From NCBI GenBank assembly GCA_900088475.1, contig FLMG01000761.1:64903-128902 (forward strand): 64,000 nt of DNA, given 5' to 3'. The notes below the pieces were generated by a model. That model did no database searches. It saw only the letters and a list, made by a program, of their open reading frames with translations, and was not told the DNA's origin. The position numbers were made by a program, and so were the translations under genes. The stretch's first letter is position 1, and each line of letters opens with the position of its first letter. Below, piece after piece: positions 1 through 64,000 of the stretch. The stretch comes from Hyphochytrium catenoides (Eukaryota > Protista > Hyphochytriomycota).

Positions 1-155
1 CACGTGGCCATTTATAGCTTGTATTGCCATGGCTAGCTGATGGCGGTTCTCCCGCTAAGGGAGTCGCGTGTACCTATATCGACACCGTACCCCCAAAACC
101 GCCACCTTGCCCCATGGCCCATTAAGAATACTATGTGCGACAGCAGTGCCATTAC

Positions 156-3100
156 CTGTGCATCAGGCAGAAGCGGGTGATCTACGCCAGCGATAGTCCC
201 TATCACAGCATCTGAGATATCTTTCTCCGTCAGCTCGCCGGCCTTGCTCTTCAGAAATGCAGCGGCTCCACCATAAACCTCTAACGTGTCTAACAGATTC
301 GGGTCTAGCGAGGCGAGGAAATAACAGCCCATAACGCATGGGGCAGAAGACAACTTAGGTTGTGGAAAGTCAATCGTCGAGACTAATTGGCTGCAAAAAG
401 TAACGGCCATTCAATAGACCCGAAGCTTGACACGAAGTTATTGCGAACGGGATTGTCACAAGGCAGAGGGTGTCAAGACACAAACTAAACTAATAAAGAG
501 AAGGGACCTTAGAGTGACGGACAGACTTTACTAGGTGTATACCTCGGTAGCTTAGGAATGCGAATTGCCCCGAACGCCTCGAGAATCTGGCAAAGCCTCC
601 GTAGGCCCCGCCGTGCACTCTCACCCGATCCCAAAGGTAGGAAGTGCCTAAAAACTTGCTCACTACATGGATAGATCCGTCGTACTTGTAGCCCGTAGTA
701 AACAGATTTCCCCCGGCACCAACATACTTTTGGTACCAACGTGGAATGAGGCATGGCGCATGGAGGGAGGGAAGTAAGTCAATAAGAACCGAGACAAAAA
801 TAACACATTGCCAAGTCTCGACCTGGGAGTGGGCCGTTATTCAGTCTCAGCAAAAGAGAAGCAGCAGGCAGTAGACCGTCCATTATGCTCAAGACAAGAC
901 CGCAATGATAATGAGCAAGAGCGTCATCGCAAATAAGTATAAGGGAGAAAAGGAGAGAATAGCTACGAGGCTAAACTTCTTATCTCTAATGCCCTTACAT
1001 TAACTTGCGTTGGGATAACGAAGGCCTCAGAGAGAGGCTTGGCCGTTGCCTGCCACTTCCAAACATGCTCAGTGCCTAATCAGAGTAGGCAGGGGGTGAG
1101 AAGGGGAGGGCACCCCAGTCAAGCACCAAGAAAAAGGTTACAGGGTTTGTTCTTGTTCTAAGGATTAGGTTGAGCGTTTGTCCCCAGTACCGCTCCTGTC
1201 TAAGATGTGCGGTATACCTCTATCCTCCCCTTCTGGCAAGCTTTCCAAAAGCTCGTGCAGCGGTTTGGAAGAACTATGCAAGGTGCTCTCATCGCCGGTC
1301 AGGTTGACGACAAGCCCTTGTCGCTGAAGGACTGAACTGCGCATGTCTTCGAGCCTGGACTCAAGGTGTAATAGGAAAGAAAGTCAATAGCTCGTTGGTG
1401 TCAGAGGAGAGAGAGTTCCGAACGAGCTTACTAAGGGGCAAGAAGCGGGTGTAGAGGTTATATGCTAGAAGAAGAAGATACATTACCTGTTAAGCACACT
1501 TGACCAATCAGTCTCTATGTCTTTGAGCAGCGTCTGCAAGTAGTTGTACTGCTCTATTCCACCAAGTACCTCGTCCAGCCATCCAGACACATTGTCCTGT
1601 CCCACTGCGTTAGTTTCACTCTTCCTAGTGCTTACTCCGGCCTATCACGCCTCTAAATTCTGAGCTCAACATCCTTGCATTACTTCTTACTCTCCGCCCA
1701 CTCCCCGAAGTGTCTGGGCTACCCGTGGTCTTACCTGCCATCCCAACCTGCTTTGCGCAATAACATGGCCAGAGGCTGAAATTTTGCTCTGCAGGCCAGA
1801 AATCTGCGAACGAACTATTTCTTTGCATCTCTCTCGGTCGTCAAAGCTAATTTCGGTCAGCAAATCGACGAGAATCCTGCCCATGTCGCCTATAACAGGA
1901 AGGCAGAAGATCGAGGACGATTGCAAAAGTCTAAGACATGACCGCCATGGGCAAGCAACGGAACGCTGTATCTTGAGACTCGCAACAAGGGCAGTCCTGA
2001 CGGGGTGTGCTCTTATGAGAGGACTAGAATAAAATACTGAATGACTCGGGGTAGCAAAACCGCTTGGAAAGCAGAAGGAACACGGCCACACCAGGGCCCC
2101 TTGTCAATGAAAGAGATAGGCGACGCAAGTGAAGAAGAATTGAATGCGACGAAGAGACAAAAGCTATACCGATTTTCTCCTTTGTTGCCTTGGCTCTAAC
2201 CATCAGCAGCGCCCTAAGATCGTCTCCAGCAAGAGGGTCAACGGCCGTCACATAGCGAGAGGTCGAGATACCGCCTGTGGCTGTCCCTATCCTATTGCCA
2301 TTCACCACAATGGTGAGAGCTCTCCTTTGCGATGAAGGCAAAGACAAGACCACCACCAGTCTCATAGAATGAAGAAAGCCAAAGAACTACGACATTTTTT
2401 GCCCGAATAAATAGGTTAAGTGCGAGCAGGGCTCATTTCAACAAAAGCTGAGAGAGCACACATAGCTGCAGGTGAAGATCAGATGCTTCTAACCTCTCCT
2501 TGAACTCTACGAAATTTTCCTTTCTGGTGCCCATACCAGTGAGACAGCGACAGAAGACAGGAAGGAGAGGGACAAGTTCCTGTGCCAGACAAAGTTCAGT
2601 ATGCCAGGCTACTGCCCTTCATTTGCTACCATCAACGGACACAAGAAGAAGAGGAAAAAAGGGTGCACTTGAGAGAAATCTTCCTTGCCGAGACATAAAT
2701 CCTTGATCCTCTACCAGTCACTGTGGTAAGGGCTGGACGGACTTGCAGTCGGTCCAGTACATGAAGGAAAGGCTGAGGGTGCGTTTGTAGAAAGGCTCAC
2801 CTGCCTCAGCCCTCTTAGGTCGAAGGCAAGGTCAACGTAGATAACAGACGATGTTGGCAGGTCATGTGACAGTAGGACCACTTTCCCTCCCGCAATGTTT
2901 GCTATCTCTACGGGAATCTCTGGCTGCTTGTCCTCAATATCTTTGAGGGTGAGCTTCGGAATCTTTGCCAGCTCTTCTGGCGGATCACTGCGCAGCTGCT
3001 TCTCCTTCAGACTCTGCCAATACATAACCATGGACACAACTTAGAGAGTTGATGAGCTGGCTCCAAAGCCCAACCTGTCGACAGTCGAAGCGATCTCAAG

Positions 3101-6100
3101 GAAAAGCTACTAAGAGTAGAAGCCATGTAGTGGATGCAACATAAGAGGGAGCTCGTGCACGTGAAGAGAAGCGACTCCGACCTTTGTCTTCTCGATAATG
3201 TTCTCGAGATCGTCTTCCGAGCACCTTTGCCGGAAATTTTCAACCTCTCGGCCTTCCTCCTCCTCCTGCTTCGTATCGAAGCTTTTGTCTGGTATCATAT
3301 GAAGAGATACGCGGTGGGAGTTCTCCAGAAGATGTTCGCGAATGAGATCTTGAAATACTGGCTCTCCTTTCTTTAGCTTGTCCTACGCGATGGGGGTCAG
3401 CTGCTTCCCTCTCTTGGACCATCAGCTTATGCAACTCCTCGGTACTCTGTACAAAACCCTGCGTCATGCCTGCATCCTTAACTCAATCTTAAAGTTTCCT
3501 TAGTTCTGTCCAACTTTCAACCAGGCCCTCTCCTTCGGTTCGGTAGCCTCTTTGCACCGGAGTGTTTCCACAGCCAAGCCCTGTCATACGATACCTTGAG
3601 GGCCTGAAGCTCCTTTTCGTACTTGATGCTCTCTATTGGATTCCCATGGTAAACCCAGCGGTCCAGGGCGCTCAGCATCGTAAGGAGGCCGCGTGGGTAC
3701 GACCCGCTATTCTTTTCTCTTAAGGAAAACTCCACGGTGTTCATGGCACTTTCAATTGTGGAAGGCGAGAACCTGCGCGAACAGATACGTAAGAAGAAAG
3801 AAAGAGTCAAAGAGACAATGAGGCAGCAGCTAGCAAGAGATGATGCAGAGGACAGTGCTTAGGTTTCATAAATGACGGATTGTTTGACAGGACTCCTCCC
3901 AGCTTTTTGATGCTTTTGTGGTCATCGCCTCTTCGTGACATGGGTTCTGTATCTTACCCTTCCTCAGAGAGTCTCTTCAGCTCGCTCAGCACCAGTGCTT
4001 CCACTTTGTCGACATCTTCCTCAGCAACCTACGCTTACCGTTAGCATCACGAAAGTCCTATGTCGCTCTCGCTGTCGCAAGCTCGTTTCCGTCCCTATTC
4101 TATCCACTGCATTTCCTCCTTAGGGTTAATCTTTGCTCTTGTTTTACTTCCTATGTCCGTTACCTTCTTGAGACCCACAGCAAAGGTGAACTGGCGCAGC
4201 GTGGTGGAAAGTCCTCCTCCTGTAAGAGAGAAGCCCAGGCCACTGCTGAGAAGGGCCTTTCTCAGGGGCGACGCCTGGAAGAGCCACAGAAGAGGGATCG
4301 AAAGTTAGCCGGCTCTGAAACCGAGACTGTCATAGAAGAAAGACGCAGTACGACTTATAAGCGGCATCCTTAAAGAGTTGTGTAGTGGCCCATTGCCCGC
4401 TCGAACAAGACTCAGCGGAGCTGATACTAGCCGTTCATCCAGCTTATGAAGAGCCAGTTAAGGGACTGAGTAAAAGTAGAAAAGCACCTCTGTTCCTAAC
4501 AGCAGTTCGGAGAGAAGAACCAGCTCCAAAGTCCTCTCGGCTGAAGGATCCTCATGATTGAGGACCCACCCAACGGTCATCATGTGCTGCTTATCCTCCG
4601 CGGAAGAAGAAAAAGGAAATCTCACTCTTTTTGGGGAGGAGAATGGTGCTTGGAGGGTAGGGAGAGGCTGCGGACTCTTGCGCTGAAACTCTGTGAGGTA
4701 CTCTGCCATGAGCCTAAGTCGTTGTTCCTCAGGATCATCTCCATAGAAATAGATCATAGCGTTGCTGCGGAGAAAATAAAAGAGATATGAGATTGGCAGG
4801 CTAAAGAATGAGATGGAGCATTAAGGAGGGCAGAGCAGATCTTTAGAAGATGTCGGACGGAAGAAGTGCGTCTTGAAGGAGACCATAGTCTTCTATTTCT
4901 TTGTAAAGAACTCTATTAAAATGGATCTTCGACTCCCACTCGGTCCCTAGCTCTGAATACTAGATCGTCTCGTCTCCCTTCTCACCTTGGATGGTAACAG
5001 TCTCCGTGGAAGGACTGAAACTTCTCACTGTCATAAAGGGAGAGTTAGAGACAGAGATCGCCAGGAAGTTGTGAAGGATGGTCACATCTCAGAAACCCAG
5101 CTTGTAAAGAGGGATCACGGAGTTCTGTGGAAAGGATAGTATGGACTAAGTGAAGGGTTACAGAGAAGACCGAAGAGCTTTAGAGCAATTAGGAGATGCT
5201 CGTGTTGTAGGTTCGGAAAGCCATGAGAGGCCAACGCTAACGATGAAGATGAGAAAGGAATAAAATCCATCATGAAGAGGAATGGAAGGAACCAAGCGAG
5301 CAATGGAGGAGGGAAACAGGAGAAGATCTTCTGCTCTGTATCCTCAGGTGGTGCCTGGTCCGACGGACGCGCCAAGAGAAGGTCAGGCAATCAGAGCGAT
5401 AAGCCTTCTTTCTGAGTTGCTTACAAAGTAAGTGTAGGAATGACTTGAGGATCTCCACCGGAATCTACTCCATAGATATTATCTGGGAATAGGCTCTGTT
5501 GCATCCTCCGATAGTTCATTGAGTCTGGGTTTGAATACACGCCCTTTACACGTGAGGAAGACATGGATGGGAAGAAAGGGGCAGAGAAAGAGAAAGAGCG
5601 AGAGACAAGGCTCAGACTAACGCGCTATTTCCAAAGGTACATAATAGAGAGCAAGGATAGGAAAGACCAAGAGACGGACTTGACTCTCGTACCCCTGCGC
5701 TGCTGCCTGTTGGTGCTTACCTTCATTTCGTTGAAGACAACTCCTTTTAAAGCCATTTTCCCGTCCTTACTGTCTAACTCATAGTGCCAGCCTTCCTGCA
5801 TGAGCACCTGCAAAGAGGCTCAGCTTTGTCTGAAACTCTGACCTGTATAGCAAGAGAGCTCTCCGCCCTCTCATCCCCATTTCCATGGCCTGGGTGCCCT
5901 TCTATCTCCGCTGCCCTTCCTTCTTTATAGTGCTTTCCTTTCTTTCCTATGGGATATCAACCTCACAGCCTCCACCTGGTCGTAGGGCTCGGACAGCCGT
6001 CCTCTATCTCTCAAGCTCATTCCTGCTGACTGCCCCCCCACCCCCCTTTTCTCTCCCCTTTACAGAGCCTCCAGTTATGAAGCTCACACCATTGACGAGC

Positions 6101-6822
6101 CTTCTCTCTTTCCTTATTGAGGATTACCTCAGGTGTGAGTCTGGGGTGCAAGACGGCGTCCATGTAGACATCTATGAGATTATAGAAGTCTTTCAGGTTC
6201 TGGCTAGCGACAGGATAGCAGGTGCGATCGGGATAGGTAAAAGCATTGAGAAAGGTCTGCAAGGAGCTCTTCAGGAGCTCTACGAAGGGTTCTTTGACCG
6301 GATACTTCTTAGAGCCGCACAGGACGGAATGTTCCTATGTCTGTATGGTTAGAGGCTGAAGGTCTGAAGAAGCAGTCACGCACGTCGGAGAGCTAGCTAT
6401 GCTGCTTCGTCTTACCAGAATGTGTGCAATGCCATCGCTAGAGTCAGGAGGAGTTCGAAAGTTGATACCAAAGACTGCAGAGGTGCTTCAATTAGTCAAG
6501 ATGTCGAACGGGTCTCCAAGAGGCAGACGATCGGGTGACCACACGAAGGGCCGAGTGTACCTTTGTTCCTATCGTCAACCTTGATAGAAAGTAGCTCGGC
6601 CCCTGTACTCTGGTGCTTCCATAGGGTCGCTTGACCGTCTATCTCTTTGACATACTCCGATTTGAGGGGCTCAAAGCCGTCTACCTTTGGCAGACTATAG
6701 TATCGTCTGCCAGCACCCGACGAAGCTGCGGTTGCTTGTCGCTGCACCCAGCTCTTGAAAGCAAGTGACTGGCCCCACCGGCACCTCCTATCAGCTCCAG
6801 AGCTCGTCCTAAGAGCTTGCAT
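156..6822 (-). CDS. PREP: Presequence protease (pitrilysin family M16C, PreP/Cym1-like); about 20 exons in the window, 3' end lies beyond the left edge
   Basis: Spliced GT-AG exons give FGINFRTPPDSSDGIAHIL|EHSVLCGSKKYPVKEPF (inverted zinc motif HxxEH), QTFLNAFTYPDRTCYPVAS, KGVVFNEMK|GVYS, DSGGDP, IPTQVN|YVG, YLWDRVRVHGGAYGG and LSYR|DPNL. The N-terminus is Arg/Ser-rich and ends in RRYYS, resembling a mitochondrial presequence. Confidence 0.95.
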
Positions 6823-7395
6823 CCTTCTTAAAGCTTTACCTCGGCTGTCAAACTGGAAGTCTGGGAGCTTCCGAAGTCAGAAGCGCCCGCAGATCAATCC
6901 GATCAGAATTTTTCTGCTCCTTTCTCCCCACCAAGCTCTTCCCTTGAAGAGAAGAGAACAGCAACAGAGATTTCCCATAGATGTAACCTCACGCCACCCA
7001 CGGCGGAGTATTTCCAAGCAGGAATGGCCGTTAGCGTCCCCATTTGCCTCTGTAGTTTGAGATAATAACGCCACAAATGGCAGAATCACATAGAGCCTCT
7101 GACAATATGTGGAGGGATTAGTAATACTACACAGATATTGGGCTTCTGATGCCGGGCGGAATACGTTTGAGTCACCAAAACTCTTCATAACACACTTGAC
7201 CGCTGGAGCTGCAGCTGTTCGCCGCGGACGCGCCGTCTGCGTCTTCACTCAGAGATTTCGCTGGCAATCTTCAAGCTGTTCACTCGCCGTTCGTTCGACC
7301 GATAGCAAAGAGGGCCTGGAACCTTCATTGTAGCTGACAGAAGACGACTGGAAGGGTTCTTTTCTGCCTGCGTTTGACGAGGAAGCTGGGCAGCA

Positions 7396-9938
7396 ATGAG
7401 CTCAGGAACCACGGTCAAGTTGGGGTTTAAAGGGGAGTTGAGGAGAGTTCATGTGGAGAACCTTGAGACGTTTAGCCTTCACGAGCTGCGGAAATGCGTA
7501 GCCTCGATGTTCCCTCGAGTCTCCCAGCCCATCACCATCCACTACCAAGATGATGAAGGTAAGATCCAGCATAAAAGTGAAAGGACAACTGTGCAGAAGG
7601 CAGAAAGATGAACGTTACGAGAGGAAGGGGTAAGGACAAAGAAACAAGTAGATAGGCGGACATGGGTCAACTGAAGAGGGAGAGGATGTAAGAAAACACG
7701 GGATTTAAGAAAGCACTGTCTTGGGTCCGTGCGAGGCCTTCTCTTAATCTTCTCCTCATCACACTCTGACTGAAGGTGATGAGATCACCGTCAAAAGTGA
7801 TTTCGAGGTCACTGAAGCCATTGACGTGATGCGGCGCTTGAATCGTACCGTCCGCTTTGAAGTCAGTGGAGGTAAGAGACGATGTACAGCTCCTGTTCTA
7901 CTTCTTACCCTTAGGAACATGCCGGTTGATCTCCTAGGGGAAGGTACTGCGCCTGGTCGTGACAGGGCTCCTTCAGTGCATTATGAGACCAGCCTTGCCT
8001 CTCTCCTCGGCAAACTGAACGAGGCGCTGGATAGGTGGCAACCGTCCTCCGGGGCAGAGGATGAGGAAAAGTCTACCCTTCAGAGATTGCTAGCTAACCA
8101 TTCGGTGCAGGTAGCCTTTCAGCAGCTACTCTCAGAACCCAAGGTAAGGACAGCGGGAAAGGCTGGTGGGGAGGGAAAGAGAGACATATGAGACTCAACG
8201 TTGGGGAGAGATAGACAGATGAAAGAGAGGTGCATCACCGAAAGACGACAAGAAAGGACCAAGAAGTAGGGGTTAATCTAAAGAAGTCATACATCCGAGA
8301 TCGTTGATATCTCTGCTTGCTCTACGTAGTGGTGGGGATTGTTCCAGCAGATCAATGACTCTCTGGCCCTGGTAAGAGACTCAACTCTAGCCTCCATGCT
8401 CTCTGTTTCTTGAGGCTTAAAGCACAACGATTTGGCTTTTACACCTTATTCCTGTTCAAGGTGACTTTGTCGCTGAATGTGAAAGCCACGTTTGGACTTT
8501 AACCCGTTTTATTCCCGCCTTTGCGCGTAGCATGGCGCCATTCCAAGAGTGAAGGAGCTTCTCTCTTCGCCTGTCAACTCCTCTCTCTCTTGGCAGTTGC
8601 TGGGCCGCTTTCTCTCCCGTTGCCCGGAGGTTCTGCAGCTCGTCCCGAGCATAAGGTCCCAGCTTCCAACCCTTGCTGAGAGGATTCAAGAAGCGATACA
8701 TGAGATGGAGACCGATGTGAAGAACCTGGAATCTATCTCCGCGTCTCTTCCTTCACCGCTATCGTCCACATCTCCTCAGCAGAATGACTCTAAGGAATCC
8801 ACAAGAGAAACTCTATCGCCAATGGAGGAAGAGCCCATTGCGATACCTGTTGAGCCTATCTCTGCGCCTCTGCCTTCCGCTACAGAGAATCTGCAACAGC
8901 CTCTTCTTCCTCCGCAGGAAAGTGTGGAACAGGAAGAGCCAGCTCTCCCGGGAGCAGAGATGTTGGAGGATGTTTCCATCCCGGATGGCACTGTGCTGCC
9001 TCCTAACTTCAAGTTCAGGAAGATATGGAAGATTTCTAATGCCTCAGCAGTGGTAGGAAAAGATACTGAAGGGCTCGGATTTATCTGGAACTGTCTCAGT
9101 TTTCATTCCCTTCCTTCTATGAATGGCTTTCTTTTCCATACTTTCAATATCCTCCCTAACTCTTCGGTTGTCGGCTGTAGGCTTGGCCTGAGGGCTGCAG
9201 CCTTGTGTGCAGTGGAGGAGCGGACATGGATCAGCCTAAGGAGAGGATTTGCCTGGAATCTCTAGCTGCTAACAGCACTGGGGAGATTGGAGTGAACCTT
9301 TGCACACCTTCGGCTACCGGTAAGAGGAAGATGCATGACAAAGTTTGTCGATCTTCTTTCATCTATTGGATGGTCTTCGTCTTAGCACCGTTGCTGCCTT
9401 TCTTCTTGTTCGTTAAGGTCGCTACTCGTCATTCTGGACGCTGGAGTTGCCGAATGGACAGACATTTGGGGATAAGCTTTGGGTCGATATCGTGGTGGAC
9501 GAGGCTCTTGGGGAGGTCAGGAAGCAGTCTGCAGGCGCTCCAGTTGAAGAAGTGACTGCAGCAGCAGCTCCGGCCACAGGTAAAGACACGTACTGTTTGG
9601 CTGTTGACCCTCCCCATCTTTCACAGTGCTGGCCACCAGGACGACTACTCTTCTTGGTAGCCCCATGTTAGACCATGTTCTTAACCCATATACCGTTCCG
9701 TCTCTTGATCCTTCTTTCAGCCCGATTGACTTGTGACTCTTCTGGTGTCTCCCTACATAATGCAGAGGAAGCGATTCCAGCTCCTGTTCCAGCTTCGGCT
9801 CCAGCGGCGGTTGATCAGTGGCTCCCACACCTACTGGAACTGGAAAACATGGGCTTCAGTCAAAGAGAGAGGAACATTCAGCTCCTAGAACAGCACAACG
9901 GGAATCTTGAGAGTGTTATTGATGCCCTACTTTCCTAG
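7396..9938 (+). CDS. NBR1: NBR1-like selective autophagy receptor (PB1 - FW/NBR1 domain - UBA), 8 exons
   Basis: PB1 domain VKLGFKGELRR...YQDDEG|DEITV. FW domain LEDVSIPDGT...FRKIWKISN...|AWPEG...G|RYSSFWTL...GQTFGDKLWVDIVV. C-terminal UBA domain LENMGFSQRERNIQLLEQHNGNLESVIDALL. Frame is continuous across canonical introns. Confidence 0.88.
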
Positions 9939-10393
9939 ATCATCCCGTAGTCTCATCGTCCCTTCTCTCAGTTCGTCTCGTTCTCGCTTGTACTGGTTCA
10001 AACTTGCATTATGGAAGCAGGCTAACGCTAATGTTGAGAAGTGACTAAAGTGGAGATTGGTAGCACATTAAGGGATGACGCATCTTATGGGATGCGACTC
10101 TTATGGACTGTGCTCTTGTCATAGTATTATCAATTAGCTAGGTTTTTGATATAATAATAACTTTTCATTTGTCCATGATCATCGTCTTCGCCCCGTCCTA
10201 CTGCCCAATGTCGGCAGCTAGTGAAGCTAGGAGAAACAAGACACCAAGAGATCATTGACCAATTCGCAAAGAGCAAGCTTGGTCCCGAGGGTCTGTAGGA
10301 CAAGCTTCGCGCTGTACATAAGCTTAGTCAGAGCCACTGGATAGTGCTGAGTGCTGTTGATCACTCCTGACTGCTTGATTATGCTAGAATCTC

Positions 10394-13300
10394 TCACAAG
10401 AGAGCCGTTGCAAAATTACTGATCAGCTCTTTATGGAGAAGAGAGACCCTTTCCGCCCTGATCAGAAATGACTGACATTTCTCTTCTAGTTCCGGGTCCA
10501 CCCCCACTCCGCCCGGACCCGTTCGTAGTCTTTCTTTCTCTGTCAGGTACTTCTTAAGTGGAAGAGGGAACTCTCGCTCCCTACTCTTATCATAGGCGGC
10601 TACTCGTAACAGGTGGAAAGTGAAGTCGAAAGCTTCAAAGCGCCCTTCTTGCTTGAATAAGAAGAGAAGGGCAACGCCCGCCCAGAGGAAGCCATCTCCG
10701 AAGTAATCTTCCATAGGAGTTTCGTGAGCGGCTACCTTACTTTGAACTTCCATTCCAGAGCTAGCAGGTGAGCAGCTGTTTGAGTAGAAGAGAAACTGTA
10801 TCAAGGTCAGTGCCTGAAGAGAAAGGAAGTGCTGCAAGCGGGAAGCTGTAGTATAGACTTGGGCCGTGGTCGTTCCACCGACAAGACAATTGGGGAAGCG
10901 CTGGCGCGAGGAAAGGCATTGGGATGGAGAGAGAGAGCATAGCAGAAGGAAGTGAATAATCGTATGTAAGATAGAATTGATAAGAACAAACATTGACGAT
11001 GCAGCTGAGGAGAATAAGAGCGAGAGGTCAGGAAGACAGCTCCAGACTCTAGTCCTACCTGCATGGCACTCCACACACGGTAGTATTCTGGGGTTTCCAG
11101 GATGGGGATCCCCTTGTCAAGAGAGAACGGTACTGTCCAGGTCTTCACAAGGCCCTCTTCAGCCAAGAAGGATGACAAGGATGCCAGAATAGAAGAGAGA
11201 GGATTGTAAGGTAAAGTCAGAAAGGCTTCTTTCTCTTCAAAGAGCTCCAAGAAGCACACAGACTGCCACGTGCTCTGAACAATTGTCGTCTGAGAATCTT
11301 TCTCCGTTCCTCTCCTGGACGGGGTCGACGAATGTTGGCTAGCACTGGACAAACCTCTTTCCGGCTCCGGTCCAGAGTGAAAGCTTCCGATTGTCTGGAG
11401 GTATTGGTCCAGACAGAATCCCAAAAGCGATAGGAAAGCAATGCTGTTGCCAACTTCCCTGCAGGGAAGATTGATCACAAAGAGATAATACGTAGGAACA
11501 ACAGGGAATCTATTGCTAGGCGACTCCATGGCGCTAAAGGTTTTAGCTTCTATTGACAATGCGACATTCCGCGTCTCTCTTAATTCTCTCTCCCTCTTCT
11601 CTTCTTATATCTTTCTGTCTCTCTTTCTCTCCGTCGCTCCGTCGCTCCTCCCTCCTCTTTTCTTTGTTCTTACATGAAACTTTGAAAGACCACGGGCTTG
11701 AGGTCGCGATACTCTAGGATTCCACGAAGCTTTGCCTCATAGAAGCCGAAGCAGCCACTTGCTCGATAAATGAACTTAGGCGGTGAAATGGGAGGGATGG
11801 CGAGAGAAAGGGGACGCAAATACTCCGCAAAGAGCCCTTTAAGATGACCCTAGGAGAGAGACAGAGAGAGCGAAAAACAGAGCGCGTGAAGGTTGACATT
11901 GCAAAAAATAGACATGGCTCTTGGGCACATGGTGTGCAGCGAGAAAATAAAGGGTCTAGAGCTTGAGGAGGAAGAGACCTGTTCTGGTTGAACGGCCGTA
12001 GCGATCGTGGACAAGATAGAAAATCATAGCTCTTAGAGATCAGTGACTCAGTCGAACAGTTGACGGAGGACAAAGGAAGACGAAGGTCTTTCATCTCGAG
12101 ACCTACAGCTAGAAATACAGCTCGCAACGAGGAAGAGGAAGGATAGTGTTGGCAGAAGCGGAAAACGCGGATAAAAGGAGACAAGGGAAAGCCAAGTGCC
12201 TCACCTTCACAAACTCTTGGACGTCCTCTGCTATACAATGCAGCATTTGAAGCCCGAGTACCCTGATGAGGCTTCCAACGTGTTCTTTTCCAAAGAACAA
12301 TTGAAATGGCCTAAGGCGCAGATCGTATGCCCTAGCATACTCTTTCCCGAACAGAAGAACTCCAGAGAGGAGGTCCCGAGAGGACGTGGACCCGTTCATG
12401 AAGAAGGGAGAGCAATTCTCTTCGTCTGCTCCCTCTCTTCCCTCGAAGTTCCTGCTCACGAAGCGCTGGCTGGCGTCGCTATACGCGAAATCGGCCAGCA
12501 GCTCTTGCCGAAGCTTCGAAGAACACGCTATAACAAGCCTGCCTCTCCCGGGATGGTTGGCAAGTGTTCGGTCATGGTCGATCTCAGCGAATATGGTTTC
12601 AAAGCTGTCCAAGGTTAAAACCTGAGATGAGAGAACCTGTCAGGAAGTCTTCCTCTGCCCCTTGGTTAACCTCAGTCTTATCCTCTAGGTCTTTCTCCTT
12701 TGATCGGCTATCGCATACCTATCTACCCATCACTGCCAGTAGCACAATCTTTTCTCTGTCTTTTCAAGTAGGCACTCACTCTCTACCTTCCCCTCTCTCT
12801 CTCTCCACAGTCCATACCTTGTTTAGTTCGCAGAGAGTCTCTCTCAATACCAATAGCAGGAGGTCAAGCTCAACGATGGCAGTGACTTCGCTCGCCTCGA
12901 ATCGGTGGATTGCCGCCTCGAGATCGGTGCAGAATATGGCCCTTGCGTGCTCAGAGAAGAGCTCATGCAGGTCAATGGGGCGCCCGAGCAGCTAGATTGT
13001 AGAAGATGAGAAACAGTCAAACAAGAGCTATAGCCCGGATAGAAGATAAGTATAGTCGTAGGCCTCCCAAAAGATAGTGACAGCTCTTGATTAGTAGCAA
13101 AGAGATGGATTCAGTCAGACACAAAGAGAGACGGACAAGAGAGACAGAGATAAAGAAAGATAACCAAGTGCAAGCTGTGACCCACCCTAAAGGTCCGTCG
13201 CTGGAGTAGAGGTTCAAAGCTCCTCTGATAGACGGCACGGCCCCTACTTCCTTTCGCCAAGTTCAGACCATCAACTATGGACCCGGGAAGGCACCGCAGG

Positions 13301-16300
13301 GCAGCCATATCCTTGGTGTAGGAGTAGAGCTCATATGCTAGGAGAGCGACCACCTAAAGGAATGCGTTAGAAAGAAAGACTGATAGCTTAGCTCTAAAGA
13401 TGATGGAGTTGGAACCCCCTGTCGAGTTGAACGGAGGTTAAGGGTCTAGAAGTCTAGGAAGCGTAAGGGTCTAAAAGGCAGCAGAGACAAACACGACTTT
13501 TAAAAATGGGACTAATAATATCGCGCACACAGGCCTACGTGAGCCTAGTCCAACTGTTCGCATAGTACGTCAACAATAAGAGACTATTAGACGTCGCAGG
13601 AAGCGGAAGCGTGGCTGGTGTAGGGATATGGGACCTGGTCAAAACATAGCGAAAATTCTCCCTCTATTTCCCGGTAGAGGTGTTTTCTTCTTAACTCTCT
13701 CAAGGCACTGTCTGCTGCATCGTTGTACAGCTCAAGGAGGAAAGTAAGGCAGTACAGAAGGTCTGGCGCCCGGTGCTGCCGCTGAGAGGGGGAGTGATGG
13801 AAGGAAGAGAGGACGTGGAAGAGCAAGATATACGGAAGAGAAGACTCAATGGAGAACTGGACTTTCTTGGACATCTCAAGGTGGTATTCGCGAAACCAGA
13901 GAGCGTTGAAGTCCACGACCTGACGCAGCGGGAACATGAGTAAAGTTGGTAAGCTGTAGAGAAGGAGAGACTAGAATATATTGGGGGAAACTACTCCTAT
14001 TTCGACGCAGAACAGAGGTTCAAGGCAGAGGAGAAGAGAGCAAGGAGCAAAATGTGCAGGGCCCCAAAGGAACCCAAGAGGGCATAAGAAGAGGGAAGAG
14101 AGAGGCTACGGAGGTTTGTACCTGCATTATCACGTCCGGGAAGCGGAGCACGTGCTCGTAGAAGAAGGACGAGGAGTGAAGTGCGAGAAGCCACCCCTTC
14201 TCTTCGGAATCAAAGTCTTTCCTTTGAAACACTCCCTGCTTTTCTCCCTCTTGACACAAAAGCTCGAGCATCCCACGGAGAAGAAATAGTCGCGATGAGG
14301 AGGGAGATACTACCCGAATGGACTTGACAGGCTTTCTGTTCTGTCTCTCAGCCCTAACATCAGTAGAACGGATATCAGGACGGTTGCAAACTAATGCCAT
14401 AAACTCTAAGATTGCATAGTTTTCTTATGCTGAGGATGAATTTTCTGGCACGACTTATGACGCAAGTAGTGGCAAATACGCAGAAGCTGAAGGTCAGAGA
14501 TCTGCAACTCTAGGCGAGGGAGTGCGAGATAGGTAGGTGGCTCAGCCAGAAGAACGAGAGCAAAGAGCAAAAAGAAAAGAAAAGAGGCATCAAGAGCCGA
14601 GCAATGGAGAAAGATCAAGCAGAGGCACACTGGCGGACTGAAGGGCAACATAGAGATAACAGAGAGACAACCTTGGGGCCTTGTAATCCTCAGCCAGAGA
14701 GGGAGAGCCATCCCGCCAGTCGGCTATCAAATTTCGAAGAGCGAGAAGCGGGACCTTGACTGGCCGTTTTCTCTTGTCTGCGCGGTGTAGAAGAGTAACC
14801 AATTCTTGCTGAGAGAACTCCTGCAACTCCGAGTGTACAGCTATCTTGAGGAGAGGCAGGAGCTTTGGGTTGAGACAGGAAGACAAGAGGAATGGAAATA
14901 GAGATGTTGTTAGGGTCAGTAGCTCTCCCGGATGGTAGCTAAAGATGACGAGATTAGATTAGAGCATCCCAGAAAGGTAAAGAAGAAGTTAAAGTTAAGA
15001 ATGGGCCGCTCTGTCTGGGAGGAAGCAGCGGACTCGGAGTAAGCAAAGGAACCCGCCCAGAGAGCTATAAATAGCGGGCTTTGCGGAACATCGCCACAGG
15101 ACGTGACAAGAGTAGAGCGCAGGTCCACAAGATAGCTTGGTACCTCTTCTTGTCTCTGCATCAGCAGCGCTCCGACACTCTTTGCCAGAGATATCATCTG
15201 AATAAGCACAGAGAGCTCTTCCTCGTCAAAGTTATATCGTTTGAGCCCATCGAACTGATTTGACTCCCTTGCTTCCTTCTCGTCTGTGTCATATTCGGGA
15301 GGGTTCTAATTAAGGTTGTTAGACTATCAGAGAGAACTAACCTCTCACAGTCAAGACAACACTCGCTATGAGCGGTAGATCGCAGCGGCGGAAGACTGAA
15401 GAGAGGTAGTCTAAGGCCGGAAAACCTAAGCCAGGATGGGTATCGCAGAACCATAAGGCAGAGGCTGAGATTGATGAGTGGGAAGTTGTGCTGCACCACA
15501 TAGGGAGAATACTGAGAGGAGAGATTGACTCTTATGTACTGTGTGGTTTGCAAGCAGCAGGAAATACAGAGGATGTTAAAGCTGACCTCAAGTTTCCACG
15601 CCAGCAGCTCATGGATTATATTGTTCCAGCGGCTAAGGTGCCTTAGACCTTTCAGTACCAACTCATAGACAGCCTTTGGGGCCACACATTCCCAGGCCTG
15701 CTTGCCTTCACCCTTGCCACACAAGAGCTGTGCACATGCCGCACCCGGACGCGTCGGTGACATACACAAGAGGAAGAGAGAGACAGGTACAACTTAAAAT
15801 AGAGGAATAACAAGAAGTAGCTAGAAGGCGATGGGGACGCATAAGCTCGCCCAAGACAGAGCTTCATCTTGATATTTGGGAGCATGCCGTCTTTAGCCAA
15901 AAGACTAACATAGAAAGCAGTTGGCACCTCATTAAGAGAAGACTCCAAGTCTGCTAGGAAGGCCCGGCCTTCGAGCTGGATTGTAGTCCATTCCAGTTTG
16001 ATATCGGGGCACGGCAGATTGTAGGCTTCAAGTTCTTGTGAAGACGGAGAGTAGGATTGTCAGATAGAGGAAATGACGGAGACATTGGAAGTATGACGTT
16101 GACCTGAGGTAAGTAGTTGTATGGTCGGAGTGGCTAAATTATTGTCAAGAGAGGTAGCGAAGGGCAGATAGGTAGGGAGAGATTGAGGGTCGAGAGGTAA
16201 GATAGACCTTGTATCCAGGAAACCTCAGACGAGACTGCATGCGGTATCCTTTGAAGTGCTGCTACCAGGCTGATGTTTACATCCTTGAACACTAGCAGAT

Positions 16301-18318
16301 ATGGAGCTGCAGAGAGGACAAGGCGAACCTGGAGATATAATAACACCACGCAGATGGAGAAAAGGTGAGAAGTGAGACAGTTCCCGTTGGTGACTTACTG
16401 CCGTTGTCATCGAGGTAAAACAGAGGCTACTGTGAAGGCTGCACTATGCTCAGGAAAAGCACTAAGCTCAGAAAGAAGGCATTGTTTGAGAGAAGCTAAA
16501 AAATCTGGCTACGTTATGCCGCGAAGGGTGATACAGGTGAGGAGAAAATCATGAGGTGGAGTCTATCACGTACTCGCTTCAGCGGAATCTGTTTGTCCTT
16601 GAAGACGTTTAATGGCTGCCTGGCATCGTGTTCCCGCTGAAGAAGATGCAGAGCAGCTGGCAGGGCCCGGAGGAGAGAGAGTCGTTCAGCCGGAAGGATC
16701 CAGTAGCCCCTCTCAAGAGCATGAGTTGCTTCCTGGACCACCGCCAGGAGCACTTTCTCATGGCTGCAGCAAGGAAAAGCACAGTGGAGCGTCATGTTGG
16801 CTTTTCACTATGTTTTCTGAGCAAGTATAGAACCAAGTGGCATGGAGTCATGGATAGTGAAAAGAGACAGAAGTTGGAAAAAGGAAAGAACCAGGAGTGC
16901 AGATAAGGCCACTCAGTCAACAGATATGGCCTTACCCGGCTATGTTCTGTAGGTCAAGTCGGAGGTGGTTGAGCGCTGAGGCTACAGGAGCCCGTGGGTG
17001 GGCCAGGAAGGCCTGAAGCTCTAGAAAATCCCTCTCATGCATGGACGCTTGGTCTTCCACATCCTTTTCTTGCTGTTTGTGGAGCCTTTACAGGATGTTC
17101 CATGGTCAGGCCGATGTTTAGACGTAGGACCACTGTAGATTAACAGCTGGATAAGGTAGATCGAGTGGGGCAGCATGGGTGCTTCACAGAGTAGGAAAGT
17201 TAAGGTGAGCCTGAAGATAGCCAGGGCGCAAAAAGCACTAGATATTAAGAGATTACAAAGGGCGGGAACCTTGCTATGTCCGCCCATAGCCTGAAGAAAC
17301 GGTTTATAGACAAAGGAAAGCATCAAGCGGAAGATAACCTTTTGAGGAAAGCAAAGTCATTCTTCAGTCCCGGTTTTGCCTCTTTGACAACGTCGAGACA
17401 AAAGAGTAGATCTATTGCTCTTATTAGGGCTCTGATAGACTGGCTTATGACACATATTCCTCCTGCCGTTCCTTCTTTGTCTGTTGCCAATAAGCGGAGG
17501 ACGAACTGGCAGAGAAAAGAGGAGAAAGAGACCTGAAAAGTTGGGACGGCTTTGACTCTTTGCATCTCCTTCACAAGCACTAAGAAGGCAGCAAGACATT
17601 AAGCGTGAGGATGTCAGCTGTTTCTGCAGACCTCAGGCAAGGGCGATGAAGAAAGCACTAAGGAGCACTCGCAAGCGTCTTGAGGAGAGAAACATGAGCA
17701 AACGAGCGAGATTACTGGAGGGGAGGGGATAGGTGGGAAAGGCGGAAGATCAGAGGGTTTGCCAAGGTACCTTCATAAAGGGCAGAATGGAATGCTTCCA
17801 CGTCTTTTGGCCGTCTCTCTTGACATCTATAGGCGGCGGCCACGCAGCTCCTGTACGTGTACAGTGTCGCAATATGCCTCCAGCCTTCCTCCACCATCCT
17901 GAGACAGAAGATATTCAGAGCAAGAGAAGGATCAGATTTTAAGAAGGAAGATGAGGTACCAGACAACAGAGATCTAGAAAGGAACATCTCTTTGGTCATT
18001 AGCCGAGAAGTGGAGGCTGCACAGATGGAGGGGAAGAGGTAATAGACGACCCAAGATGACTCCCACGCTCTCTTCCTCTGTCGACAATCAAAAGTAATGT
18101 CTCCACACTCATCCATTCCTTCACGCTTCCATTTGATGTAGGTACCTGTCTAGCAATTGTATATCTGTGAGTAAATCAGACATCTGGGCATTCAAGGCTT
18201 GGCACTCCTGCAACACAGGAGGCTCACTCTCAGGACAAAAGCCTATGAGTGGAAGCTCTAACCCAGCGTCTGGCACCTCCCTTGCCAGTTGACCCCGTAG
18301 GTCGCGGAGTGAGTCCAT
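10394..18318 (-). CDS. CYFIP: CYFIP/Sra1/PIR121 subunit of the WAVE/SCAR regulatory complex, about 18 exons
   Basis: Conserved CYFIP blocks: EEGWRHIATLYTYRSC, LKNDFAFLKR, RYNFDEEE, DFNALWFREYHLE...QFSIESSLPYIL, LELYNDAA...LYREIEGEFSLCFDQ, LLGRPIDL, FM|EVGN, EYYRVWSAMQ|F, FGDGFLWAG and QEGRFEAFDF. Confidence 0.93.
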
Positions 18319-19343
18319 CCTTTCCTTGTGACGTGAATCTACCTCTCTACAGTCCCGAGCATAGCATGCCTAGGAAGACCCATGCAGCTCTTAAGGCGTC
18401 TCAGCAGCGCCTAGCGCACTGGACTTGTCTTCTCCGTTGGCCGGCTCATCACTTTATCACTGCGCTCATCGCTCGTCCCGCCTCCGCTCAGCGTCCATCA
18501 ACATCGTCGAAAGCTTCGTCTTCTGTCAAAGTGTATGTCTGTTCGTCCAAGCATCCTCCAGAAGCTAGAAAAGTATTGCTTCCCTAAATTTGCGACAATC
18601 TTCGGATGGCTTGCAGTCGGTTGGGCAGCTAAAGTTCGCCTTGCAGGAATAGCGCTTTGAGATGGCCTTTGACAAGTGGTATATTTATTGTTAGCAAGCT
18701 CTAAATAAGACAATCAGAGGTCACTAACAATGGCCTTAGCTAATGATCGGATGGCAAGTAAAAGAAGAGCTATGTACCAGGAGGTTCAGGAGGTACAGCG
18801 TCCGATGACGAGAGGCATCAAGTGAACCAGTCGGGATGCCATCCGTAGGCGCAGCCACATTGCCTTGGAGGTCATCGTCTTCATCATAACAACTGTAGAT
18901 GCAGTAGTTCTATGAGGTGATATCATTAGGCTCTTTCTGCGCCGCCCAAGAATCAGCAACCGACCACAGGATAGGAAGACCCTTTGAGAGCCTTCACGCC
19001 ATAGGCCATTCAGAAGACGTCAAGCAAATGCGCTTAAGCTTAGCTTCATCCGTCTTCTACTTATAGATTCTTCCTTGACAGCGATGACCGCTGTAATGCA
19101 GTAGCGGTCGGCAGTAGAATAAAATAGTACAACTCAAATTAGCAAAGAGCGGGCATTAAGGAAGATATGTAGCCAGCAAAGGTTGCCATGACCCTGGGAC
19201 CGGAGCTCCGTACGTCAAACAGTTGAAGAGCACGGTCAATATCGTCACGTTGGATGTTATCCGGCACTTCCCATCTGAGCAGCCATCGCGAAGTCCATGG
19301 CACTTTGCAGTTGGACAGAGTTTCTTAGCACTCAACTGGTCAT

Positions 19344-19774
19344 CTAGAGACCTCCGGTCTGCTCCAAGACCACGTCAATCTGGTCCTGGTCTTCAAGTTC
19401 CAGCTAAATAGGGAGCATATTTAGCTTCCTCATACCGTGGAAGATGTAATGGACCAAGTCTTACCATTTTGGGCGTCGACTCTCCTTGAAGCCGTTCTCC
19501 GTCGAGCAAGAACCTGAGCGCCCCAACTTGTACGCCTTTTCTTTGGGCGTAGGCGTTAAATACCTTCTCCATCTTCGTCGTCCTCTTCACCTTGAAAAAT
19601 GTCTCTTCACCTGTCTGCACCGAGAGCGTGGTTTAGTGTTTATCAACTTGCCAAAGCCCGTCATCTACAAACAGAAGTCGTCGCGGTCCGCTGCATTATG
19701 TGTAGTACCTGGTCCTTAACACGAATTGTGATAGTCTCACCGCCCTCCTTAGGCTTTACATCTCCTTCTGACAT
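19344..19774 (-). CDS. SUMO: Small ubiquitin-like modifier SUMO, 3 exons
   Basis: MSEGDVKPKEGGETITIRVKDQ|TGEETFFKVKRTTKMEKVFNAYAQRKG...RFLLDGERL...TPKM|LELEDQDQIDVVLEQTGG-L*. The diglycine is followed by a one-residue propeptide. Confidence 0.96.
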
Positions 19775-19962
19775 CTTGAAAGGCTAAGCTAATGAGATGC
19801 TTGTCTAAGCTGTGAACTATCTGGTCTGGTAGTTAAAATAGGAACAGAGGCTGAAGATTAGTTCTGCGCCTTCTGTAGATCGCCTCCTTTCTCTATGATG
19901 AAGAGTGCACCTTTCTACCGGCTGTCGGATCTTCAGTCTTCAGATTTCTGCAGTTCAGCCTG

Positions 19963-20321
19963 CCGCGAAACACATAATCCGCGCCATCAAACAGAGGTTT
20001 AAACAAAGCCCGCTATCCTGCTTCTTCAAAGTCTAAGGTATGCGGAATATTAAATTCATACCACACCCTTTAGGTAGATTACCATTGTTAGCAGGTTAGC
20101 GGACTTTGATGGTCGTATGAATTCACCCAGTTGTCGTCAACAGCTGCTTTCTTATGGCCATTACAATAGAAACGCTAGAATTAACCATCAGCTGTGGTCA
20201 TCATGGTCTAAAGAGATCAGCTGGCGCTAATATGTAACAGTAATCATATAAGTGATTCTTCGCCACCGTTTTGGCGCGATCCGACGATCAGATGCGAACC
20301 CAAGAAGCAAGATGGCGCGAA
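19963..20321. promoter_or_regulatory. Candidate E2F-binding sites in the SUMO/WRNIP1 divergent promoter
   Basis: TTTGGCGC at 20270-20277 matches TTTSSCGC. CCGCGAAA at 19963-19970 reads TTTCGCGG on the minus strand. GGCGCGAA at 20314-20321 is a further partial match. Confidence 0.4.
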
Positions 20322-20599
20322 GCATGATCTACAGAGCTTCAAGGCGAAGGCAGACCCTCCTGCTGAGCATCATTGACTGATGAACGAGCGTATGACGGCC
20401 TGCCTCTTGAGCGCGCCACCTGGTGATGAGGATAAAAGTCACAGTACCGACGAACTTGCAGCCTGTATACTGGAAAGAAGAGCTCACTTACTCGTCAACG
20501 AGTTTATATGAGTATGTCTTATTATGATGACGACCAAGGTGCACCTCCTGTTCTGCGGTGACTTGAGTGCACATTTCTTGCTGCACTTCCACAGCGAAT

Positions 20600-23077
20600 A
20601 TGAAGGAAGATAAGGCGATACAATGTCCTATCTGCCATAAGGCAGTGGACTCTGCTGACTTCATCAATCAGCACATAGATAGCGGTTGCAGCGTCTATGT
20701 CTCTAGCCCTAGGGCTCTTGCGGGAGATGGAAGAGCTGGACGAGACCAGAAGAGATCAGTCCAATCCACCATGTTCGGAGGAGCTGCCTCAAGTACGGAG
20801 TTTAGCTTAGCTCGCCAGTCATCAATAGCAACCTACCGGTCGCCACCCCCGAAGCAGAGGATAGGTACTAGTTCTGTAGCAGATGTCACAGGAGCTCCGA
20901 GCTCCTCTCATTTACTGATGAAAGCTTCGCTGGACCGCAGATCTGCGAATGCAAGTATGATTGGTGTGAAAAGAACGGCGCAGGACCTCACATTGGAAAA
21001 TGGGCCTGAAAAACGACGGGAAGGAGAATATGGTACTCCCTCTCCACCTTCAGCCTCCTCCTCCCACAGCCACGTACCGACGCCTGTTGGAATGTCTCCT
21101 CAAATTCCTCATAAACCGCAAGGTAGTCCTAAAGGCCATGTTCCTTTAGCCGACTTGGTGCGCCCCAAAGACCTTGAGTCCTTTTGTGGTCACACAGAGC
21201 TGGTCGGTGAGAAGAGCCTACTTCGTAGCTTAGTAGAGCAGCGTCGTCTCCCATCGATGATTCTATGGGGAACTCCAGGGTGTGGGAAGACGACCTTGGC
21301 CCGTATTATCGCCAAATCGCAGCAGACTTACTATCGAGAGTTCAGCGCCGTCATGCACTCCATCAACGACATCAAGAAGGTCGTTGAGGAGGCAAAGAAC
21401 CATCAGCGTCTGACCGGAAGAAAACCTATTCTATTTATTGATGAAGTGCATAGGTTCAACAAGGCACAACAAGGTAAAGTGAAATGATAGCGCCTCCTTT
21501 GTTCTCATACCTACGTCTATCTCCCATCCTGCATTTCCTTCCTCTTTCTCTTTCGCTGTTGACTCCCTATCTTCGCCGCAACAGTTTAGTTCCCTATTGA
21601 CCCCTTTCTTCTCACTATCGCTACCTTTTCATAGTGATTAGCTCTTCTTAGATCCTCCATTTTTAACGAGTCTTCGCTTTGGCTGGTTGCTCATAGTGGA
21701 CATCTAGCTTTCTAATGGCTCATACCATCAAGGGCTCTTTTCTTTACTCGTACTCTGAGCACTTTTCTTTAGCCATCTACCTCGCTAAAATCTTCTGCGC
21801 TCTCCGGGCCCTTCTTGTACCTTTCTCTGAGATCGCACTTTAAAGAGTGATCTTATCTTGGTCTTTTTTATCCTCAGACTTCTTTCTGCCTGGAATTGAA
21901 AGAGGGGAATACACTTTCGTCGGCGCCACAACCGAGAACCCCTCATTTCGTATCAACTCTGCGCTTCTTAGCCGCTGCCAGGTCTTCGTCCTATCAAAGT
22001 TGCAGCCGCCAGAGCTTCTCGCTCTCTTGCGACGTGCCTTAAATGTGTACAACGACACCTATAACGGACCGAACACCGGTTGTCCCCGCCTAATAGTAAA
22101 GGACAACCACCTAGAAAAGATATCCTCTCTCTGCGATGGAGACGCCAGGTCTGCCATTAACATGCTTGAGCTAGTGCTTGAGTCTGGCCGTGCGGCGAGA
22201 GGAAGGAGAAAGGAGGGAGAGAGAAAGGAGGAAGACGCGGAAGAAGTGGACGAAGCCACAGTGCTTCAGGCCCTTCAGAAGACCCATCTTCTTTACGATC
22301 AGGCTGGAGAAGAACATTATAACATCATTTCCGCTCTGCATAAGAGCATGAGAGGAAGTGATCCAGACGCCTCACTTTACTGGCTGGGGAGGATGCTCTA
22401 TGCTGGGGAGGATCCGCTCTACGTAGCGAGGAGGCTAGTTAGATTTGCCAGTGAGGACATCGGAATGGCTGATAGCAGGGCGCTTCCTCTCGCGGTCTCT
22501 GCCTATCAAGGTAAGGTCACTCACCACACTTTTTTTCTTTCGGTTGCCCTTTGGGTCGAAGGGCGTCTGTTTATGCTGTTACTAGGTATAAAGCGTCGAA
22601 GGTAGCACATCAGTTCATGCTTGCTGCACACTTTCAGCCGCTGAAGAACTGCGCGTTGTGGTCGGTGGTGGTGGTGGTCGTTGTGGTGGTTGGGGAGGGG
22701 AGGGAGAGAAGCGGAGGACGATTGGGAAGGGATGGGGCAACGCTTTCAGTCCTGACACCTGCCTTCTTGTCCAACCTCCAGCCTGCCATTTCATTGGGAT
22801 GCCAGAGTGCGATGTCATTTTGGGCCATTGTGCCGTTTATCTGGCTCGGGCGCCCAAGAGCGTGGAAATATATCGCGCGATGAAGAAAGTAAAGCAAACC
22901 ATAGAGACAGGAACGGCTTATCCTGTCCCATTGCACTTGAGAAACGCTCCCACGGCTCTGATGGCTCAGGCAGGCTACGGAAAGGGTTACAAGTACAACC
23001 CAGACTACAAGCCAGAAGAGCTTGCAGACCAGGAGTATCTCCCTATGGAGATGAGAGGATGGAAGTGCTTTGATTGA
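20600..23077 (+). CDS. WRNIP1: WRNIP1/Mgs1 (RarA/MgsA family) AAA+ ATPase with N-terminal UBZ zinc finger; exons 20600-21473, 21878-22510, 22782-23077
   Basis: UBZ4 finger CPICHKAV...INQHIDSGC, Walker [10 protein letters not shown], Walker [15 protein letters not shown]|[39 protein letters not shown] and [10 protein letters not shown]...GYGKGYKY. Confidence 0.96.
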
Positions 23078-25739
23078 GCCTTCCCTTCCCCAAATTTTGT
23101 CGCAATCTAAGCCCTATGAGGTTCCACTTTATGCGGAGGCTGGCGCGTAACGTCAGCAAGGCGCACTCCTATAGCCTTTCTGTGCTGCAACCTGTGAACT
23201 ACAACTATTATCTGCTGCTAGGGCCTATCGAGCAGCAGCAAGCAACAGCTACTAGGTGGCTGGATGCTATTCCTTTCTTTGGCACAACTAATAAGTGAAT
23301 CTTCTCAGCTGTCATCTGGGTGTTAGTGTACACTATGCCCATAAAGGAGGGACCTGGAGCCGTCTCACAAAAGCCATGATTGTAAAATGGCGAGAGAGCT
23401 GACTAGTACCGCGCTTCCTCTTGTGTGTGAGCTTGAGGCCATCATGGCATTGCATGCTACCTTTACTGAGATAACCAGCTATGTGATGTGGTCCGCCCTT
23501 GTTTGACTACTAATGAGAGAAGAAGCGGCTAGTAGTCCGAGCCGAGTCGTTCTGGATTCATAAATGATGCTCACGGATCGACTTCTCCCAATGGCTACGA
23601 CAGTAGAGGGCTCCTCCCTACCTATGTATAGTCGGCCTGGAGTTGCCATTGCTCTTGTCGACTCTCTTCTATTCCCCGCCTTCGCATTGATAGCTGGTAG
23701 TGCTTGACTGATCCAAACGCCGCAGCATTTTACCGTCCTGCTTTTTTGCATCGGTACCCTGTCCTAACCCTCTAGTCCTAAAGGTAGCTAGCAAATGCCT
23801 CGCCGGGGGCTCTACTTGCACTTTCAGAGTCCATTATGAAGTAGCAGATCTGAGATGAAGCAGCACCCATCTCTCCTATCATGGCCAGCAACTGACGCTG
23901 CAACTCGGTCATCGTGCTAAAGAGGAAAGGATGACGGCAGTGAGGCCCGGTGCACCGAGAGGATGGGAAGTCGCCCATCAATAATCACTTCTGCCCCTAA
24001 TCTGTTTATTATGCTGCTGCTATAAATGCTGCAGACGGAGCCTCTCATTGTCTGATTTTGTGGACTTCTGTTTGTGGGCATCAAGCTGGAATGCTCCGAC
24101 GTTCTATTAAAAAGAACTTGTCCTCGCTTTGATCTCAATACCAAGCTCAGTTTTTTATGATAGTTCTGCTGACCGCTCTACTACGTGGTTCTTCGCCTCC
24201 TGCAGACGGCTTACCTAGATAGTGTGTAAGTACTAGACAATCGCAAGAAAGCAACCTGCTGGAAGCGGCAACACTGACTCCGGCCAATGGTCAGTCGCTC
24301 CCAACAGGCCACGACGTACTTTCTTAAGTTTAGAAGAGGAGCTTCCGTTGAGCAGTTCACTCTGCTGTGAGTCAGCATCACTCAGCCTTCATCATCCTTG
24401 TGTTGCGCCAACAGCGCGAGGAAGAAAGACAGCGTATGGGAGTACTGTACGAAGAAAGAAATAGTCGGCAAAATCTCTCATAAGAAGGTCCAGCCAGAGG
24501 AGACAACGCGGTACTCTGACCTCCAAAGAGGCAGGTATCCGAAAGTAGCATCCGATTCAAGGACACCTTCACTTTTGCGTTACAATTAAAACTGGGAACG
24601 AAGGGGGTTAGGCCACTTCGTTTCGGCAGCTTGCACGAAGATAATCCAATCCAGGAGGGTCACCCTTCCATTCTACAGTACTGTACGTAACAGTGCACCA
24701 GACCTTTTTCGGTTATCCCAATTTCCAGTCTTCGGTTGCTTCTTCTATGTTCGAAATAATAAGCGCTGAAACTCCCTTATTCTTTTGGACATGGCTAGTG
24801 GTACCCTTATTTTGCAACAATGAAGGGAAAAGCCAGTGTTTATTACTGTAGGTCGAGTCACCTGCGGGGCTGTGAGGCTTTATGAGGGGGAGGAGGGACG
24901 GAAAGGTAACAAAAGGGCGACGGGCGACGGAGGGAGAAGGGAGAAGGAAGCTTGGGCGCCCATTTTCACGTTGGACAGGACGGGGACCATCACCCACAAC
25001 ATGTTTGCATGCGTGAACTATTCAACGAAGAAAGTTAGAGAACGGGCTAACTCTAATATACTAGGCGAAATATTCCCTTCTCTTGAAATGAAGTATTGCG
25101 GAGGACACAGCTGGGGTACGAACGAGGATATTAACCACTGTCATAGTAATCAGGGTTACCCATATCTCAGGAAGTTCCGTTCGGGTTCCGAATGGCGAAG
25201 GATTATTGAAGTGTAATCAGGGTCAGAGTGCGCTTAGATCTATCATATGAAAAGCTTGATTTTAGGGTTAACCCGGTTCACTTCCAGCATGAGTGCAACT
25301 GAAGAAAAATTTTGCTCGTCCTTCCTTCTCCTTCGCTTTGGCTCTCTGTTCCTCTGTCTCTTGACCACTCTGTCTCAAGGCGCGCGGCTTCCGTTTCCTT
25401 CTGTCACTCGTTTCCCATCTTCGTCACTCTGTCTTGCTATCTCTGGGTTTTCTTGGGGCTGCTCCTATCATCAGATAGATCTTCGCGTCGCCTCATTGTT
25501 TATTGAGCGATCTCAATGCTTCCACAGAGAGAGAGAGAGAGAGAGAGGAGAGAAGAGAGAAGAGGAGAGAGACAGGAAGTACGTTGGTTGCAAGGAAGGA
25601 ACTAAGGAAAAAGCCTTCCAACCTCCGGTCGGAGATTGACAGAGAAGGAAAGCAGAAAGCTTCATGGGCGTTGCTGAGTCGAGACGGAGAAGCTGTGCAA
25701 TAACATTATTTGCTGCCATCCTGTCTTCTGACTGCACTT

Positions 25740-28700
25740 ATGAACAGTCAGACGACATACGACCAGACTATTGACGATAGCATCCGGGAACCTTTGCTCA
25801 GACGAGAAAGAGAAGACGAGACGTCTCCCTTTCTTAACATAGATCCGTCTTCTTCAGAAAGAGCTGCCAGTCAGCAGCAGGGGCCTCGAAGACGAGTGGG
25901 AGGAGGTTCGAATCCACAGAGCCCCCAAGGACCCCAGGTAACCCGGGAAGCCTCATTGTTTATGGCGGCTAACATTTGCCACGGGTTTATGGTCGTGCCA
26001 CGCGATTAACTCTTTCTGTCCGCCACTATTACGTCTCTGTGGATGGGTTCCCCTTTACGGGCCGAGAGGCCTGCTCGCTGTTGCATATTCACGCCTCTAT
26101 TCCCTTTCCCGTCATCAGCACTGGAAAGCACCTGCTAAGACATCTCTGTCTTCTCTTCTATCTAACGGTTGCCAATGTCTGCACAATGGTTTATCCTATC
26201 CTTTGGTGCCAGAAGCCATCATACAGCACAATGGGACCCAGGAAGGTGGTGGACAGGAGCTACTATGACTTGATGGGAATCGACCCATCAGCTTCAGAAG
26301 AAGACATCAAGCGGGCGTACCGACGGAAAGCCTTGCAACTTCACCCCGATAAAAGAGGCAACTCCCCTGAGGCACAGGAGGAGGTAGCACACTTAGCTGC
26401 TCTTGCATTTAACATTTACTTCCTATTTGAGTTGGCTATATCTAGATTGTCCACGATCGCAGTGCATCATCTTGGATTGCCTTTTCTACTTCTCTAACCT
26501 CTGTTCCTCAATCCCTGATCGTGACTTATGAGGGTTCTCTGTCTCTTTTCTCTCTCTAAACCCTAGTGGACTCGCTCAAATCTCTTAGACCTATGTCTGT
26601 CTAGTTTGCGAGCTTGCTCAGCCAGAATCACCTCTCTTATGTGCCCCGCTACCTACGTTATTGGAATTGTCATTTTGTTATCTAAGCCTGGACGCCCTTA
26701 AGTCTAACCAGAGCTTGATACTGTCTGCAGTTTACACGGATGAAGCAAGCTTACGATGTACTATCAGACCCAAACAAAAGAGAGATCTATGACAAGTAAG
26801 GCGCCTTCTGTTCCTCTGTCTTTCTTTGGTCAAGCTTTGTTCGTTGGTCTAAGCAAACGCCTCTTCAATCTCTCCAAACCCTTCCCAACGCATCTACATA
26901 TCTGTCGCCCTCTACGCCAATCTCTTCATTGTGTACTTACGTGGTCACTCTTCGTACGTCTTCACAGCTATCTGATGTTCTCCACAGTGAGCAATTGACT
27001 CTTGCGTCCCCTACCTGACACACTCTCTTTCTCTCACTCTCTCACTCTTGTGTTCTGTTTCACATAGTATGGGGGAAGACGGTCTGAAAGTTATGGAAGA
27101 GTTTGATAGTCTAGATCCGGAGACATTTTCCGTCCTGTTGATGCGATCTTTTCTTGCTTCGAGCAAAAAGGCGCGGTTTATCTTCATCCTGGTTCTCCTC
27201 CTAGTTGTGGGCTTTATGACCCTCTTCCCCATCCTTCTCTGTCTCTGGCTCGATGGCATCATCCACACCAAGTTTGCTGTTGTTATGTTGCCCTTATGGC
27301 TGGGAGATGCAATAGCTCTTTGGTGCGTTGGCTTCAATGCTGCGGCCCCAGGGGAGGGAGGAGAGGACACAGAAAGTAAAGCAGGAAAGACGCACTGGAA
27401 GAAGATGTGAGTGAATCTTTGTCTGAGGCATATTTGGGATCATGGTAGCCTCGCCGTCGTTGTTTATCCATTTGCCGTCTCACTAGAAGCTTAGTCTCGT
27501 ATCTGCCTTACCTCTATCCGCCACACCTACCTTAGCAAGGTGTCTCCCGCCCGCATTCCTTTCTCTATATGCTATCGCAGAGCGTCCCCTCTTTCAGGCT
27601 TTCGGCATTTGGTCCTTCCCTCTAATAACTCTTTTCCCTCACTACTAGCAAGCTTCATAAGTCAGCTGCGGCACAGGGCACTCAGCTAATGCTACATTGT
27701 CCTAACGCTTAATTGCTGCTCTTTTTCTTTGGGAATCTTCTATTCGTAGCTCAAGAATGGTCAAAGCCTTCTGTGCTGTTCTGCTTCAGATTTTTGTATG
27801 CTTGCGGATAGATGGAGTGATCCATTGGTCAGCCTTTGCCTTGCTGGCCCCCTGGTACGCGTTTGAGGTCCTTCTACTGGCAGAGAAGGCCTCTGTGGGC
27901 TATCGGGTCCTAAGAAGTATATCTCTCTCCGCTAGAAGAGCTGACAGGTCAATGAGCTTACTGGCTATCTATTGTTGGGTGACTCCTCTCTAGTGCTTTT
28001 GCTTCATGCTTTGCTCCCTATCAGTTGCCTTTGCTGGCATCTCCTTCCAAGCCGTCTTTCTTCCCTGCTTTCGTCTCAGTCGCACTTGCGGTATGTGTGG
28101 ACCGGCAGGTCGAGGCAGTCGACTGCCTCTCCATTGCTGCACTCCCTCCTTTCAGTAAATATGGGTCTCTTTGAGCTTTCCTATAGCTCCTATCGCTGGT
28201 CAACATGCACTTGCTTGAGCTGCTCTTCTCCAAACTCCATCCGCATCCTTGACTTTCGTCTGGCTACTAGTCTCGCCCTCTGAAAGTTGACTCGATCTCT
28301 CTAAATTATCACATCTCTTTAACTTGTAGGGACCCAGTGATATCGGAGAAGCGTTCCTCTGCTGTTTGGTTCAAGCTCGCTTTCAGCCTTCTGTGGAGCC
28401 TTTCCCGAATCGTCCTAGGTGTACTAATAGCCCTTAGAATTGACGGCACATTGCGAATTAGCTGGTGGCTTGTCTTCCTCCCGCTTTGGCTAGCTGCCGG
28501 GATGGACATTCTTAAGCAACTGTTAGACTGCGGTGCCTCGAGCGATGCCAGCAAAAAGAAGACAGAGAGTGAAGAGGTTAGTAGCACTCTGTGAACTGTC
28601 AATCTATTTTGTCGCTTTGACCATCTTCTCACACTTTTTCTGGCTTAATGGTCACTAACTGTTGTTAGCTCAATGTCTCTTTCGGTTGCCGACTCGGTGC

Positions 28701-29362
28701 CTGATGGTCCTCGATCTCCCGCTCTTTCTGTCTCTCCCTCTATCTGCCCTTGGTTATCTGTGCTTTTTGTCTGATGCTTTGCATATTGCTCTCGGCTGCG
28801 GACTTTGTAGGAGACCGACCAGTTCACTACCTCTGCGACCTCTGAGGATAGCGCCACGCACGAAGAGCCAGGAGACACTGCAGCGACCGCCTTTATGAAC
28901 CTTATCGTCATCGCTATCTGGTTATCGACCTCAATCATCATCGTGGCTCTCATACAGGGCAACAGAGGCTTTTCTGCTTTCTACGCGGCGATCCCAATTT
29001 TTATAGTGGTAAATGAGGCTCTCTATGATTCTCCAGGATTTCGTTGCACTAGACTTTGCCATGTAGCGCATGGATTCTCTTCATAGGCTACGGCCCTTCT
29101 TCAGGCTATTCCAGTCATGCTCCTCTTCTGCTCTCGTCATCTAATGATCAACGCTTTTCGTTGTCTAACACGCTTTGGCCTATAGATTGGACTTGTCTTG
29201 TTCTGCGTACTATGCCAGGTGATGTGCATGACAGATCGCGGACAGGATCAGGCGGAGTCACCGCACACGCCGAATCACCCAGATTCCTCAGTTCCCTATT
29301 ACAACGACCAGAAGGGCCAAGCTTCTCAAGAGAAAGGAAATGGCGGAGAGACAAGAGTGTAG
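25740..29362 (+). CDS. DnaJ (J-domain) protein fused to multiple TMEM185/Fragile-X-F-like transmembrane repeats, about 8 exons
   Basis: J-domain YYDLMGI...IKRAYRRKALQLHPDK...|FTRMKQAYDVLSDPNKREIYD. Repeated TM motifs LWLDGIIH..PLWL, LRIDGVIHWS..APW and LRIDGTLRISWWLVFLPLWL. The last exon ends GETRV*. Confidence 0.8.
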
Positions 29363-30119
29363 CACGAGAGAGAGTTTGCTGGAGATAGAAGGCTCAGCTA
29401 TTCCATTCTCTGTACGATACTACTACCTTTATCTTTTCCGTTAGGAGAGAGCTCTTCGGAGGCGGAATGTACAAAGCCGAACTGGCTCCTTTTGTTTTTT
29501 GTAAAGAAGAATAGTTTGCCTCAAGCCCACGTTTCGTTTCTCCATGTCGTTTCGTTTCTACGTCTTTTACTGTTAGCTCGTCTCTCTTACTGTTAGCTCG
29601 TCCTGTTCTATGGTCACACAGCATCAGCTCCCTTAAAAAGCGTCTCTCTGCTGGTGAGCTCCCAACTGTAGATCCGCGCTCCACCTTACATCTCCGCATC
29701 TCTCCCGCTTCTTACAGTTGCGAGCTGAGAGGAGCTTGTGAGCTCGGTCAACACTGCACTGCAATTTGCATCTGGCAACTGCACGGTGAACTACTGGCCT
29801 GGGCTTGGGGCTTGGCTGACAGAACTCTTCAAGAATCTTGGCGCATCATCATCACTTCTCTCTCATCATCCTATTTCTCCGTGTGGCTGCCCTTGCATGA
29901 AGTTCAGTTTGTGAGGCTTTGGCTCTTTGGCTTCCCGCTTGGCTTCAATCTTCAAGCGCACCTTTGAGAAAAACCATCATGAAATCAAAGTGCAGGTGCG
30001 TGCGCTCAAGTGGAAGCAAGCGGTTTCCGCTAGCAGACAGATGGTGATAAGCGCACGGTTTTACGCACTACAATGCGCACAAGATAATTGGACCCGTAAC
30101 GACTAGTATTTTTTCAACT

Positions 30120-30142
30120 TTCAAACCTCTCTCCAACGGTTA
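30120..30142 (+). promoter_or_regulatory. CHR (TTCAAA) plus MSA/Myb element (TCCAACGGTTA) upstream of kinesin-8
   Basis: TTCAAA at 30120-30125 is the reverse complement of CHR TTTGAA. TCCAACGGTTA at 30132-30142 matches the MSA consensus YCYAACGGYYA exactly. Confidence 0.5.
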
Positions 30143-30976
30143 TGATGAGGGACAGACAGGGAGCAGGAGAGAGGACGGAATAGGAGAGAGGGAAGAAGAG
30201 AGAGAGAGACAGAACAAGAGAGAGAGACAAAAAGAGAGAGAGAGAGAGAGAAGAGAGAAAGAGTGGAGAATGAAACAGAGACACAGAGAGAGAGACAGAG
30301 AGAGAAAGAAAGGGGGAGAGACCTCCAATGAGTGAGCAAGAAGAGAAAGCGGCCCGCCGTCTTGGTGCAGGAGGTCCCAGCAGCTACCTCGCCTGATAAA
30401 GGCAAGCCAGGCCGCGCTTGTGCGATAGCTCCAGCGGATTATTCCTAGGATTATGACCCGAGGACACACGGCCATCGACTGCCGCTTGTTCATCACAAAT
30501 TTCTCTTTCTCTTCCTTGTAGTTGGGCTCCTCGGCTCTTCTTGAAGTGCATTGGCCAGCCGCACTCGGGCAGGGCTCTAGCGCCATAGACAGCAGCGTTG
30601 GCCTACACGCTGACCATGTTTGGTTGCTAGGTAACCTTCCTCTTCCTTCTTTCTTTCTCCCCTTGTGTCTCCTTCGGTCTCTTCCCCTCGCTCCCTATCT
30701 TTCAATGTCTTCGGATGCCCAGAGAGAGCTCTGTCTCGACTTGGGTTTTCTTTAGAGTGGGCTGTTCTTTCTCTCTCTCTCTCTCACACATCACGCTTGC
30801 CTACCGGTCAACTAGATAGCTCTCCTCTTCCCTACAATGACCGAAGCGTGCTCGACCACCGCCCTTCCCTTTTCTCTCCTTTGACGACAATCCCATGCAT
30901 ATCTTATTAACATGGCGTGCTTTCTCTCTCTCTCACATACTCTCTCTCTCTTTCCATCAGACATTAGCCTGCAAGA

Positions 30977-31500
30977 ATGACCACAACGGACAGGGAGGGG
31001 CCTCCGCCCTCGATGGTGGTATGTTGCTAGTTTGCTTTTGTTGCCTTGACTCTCGCTGTCTCCTTTTTGTCTGTCTCGCTTCTCTCTCTCTCTCTCTGTC
31101 TCCTGCTCTCCCTCTCCCAACCTCTTCCCCGTTTATCAACCTCATGCACTGCACGTTCGAGAGTGCTTGTCTTCTCAGATGCGACCGCTGTGCTGACTAC
31201 TTGCCTTCCGTATGCCTAGGTTGCAGTACGCGTGAGACCCCTTTCTGCCCGGGAGCAGGCAGAGGGCCATCGTCCCTGTTGTGAGGTCCACGGAGAGGTG
31301 ATAACCTTTCTCTTGTTCCGCTTCACTGTTCCGCTTCACTCTTCTCCCTGACATCTTCCTTATCTCTTTTTCGAAATGGTCTCTTTCTCCTTTGAAGGAG
31401 GTGACTCTTTCTGTGAGTCTTCTGCCATCGGTTTGCTTCCTCTTTGTTCTGCTCCTAATCCCTCTTGTAAATCTCTCTTCTCTCTGTCTTCTCTCTCTTT

Positions 31501-31539
<39 letters not shown>

Positions 31540-31916
31540 NNNNNNNNNNNNNNNNNNNNNNNNNNNNNNNNNNNNNNNNNNNNNNNNNNNNNNNNNNNNN
31601 NNNNNNGCAAGGACAAGTTCATGAGTTTGCCTATGATTACGCCTTCGGCCCAGAGGTAAACCGGTGACTCCTTTCCCTTGCCCTCTTTGCCTCTCTCTTT
31701 CGTCTCACCTCATACTTTCCTCGTCTTGTAGGCAAGCCAGGCGCGGGTCTATCAAAGTACCGCCAAGCCTCTGATTCCTTACCTGCTGGAAGGATACAAT
31801 GCCACCGTCTTCGCGTAAGCCTTGTGGATCCTCTCACTTCTCCACTACTCACCTTATATCCCTGCTGCCAGCGATATTGTCATTCTCTGCTTACCAAGAT
31901 GGGGTCCCTCTCTCTC

Positions 31917-31949
<33 letters not shown>

Positions 31950-33293
31950 GCCCTGCCGGCCTCGCTGTCGTGTTCATCTGCCTACTCAGTTATGGCGCAA
32001 CGGGAGCCGGCAAAACCCACACTATGATGGGCTCCGAGAGAGATGGGGATAACTCCCGGTCCAAAAGCTTGGAACATGGCAGCGGCATCATTCCCCAGTC
32101 TCTGTTTGAAATCTTTAACCTCATTGAACAGAAAAGAGGAACAGATTCAGCTAAAGTAAACCCGCTGACCTCTCTTTCCACTATCTGCGTATCTTCTTTC
32201 TGTCTGTCTCTCACTTTCTCATAACTTTGGAGAAGGGCCGTGAGTCTCATTTTAAATGTCCCTCTCCACGTCCAGTCTCTTCTGTCTCTCGTTTTGCTCT
32301 CCGGCAGCTCGCAGTCCCATTTCTGACTCCTGTCGCACAGTACGGGTTGGAATCCTCCAGCTGGAAGGTGATGGTATCTTATTTGGAAGTGTACAATGAG
32401 CAGATCTACGACCTGCTCAATCCCTCGACGAGGACTTTGCAGATTAGGGAGGATGCAGGTCCACAAGCCCTCTTCTTCTGATGACTTCTCCACAGTTCTG
32501 CTCCTTCTTTCTACTGCCATCATGTGCTTTCAGTGATCTCTTTGTCTCTAGTTTTTGCCTTTCTTCTCACGTCTGGTCGGTTAGTAACTGGGATTCCTAT
32601 CCATTTACAGCCCAAGGTGTGGTCCATGTGGCCGGTCTGGCGGAAATAGAGGTACAGAATGCAGGAGAAGTGATGGATCTCCTCCGAAGGTAAAGGAAAG
32701 GACTTCTTCAATCTTTGAAACGAGTGTGATAACCTTCCTGGGTGGACATCGTCTCTCTTCTTGCTAACTTACCTCTCACACGCTGATCACCCCATGCAGG
32801 GGAAACCAGCAAAGGAAAACAGAGCCCACGGCCGCAAACCAGGTGAGTTCCCCCTGAAGTAGAAATTGCTGGGGCCAGGCTTTTCTAGCAGTGTTCCTGT
32901 CCAACTTCTTCAGTTTTCCTATCTCTAACTGCTGCTGCTTCTGCCCTCTAATGTGATTTCTAGGTCTCCTCAAGATCGCACGCTGTACTGCAGATCACTG
33001 TGAAGTTCTCCTCAGTGCAAGCTGGGCAGAGACTAAACAAGGAAGGAAAACTATCTCTCATTGACCTGGCGGGCTCCGAAAGAGCCTCGAAAACCCAGAA
33101 CAGAGGGATAAGGCTGCATGAGGGAGCTAACATCAATAAGGTCAGCGCCGCACTTTGTGGATTGATGAACGTCACTTCCGTCTCCTCGTGACTGAGACTG
33201 CGTTGCGTTGAGAGTCCCTGAAGCTTGTCCCTGAAAGAGTCTCTTTCGACCTCGCTTCCTGCCATAGTTCAAGTTGATCTCTTCGCGTACTTT

Positions 33294-33326
<33 letters not shown>

Positions 33327-35616
33327 TTAGCTATAAATCCACCAGGTCGTCCCGTCTCTCACATCCACCTTTCTCCTGTCCTCTCGGTCTCTGGATCTCT
33401 CAGTCTCTTCTGGCCTTGGCAAACTGCATCAATGCCCTTGCAGCGAACAGTGGATTGGCGGCCACTCCTTCCCTCTCCTCTTCTTCAACCTTCTCTGCAC
33501 TAGACAGCTTTGCGACCCCTGCAAGAGCCACCAGAAGCATCAGGCGATCCATCCGTGTCCAGTACAGAGACAGCAAGCTAACACACCTACTCAAGGTCAT
33601 CTCGTTGTCCTTTCTCTCGCCTTCAAGAAGTCCTCATGATCCCTTCTCCGATCCTCTATTTCTCACTCTGCTAACCTTTATCTTCTCTTGCTTGCTGCGT
33701 CTCTAGACCTCTCTAGAGGGTAAGTGCCGCCTGGTTATGATCGCCAACGTTAGCGCTGCGAGCTCTTCGTTCGAAGAATCTCTAAACACTCTCAAGTAAG
33801 ACATGAAGCCATCTCGTCCCACCGTTCTTGTGCATTGCTTCTCTTCCTTTCGCTCTGTAACCATTCAGCTGCCAATCTGTTCTCGCGATTCTGCAATCTG
33901 TTAAGCCCGTTCAGGCAGACAAATGGCTCTTCTTTTTCTCCCCTAAGCCTTGTCTTTCGTGCTTTGCCTCTCTCTCGCTTTAGATATGCAAACAGAGCAA
34001 AGAACATCAAGGTTGTGCCAAAGGCCACTGTGATGACGGCAGAGCTATCCAACCTCCAGAGAGTTACGAGGCTGGAGGAAGAAAACGCCCAACTGCGCGA
34101 GAAGGTGGCATCTCTCCTCGCGTCTCGAACTCCTGCCCCGTCAGCAGTGCAGCCTTTCCTAGATCAAGGGAAGGAGAACGCCCCGCCTTCTGCCCGGAAA
34201 AAGAAGTGTCTCACTCCTGAGCCCTCCAAGAAGGTCCCACCTGGTCAGTAGACTGAACGGCTTAAGGATGGTGCCTCTCCAAGGCTCCCTGGGGTATAAG
34301 AACTCATCCCCGCATCCTTCTTTGTTGTCCTTATAGAATCGGAAGCCCTTACTGGACTGCAGCTACATGCGCTCTCCCTCTCGTCCACCGCGAAGAAGGG
34401 CAGTAGAAAGAGGGCGCTCCAACCTCCTTGCGAGACGACACAGGAAGAGGAAGAAGAGTTCCTTTCTCCTAAAAAGAGGGCCAGGAGGACACCAAGCCGA
34501 AACCGCAAGAGAGGCGCACCCGAAGACGAAACGGCACAGGAGACGATAGCAGATCTTAAGGTAAGCACTCAAGAGAAGCCGCACTACTTCTGCCATGTGG
34601 TTTGACCTACGTATGTCGCTCTAGCTATGGTAGAACTAGCTTCTTTGTCTCTTCCTTTACCTGTCAGCTCAGCTTAACAGGTTTGTCTGCGTCTCTGCTC
34701 CTCTTTGGCGAGCTAGGAACGTTTGAAGGAGCTCCAAGATGGAAGACGTGTCATGCTGGCACTGATAGATTCTCTGCAACAAAAGCTGGCGACGGCAGAG
34801 GCAGACAAGAAGGCTGCAGAGGAGAAAGCTGCTCTTGTTCTTACCCGTACCGCTTTGTCTCTTGAGGGAGAAAAAGAAGTGGCCAAGGTGCAAAAGTGCA
34901 CCTTGTCCGTCACTCCTGGCTCTCAAAAGCACGTTCAGACAGAGGGAGAGAAAGAGAGAGTACGAGGAAGACGGAACTCTCTTCTGCCGGCCCCAACTCC
35001 TGCCTATAAGCTCCGCCTGAGGGCGAGAGAGAGCATTGGTTCCTATTTGCCCACCCCTTGCCGAGATCTCTCTAGGATGGAGGAGACAGAGACCCAAAGC
35101 CAACCTGGAGGCGAAGGAGGAGAGATTATTGACACAGGAAGAGAAGAAGGCCTGCGGAGGAGCAGGAGAAGAGCCAGTCTCATCCCTCGTCTACCTTCGT
35201 ACAGCAGCGGCAAGCTTCTAACACCTGCCAGTAAAGAAAATGCCACCGCACTCCATGGCAGCGCCAGGTAAATGAGGCTCAGGAGACTGTTCAGAACAAA
35301 GGTTTTACAGAGAATAGGCGACATAGCGGGAGGGCGACATAGGGAGCAGGCGATAGAGAAAGACAGCGAAAGAGGAAGCAGGCAGGAGAGAGTAGAGGCC
35401 ACAGAGAGGAGACGATTCTCTAGGAGTCACTGTATGTGGCCCAATGGACTAACTAAATGCCCGCATTTCAGCTCTAGGTTCTCTTCCAAGCTTCCCATGG
35501 GAGTGAAGACCCGATCAATGACGGCTGTTCTGGAGACGCCAGAAGAAGAGGAGGCAGCTCCGGCCCATCCTACTTCCCAGAGAAAAATCCTCAGAGAGAT
35601 CACGAACCATGAGTGA
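30977..35616 (+). CDS. Kinesin-8 (KIF18/KIF19/Kip3-like) motor, at least 15 exons, one part lost in an N-gap
   Basis: MV|[16 protein letters not shown]|[12 protein letters not shown] (kinesin-8-like P-loop), [13 protein letters not shown]|[27 protein letters not shown]|[23 protein letters not shown] and LNTLK|YANRAKNIK. The tail has a coiled coil, KEN boxes and C-terminal RKILREITN. Confidence 0.93.
31540..31606. other. Assembly gap (N-run); others at 36512-36542, 40482-40547 and 46698-46770
   Basis: Runs of N. Three abut CT-rich tracts. The gaps at 31540 and 46698 remove expected coding sequence. Confidence 0.99.
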
Positions 35617-35861
35617 GGCGGTTGACTGTGAAGAAAGTATAAAGACTAATCAAGCGATACAAGCCTTTGCAAATGCTTTGCTCTACCGATAGGCTACACC
35701 TAGACGCGGCATAGTCAGACCGCCAAGGCACCTAGTGGGGGAAAGAGAGGAAAAAAGACCTGGGGACCATAGTACCGAGTAACAACATCAGAAGAGAGAA
35801 GGAGGTAACCATGGACGTGGGACTGATGTACTTTATTATAGGAATGTAAGGAGTTGCAGCT

Positions 35862-38800
35862 TTAGGTGGCATGCGGCTTAGTCCAGTTGTGAGGCACTGG
35901 CCCTGCGTCCGTGATGATTTCACGCTGAGATGACCAGACCAGGCGGATAGCCTCAGGAGGACCCAAAGCTCCTGCACGAGGGTCACCACAGGGGCCGAAC
36001 CTAGAGAGAGAGAAAGGTTACAACGCTACGCCGCCGACTAGAGATATGACTGGACAAAGAAAGGCTAGTAGACTGGAAGGCCTAGAGTTATTATAGCGTT
36101 CTTGCGCCGTAGCTCAAGTTCACAGAGGTAGAGCACCACGTATACCAAGGAGGGAAAGGTCACGTGCAGCGGCAATACGAAGGGTGCCAACCAGAGAAGG
36201 TAGCAGAGGACGTACCAGTGGTTCTGCGGTGCGCCAGTGGTTCTTGCTCGCAGTCCTACATAGGTTGTACCATTGACTGTGGAACCGAGAACCTACAATG
36301 CAGTGCGCACCAGCAATGAGATGAGTACGTAGGGAGAGGAAGAGCCATGGAGTCATGGCTCCTTTCTTTAGAGGCAGATCGGCAGATCCTTCTATCGTTT
36401 CTGGAGACTCTTGCTCGAGCATTAATGACTGCTAAAGTGTAAGGTCCCTCTTTCCCTTCCCTTTTGTGGACTTCGTGTTAGCGTAAGCGCTCTCTCTCTC
36501 TTCCCCCTTCCNNNNNNNNNNNNNNNNNNNNNNNNNNNNNNNTGCTGAAAGGCGACATCGTTAGAGACTATAGCTGCTGTGAGGTTGGCTGTCATCCTCT
36601 CCAAGCAGCTGAGCATTAGGTCCAGGTCAGTATCCTTCCACTCGGTCAAAACCTATTGAAGATCACAAGAGCCGTCAATATCACTTTCTACAAGCGCACT
36701 TCAAGAGGCTTACAACGGTGTGCAAGAGGAAGTGTCTGGGTAAAGAAGGAGAATAACAAGGTAGAACAAGAGAGCAAGAGATTAGAGCCTGAATGCCGTA
36801 CCGTCCTATGGCGTTAAACTCAGGATGAACAAGAAGAAGGCCAAATTGGAGACTTCGTGAGGGAGCCTCATAAGTAAGAGAAAGGGTGGGCATAAAGCGT
36901 AGGGAACGGAGAGAAGCAGATGTGACTGTCTTCCTACTTGTAGAGGGCCAAAGATTTCAGTGGTGCAGAGAGCAAAGTTTTCCTCCTTCGCTAACTCTTC
37001 CAGCGGTACGAAGACAGCTGTGGGCTCTATGGCTCCATATTGCTTAGGAATCTGGTGGTCGGCTAAGGTGAAGAAACAGTGGCTTAGACCGAAGAAAGGA
37101 ACGGTGATGAGTGAGGGGAGATAGGTCGGACACAGACACACCGGATTTTGAACGCGGTAGAAGAGACAGAGTAGGTACAATAGACGGCGAAAGACCAGCC
37201 CTAGCTTTTTGCATTAAAAAATCGAAGGAGCAAGAACGTCTTACCAAGCTCTTTGCCTCCAAAGGCCAATCTTGCACCTGGAATCTTGAGCAGTGCGTCG
37301 ACATGATCCTGGCGGAGATCGAGAAGAGTTGATGGGTGACATGGTCATCAAATCAAACGGATAAGTGAAACAGAGCAGAACTTTGAAGAACGAGGGGCAC
37401 AGAGGGCGCTATCCTAAGCAGTACCAGCATGCGCTTGGTAGTGACTGTAAGAACTGGGCCAATTGTAAGATCACTCAGGTGCCGCCGCTTGGCCAGTTGT
37501 TTGATGCGAGCCTCGAAGTCAGCCTTTACCCTATCAACAACCGATAAAATTGGTAAGCAGAGCAACAAATAGATACCAAGAGTAATCTATAGGGGAAAGG
37601 AAAAAGAAAGTGTGACGGACGAGAGGAGACAGGACTTCCAGCCAAGACATAGGAACTGCGCTTTACCAGTTCTTGTGCATGAAAACAATGGACTGAGCGG
37701 AGCACTTTTGACCCGAGCAAGCGTAGGCATCTTGGTCGCTAACGTAGGCCACATATTCTGGTTCATGCACGTCAGGCCCCAGAATCTGCATGTCGAATGT
37801 GGATTCAAAAGAGAGACCGGCGGTGAGTGGAGCGCGTAGCCAGGTTCAAGAAGATGAAAAAGGTCAACGAGCGGCAATGAGACGATGAGAGAGAGAGTGA
37901 ACAGTAATTAGACAGAAGTAGCGTGCGAAGAAACGAAGAAGAATTTGTGGATTCGACTCCTTGCGTTCCTCCTTTCTAAGATCCACGCACCTTCCAGTCA
38001 AAGCCCGCGTCCTCCACTTTGATCCTTCCATGAAGATCTTTGGCTAACTTCTCAGCCACATGGGCGGACCTGCCGGAATCAGCCATAAGATATCGCGGGA
38101 TGAAAGGACGAAGGGATAAGTCCAAGCTCTCTCACTGATAAGATCTGAAAAGCGATTACCCTGTGAACAGCGTATTCCTGGGGTGTCCGGCGAGCAGAAG
38201 CTTGTTCATCACAGGACCGTTGCTGTTGATGAAGTTTACGTCCGAGGCAGGTAGCCCACAGTGGATCAACATGCGTAAGCACTGCTCCATCACGATACTG
38301 ACCTTGGAGTCCACCTGCCGTTTTGAGCGAGAGAGAGAGAGAGGCAACAGAACGGGGGATTCAACCGAGAGAGAGGGGACAACAAAGTAAGGAGATTGGG
38401 GGCGAAAGTGACAGCGCATGGAGGAAGAGTGTGAGAGGCCAATGGCGGGAAGGATAGGCATTCACAAGGCTGGCCCCTGGGTTACTCTTGCCCTGTCCCC
38501 TTTTTCCTTTATGCCGCAAGATTATCTCTTCGCTGCTATTCTGTGTAAGACTAAGTCCCACCCAACAGGTCTCTGTTCGCTGAATATTCGTCTATTTCTC
38601 CCTCTTCCATTGGCTGTATACCTTTAGGGTTACGTGGTTGCCCATATAGAGTGCCGCCATCGCCTGCAGGATCGGGATTTCGAGAGGGAAGTTGAACGGC
38701 GTGACCACTGCCACGGCTCCATAGGGCCAGCGGTAGGATGTAGAGTACTGGCCGTGATGATCCCCAGGCTTGCTCTTCGCCTCAGCTAGGAAGCGAACCT

Positions 38801-40280
38801 GGGAGGAGGATAGATGGATAAGAATTGTTTAGGGGCAGCAAGAGAGAAAATATTGAGGTTAATGTGAGCCGGAGCCAGCGAGAGCGAGCTGAGGATAGAG
38901 AGAGGAGAAGAGAGGCACATATAGTATATAGTATGGTGCCAAACAAGTGAGAAGCAAATGCCTGGCAAGCTTTTGAAGCGTTTTGACCGAGGGCCTGGAC
39001 CAGGATAGCAAGAGGAGAGAGTGTATGGCCAAAGAGACTCATCAAGCTAGCCAACTCAATGACTCTCCTCTACCTGATCTCCTGAGTAGTTTTGCAAGAA
39101 TGTCCGCGATATCTTGACCTCTCCCATCGCCTGAGCGTAGCTCTTGGGGGAAGTTCTCATGATAAGCTTTGCAAAGAAATGCGCCACTTCAGGCTTTCCG
39201 AGCTCCTCCGCAGCCTTGAAAGAGACCTGGCCCAGCATCAGGTACCTGAACGGAGAGAAGAGTGAGAAACAAGAAGAAGAGACAGACCAAGGGAGTAAGA
39301 GGAGTAGAAGGACAAACAGAAGACAAGAACATGGAGATTAGTAGTCCACAAGCATTAGAAGGAGAGCTGAGAAGGGTATTCACCGAAACCAAGATGAATA
39401 GACAGAAGATGTGATGTGAGCTATGATAGCTGCACAATAACAGAGAGGGCCCTACCGAGAGAGAGAGAGAGAGAGAGAGAGATAAAGGGGAAGATGGGGG
39501 GCCGGGGCCAAAAGAAGAGAGAGGAGAAGCGAAGAGAGGCAGGAACGAGAGACGAGGGGACTGGATAGAGAGAAAGAGAGAGGAGGAGACAGGATAGAGA
39601 AAAAGAGAGAGAGAAAGCAGAGAGAGAAAGAGAGTGAGAAAGAGATAGAAAAAGAGAGAAAGCGAGAAGCGAGGGAGAAAGAGAGAGAAACCAGAAGAAT
39701 AGAGAAGACGAAAAGGGGATAGAAACAAGAGGTTGTTCCTCACCTCTCCACATTCTTCAACGGATTGTGCAGTCCACTCTTAGGAATACTCTTCATGGTC
39801 TCGATGAAAGGTCCAAGCTCTTCCTTACTCGTGAGCGGGACCTTCATGAAAGACTCGCCGTTCATCGGATCCACGATGTCCTCCATCGCCTTCGTCGTAG
39901 CCCATTTGCCATTCACTAGGAGAGAACATAGCAGGAAGGGCAGATGTAGACAGACACAGACAGAAAGAGCCAAAGAGAGAGATGAGACGCCAGTCAAACG
40001 GGAATGAGAAAGTATATCAAAGGCAAGTGCCCTCGGCGGAAGAAGCACAAGGTCGTCTCCGGCGCCTTCATAGCAAACACATAGCGATGGCAGAGAGCAG
40101 ATGGTGACGTGTACCTAGATTGTGCACGGTGGCTGGGTGGCGGTGGCTGATGCCTTCAGGATCTACCGTCGACCATTTGGGAAGCATGGTAGAGATGGCG
40201 CGACAGAGAGCCGGACGAGTCCCACATCGGCCTATGACTTGCCTCTTTCCGAGGAGGACGGTCCTGCTAGAGAGAATCAT
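35862..40280 (-). CDS. ALDH12A1: Delta-1-pyrroline-5-carboxylate dehydrogenase, ALDH12 (plant/protist type), mitochondrial
   Basis: PKSGLHNPLKNVER|YL, PKSYAQA, YRWPYGAVAVVTPFNFPLEIP, LFTG|S, catalytic Glu in EDAGFDWK and catalytic Cys in SGQKCSAQS, TTEIFGP, and NGTTYVGLRARTTGAPQNHW|FGPCGDPR. The N-terminus is an Arg-rich presequence. Confidence 0.95.
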
Positions 40281-40976
40281 CTCTCCCTCTATTCTCCGTT
40301 GATTCGCGGGCTAGAAGAGACGCAATGAGCTTCAAGTTGCAGATCTGATTGAGCTTTCGGCAGTCCACCAGCAGCAGCTCCTCTTTTGCATTGTGGGCTG
40401 CTGGACTGTGGGATGTGATGAGGTTGCTCTATTGCCATCAAAAGCAAAAAGATTCTCATCTCAGTCTTCTCTCTCTCTCTCNNNNNNNNNNNNNNNNNNN
40501 NNNNNNNNNNNNNNNNNNNNNNNNNNNNNNNNNNNNNNNNNNNNNNNTCTCTCTCTCTGTCTCTTTCTTCTCTCTATCTTTCTTTCTCTCTCTCTCTCTT
40601 TGTTTCTCCCTCTCTCTCTCTTTCTCTTCCTCTCTTTCTCTCTTCCTTGCTCTCTCTCTCTCTTTCTTCCTCTGTCTCACTCTGTTCCCATGTTGTCTTC
40701 CGCTGGTCTCCTCTCTTTGTCTCTCTGTCTCTGACTCTTTGCTTTGTCTCTCTGTGTCTCTCTCTCTGTCCTCCACTGTCTGTGTCTCTCCCCGTCTGCT
40801 TTTGCTCTGTCTCTTCCTCGCGTTGCCTCCTACTTCTCCCTCTCCATCTCTCCTCTGACTCTCAGTTGCGAGTCCGAATATCAGCTTTTCCCTATATTCT
40901 GGTTGACTCCGTGTCTCTCTACTCGCTCTGTCTCTCGCCGTTGTGTCCCCACTGTACTACAACTGCGAACATCAAG

Positions 40977-41225
40977 ATGGACCGCCCACCCACCCTTAAG
41001 CAGGCTATGACCTATGGAAAATTTACCAATGGTCCTCCTGGACCACCCATTCTCACTTCAAGCTCATCATTGAGAATGAATGATGCGAAATACCGTTACA
41101 AGCATGGCTATATTCAGGATAAGCAGTTATTTGGCTTCTACGTTGAAACAGTACTCTTATATTTTTACAGCCCCTCACTTACAAGGAAGGGAAGAAGAAA
41201 AAGGAAGAGGAGAAGAAGAAGATGA
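40977..41225 (+). pseudogene. Orphan short ORF or probable frameshifted pseudogene (MDRPPTLKQAMTYGKF...)
   Basis: The ATG sits in a caagATG context like other genes here. It is preceded by a CT-rich intron-like tract ending ctcag at 40865. Downstream, GA-rich sequence reads as charged low-complexity protein in shifting frames. No recognisable domain. Confidence 0.3.
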
Positions 41226-41802
41226 AGGAAAAGAAAAAGGAGGAGGAAGAGAAGAAGAAGAGAAGAAGAGACAGGGAAAGCTATAAAGCCTTGATCTCGT
41301 CCTCAGCTCGATCTGCTCAACGCTCATCATCAGTAAAGGAAGAATCATACTTGACTTCCGCAGTAGGTGGAGGAGGTGAAACACCAACAACATTGTCATC
41401 ACCATCGAGCTCGAGCGCGAGGCAAGCATTTTCAGGTTCCAGATGCTGAAGAGGAATACGCTTCAGAATCTTGAAGCGTACGTTCTTCATGAATAGCCAG
41501 AGAGACCGTGGTGTGAAGGCGTACAGCCATGGCCAAGCGGGACCGACCATTGACCAACATGCGAGAAGCATCAAGAGCAGAGCAGCCACACTGAAGCTTC
41601 GCCAGATATCCCAACCACAAAAACAACGACGCCCGGCATAGCTCCCCCAACACTCCCAAACTAGCGGGACAAGTTGCAGCCCTACAGCCTAATAAGGAAC
41701 CTCATACAGTCTATTACCTCTACCTCAAATCGTGGATGACAGACCAGAAAGCAGGTCCTACGCTGATGTTCATACAGCTTGGATGACAACATGACAACTC
41801 TG

Positions 41803-42095
41803 TCCCTTATTTATTCTAAAGAAAAGTATGTTCTATGCAGACGGGACGCGGACTTCACTGTGAGCTGCAAAAGGGCCACGTTTGTTTGATAATGGGAGGG
41901 GGGACACAGCTTTGGCTTCAGAATAGACTAAAGCTACAGAGATTATATCCCTTATTTATTCTATAGAAAAGTATGTTCTATGCAGACGGGACGCGGACTT
42001 CACTGTGAGCTGCAAAAGGGCCACGTTTGTTGATAATGGGAGATGGGGGACACAGCGTTGGCTTCAGAATAGACTACTAAAGCTACAGAGATTAT
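41803..42095. repeat. Direct tandem duplication, 2 copies of about 145 bp
   Basis: 41803-41946 and 41948-42095 both read tcccttatttattcta..gaaaagtatgttctatgcagacgggacgcggacttcactgtgagctgcaaaagggccacg...aagctacagagattat, differing by a few substitutions and small indels. Confidence 0.95.
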
Positions 42096-42219
42096 GGACA
42101 AAGACCAAGTGAGGTCAAGAGTCAAGAGGGCATAGAATTGTTCTACCGTCCAGAAAAAGGAAATACAGAGGCCTTGAAGAAGATGTTCAAGAAGTTCGGA
42201 GGATCATTTATAAGTCTCC

Positions 42220-42360
42220 GCCAATGTAAAGATTGACGGTACCGGTAGAAATGATCTGAGCGTAGTTTCAGCCGAACCTTAATCTTATCCGTATGATGAT
42301 TGGTTAAAGTGGACCAATCGCCTCCTAATAGTCTTATACCACATACGTAAGATAGCCAAT
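42220..42360. promoter_or_regulatory. Cluster of CCAAT boxes upstream of the New1-like gene
   Basis: CCAAT/ATTGG motifs occur near 42221, 42299, 42314 and 42356. Confidence 0.25.
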
Positions 42361-42719
42361 GACAATGGGGCGCTCTCCGAGACTTGCGAAACCTAAGCTT
42401 ATAAAGCTGTAAACTTTCTGGCCGCTACTGGATGAGATTCATCTACCTAAATTTCTAAATCATGGCAGTATTCTACATGTACTGCTCTCCAGACGGGAAT
42501 TCTCCTAGAAAGTATCTCTTTTATCCTTGATACCTATCTGAAAGACAACTTAGTCTCTAGGGACAGGGAATCAGGCGCAACGGCCATTGGATGTGGATGG
42601 AGATTCTGTCCTCTCTCTCACCCTCGCTCTGTCTCTCTCTCTTTTTCTCTTCGGAAAGGCTTTCCCTCCTCTATCCCTTTCTCTGTCTCTCAAAGCTTGT
42701 CTTGGGAGTACAACCTTGT

Positions 42720-42737
42720 CTCTCTCTTCTCTCCCCC

Positions 42738-42779
<42 letters not shown>

Positions 42780-42901
42780 CCTCTCTTTCTCCCTCTTCTC
42801 TCCCTCTCTCACTCCTTTTCTCTCTCTCTCTCTCACTTATTTCTCTATCTTTCTCTCACTTACTTTCTCTCTCTTTCTCCCACTTACTTTCTCTCTGTCT
42901 C

Positions 42902-42940
<39 letters not shown>
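42720..42940. repeat. (CT)n microsatellite field; similar tracts at ~25526, 31504, 40550, 50980, 52525, 60360, 61101 and 63396
   Basis: Long perfect and imperfect CT/GA dinucleotide runs are directly visible. Confidence 0.95.
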
Positions 42941-42943
<3 letters not shown>

Positions 42944-42994
42944 GCAACATTGCTTTCGCACCCTTGCAGACACCCCACATCTGTCTCTCTCTCC

Positions 42995-45900
42995 ATGGCC
43001 CTTCGGTGCCAACCATCGCAACTGTGCTCCCTCTTCTTTCCTGCCTCCTGTCTCTTCGGTGCTCCTTCAATTCTTCGCGTGCTCTCTCTCTCTTTCTTTC
43101 TCTCTCTTCAGGTCGCCGCGGGGCCGCGTCACATTCTCATTGGCGCAGGCATCTTCAGCACTGACACATTCCGGATCTCCGTCTTCAGGAAGAGAGATCA
43201 AAGAAGTAAAGACGCCCCAAGACGAAGAAGAAGGAGAAGACGTCCATTCAGAGCTCCGTTGTCTGCTACATAACTCTCTTCTCTCTCTTTCCCGTTCTCT
43301 GTCTTTCTCACCCCAGCGACGTCGTTGAGTTCTCCGAAGCCTTGGTTTAAGAGGAAAATGCCTCCGGACGGGAGCACCAATGACAGCGTTAGCACGCAGA
43401 CGGTAGACGAGCTGCTTGCCAAAGTGTTCAAAGCGGAGAGCTCCCAAGAATGTCTTGATACGGCCACAGCGCTGGCAGAAGAGGTCAAAGCTGTGGGCAT
43501 CCCCACGCTTCTTAAGCCAGACGCACAGCCTGTGATCCCTGCCATACAAAGAGCGCTTACGGACAAAAAGTCTGGCATAGCTAGAGAGAGCGGGCTACTC
43601 ATTATCGTCGCTCTGGCGCGGGTATGCGGCCGCGCTGCGTCTCCATTCCTCTTTCCGCTCTTCCTGGAAACAAGTTTAGAGCTGCATGCAGATAAGGGGA
43701 ATCCAGTCAGAGTGGCGGCTGGGATGGCAGCAGAGGCGCTTCTAGAGTTGCCTCATCCTCTCTCCTACCGGCGTTTCGTTCTTCCCTTTCTCTTCAAAGT
43801 ACTTGAGGATGCATCTCGCCGCTGGCAGTGCCGCGTGGCCGTCCTAGAGAGCCTTGAGCAGTGTGCAAAGCTCGCTCCAGAAGAGGTAGCAGAGTGTCTT
43901 CCTGTCATTATCCCTAAGATTAGCGACTGCATGCACACGACTAGGAAGGAGGTGAATGACGCCGCGATGCGCTGTATGACGGCTGTTGTCGGTGTTGTCG
44001 GGAACGATGATCTTCAGCCATATTTGCCCTCGATAGTGAAGTGTATGGAGCAGCCTTCAGGCATCCCAACGATGATCGAGAAGTTATCAGCCACCACGGT
44101 AAGCAGCATACGCAGCTCTCTTCCTCTCTCCTTCGAACCCTCGCCAGCCTACATTGTCTCCTTTTGGACTATGGACTGCCATGGCTATGAGTCATTTTTT
44201 CACCCTGTCTGTCTCCTTTATCACCATCCAGCTTCTGACATCCACTCCTGGGTAGGAACTCCCTTCTCTTACCTATCGAACTGTGACATAACTGCGTGGG
44301 GCTACCTCTCAACGTCATCACCCTCTGCTCCTTCATTCTGTTCCAAAGTTATACTGATGATTCTTTCCGCTGCATCTGCTTCTTACCCGCTGTAGTTCGT
44401 TGCTGAGGTGACTGGGCCTGCTCTGGCTCTGTTGGTTCCTCTGCTAGCGCGCGCTCTATCAGATCGCTCGCAGCTGACCCTAAGAAGGACATCAATTATC
44501 CTGAACAACCTATGCAAGCTTGTGAGAAACCCAGCCGTCGCTGGACAGTTTCTTCCGCAGCTTCTCTCGAAACTCACCGCGATCTGTGACTCTGCCACTT
44601 TTCCAGAGGTTAGAGATCTCGCGATGGAGGCGAGAAAGACATTGATCAGCGTTGGAGGAGAAGGAGTAGAATCTAAAGGGACCGGAGAGAAGCAGCATGA
44701 GATCCCTCTTTCTCTTCTCACTGAGGAAGAATGGAACAAGAAAGACCAAGAAATGATGAAGGTGCTAATGAAACATTTGGAAGGCAAAGAGATGTCCACT
44801 CCTCTGCATCAAACTTTGGAGCAGGTGAAGCTAGTCTGCGTGGAGATGGACGGGAAGAGAAGTTATGAGAAAAGCTACTGGTCGTCCGCACTCCATGAGT
44901 ATCTCTGGCCCTTTCTCTCCAAAGAGGAGCTTCAACAGCTATCCACCAAGCTTTCATCGCACTTTCTGACAGCCTACAGGGCCAGCATGCGAGGAGGAAG
45001 AGGATCTGAGGCTAATGAGGAGGAAGAGGGAGAAGAACTCTGTGATTGCTTCTTTTCTCTTGGCTATGGAGGAAGAATCCTCCTTAGTCATACCAACCTT
45101 AGGCTGCGAAGAGGTAGGACATATGGCCTTCTAGGAGCAAATGGAGCTGGAAAGACTACTCTGATGCGGGCCATTGCAGAGGGAAGAGTCGAAGGCTTTC
45201 CTCCTCCTACAGAGCTAAAGACCGTCTTTGTGGAGCATCGGTTACAAGGAGAGGAAGCTTCTCTCTCTCTTATTGACTTCCTCGCTGCAGACGAGAGTCT
45301 CAAGGGCGTCTCAAAGACAGAGATTCGCGACACTCTTATTTCTTCTGGCTTCACGGACGACTTAATAGGTAGAGAGGTTGGCTCTCTATCTGGAGGATGG
45401 AAGATGAAGCTTGAACTGTCTCGCGCCATGCTTCTTAATGCCGATATTCTTCTGTTGGATGAGCCAACGAATCACTTGGACGTGAACTCTGTCCAGTCCT
45501 TGATTGACTGGATCAAGTCACAAGAGACAAGGACCTGTCTCATTGTCTCTCACGACTCTGTCTTCCTAGATGCGGTCTGCACGGATATAATCCATTATGA
45601 AGAGAAGAAACTGGTGAATTACAGGGGCAATCTCACAGACTTTGCGAAAAAGAGGCCGGAGGCAAAGAGTTATTTCACTCTCTCCAATGAGCAAGTGAGG
45701 TTTGTCTTCCCTCCGCCAGGCTTTCTGACCGGTGTAAAGAGCAACACGAGAGCCATACTGAAGATGAAGAATGTGACCTTCACCTATCCTGGAAGAGAGA
45801 AGCCTTCTCTCATCAACGCCTCGGCAGTTCTCTCTCTGTCCAGTCGTGTTGGTATCATTGGAAAGAACGGCGCAGGTAAGCAGGGTCATGATTTTGTCAG

Positions 45901-47238
45901 AGGAGAAGATAAGAGAGAGAGAGAGAGAGAGAGAGACAAGAGAAGGAACAGAATGTGGGTTCTATCTACTTATCGGAATCTATGGGAAGATACAGAGACC
46001 GTGGATGGGGCTCATTTAGTCACCATGTACACTGACGCTTCCTGCTCTCTTTCTTTCCCCAACCCTTATATGATAGGCAAATCTACGATGATCAAGGTGC
46101 TTACGGGAGAAGTGACTCCTCAGACGGGGACGGTGTGGAAGCATCCGAACCTTCGCATTGGCTATGTTGCCCAGCACGCTTTCCACCACATCGACCAACA
46201 CTTGGAAGAGACCCCGGCCAGCTATCTACGATGGAGATACGCCCTTGGCTATGACAAGGAGGTCTTAGAAAAGGAGACGAGAGTGTTGACAGCTGAAGAG
46301 AGAGAGCAGATGGACAAGCCTATCATCATTGACCACCAAAAGAGACAAGTTGAGTCTCTGCTAGGAAGGCAGAAGCTAAAGAAGAGCTACAGGTATGAGG
46401 TCAAGTGGAGAGGCCTTTCCCATAAGTTCAACACTTGGATGAAGAGAGAAGAACTTCAAGAGCTGGGCTTCTCCAAGCTTATACAGCGCTTCGATGACAA
46501 TGAGAGCTCAAGAGAGGGGCTAGGGTACAGAGAGCTGACCATTGAGACCATACGAAAGCACTTCGAGGACGTGGGGCTAGAGGGAGAGATAGCCATGAAC
46601 AACAAGCTCTACTCTCTCTCAGGAGGACAGAAGGTAAAGGTCGTGATAGCGGCCGCAATGTGGAACAACCCGCACATGCTGGTTCTGGATGAGCCAANNN
46701 NNNNNNNNNNNNNNNNNNNNNNNNNNNNNNNNNNNNNNNNNNNNNNNNNNNNNNNNNNNNNNNNNNNNNNATGGGAAAGCGTACTTTGTCCCTCAGCCCT
46801 GCCGCTCTCCGTCATTTCTCTTGAGATTCTCTGGCTTCCCTTTTCTTTGGTGGCTGCTTATATTCCTGGATGTAGCAATTCTTTTATAAATGCAAGGAGC
46901 TCTTTGAATATCTCGGTATGCGGTATGCTAACTCGAGCTCACTATTGTCGTCAGGTGTCTGTGCCACTGCTGATGCAAACTTTGCTGACGACGGAGAGAG
47001 CAAGGCAGACGCTGCTGCGGGAGGAGGAGAGAACGGGGAAGCTGCCTCTTCGAAGGGGCCAACGGCGGACGAGCTGATTGAAGCAAAGGCTAAGGAGAAA
47101 AAGAAGAAGAAGAAGAAACTCTCTAGAAATGAACTGAAGGCCCAGGCCGTAAGGAGACAGCAGCGCACTTTGCGTTGGATTATTGCGGGCGGGAACACCG
47201 CGGGAGCCAAGAGAGAGTCGGACACTGAAAGCGACTAA
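42995..47238 (+). CDS. NEW1: eEF3-family ABC-F ATPase, New1/Elf1-like (HEAT - 4HB - ABC1 - ABC2 with chromodomain - basic tail); start uncertain (42995 via two small exons, or 43358); part of ABC2 lost in an N-gap
   Basis: SATT|FVAEVTGPALALLVPLL, FSLGYGGRILL, GANGAGKTT, LSGGWKMKL, LLDEPTNHLD, FPPPGFLTGVKSNTRAI, GKNGAG|KST, HPNLRIGY, chromodomain GRQKLKKSYRYEVKW, FDDNESSREGLGYREL, LSGGQKVKVVIAAAMWNNPHMLVLDEP and tail KKKKKKLSRNELK...DTESD. Confidence 0.9.
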
Positions 47239-47609
47239 TCTTCTAAGGCAGTCAGTCCTTGGCATGTTATAGAGTATGATAAGGGCGATGTGGGGCATGG
47301 GTAACAAGGAGAAGAGCTGAGTAGCGAACCATTAGAAGTGCGAGATCAGGAGAACCGGCTTCCCCAAGAAGCGTTGAAAAGATATTGAAAGATTTAACAT
47401 TAATTTAAAGGATAAAACAGAGTAAACAGCTAGAGCAATATGTTGAATGAGAGTGGCAGAAGCGAGAGAAGGGATAGAAGGTCAGATGAACAGCTTCCAG
47501 GACACTTTCTCCTTGTTGTCCTCTCTCTTTTCTCCGATGTAAAACTTCTCTTTCTCTCTCTTCTCCCTCTCTCTTTTCCTCTTCCTCTCGCTTCTCAATC
47601 AGTGACGAA

Positions 47610-50154
47610 TCAGTGACAGTGAAAGTCAAGCAGTGCCACTTGCTGGTACTTGACAGCAGAATATTTGCGCTGGACGGAGTCCTGCTTCTTATGCATCGAC
47701 GCTGGACGACTGTTTGATGGAAGCACCAACTCTTGGAGGTCTGCTATACAATTATCTAGATCCTTGAGCTGATAGCGGGAGCACTCCGCGAGCGCTGCGT
47801 CCTAGAAGTGTGGAAAAACTTGGTCAATACAGAGTTCGCCAGTAGACCTTGTGTCATTCTTTCACTTCTTTTTTCTCTCTTGGAGCACATCGCTTCCTCA
47901 GATATCCCGCAGGTAGTTCTCTGTCATCCTCTTCCCGTAACTCAACCTGATCCGAGTCATCTAGTGGGAGTCTTCTACCCTTGGCGCTTCTATGGTTCAC
48001 CACTTGTGAAGGCTCTGATCCCCCTGAATCACTCTATTGCTGCCCAGCTCGCTGCTCTCTTTTCCGGTCGCCTAGACTTACCCATGGCTCACTCTCTCCC
48101 AGGAGCTTTCTGGCGAGATAGGCGGACGAAGCAGCTAGTGCAGAGGGCAGATAGTCCATCATATGGCTCTCGATAAGCGTCATCTCGCAGAGGTAGTGTG
48201 CCAGAGCTCTGACCTTTTCTTCTCTCATCCCGTCCACTCCCCTGTTCTCCGAAAGAGAGACAGCGCGAAGGAAGCGGTTGAGAAAGTAAAGTGGCGAGGC
48301 AACAGTGACCTTGAAGTTCAAATTCTTCAGGATCTCCTCTTCCATGTCCAGAATGTTCTGGGCAGAGTAGGCTTTGTCCGTGATGTATACAAGGTCACTG
48401 AGCTCCGGCGGATAGATTTCTTCGTACTTTGAAGCAACCAGCAGAGCTGTGACTCCTACCAGTTGCAGCTGTTCTTGGGGCACTTCCACACGGGCGAGGA
48501 AGCGATCTATGAGGTTTACAGTGAGAAAGAGTGTCTCATCTTCCATCTTGAACTTTGAATGTACATCTATCAGCCAATCCACGAGGATGAGGCGCTTTCG
48601 AGGCGTGATCTCAGGTTGAAGATCCATATAAGCGGAGGAGAGACGTTCTCTAGTCTGTGGAGAGAGCAAGGCAAATGGGAAAATGAGCGAAGAGAATGAA
48701 AGGGAGGGACAGACCAAGAGAGAGACGTGTACACAATGGAAGCAATTACGTTGAGAGAGCTTGCGAAAGACGGCGAAAACGATGAGATGGCACGCAAGAA
48801 GCAGTTTTTAACCCTGGGGTAGAAGAGAGGAGGAGGATAAAGATGTCTGATGAAGTGTGCAAGCCGCAGCTGTGCCTTAGGAATAGCACCTTCCTCCATG
48901 TGAGAGCATGTGAGATAGGCCATAGCAGTTGTAAACGATATCGAAGACTTCTCGACTCATAAAAAGAGAGAGAGTGAGAGAGAGAAAAGGTCGAGAGGAT
49001 ATTGATAGAGAATGAGGACAGCGCCTCGTAGAGAGCAGGAGAAAGAAAGAGCAAGTGCTTCCTACCTCGAGCTCCCGATAGTTAGCGTCAATGTCGTCAA
49101 TGTACTCTGGGGCCATCAGAGGGTCATCATACATTACATCTCGTTGTATGTGTCTCTCTCTTCTGTGCTCACTTTCCCGCTCCTCCTCTTCCCACAAGGG
49201 GACTGGGCTTATGAGCATCGCATCCACAGCCTCAAAAGGAGAAGACTCTTCCTCTTGTACAAAGTCCTCTTCTTCCTCCTCTTTTGTGGGTATGGGATCC
49301 TCTAAGAGTCGAAGTATATCTCGATCTCTCTCGTCCAACCAGCTGGGAGCCTCGTCCTCGCTCTCTCTTCGTCTGCTCTCGTCTCTCACTCTGTCCATTT
49401 CGTTGATGTCTCTGCAGGTGCCCTGAAGATGGATGTTAACGGTCTTAGAGAGAGAAAGGAAGAAGATTGAGGCGTAGCAGGAAGGGCTGGACCAGAAACA
49501 AATGTTCTATGAACAGCTGAGAAAAGCTAGAGAAGGAGCCAGTGAGGAAACGGGGGAGGAGGAAATAATGCTTTAAGGGAAAGAGAGAAGGTGTTTTTCT
49601 TTCTTATCAACGAACGATTCACAAGAGATTGTACTAGAGACGACGATACAAAGGAGCAAGAAAAAAAAAGAAGAGGAAGAGAGAGAGAGAGAGAGTCGGG
49701 TTGAGCTAACGGTCAAGGAGAGTTAACAGGGAAGCAAAGTGTTTGCATGAGATAGAAGACAGATGTCTAACCTCTGAAAGCGGAGCCTTCGCATGTCTCT
49801 CTTGAGGTTGAGAGACAACATTTGTCATGTCGCCCAGGATATTCCTCTTAAACCCAGGTTTTCCATGCTGAGAGAAAGAGAGAGAGCCCTTCACGGTGTC
49901 TCCCTTTCTTTTCAATAAGCCCCCTCTCTCTTGCAGCTTAGTGCTCATAAGGCCGACATTGTGGTTCTCATCCTGAGGACCGGGGTCCTGATGCAATAGA
50001 GAAGACGTGAAGAAAGAGAGTCAGAAAAAAAGAGAGAGGAAGAGACAGAAAGGAAAGAGGTGCACGAGTGTATGAGAGGGTTAAATGAGAGAGCCAAAGA
50101 ACTTGGAGAGATTATCTCCCCCAGCAGCCTCCTTACCCGATAGACGAAGGCCAT
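47610..50154 (-). CDS. Mitotic cyclin (B/A-type), 5 coding exons
   Basis: D-box RNILGDMTN, DPLMAPEYIDDI, cyclin box RLILVDWLIDVHSKF...ETLFLTVNLIDRFL...LQLVGVTALLVASKYEEIYPP, and C-terminal VQRKYS..KY..VA. Confidence 0.93.
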
Positions 50155-50977
50155 AATGGACGGCTTTAGCTGCTGCCGGATGACAATGGAAGGTCCTTGG
50201 CAAGTGCGGGAGCCAGGAAGGAGAAACAATTGAGAGGGGAGACCGGACTGTGTGCTGTTTGTTGCCTGGTCGTCTGCTGCTCTTCAGCGCACACTCAGCA
50301 AGACAGAGAAGCTTTTTGAGAGTGATGCCCTCGTCCTCCGCTGATCTTTCTCTCTTGATGAAGCGTCGACCGCGCGTATATCAATCGGTTGAACTCCTGG
50401 CTTCGTTCTTGAGAGGAAGAGGACAAGTCTGGCGAAGAAGCGGCATCTCCCTCGCCACTGAGGTTAAATTCTCCCACGCTCTCTCCCTTTCTGTCTCATT
50501 CTTGGCGCAAAATCGCGGCAGTTTCTCTCCGCTCGTACTGGCAGAAGAGAGAGAGAGAGAGAGAGAGGGTGCAGATACCCTACGTACAGTTGGATCAGAC
50601 AAGCCATAAAAGTATTTTTTCACCGAGAGAGAGGGAGAGAGAGAGACAGAGAAAAAGAGAGAGAGAGAGACAGAGGTGGAGAGAGAATATTGACGACAGA
50701 GATGACAGCATGTCAGAGTGCAGGAGAGAAGAGAGATGAGGTGCAAAGGGGGCATAATGGAACAACGAACGGCAAAGCCAAAGGCAACAAGCAGAAGAGA
50801 GAGATGACCCAGAGAGACAGACATACACAGCCGCTCCAGATCCGAGCCAGAGGGGAGGAGGAGGGTAGGAAGACACGCCAAAGGACCGGCAGAGACGAGA
50901 GAGAGGGAGAGAGAGACTAAGAGCGAGAGCGAAAGAGACAAGCAGCGAGAGCGATGAATGGAGCGAGAGAGCAGAAT

Positions 50978-51014
<37 letters not shown>

Positions 51015-51279
51015 AAGAGAGAGAGAAAGGCAGAAAGAGAGAGAGAGAAAGAGAGCAGAGAGGCAAGAAGATCCACAGCTTCAGGTTTCCCGCGCTTTTC
51101 CCTCCGTCGGAGCTGTCCGCTGAAGAGCCCAACCTTTCTGATCGTTACCCATACATAAGCCGGATACCTACGGCTTATATACGTAAAACCAGTGGTCTGA
51201 GAAGACATCACCCAAACCTACGCCGCCCTTGAATCCCTTGCTGATCGCACTTGGGAGCTAGTGTAACGTCCAGACTGGT

Positions 51280-51300
51280 TTTGAATTTTGAGCCGTTAGA
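51280..51300 (-). promoter_or_regulatory. MSA/Myb (TCTAACGGCT) plus CHR (TTTGAA) elements upstream of the cyclin gene
   Basis: The plus strand reads TTTGAA at 51280-51285, then AGCCGTTAGA at 51291-51300 (reverse complement TCTAACGGCT). A palindromic TAACAGCTGTTA and a CTTGAA lie at about 51331-51354. Confidence 0.5.
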
Positions 51301-52134
51301 AAGAGGGCAGAGTCCGCAAAGCAAATGCTGTAACAGCTGTTAAAGGGCTTGAAAAGGCTTTTTCTCGCATTGAACGATGGCGGAGTTCTGATCTGGTACG
51401 ACTGCTTTAAGCTCCTGTAGCTCTGCCTTTAGCGTAGACTGTAAAGAGCAAATTTGGACGAAGGGTTACATTTCGCGTTTGATGGTCTTCTTGACCTTTT
51501 CACTACGAGCGCTCTGTCTGTCTGTCTGCCTGTGTTTTCCTATGTGTCTTTCTCTCTCTCTCTCTTTCTCTCCCTCTTTCTACTTTCTCTCTCTTTTTCT
51601 CTCTCCTTGCCGCTCGTTCTCTTTCTGTTTTCCCACTGCTTGATCTAACATCCTCCTCTCTTTCTCTCTCACTCTTTCTCTCTCTCCCTCTCGCTCTGTC
51701 TCTCTCTCTCTCAGCTCCCACGCTCTTGTTGAACTCTCCTTTCCTCTGCATACACTACTCTCTCTCACTGCTGGCTTTTCTCACTCTTCTTCCTCTCAGG
51801 GCACTCTTTCCTCATGTCTGTCATTCTCCATAGCAGTCTTGAATCCATCAGCTGCCTCAGTAGGACTCTAAGCCTCGCCCTTCACCACCCACGAAGCGAT
51901 CCGATAAGCTCTTGCTAGCCGGAGAGACCTTCTGAGGCAGACATTGAGGGCACAGACGGAGAGGCAAGAGAATCGTTACATCGCTAGAGAAGGGAAGTCA
52001 TCGGGCGCTGCATATCCTGACCGGGTTAGATAGACACTGACGGCGGTCAATGGCTCATCAGTAGCAGGTCCGAAGTGCTAAGCAACAGAAGAGGGCAACG
52101 CCTTCAGGAGGCTCAATAAATAGCGAATAAGAAG

Positions 52135-52521
52135 ATGAGTTCAGCCTTCACTCCTTTCGACTCCAGGTAGAGCGGTGGCTCCTAGCAGAGTCTCTTCTTT
52201 GTCCTCTTTCCTGGGCACTTCATCCTCAACTATTCTTTCCCCTCTTGTTTCCTTACATCTCCTCCTCTATATCTGCCCCTCGCTCACGCTCTGCGGCTGT
52301 GGCGTTTTTCTCTGTCATTGATATCTAGAACTTCCTCTTCTTTGATATCAAGCAGCCCCACGTGACTTAGCCCTATGTTCTCGCCTCTTTGGCTTAGAGA
52401 GTCTTTTGTCCGAGAATGGGAGAAGGTGAAACACGCCCAACACCAAGTAAGAATGGGATACAAGTCATAGACATAGAGATTGAACGATTGCGACAGAGGA
52501 CTGACGGAAGTGGGGCAGAAG

Positions 52522-52564
<43 letters not shown>

Positions 52565-53713
52565 GGAGCACAGAGAGAGAGAGCGAGAGAGAGAGAGAGA
52601 GAAGAGAAAGAAGAAGAAGAAGAGACAAGGGAGCTATCAGGAGGAGAAATGGGTCCGGAAACTTTGGGAGCTAACGGCTCTTGGCTTCTCTTCTCTGTGG
52701 AAGATTGAAGAGGAGAAGCTTGCTCTGACGAAGGGGTGGCGAAAGATAGAATTGACACATAAAAAGCTTCAAGATGAGCGAGCACGGTTGGCCTCTACTG
52801 TCCAAATCTTCTCGGTCCATCTGATATTCTGCTCTTTCTTCATGATGCTCTCCTGCTCGTATGTTACCTGCCTTTGTCTCTCTCGTCCCTTTGACTTCGT
52901 CTCGTTCCAGGTCTCTCCTCCCTCATCAAGGGATTCTTGTCCTTTGCTGCTAACTTTCTCTTTCTCTGTAGCTTTTGCTGCCAATCCACTCTCAATGTCT
53001 GCCTTTCTACAATGGACCTCGCTCGCGTTGTCCTCCCAGCATCTCTCACGACAGCCTTTGACATTCATCGCTATCTTTGTTTCAGCTTCGAAGACGAGGT
53101 TCAGAGAGAGTTGCACTTCCTTCCTCCTCATACAAAGGTTGAAATGAATGTGGGAGGACAGGTAGGCTCCTGGGACGCCTCCTCTCTTTTCTTGCTCTCT
53201 CAGTTCTCTATTCCTCTCTCCCTCTGCCTATGTGCCTCTATCACTCGCTCTCTCTCTCTGGACAGTGGACCTCACCTTTCCTCTTCACAGCTTCTACTTG
53301 CTGCAGTCTGCCTCCTTCCCTTCTGCTCGCCTTGTGCCTGAAGCTTAGAGCACGATTTGTCACAAGTCTCCCTTGGCACCCGAGAGGCTCCTTTTTAAAG
53401 CATCCTCTTCCTTCCTGTCGTCTTGCTGCCTATTCTCTCTCTTGAGGAACGGGATTCTTACTGAACTTGTTAGGTGTTTGTATCAACGGTCGACATTCTT
53501 TCTCGGGATCGCTTCTCTCTACTGGCTCTGCTCTGCACGGAGAATTGTCCCATCGAACGAGACTCAAGCTCCGGGTGCTACTTCTTTGACCGCGATTGGT
53601 AAGCACTATAGATCACTAGAGAGAATAGAGGATAACACCTTGGAGAGAGGAGAAGACCTACCCAAGCGGGAGCGACCCAGCAGAGACTAGAAACGAAGAA
53701 AGAAAGAAAAAAA

Positions 53714-53750
<37 letters not shown>

Positions 53751-54615
53751 CAAGAGGTATAGAGATGAGGGGGCATGCAGTAGGCCAGAAGTGGGTCCCA
53801 GCACGACCAACAAATGGCGAGCACCGCAATCAAAAAGAGTCAAGGAACAAGCAATAGAAGACAGAAACTGAGGCCGAATGCCGGAGAAGAAGAGAGAGAT
53901 GATCGAGAGGAGACTAGTCAAAGGGGCAAGACTGCTAAGCCCCTCTCCTCTCTCGCTCCAGGTACATTTTCCGTTACATTATGCAGTTCTTACAGGACAA
54001 GTCTCTGCCAGATTCAATGGAGACACTTAGAGAGCTGTACGGATCCGAACTCGGCGTCGTCTCTTATAACCTCTTTCCCGCTACTCCCACGACCAACTGA
54101 CTTTGGCTTCCTCGATTTTTCTCTCTTGGGTCTACTCTGTGTTCTTGTTAAGAAGGCTACAGTGACTCTTTCTTATGCACTGTGTGTCTTTCTATCTCCT
54201 CTCCCTCTGTCTCTCTTTTTTATCTCTTCTTCGTACTCCGTTTAGCCTAAGATATCGTCCACCAGGTACTTTGAAGCAAGCTTCTTTCGGATCGGGTTGC
54301 TGCGTCACGCCATAGAGAGACGGTAAGTGCGCCAGTACATTGAGGCCTCCATGTTACCGGTAGGAAAGAAAGAGAGAAGAGAGAGCTGAAGGGGCCGTCT
54401 TTCTCACGATGACGAGTGAAGTCTAGCCTTCTCACTCTATCCCTCGTCTTTATGTCAGTCTCTTGGACTTAGGCCAGGGAGAGCTTACGGACTTCAGTTA
54501 CTTCGATGACTTCACAAAGCGAGATGCTGCCTCTGTCAGGCCCGAGAAAGCGGTAGGAGGAAGTGGGAAGGGCAGCTCCGCTAAGGGAAAAGGCGAAGAG
54601 AGACTCAGTTGCTAA
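52135..54615 (+). CDS. Coiled-coil plus KCTD/T1-type BTB/POZ domain protein, about 8 exons
   Basis: Spliced exons give ...VEMNVGGQ|VFVSTVDILSRDRFSLLA...YFFDRDW|YIFRYIMQFL...ELYFEASFFRIGLLRHAIE, a typical KCTD-type BTB signature. The first and last exons are less certain. Confidence 0.8.
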
Positions 54616-55603
54616 TGATAATTTATTTATTATCTCGAGAATTTGTTGGTTCCCTCATCAGCTCAGTGGATAGAAAACGTACCTAGCTGCTCCCGTCTCC
54701 GCCCATCTTCTGCTCGGTTCCTTAGTCCCTAGCTCCTGCAGAAAATGTCTTGTTGCAGGCCGTCGACATTGCTGGCTATCCTGTCTCGCCGTGATCTGCG
54801 TTAAACCCATACATCAGGAGCCAAGTGACACCTGGCGTGTCATCGCAGTGTGCCCTTTCCTTCTCGCTGTCTCTCATGAGCAGCGCCTGGCTGAGGTTCA
54901 TGCAGCTGACGCTGTCGTTTCGTCCGCTTATTGACCTTTGTCCCATCCTCTGCAGCACTAACAGTGGAGAGAAGCTTTCTTAGTAGAAATAATGCAGTGT
55001 CTTCCTGCTCCTCCTCTTCCCTCAGGAGTGACAGAGCCTAAGCGGTGGCCGAAAAGTCTTGCCCAGTCGATCAACCGCTTCAAATAGCCGCTAACCGAAT
55101 ACTATTCAAGGCGTTTTGACCGTTAGCAGGCGTTTGTCAATACGTTAACGGCTATGGAGGTGGATACGGCCCGGAAGATGGGATGAGAATCTTTTTCTCT
55201 CTCGATTGTTGAGGTTGGCCGAGCTCTTTCTTCTCTCCTCTCTCTTTCACGTCTTCTTCCTCTTATCAGTTCTCTCTTTCTTCTCTCTCCTGGATGAGTG
55301 TTTGACACTCCTCCTTCTCTTCCCTTGCTCATGCGCTTCGTCTCCCTCTTGCTCTTGCTCTCTTTCTCTCCGCTTGATGTTGCTCTCTCCTCCTCTCCTG
55401 TCAGATTGTCAGGAGCTTGTTTCCTAAACCTTCCACCTCGGCAAACCTAGCATCCGCGTTCTTGTCCCGTGACAACACGACCAGGAAAACAGGCGCTTCT
55501 CTCGCAGTGAGGCCTTCCTAACTCATTCCTCTCTTTCTGTGTGCACGTTACTCTGAAGTTAGTAGCAGCTTTTCTCTCATTCGCTTGCTATCTGGACACC
55601 GTC

Positions 55604-58600
55604 ATGGCCTCTTCCGTCCGCTTCGAGCTGCTGCGAAAGGAGGATCTTCCCGCTTGTCTAGCGCTAGAGCGCGCCGCCTTTCCAGCGGATGAGGCAGCGA
55701 GTGAAGGAGCCCTGCAGATGAGACTAGAGGAAGCACCAGCGTTCTTCCTGGGCTGCTACACCGAGAAGAAGAAGCTGATCGGGTATATCTGCGGCACATT
55801 GACGGCCGAGACGACGCTAAGCCATAGCACGATGTACACGCACAACCCGCTGGGGTCCACGCTCTGTGTACACTCCGTCGTGGTCGAGAAGGAGAGCCAG
55901 CGGCAAGGCATCGCGACTGCCATGATGAGACATTATGTTAAGAAGATGGTCACTGACCATGTAAGGCAAGGGCTGACCATCTGACAGCTATCTCTATGAG
56001 AACCGTCTCTCTCCTTGCTATTCTCTGACGTGCAATAGTCTGTTTGCTCTCTGCTCTGCTCTCTCTTGCTCTCCAGCTTCTACCACTTTTCTACCCCATT
56101 CTGTCGCCTTTAGACCAGCACTGTCCTATCGTTCTTCTTATATGAAGTCCTCTATTTCTCTCGGCCAGTCTCCAGCTCTCTCTGTCCTTTCTCATTCTCC
56201 ATCTCTCTCTCACTGTCCTCTCTCTCTTCCATCAGATGCTATCTCGATGGGTACGTTCTCTCTCTTCTTCATATTATGATCGCTGCCTCTTCTGACTCTC
56301 TTTCCTCTCAAACCAATCCTCTTCCTCTTTCTCATAAAAAAGCTTGAGATCCGGCGCATAGTTCTCGTGTCAAAAGCCCACCTCATCCCTTTCTATGTTA
56401 ATTGTGGCTTTCAGCTGGATGGAGAATCCTCTCTGGTGCATGGTATAACGGGCTCTACTGCTCTTTCTGTCTTTCCTCTTATCTAGCCGTCTTTTTTGGC
56501 CCTCTCACTCTCTTTCGGAGGGATGCTCTATCTTTCTAGCACTCTTCCTCGCTCTGTTCCCTAATCTCTGCCTCACTGGCCTGTAGTCAATCTCTCGTCC
56601 CCTTTGTTCTGACCCACATCTCTCTAGCGTTTACCTCTGTTGGTTCTTGCTCTGTCTCTTTCTGATTCTGTTTCCTTGTCGCTATATGTTGGACAGGGAA
56701 GGACCCCTGGTATGAGCTCTGGTACGACTGCTTTGTGAACCGCTTCGTGAAGATCTATCAAGTGAGCAAGCACAAGCGTTCTTTCTCTCTCTCTCTCTCT
56801 CTTTTTCTCTCTCTCCACCCCTCTCGCTCTCCTCATCGCTCGTACGTTCTGCTGTTCTTCTCCTTCTCTTCCTTTCCTTTCTAGTAGCTTTTGATTACAT
56901 TGAAACTTGAATCTCACTCTTGCTGGTTCCTGTGGTGACTCTTTTGCGCGCACTCTTGTAACTGGATTGCTAGTTATGTCGTCCTTCCTTTCCTATCATC
57001 CAAAGAGACGAAACACGTCTGCATGCCATCTTCCATTTCTGCTGGAAGCTGAAGCTTCCCTCTCTCATCTCTTGACTTCTATAGGTGGACTCCTTCACGG
57101 ACCAGATTTTCAAAGGCAATCCCGCGGCTGTGGTTGTCTGTTTAAAGCCTGGGGACCTCCTGATTGCTGACGAAGAGGACGAGGGAATGATGCAACGCAT
57201 TGCTTTGGAGATGAACCTCAGCGAGACGGCGTACGTGAAGAGGAAGAAAGAAGGAGTGGACAACATCTTCTACTTGAGATGGTTCACCCCAGGTGATGGA
57301 CGCATCACGTAATGTCTCTCCCTGCCCCCTTTTCTTCTCTCTGTCATCTCTTGTTCTTTCTCTTGTTCTTCTTCTTCTCGTCCTTTCTCTCCTTCTTCGC
57401 TTTCTACACAGGTTGTACACTTCTGCCGCCGCGTTTTCAAGTAAACTCAAACTCTGCCGAACGTCTTCCCTCGCTTTCTCATTGACCGCAGCTGCCGAAG
57501 TGGCGCTGTGTGGCCACGCGACTTTAGCTGCCGCTCATGTGTTATATAACGAGGGCTTCGTGGACAAGGATAAGACGATCGAGTTCCACACAAAGTAAGG
57601 TGCTTCTCAGCAATCTCACCCCTTTCCAAGCCATCATGACAGCTATCATGGCCTGCCTTACTGTCGTCTTCGTCCCCTTAAGCCTTCCCACTGTACCGTT
57701 TTCCACGGGTCTTCCTCTCTTCTGTCGCCGTCTCTCTGTACGTCTTGTGCTCTCTCTCCGCTTTTTGCTCTCACTACTTCTACTCTGCAAAGGCTCATAG
57801 CGGAGCTGTTCCTTTCTAACTCCACGTTTATTCGTTGGCCAGGAGGAGCGGTGTCCTCAAAGCCTGGCTCACCACCTCCTACTCGGACACTCCTTGGATC
57901 TGCCTTGATTTCCCAGGCGCCACTCCCAAAAAATTGACGGGAGAGGTTGCTTCCTCTCTCCAGATAGAGAAAGCACTGAACATAGAAGCGAAGGACGTTC
58001 TCTTCCTTGGGGAAGACAGAACCAGCGCCTTCGTGGAGATAACAGATGAGGCATTTAAGCGGTTACGGCCCGATAGCAGCCTGATCAGGGCCATGCCTTT
58101 CCGGTAAGTTGGTCTAGAAGTACCTCTTTTACCTTTGAGGACCATTGTATGCCTCAATCGTAGGCATCTACCACGCTCAGCTAACGGAGAACTGCCACCT
58201 TCTACGTTAAGACTGTGTCTAGGACTACAATTTCATCTTCTCTCGCCGTTGTTTGCTTCAACAGCTGTTGTTCTCTTTGTACTCCGTCGCTCTAACGTAG
58301 CTTGGATTACTTTGCGCAGTTCTCTCTTTCCTCCTATAGTGCCGAACCTGCTATCATTATTTTGCCTTCCTTTTCGCCTTCTAATTACTTTGTCTCACTT
58401 TTTTTTCTATTTCTGTCTTAATGTCGGGGGATCGTCAGGGGCCTTACCGTGACATGTGAGGGCAAATATCTTGAGAAATATGACTTTGCTAGTCGCTACT
58501 TTGCACCTCAAGTTGGAGTGGAGGAGGATCCTGTCACTGGCAGTGCCCATTGCGCTCTCTGCCACTACTGGGCAGCAAAGAGAGAGAAGACCCAGCTGCT

Positions 58601-58736
58601 AGGACTTCAATCCTCTTCGAGGTCAGGAGAGGTGCTAGTCAACCTCCAGAAAGACGGCAGAGTCTTTATCTCAGGGCCTACCGTAAAGGCGTTGGAAGCG
58701 ACAATGCCCATCACGCCCAAGTTCTACGTGAGCTAG
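55604..58736 (+). CDS. Fusion of an AANAT/PAA1-like GNAT acetyltransferase and a PhzF/PBLD-family isomerase, 7 exons
   Basis: GNAT part: LERAAFPADEAAS, LCVHSVVV...QRQGIA, LIPFYVNCGF, VHG|KDPWYE. It splices in frame via KIYQ|VDSFTD into the PhzF part: FKGNPAAV, EMNLSETAY, LRWFTP|AAEVALCGHATLA and SRYFAPQVGVEEDPVTGSAHC. Confidence 0.88.
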
Positions 58737-59864
58737 GAGAGAGACAGCACACAGCGGGCATCCAATATGGAAAGAAAGAGAGACTAGAAGAGAAAGAGAG
58801 AGAGATAATCGATAAGAGGAGTAGGGAAGAAATGGAAAGAGAAGGAAAGGGGAAACGAGCTAAGACAAGAAGGAGGAAAGAGAGAGAGAGAAGAAGGGAG
58901 AAACGGCTGCACTCGGGAAGGCAACAAAGGGAGATTCGAAAAATCTAGCGGAGTACATGTGGTTCGCGCTTTTATATAAATAGGTTCACACTTTTTGCAA
59001 TAGATAACACTCTTTTTGCCCCATAAGTAACTGCTATAGAGCTGATGGCTTTCCTTTCCCTGTCGGGCCTTAAATGAAAGCCATGGGAAAGAGAGTGAGC
59101 TAATAGAAGATACTGGGGTAGGAGAGATGCCGAACTAGGGTGACGGTGTGCTTCCGTTTGTGCAGAGAGTGGACGCTCACAGGTGCGTGAATGAGATGAC
59201 GACTGACAGATGGTAGGGACACAAGCCCCAGGCCAACCCTAGCACCTGATGATGCAGATCCGCGAGGGAGACACTGAGAAAGAGCTAGATACCGCCATCA
59301 CTCACCTCTTTGAGCGGGGACTAGTTCCTCTTCCGTCTTCTCGTTCTCTTTGGGGCGAGCTTGCTTGCGTGCAGCCTAACTCCACACCTCTTTGGATAGA
59401 GAGGTGTTTCTAGATCTAGCACTACCGGACGGACAATGCCCGTGAATAGCCAGAGATGAAATTAGAAAGCTGCCGAACATCCTCTAGCGAGACCTCCCAC
59501 CGACGTCTTTTAGTACGTTTGAACGTGTTTAGAAAGAAAGAAGCTGGTTCTACTAGCTGCTACTTCGAAGTCCACCTCCTTTCGGCAGCAGAAGACGGGA
59601 CTATCAAATGTCAACGCCGATAGACGATAGTAAACAACAGACAAAAGAAAGATAAGGAAAGGTGGCCTTCCCGTCAGAGTGCTTTGCTGGTGGTGGTGCA
59701 ACACGTAAAGTTCCTCTGTTGAGCAATTGCTAATAACCTACTCCCAGCAAGTTTATTAACAGAGAGGATGAAGTACGTACTCCGGAGTAGGTTCCTTATG
59801 ACAAGGTTGACGCCTCGGCTGAAGTTAGGGTTATTTAGTCAACAATGAACTTTGGGTCTATGAC

Positions 59865-60179
59865 TCACGGCTTCACTTTCTCTTCGGTCTTGAGGAGAAT
59901 GCCTTTCAGTCTGGGAGTCTCTTCTACTGCTCGGGGCAAAGGTTGAGACTGCTAACCCTTCTTCCTCTTACACTGGTGCAGAAGTGCTTTGTGTTTACAG
60001 TTTCTGTATCCCATGAGACGTGAGACAGAGTCAAGAAGAAGCCAGCAGCAGGGTGAATTATTAGCCTTCAGCAGTACTCGTAGTAGAACTAGCCTTACCT
60101 TTCTCTTTCTCTTCATCGTCTTCTTCTTCCTTTCCATGTCCCTCTTCTCTTCATTTTCTTCCGTTATCTCATTTCTCAT
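59865..60179 (-). pseudogene. Possible small spliced minus-strand ORF interrupted by TAG
   Basis: MRNEITEENEEKRDMERKKKTMKRKRK ends at a strong donor (AAG|GTAAGG, 60099/60098). The acceptor CCAG| at 59973 continues CKRKKG*QSQPLPRAVEETPRLKGILLKTEEKVKP*. An upstream minus-strand CT tract lies at 60300-60430. Confidence 0.25.
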
Positions 60180-60366
60180 CTCCGTTTCTGGTGTATCTTC
60201 TTTGCAGATGCCCCACCAAGCAGCCGCTTCTTGTACCAATCGGAGAGCTAAGGAAGAGATGGAAAGGAAAGAGAAGACTAAGAAGAGAGAGACAAAAAGA
60301 AGAGAGAAAGAGAGACAGAGAGCGGAGGGAAGAAAGAGCGCTTCAGAGAACAAGAAGAGAGAGAGG

Positions 60367-60430
<64 letters not shown>

Positions 60431-60584
60431 CTAGCTTGGCGCTATGAGTGCTTGCCTGTTGAGAAAGCCAGCTTCTCAGATGTCCATGGGTCCTGGTGAC
60501 GCTCTCTGCTTTTTTAGCCCCGTCAATCCCTCTCACAGCAGCATCTCGACTATCAGTGGGTGCAGGTGCGGTACGTCCGTGGGA

Positions 60585-60680
60585 TAAAACAGTAGTCAGG
60601 TAAAGAGCGCTCAGGGTTATAAAACAGTAGAGGTAGAGCGCTCAGGGCAGTGTAAAACAGTAGAGATTACGTGCGCACTG
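60585..60680. repeat. Imperfect minisatellite, 3 copies of about 33-35 bp
   Basis: TAAAACAGTAG occurs at 60585, 60620 and 60653. The first two are followed by GAGCGCTCAGGG and the third by a variant GTGCGCACTG. Confidence 0.8.
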
Positions 60681-61096
60681 ACTACGAAGTTAGGTACTGT
60701 ACTGCATCGTTTTCAGTCGCAAAACGAACAATACTCAATACTAACAGAGCGGTTTATCTGTTTAGTGCGCACGTCCTAGACAAGTTATCAATTACTCCGT
60801 ACATGATGTTGAAGTAGCCATTTGCGTACGCACCTTCAACCCGAGAATAGGAACTCCCAAATCTAGCAACAATTACCAAAATTAGGTCGATGCTACGCAT
60901 TAGTGTTTTTACATCTCCTCCGTCTTTATGTTTGTTAAAGAGAGTATTTCCGGGGAAGCAATAATAGACAGAAATTTTAGAGATCCTAGGAGAGGAGGAA
61001 AGTCCAGACCGCACTTTTACTGCACCACCAATGTCTACCAGTAGTAGCTAATAAGGCGCTACCATAGAAAGCGAGGCAGACAAACTCTCTAACTAG

Positions 61097-61147
<51 letters not shown>

Positions 61148-61799
61148 TCCCTCCCTTACTCCCTTGTTCCCTCTCTCTCTTTTTCTCTCTCTCACACACA
61201 CTCTCTTTCCCTCCTCAACCCGCCCTTACTTTCTTCTCTCCACGTCCGACTTAAAGTGCCCTTTGCTGCATAGTTAGTTTGCATGTCTGCCTCGCTACCT
61301 AGAACTGCCTCTCCGGCTCCCTTTCGCATGTTTTTTTGTCTTCTGCATCTTCTCGCTCTGGCACTCAGGGCTTTCTCCATAGAAGGATCAGGAAAGGTGG
61401 AGGCGGACGTACTCTGCAATAAAGACGCCACTTTCTAGAGGCTCTGCCACTTGCTAGCGTGGATCTTGCTCTTGATTTCTGTCCACTACTACTGGTGTCC
61501 GAGTCTGCCTGCATGAGGAAAGAGATGACTCATTATGAAGTTCTCGGAAGGAAAGCGGTGAGAAAAGATGGAAACAGGTGCCAGAGAAGAGAAAGGAAAG
61601 CGGAGAGCTGCGCTTTTGCAGTACCTCGGACAGAGCGATGCGTTTGCTTCCTTCATTCTCAAACTTTCCCGTTCAAGCAAAACAGAACCTCGGACTGCCA
61701 GGAGACACCATCACAGTCTCTTGACAAATCCTGGTACCAGCACCTACTAGCAGCTTCTCTGCCTCTCCACTCTCTCGAAGCTTTTCCATCCTAACCAAG

Positions 61800-62672
61800 A
61801 TGAGAGTCGCTACGCTTCTCCTTACGGTCTCCGCTGCTCTTCTGGCCAGCGCCACCGCCGAGGTCCCTCAAAACTTGGACTTGTCTAAGCATGATTGGGA
61901 CTCGGAGGCTGTTGCCGAAGAACTCTCCTTCAGTGACCGCACTCTCTATGAGGTCGCTGACTATGACTCCGCTATGGAAGAGGCCCTTGAAGACAGTCTG
62001 CTGCAGGAAGAGATCGAAAAAAGCTCAAGGAGATGGCTGGAAGAGCTCTCTGATCTAAACGAAGATATCTTATCTGGAGACGATGACGATAGCGATGCTG
62101 ATAATTACCCGGACCTCCTTCCAGAGGCACAGGTCGTTCAAATGCGCTCTGTTCCTTCCGATAGCGGAGCACAGCAGCCCAATGATGCCAACTCGCTTCC
62201 TCAGGAAGCAGCCGATGCCGCACCTCAGGAGGAAGGAGCGGAATACGAGTTTTCAGTGGACAAGCTCTTTGATGAGGAGGAAGATGGGCCAGTTCCGTCA
62301 AGCTCGGGTCCTGCACAGACCACAGCCTTACCATTCTTAACTGAGTCTGAGGTTGCATCTCTCCCCACTGCCGGATCAAAGCCGACGACCGAGGAGAAAC
62401 CCGCGACTTCAGAAGAAGAGAAGACTTCGGAACAGTCAAAGGAAAGTAGCTTTTCTCTCCGAGGTGCAGACAACAACAAGGCTGCTGACGAGAAAGAGGA
62501 GGAAACAAGCGGATCCAGCCCCGTTCCTATGATTGTCGGTATCGCTTTAGGTGGTGTTGCTCTGCTTGCTTTGATTGTGGGCTTTATCATCTGGAGGCGG
62601 AGGCGTGCCGCTCAGAGCACCGTGGATTTCTCTACCCCTGCGGGCCGGGACTCAGCCTTTTATCATCCATAA
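61800..62672 (+). CDS. Intronless type I membrane protein: signal peptide, acidic/Ser-Thr-rich ectodomain, single TM, short tail
   Basis: 290-aa ORF with signal peptide MRVATLLLTVSAALLASATA, TM segment MIVGIALGGVALLALIVGFIIW followed by RRRR, and a caagATG start context. Confidence 0.85.
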   Translation: MRVATLLLTVSAALLASATAEVPQNLDLSKHDWDSEAVAEELSFSDRTLYEVADYDSAMEEALEDSLLQEEIEKSSRRWLEELSDLNEDILSGDDDDSDADNYPDLLPEAQVVQMRSVPSDSGAQQPNDANSLPQEAADAAPQEEGAEYEFSVDKLFDEEEDGPVPSSSGPAQTTALPFLTESEVASLPTAGSKPTTEEKPATSEEEKTSEQSKESSFSLRGADNNKAADEKEEETSGSSPVPMIVGIALGGVALLALIVGFIIWRRRRAAQSTVDFSTPAGRDSAFYHP

Positions 62673-63393
62673 GTCGTTTGTCCGTCTCATCTCTCTCTCT
62701 CTTCTCTCTTTTCCTTCTCTATTGACGTCTTCTATCATCTTCCTGCTTGCTTCTTCCCTTCCCTAATACTAACTTGTTATTATAAATATTAGCCCTACAT
62801 TCAATGTCTCCCGATTACTATGTCTTCCTGCTTGGACATAATCCATCACCCCGCGAGAGATAAGAGAGAGAGAGAAAGAGAGCAAGAGAGAGAGCGTTCC
62901 CTTCTACTTCTACTCATGCCGTCAGCCTTCACTGACGAGGAAGCATCTGTCCACTAGAGAATGTGTTAGAGGAAGACGACCATGGGAGAAGCGTGGGAAC
63001 AGGATCCACGTGCCCCTGCAGAAGAATTGGATGACCTCTTCTGAAGATTGTGAGAGAAAGAAGTGTACCACGATTGACTCATCCTGGAGGCTCGGATGAG
63101 TAGGAGCAACAGAAGAGAGAGAACGAGAGGAAGGGGAGAGAAAAGACAGAGAGAGAGAGAAGAGAGACGAGGAGGAGAGAGACACAAGAACGAAGCTCAC
63201 TACTGGAGGAGTACTAAATTATACCGGTGATCAAGTATAATGTGTTACAAAGTAACATTAATCAGGAATAACTGCCTGTGGATTGACAATATTGTTTATA
63301 TGGTAGCTGTGCTCCAGCTGTTGGACAGTTGAAGCGTTCCAACACAGCAAGCAGGCAGAAGAGGAGAAAAAATCCCACGCATCCTTTCGCAGA

Positions 63394-63456
<63 letters not shown>

Positions 63457-63748
63457 CTTTCTCTTTTGCTCTCGTTCTCTCCCTCTTCCTTTCTGTCTGT
63501 CTGCCCTTTCCGCTCCCTTCCATTCCATTATTAACCACGCTTTCCATCCTCATCTTCCGCTGTGCCCTTGCTAAGCTTCACAAATCGCTGCGGCGCCCAG
63601 GGCTCCATTGCCCTGTCCTTTTCCTTTTCATAGGTTGACGAGCCAAAAGAAGCGCCATCATGGTCCAGCGCCGAGATAGAGAGAGGCACACTCTCGCTGT
63701 TATCTTTTGGCTTCGCCTCGTTTGAGTGGTTACCTTTAGACAACGGGC

Positions 63749-63925
63749 ATGGGACCCAAGGGGACGATTAGAGACGCCCCAAAAGCCGAAGGCAAAGAGA
63801 GGAAGGCCCAAGAAGCAGGAGCCGCTCCTGCGTATAACCCTGACAAGTATAAGAGTGACTCCTCCACTGTCGCCCTCTCCTTCGGACGGCAGCGTCCATT
63901 CCAGGAGAATGAGGTCACGGACGAG
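63749..63925 (+). CDS. First exon of an unidentified gene continuing beyond the window
   Basis: ORF MGPKGTIRDAPKAEGK...ENEVTDE ends at GAG|GTAAAA and is followed by CT-rich intron-like sequence. An upstream plus-strand CT tract lies at about 63396-63452. Confidence 0.4.
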
Positions 63926-64000
63926 GTAAAATGATAGAGCCCTTTTATCTTCTCTCTCCTGAGCTTATCAAGAAGCTTATTCCCTCTCTCTCTCTCTCTC

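What the first reader, a model, noticed from the sequence alone, without database searches (positions are those of the whole stretch)
42995..47238. Fungal-type New1/Elf1 ribosomal ABC-F ATPase in a non-fungal genome: horizontal transfer candidate
Seen: a full eEF3-family architecture including the chromodomain insert. As recalled, its diagnostic motifs fit the New1/Elf1 paralogue rather than canonical eEF3. These are FPPPG.LTGVKSNTRAI (eEF3 has FPEPG.LEGVKTKQKAI), HPNLRIGY, GRQK.KKS..YEVKW, FDD.E.SREGLGYREL, AMWNNPH.LVLDEP and a tail KKKKL.RNELK...RR....W. Known: New1 is regarded as largely fungal and assists termination/recycling, whereas protist homologues are usually eEF3-like. The flanking genes (ALDH12, CYFIP, plant-type PreP) are not typical of Dikarya. 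The gene has host-style introns with CT/GA tracts, which argues against contamination, but only about 5 introns versus about 18-20 in similarly sized neighbours. Inference: a naturalised fungus-derived translation factor, or an unrecognised wider New1 distribution.
Basis: partly seen in the sequence, partly recalled or inferred. Interest (0 to 1): 0.75.

Follow-up and report, generated by a model that had tools for sequence, protein, structure and literature searches.

The report
Fungal-type New1 factor in a pseudofungus
A water-mould-like microbe that is not a fungus carries a working-looking copy of New1, a ribosome helper protein so far recorded only in fungi, most likely taken from a fungus by gene transfer; such transfers are rarely reported for core protein-synthesis genes.

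Summary
Window 43358-47238 (+) encodes an eEF3-family ABC-F ATPase: HEAT, four-helix bundle, ABC1, ABC2 with chromodomain, basic tail. Three introns are visible. The N gap hides about 45-50 residues of ABC2, and read contigs continue in frame into it from both sides.

Each exon scores higher against a New1 profile than against eEF3 profiles. In a careful ML tree the protein sits inside the core fungal New1/Elf1 clade (100/100).

The host is almost certainly the stramenopile Hyphochytrium catenoides (4759 contigs; HSP90 84-85% identical to oomycetes). It also has an intronless eEF3-type gene that groups with oomycete eEF3, so that copy looks vertically inherited. A duplication within stramenopiles is rejected (AU p 9e-55).

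A position outside all named fungal New1-side sequences is rejected (p 6e-5). A sister position to the core fungal clade is not (p 0.21), so the donor is unresolved.

Allelic SNPs (28 synonymous, 8 non-synonymous) indicate purifying selection. The last exon is contiguous with host genes.

Best reading: one fungus-to-pseudofungus transfer of New1 (about 0.72). Ancient paralogy with many losses remains possible.

The scan flagged this same stretch twice; no other DNA was involved. Expression and function are untested.

The parts
43358..44098 (+). Exon 1, 247 codons, phase 0 end: N-terminus and HEAT repeats. No Q/N prion-like region.
   Evidence: First ATG of the open frame. Pfam HEAT_EF3_N 1.9e-33. 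Scores 219 bits against the New1 profile and 174-179 against eEF3 profiles.
44099..44395 (+). Intron 1, GT..AG, 297 nt, CT-rich
   Evidence: GTAAGC donor and CTGTAG acceptor. The junction restores ..KLSATT|FVAEVTGP.., which is continuous with all homologues. None of the four fungal New1 genes examined has an intron here.
44396..45875 (+). Exon 2, ending in phase 1: last HEAT repeats, four-helix bundle, ABC1 (Walker A GANGAGKT, signature LSGGWKMKL, Walker B LLLDEPTNHLD, H-loop VSHD), the FPPPGFLTGVKSNTRAIL motif, and the start of ABC2
   Evidence: Pfam. PDB: New1 6s47 450.7 bits, eEF3 404 bits. AlphaFold model with helices 110-200. Foldseek. New1 profile 672 bits against 604-608 for eEF3 profiles.
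45876..46076 (+). Intron 2, GT..AG, 201 nt, in frame and without a stop. It splits the Gly codon of the ABC2 Walker A (GKNGAG|KST), phase 1.
   Evidence: The New1 gene of the chytrid Phlyctochytrium bullatum has an intron at the same position and phase.
46077..46697 (+). Exon 3: ABC2 with the chromodomain insert, signature LSGGQKVKV, Walker B LVLDEP. The exon runs on into the gap.
   Evidence: Pfam ABC_tran 1.3e-15 and Chromo 5.5e-13. New1 profile 396 bits against 323-334 for eEF3 profiles. Read contigs continue as TNFIDRDSLG in frame.
46698..46770 (.). Assembly gap of 73 N. It hides the rest of ABC2 (D-loop to H-loop), of which about 31 residues remain unread, plus the donor site of the last intron. 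The true length is about 165-175 nt if it holds no further intron.
   Evidence: Loose ends of contigs in runs X1 and X2 on both sides. Length estimated against the alignment consensus.
46771..46954 (+). 3' part of the last intron, with the AG acceptor at 46953-46954
   Evidence: No coding frame matches ABC2 here. The donor AAAG|GTAATGGG spans the gap edge. The phase-1 join restores ..THK-G-VCATADA...
46955..47238 (+). Last exon: acidic/Gly linker, polybasic tract KEKKKKKKKLSRNELKAQAVRRQQRTLRW, stop TAA at 47236-47238
   Evidence: It matches the New1 profile (40 bits, E 2.9e-14) and none of the three eEF3 profiles at E <= 10. It lies in the N-free block 46771-64000 together with the cyclin B gene at 48037-48717 (-).
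40548..43357 (.). Upstream CT/GA-microsatellite-rich region between the divergently oriented P5CDH-like gene and this gene. It is the presumed promoter and 5' UTR.
   Evidence: Only low-complexity ORFs. N-free up to the gene body. No transcript data were available.

Best explanation
Window 43358-47238 (+) is an intact, host-integrated gene for a New1/Elf1-type ABC-F ribosomal ATPase. The genome is very probably that of the stramenopile pseudofungus Hyphochytrium catenoides. The gene was most likely acquired once by horizontal transfer from a fungus. The donor lay at or near the base of the core New1 radiation, and chytrid proteins are the most similar today, at about 60% identity. The gene then gained host-type introns and now coexists with the host's vertically inherited, intronless eEF3.

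How it most likely works is inferred from yeast New1 and not shown here. The HEAT domain binds the head of the small ribosomal subunit. ABC2 and the chromodomain bind 5S rRNA and uL5 and reach towards the E site and L1 stalk. ATP binding and hydrolysis at the two composite sites cycle the factor on and off 80S ribosomes. There it helps termination and recycling at stop codons that follow certain Lys or Arg codons. It may also partly back up eEF3.
For: Shown here:
- Architecture and fold match eEF3/New1.
- Catalytic motifs are present wherever the sequence is read.
- Every exon scores better against a New1 profile than against eEF3 profiles: 219 vs 174, 672 vs 608, 396 vs 334, and 40 vs no hit.
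- Of 7 strictly diagnostic columns, 5 show the New1 state and 0 the eEF3 state. The host's other gene shows the eEF3 state in 9 of 9.
- The nearest solved chain is New1.
- The best 120 matches among 5.8 billion proteins are all named fungi or unnamed, with chytrids first.
- In the careful ML tree (LG+C20+F+G4) the protein is inside the core fungal New1 clade at 100/100 on a branch of 0.36. The 87-row tree gives the same clade at SH-aLRT 100.
- AU tests reject a clade of this protein with stramenopile eEF3 (delta lnL 130, p 9e-55). They also reject a position outside all named fungal New1-side sequences (delta lnL 72, p 6e-5).
- The host is a stramenopile. Its eEF3-type gene L002 groups with oomycete eEF3 (98/93).
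- Integration: even depth, diploid SNPs, and a New1-type last exon contiguous with host genes.
- Purifying selection: 28 synonymous and 8 non-synonymous allelic differences, pN/pS about 0.09.

From the literature:
- New1 is recorded only from fungi (PMC6723617).
- Sixteen fungi-to-Pseudofungi transfers are documented, 6.5 of them from chytrids (PMC13345962).
- New1 binds the ribosome as eEF3 does and acts at termination (PMC7145556, PMC11514491).
Against: - A sister position to the core fungal New1 clade is not rejected (delta lnL 10, p 0.21). The placement inside the clade changes with sampling: with chytrids at 93, with Basidiomycota at 88/87, sister to 131 fungal sequences at 0.70.
- The terminal branch is long (0.91). 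The distance to chytrid New1 (about 1.5) is no smaller than the distance from the host eEF3 to chytrid eEF3 (about 1.3-1.4). Distances alone therefore do not indicate a recent transfer.
- The two fungal sequences that make the gene look nested (Sorochytrium, Nowakowskiella) are long-branched, and I chose that test after seeing the tree.
- The two intron positions shared among fungal New1 genes are absent here.
- No orthologue from a second hyphochytrid was found.
- No RNA evidence was available.
- About 31 residues of ABC2, including the H-loop, are unread.
- The function is inferred only by homology.
Confidence: 0.72

Rival explanations
1. Ancient paralogy with vertical descent. The eEF3/New1 duplication predates the split of stramenopiles and opisthokonts. 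New1 survived only in fungi and in the hyphochytrid lineage and was lost everywhere else.
For: - A sister position of the gene to the core fungal New1 clade is not rejected (p 0.21), and it is the topology of the densely sampled FastTree.
- The distance to fungal New1 is as large as that between the vertically inherited eEF3 copies.
- The backbone joining New1 to the eEF3 groups is poorly resolved (82-93), so the time of the duplication is open.
- The conserved fungal introns are not shared.
Against: - It needs New1 to be lost independently in oomycetes, ochrophytes, green and streptophyte algae, holozoans, aphelids and every other sampled group that keeps eEF3-family genes.
- A position outside all named fungal New1-side sequences is rejected (p 6e-5).
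- In the 87-row tree New1 lies on the opisthokont side of a branch (SH-aLRT 94) that separates it from all stramenopile, algal and other protist sequences.
- Stramenopiles have their own second paralogue, a divergent eEF3L, which is unrelated to New1.
Confidence: 0.17
2. Contamination or mis-scaffolding. The 6.1-kb N-bounded block 40548-46697 comes from a fungus in the culture and was wrongly scaffolded into a host contig.
For: The gene body lies between two N gaps. It has far longer exons than its neighbours.
Against: - The last exon is New1-type and lies in the same N-free sequence as host genes.
- Read contigs continue in frame into the gap from both sides.
- Depth is the same as in the flanks, and two-allele SNPs run through the gene as in the diploid host (PMC5795050).
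- Introns and upstream sequence carry the host's CT/GA tracts.
- GC3 is like that of host genes.
- No known fungus is more than about 60% identical.
- The published assembly passed several contamination screens.
Confidence: 0.03
3. Convergence or long-branch artefact. The gene is a fast-evolving stramenopile eEF3 or eEF3L copy that only resembles New1.
For: The terminal branch is long (0.91). H. catenoides lacks the oomycete-type eEF3L, so a diverged orthologue could be imagined.
Against: - A clade with stramenopile eEF3 costs 130 log-likelihood units (p 9e-55).
- In the tree that includes oomycete and ochrophyte eEF3L, the gene is still in the New1 clade at 100.
- New1-state residues are spread over all four exons, under a site-heterogeneous model that resists long-branch attraction.
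Confidence: 0.03
4. The transfer went through a giant virus rather than directly from a fungal cell. This is a variant of the best explanation, not an alternative to transfer.
For: The H. catenoides assembly carries nucleocytoplasmic large DNA virus insertions, with fungal-like genes beside them (PMC5795050). eEF3-like genes occur in Chlorella and Phaeocystis viruses (PMC6723617).
Against: No viral gene was noticed in the window. The known viral copies are eEF3L, not New1. No viral sequence fell in the New1 clade. This was not tested further.
Confidence: 0.05

Closest known systems
New1 (S. cerevisiae) / Elf1 (S. pombe), the fungal ABC-F paralogue of eEF3
   Same: - Same domain order: HEAT, 4HB, ABC1, ABC2 with chromodomain, polybasic tail.
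- New1-state motifs: FPPPG.LTGVKSNTRAI, GRQKLKKS, EASREG.GYREL, DIA..N.
- Best PDB match is 6s47.
- Inside the New1 clade at 100/100.
- No Q/N region, as in all New1 outside the Saccharomycetales.
   Different: - The host is a stramenopile, whereas New1 is recorded only from fungi (PMC6723617).
- At most about 60% identical to any known New1, on a long branch.
- The four-helix-bundle region (exon 2 residues 95-203) did not align to yeast New1 by sequence, although it folds as four helices.
- The gene structure is its own.
- The function is untested.
eEF3 of fungi and of non-fungal eukaryotes, such as Phytophthora infestans eEF3 (PMC5754060)
   Same: Same architecture and ribosome-binding parts. 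The same genome holds a true eEF3-type gene (G000 contig C1768, 1061 aa) that groups with oomycete eEF3.
   Different: - The window gene lacks the eEF3-state residues (FPEPG.LEG.KSKDKA, EF.THS.IRG).
- It scores 45-65 bits per exon lower against eEF3 profiles.
- A clade with stramenopile eEF3 is rejected (p 9e-55).
eEF3L, the divergent eEF3-like group of algae and protists (Murina et al. 2019), including a second oomycete paralogue (cluster of P0291, Globisporangium polare)
   Same: A non-fungal carrier of an eEF3-family protein. It is the second family member beside eEF3 in a stramenopile.
   Different: The window gene is not in that clade. H. catenoides has no orthologue of the oomycete eEF3L.
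Documented fungus-to-Pseudofungi gene transfers (Richards et al. 2011; PMC13345962)
   Same: Same direction and the same ecological pairing of osmotrophs. Chytrids are named among the donors.
   Different: The documented cases are mostly secreted enzymes, transporters and metabolic genes. This is a ribosome-binding translation factor. It is not mentioned in the text or the held supplements of the 2026 screen.

Membership tests
eEF3/New1/eEF3L group of ABC-F ATPases | Domain order: N-terminal HEAT, four-helix bundle, ABC1, ABC2 with a chromodomain insert, basic C-terminal extension. No Arm subdomain. | tested here: met
   Pfam by exon. AlphaFold model with four helices at 110-200 followed by ABC1. 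Foldseek's best matches are eEF3 and New1 over about 493 columns. Polybasic tail in the last exon. About 31 residues of ABC2 are unread.
eEF3/New1/eEF3L group of ABC-F ATPases | Two ATPase sites with complete catalytic motifs: Walker A, signature LSGG, Walker B with catalytic Glu, H-loop | tested here: inconclusive
   ABC1 is complete: GANGAGKT, LSGGWKMKL, LLLDEPTNHLD, VSHD. ABC2 has GKNGAGKST, LSGGQKVKV, LVLDEPTNFIDRDSLG. The ABC2 H-loop lies in the unread gap.
New1/Elf1 subfamily | Placement inside the clade that holds ascomycete and basidiomycete New1/Elf1, apart from eEF3 | tested here: met
   100/100 in the careful tree and SH-aLRT 100 in the 87-row tree. The clade is anchored by Xylaria 'prion formation protein 1', basidiomycete NEW1/elf1, and PDB scoring of chytrid members (New1 975 bits, eEF3 792 bits). 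True S. cerevisiae and S. pombe sequences were not in the tree.
New1/Elf1 subfamily | New1-state residues at columns that separate New1 from eEF3 | tested here: met
   Five of 7 strict diagnostic columns show the New1 state and 0 the eEF3 state. Motif blocks agree. Every exon prefers the New1 profile.
New1/Elf1 subfamily | Chromodomain shorter than in yeast eEF3, lacking the beta4-beta5 hairpin (PMC7145556) | tested here: met
   The gene has the short form. So do chytrid, aphelid, holozoan, algal and stramenopile eEF3. The feature is met but does not discriminate outside Dikarya.
New1/Elf1 subfamily | Restricted to fungi (PMC6723617) | tested here: not met
   The host is a stramenopile. This is a statement about distribution, not a structural criterion. 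It is the point of the finding.
New1/Elf1 subfamily | Function: binds 80S ribosomes like eEF3 and relieves stalling at stop codons after particular Lys/Arg codons. Loss causes cold sensitivity. | not testable with these tools
   Known for S. cerevisiae only (PMC7145556, PMC11514491). It needs genetics, ribosome profiling or complementation.
Canonical eEF3 | eEF3-state motifs and placement with eEF3 of the same lineage | tested here: not met
   Zero of 7 diagnostic columns show the eEF3 state. A clade with stramenopile eEF3 is rejected. The host's other gene, L002, meets both criteria.

The most novel reading that the evidence does not exclude
Paralogue displacement in the translation machinery. 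The hyphochytrid lineage lost the second eEF3-family protein that other stramenopiles keep (eEF3L) and took over a fungal New1. That factor now works on a stramenopile ribosome beside the native eEF3. An informational, ribosome-binding factor would then have crossed between eukaryotic supergroups and been functionally integrated, possibly carried by a giant virus.
Probability: 0.2. Interest if true: 0.75.

Novelty: new member of a known kind. Interest (0 to 1): 0.58.

Why it matters
New1 is treated as a fungus-only factor, and eEF3-family proteins are discussed as antifungal targets because animals lack them. A New1 outside fungi would be the first recorded, to my knowledge and in the library searched.

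It would add a ribosome-binding translation factor to the list of fungus-to-pseudofungus transfers, which is otherwise dominated by secreted enzymes, transporters and metabolic genes. It also bears on the expectation, from general knowledge, that genes of the translation machinery seldom transfer.

It offers a natural experiment. A New1 that has long worked on a non-fungal ribosome beside a non-fungal eEF3 can show which contacts and which termination contexts are essential to New1 function. It also gives a way to date the eEF3/New1 duplication.

The finding rests on one gene in one species, so its reach is limited until a second hyphochytrid is sampled.

Tried and rejected
1. Searches used exons by reference. 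Searches and trees also used window:44396-46696, which reads through the in-frame, stop-free intron 2. Its 67 extra residues drop out on alignment trimming. Exon 1 and the last exon were judged only by profile scores.

2. An exact look-up of the host's eEF3-type protein found nothing. The host's proteins are not in the collection, so host identity had to be inferred.

3. No RNA run holds the gene. Run X4, guessed to be RNA from another organism label, gave only three short pieces, one of them from another ABC-F gene. I draw no conclusion on expression.

4. Pinning the donor failed. The placement within the New1 clade changes with sampling.

5. Intron sharing was tried as proof of transfer of genomic DNA. 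One of three positions is shared with one chytrid. It is a CAG|G site where parallel gain is plausible, and the conserved fungal introns are absent. This is inconclusive.

6. The truncated chromodomain was tried as a New1 marker. It does not discriminate.

7. The atlas search with the neighbouring cyclin exon gave only generic cyclin clusters and no host taxonomy.

8. Looking up contigs for the unnamed relatives P0247, P0253, P0121 and P0394 gave run or sample accessions but no organism names.

9. The 2026 HGT screen's text and two held supplement files do not mention eEF3, New1 or ABCF. One file was cut when stored, so absence is not shown.


Full report
**What is in the sequence**

The + strand of window 43358-47238 carries one gene.
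- Exon 1, 43358-44098, starts at the first ATG of the open frame.
- Intron 1 is 44099-44395 (GT..AG).
- Exon 2, 44396-45875, ends in phase 1.
- Intron 2 is 45876-46076. It is 201 nt, in frame and free of stops.
- Exon 3 starts at 46077 and runs into the N gap at 46698-46770.
- The last exon, 46955-47238, ends in TAA.

Pfam finds HEAT_EF3_N in exon 1, HEAT_EF3_GNC1 and ABC_tran in exon 2, and ABC_tran with a Chromo insert in exon 3. An AlphaFold model of exon 2, built on 43 aligned sequences, has mean pLDDT 83. It shows HEAT helices, then four helices at residues 110-200 (the four-helix bundle), then ABC1. Foldseek's best matches are yeast eEF3 and New1 over the whole length. The last exon carries the polybasic tail. 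There is no Q/N-rich N-terminus.

That stretch is CT-rich low complexity.

**The assembly gap, tested first**

Contigs of two DNA runs of the same organism label were laid on 43300-47300.
- They run on from 46697 with letters that read, in frame, (DEP)TNFIDRDSLG.
- They run into 46771 with letters that read EDGEVTHK, then G|GTA. This is a phase-1 donor that fits the acceptor at 46954 and gives ..THK-G-VCATADA...

Both sides are therefore in frame with what an ABC2 domain needs. Against the family alignment, about 31 residues remain unread, including the H-loop. The true gap is about 165-175 nt rather than 73, unless it holds another intron.

Depth is even across the gene and its flanks, and two-allele differences run through it.

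**Which paralogue it is**

The nearest solved chain to exon 2 is yeast New1 (6s47, 450.7 bits) ahead of eEF3 (404 bits). I built profiles from 27 core fungal New1 proteins and from eEF3-type proteins. Every exon prefers New1:

| Exon | New1 profile (bits) | eEF3 profiles (bits) |
|---|---|---|
| 1 | 219 | 174-179 |
| 2 | 672 | 604-608 |
| 3 | 396 | 323-334 |
| last | 40 | no match at E <= 10 |

Seven of the columns that strictly separate the two groups are covered by the window protein. It has the New1 state in five, neither state in two, and the eEF3 state in none.

One published New1 feature is a chromodomain without the beta4-beta5 hairpin (PMC7145556). It is present here, but all non-Dikarya eEF3 in the alignment share it, so it does not discriminate.

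**Who the host is**

The window's assembly has 61.0 Mb in 4759 contigs. The published Hyphochytrium catenoides assembly has 4758 scaffolds plus a mitochondrial genome. It was sequenced on GAIIx and HiSeq and is diploid, with SNPs at a frequency of about 0.0275 (PMC5795050). The runs that hold the stretch date from 2011 and 2017 and show two alleles.

The intronless cytosolic HSP90 of the assembly is 84-85% identical to oomycete HSP90 and 79% to ochrophyte HSP90. I conclude that the host is very probably H. catenoides. It is in any case a stramenopile close to oomycetes and not a fungus. This is an inference; no tool named the organism.

**A second family member in the same genome**

A six-frame search of the assembly finds only two eEF3-family genes. 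The second, L002 on contig C1768, is an intronless 1061-residue ORF.
- It has eEF3-state motifs (FPEPGYLEGIKSKDKA).
- It prefers eEF3 over New1 in the PDB (897 vs 857 bits).
- It shows the eEF3 state in 9 of 9 diagnostic columns.
- Its relatives include chytrids, aphelids, a holozoan, streptophyte and green algae and oomycetes, all at 52-58% identity. Two unnamed transcripts are 76-77% identical.

Oomycetes also have a divergent eEF3L (cluster of P0291). The assembly has no orthologue of it.

**Phylogeny**

The best 120 matches of the window protein among 5.8 billion proteins are all fungal where named, with chytrids first. An exhaustive HMMER search of 1.84 billion cluster representatives gave no relative above 54-57% identity.

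I built three trees:
- a FastTree of 148 rows;
- an IQ-TREE quick tree of 87 rows;
- a careful IQ-TREE of 52 rows by 1049 columns (LG+C20+F+G4 by PMSF, 1000 ultrafast bootstraps plus SH-aLRT).

In the two IQ-TREE trees the window protein lies in the clade of core fungal New1. That clade holds Ascomycota, Basidiomycota, Mucoromycota, Mortierellomycota, Basidiobolus and Chytridiomycota. Support is 100 (SH-aLRT) and 100/100, on a branch of 0.36. L002 groups with its two close relatives and then with oomycete eEF3 (98/93).

The clade names are anchored by PDB scoring:

| Protein | New1 (bits) | eEF3 (bits) |
|---|---|---|
| chytrid 'A' P0009 | 975 | 792 |
| chytrid 'B' P0123 | 887 | 970 |
| Sorochytrium P0249 | 698 | 662 |
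| Nowakowskiella P0251 | 747 | 644 |

Inside the New1 clade the position is unstable.
- With chytrids, at 93, in the 87-row tree.
- With Basidiomycota, at 88/87, in the 52-row tree.
- Sister to 131 fungal sequences, at 0.70, in a 142-row FastTree.

No unnamed sequence is a specific sister to it.

**Tests of alternatives (AU)**

| Constraint | delta lnL | p | Result |
|---|---|---|---|
| Window protein plus stramenopile eEF3 as one clade | 130 | 9e-55 | rejected |
| All 29 named fungal New1-side rows as one clade without the window protein | 72 | 6e-5 | rejected |
| The 27 core fungal New1 as one clade without it | 10 | 0.21 | not rejected |

So the gene is New1 and is not a stramenopile duplicate. 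It is closer to core fungal New1 than a blastoclad and a divergent chytrid New1 are. Whether it is nested among the core fungal phyla or just outside them is open.

Two cautions apply. The second test was chosen after I saw the tree, and it leans on two long-branched rows.

**Is it a live, integrated gene?**

N-free blocks run 40548-46697 and 46771-64000. The gene body therefore sits between two gaps. The last exon is New1-type by profile, and it is contiguous with the cyclin B gene at 48037-48717 (-) and everything downstream.

GC3 of the exons (0.53-0.65) is like that of host genes (0.49-0.67). The introns are GT..AG and of the genome's typical length. The first is 297 nt and the second 201 nt; the published mean is 208 nt.

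Of 36 listed allelic differences in the coding sequence, 28 are synonymous and 8 are not. That gives pN/pS of about 0.09. Fifteen further differences were not listed by the tool. This indicates purifying selection. No RNA data could be reached.

**Introns as a trace of origin**

I mapped exons of four fungal New1 genes.
- Three of them share an intron near residue 187: Batrachochytrium, Phlyctochytrium and Umbelopsis.
- Two have an intron within a few residues of each other at the end of the ABC2 Walker B, near LDE|PTN (residue 919 in P0006, about 926-928 in P0015); I did not align the flanks.
- The window gene has neither.

Its intron 2 splits the Gly codon of the ABC2 Walker A in phase 1. 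The Phlyctochytrium bullatum gene has an intron at exactly this site and phase. The site is CAG|G, where independent gain is plausible. I count this as a lead, not evidence.

**Reading**

Transfer of New1 from a fungus into the hyphochytrid lineage explains the following:
- the clade membership;
- the absence of New1 from every other named non-fungal group that keeps eEF3-family genes;
- the separate, vertical history of the host's eEF3;
- host-type introns and composition.

It fits a documented route: 16 fungi-to-Pseudofungi transfers, 6.5 of them from chytrids (PMC13345962).

The main rival is ancient paralogy with many losses. It is kept alive by three observations:
- the test that did not reject a sister position;
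- the long branch (0.91);
- a distance to chytrid New1 (about 1.5) that is no smaller than the distance from host eEF3 to chytrid eEF3 (about 1.3-1.4).

So the transfer, if real, is old or was followed by faster change. Contamination and convergence are unlikely, for the reasons above.

**How it should work (inferred)**

In yeast, New1 binds the 80S ribosome as eEF3 does.
- The HEAT domain sits on the small-subunit head (ES9, uS13, uS19).
- ABC2 and the chromodomain sit on 5S rRNA and uL5 and point into the E site.
- Loss of New1 causes stalling at stop codons after particular Lys/Arg codons, depending on the P-site tRNA.
- Overexpression rescues loss of eEF3 (PMC7145556, PMC11514491).

The window protein keeps all these parts and, wherever it is read, the ATPase motifs. 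The same cycle is the most likely mechanism. None of this was tested here.

**Known or new**

Murina et al. (PMC6723617) list New1 from fungi only (3 phyla, 127 species) and eEF3L from algae, chytrids and choanoflagellates. No paper in the library holds both Hyphochytrium and eEF3 or New1. The 2026 transfer screen does not mention it in its text or the held supplements.

I therefore rate it a new member of a known family in an unexpected host. The scan flagged the same stretch twice.

Noticed in passing
G000 contig C1768 (locus L002:138-3323): This is the host's second eEF3-family gene. It is an intronless 1061-residue eEF3-type ORF that fills a 3.5-kb contig, with GC 55% against 49% in the window. 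It groups with oomycete eEF3. Two unnamed transcripts (P0121, P0122) are 76-77% identical and may come from other hyphochytrids.
   Followed up: yes
window 45876-46076: Intron 2 is 201 nt, in frame and free of stops. Retaining it would insert 67 residues into the ABC2 Walker A. Its position and phase match an intron of the Phlyctochytrium bullatum New1 gene (L014, after residue 711 of P0006).
   Followed up: partly
P0291 cluster (Globisporangium polare, 1144-1150 aa); own genome: Oomycetes carry a divergent eEF3-like paralogue beside eEF3. It groups with ochrophyte eEF3L (Florenciella). The window's genome has no orthologue; its best match is its own eEF3 at 43% identity.
   Followed up: partly
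window 46698-46770: The N run of 73 understates the gap. From the family alignment and the read contigs it should be about 165-175 nt.
   Followed up: yes
window 40548-43357 and the introns of the gene: Dense CT/GA microsatellites fill the divergent intergenic region between the P5CDH-like gene (- strand, exons near 39740-40048) and this gene. They recur in its introns. All four N gaps of the window (31540, 36512, 40482, 46698) may sit at such tracts.
   Followed up: no
L012 (ENA metagenome scaffold, protein P0253): This is a very long-branched eEF3/New1-like protein from a compact, apparently intron-poor eukaryotic scaffold. It sits next to NHL-repeat kinases and NDC10_II/GCR1_C genes. Its place in the tree is unstable (with Sorochytrium, or with Syssomonas).
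   Followed up: partly
alignment of the chromodomain region: The beta4-beta5 hairpin that distinguishes yeast eEF3 from New1 has no counterpart in the chytrid, Mortierella, Basidiobolus, aphelid, holozoan, algal and stramenopile eEF3 examined: these and New1 align there without a length difference. No Dikarya eEF3 was in that alignment, so where the hairpin arose was not tested.
   Followed up: partly
window 20567-22605 (+) and 48037-48717 (-): Neighbouring genes identified in passing: a WRNIP1/MgsA-type AAA+ ATPase (AAA, AAA_assoc_2, MgsA_C) and a B-type cyclin (Cyclin_N 3.6e-45, Cyclin_C).
   Followed up: no
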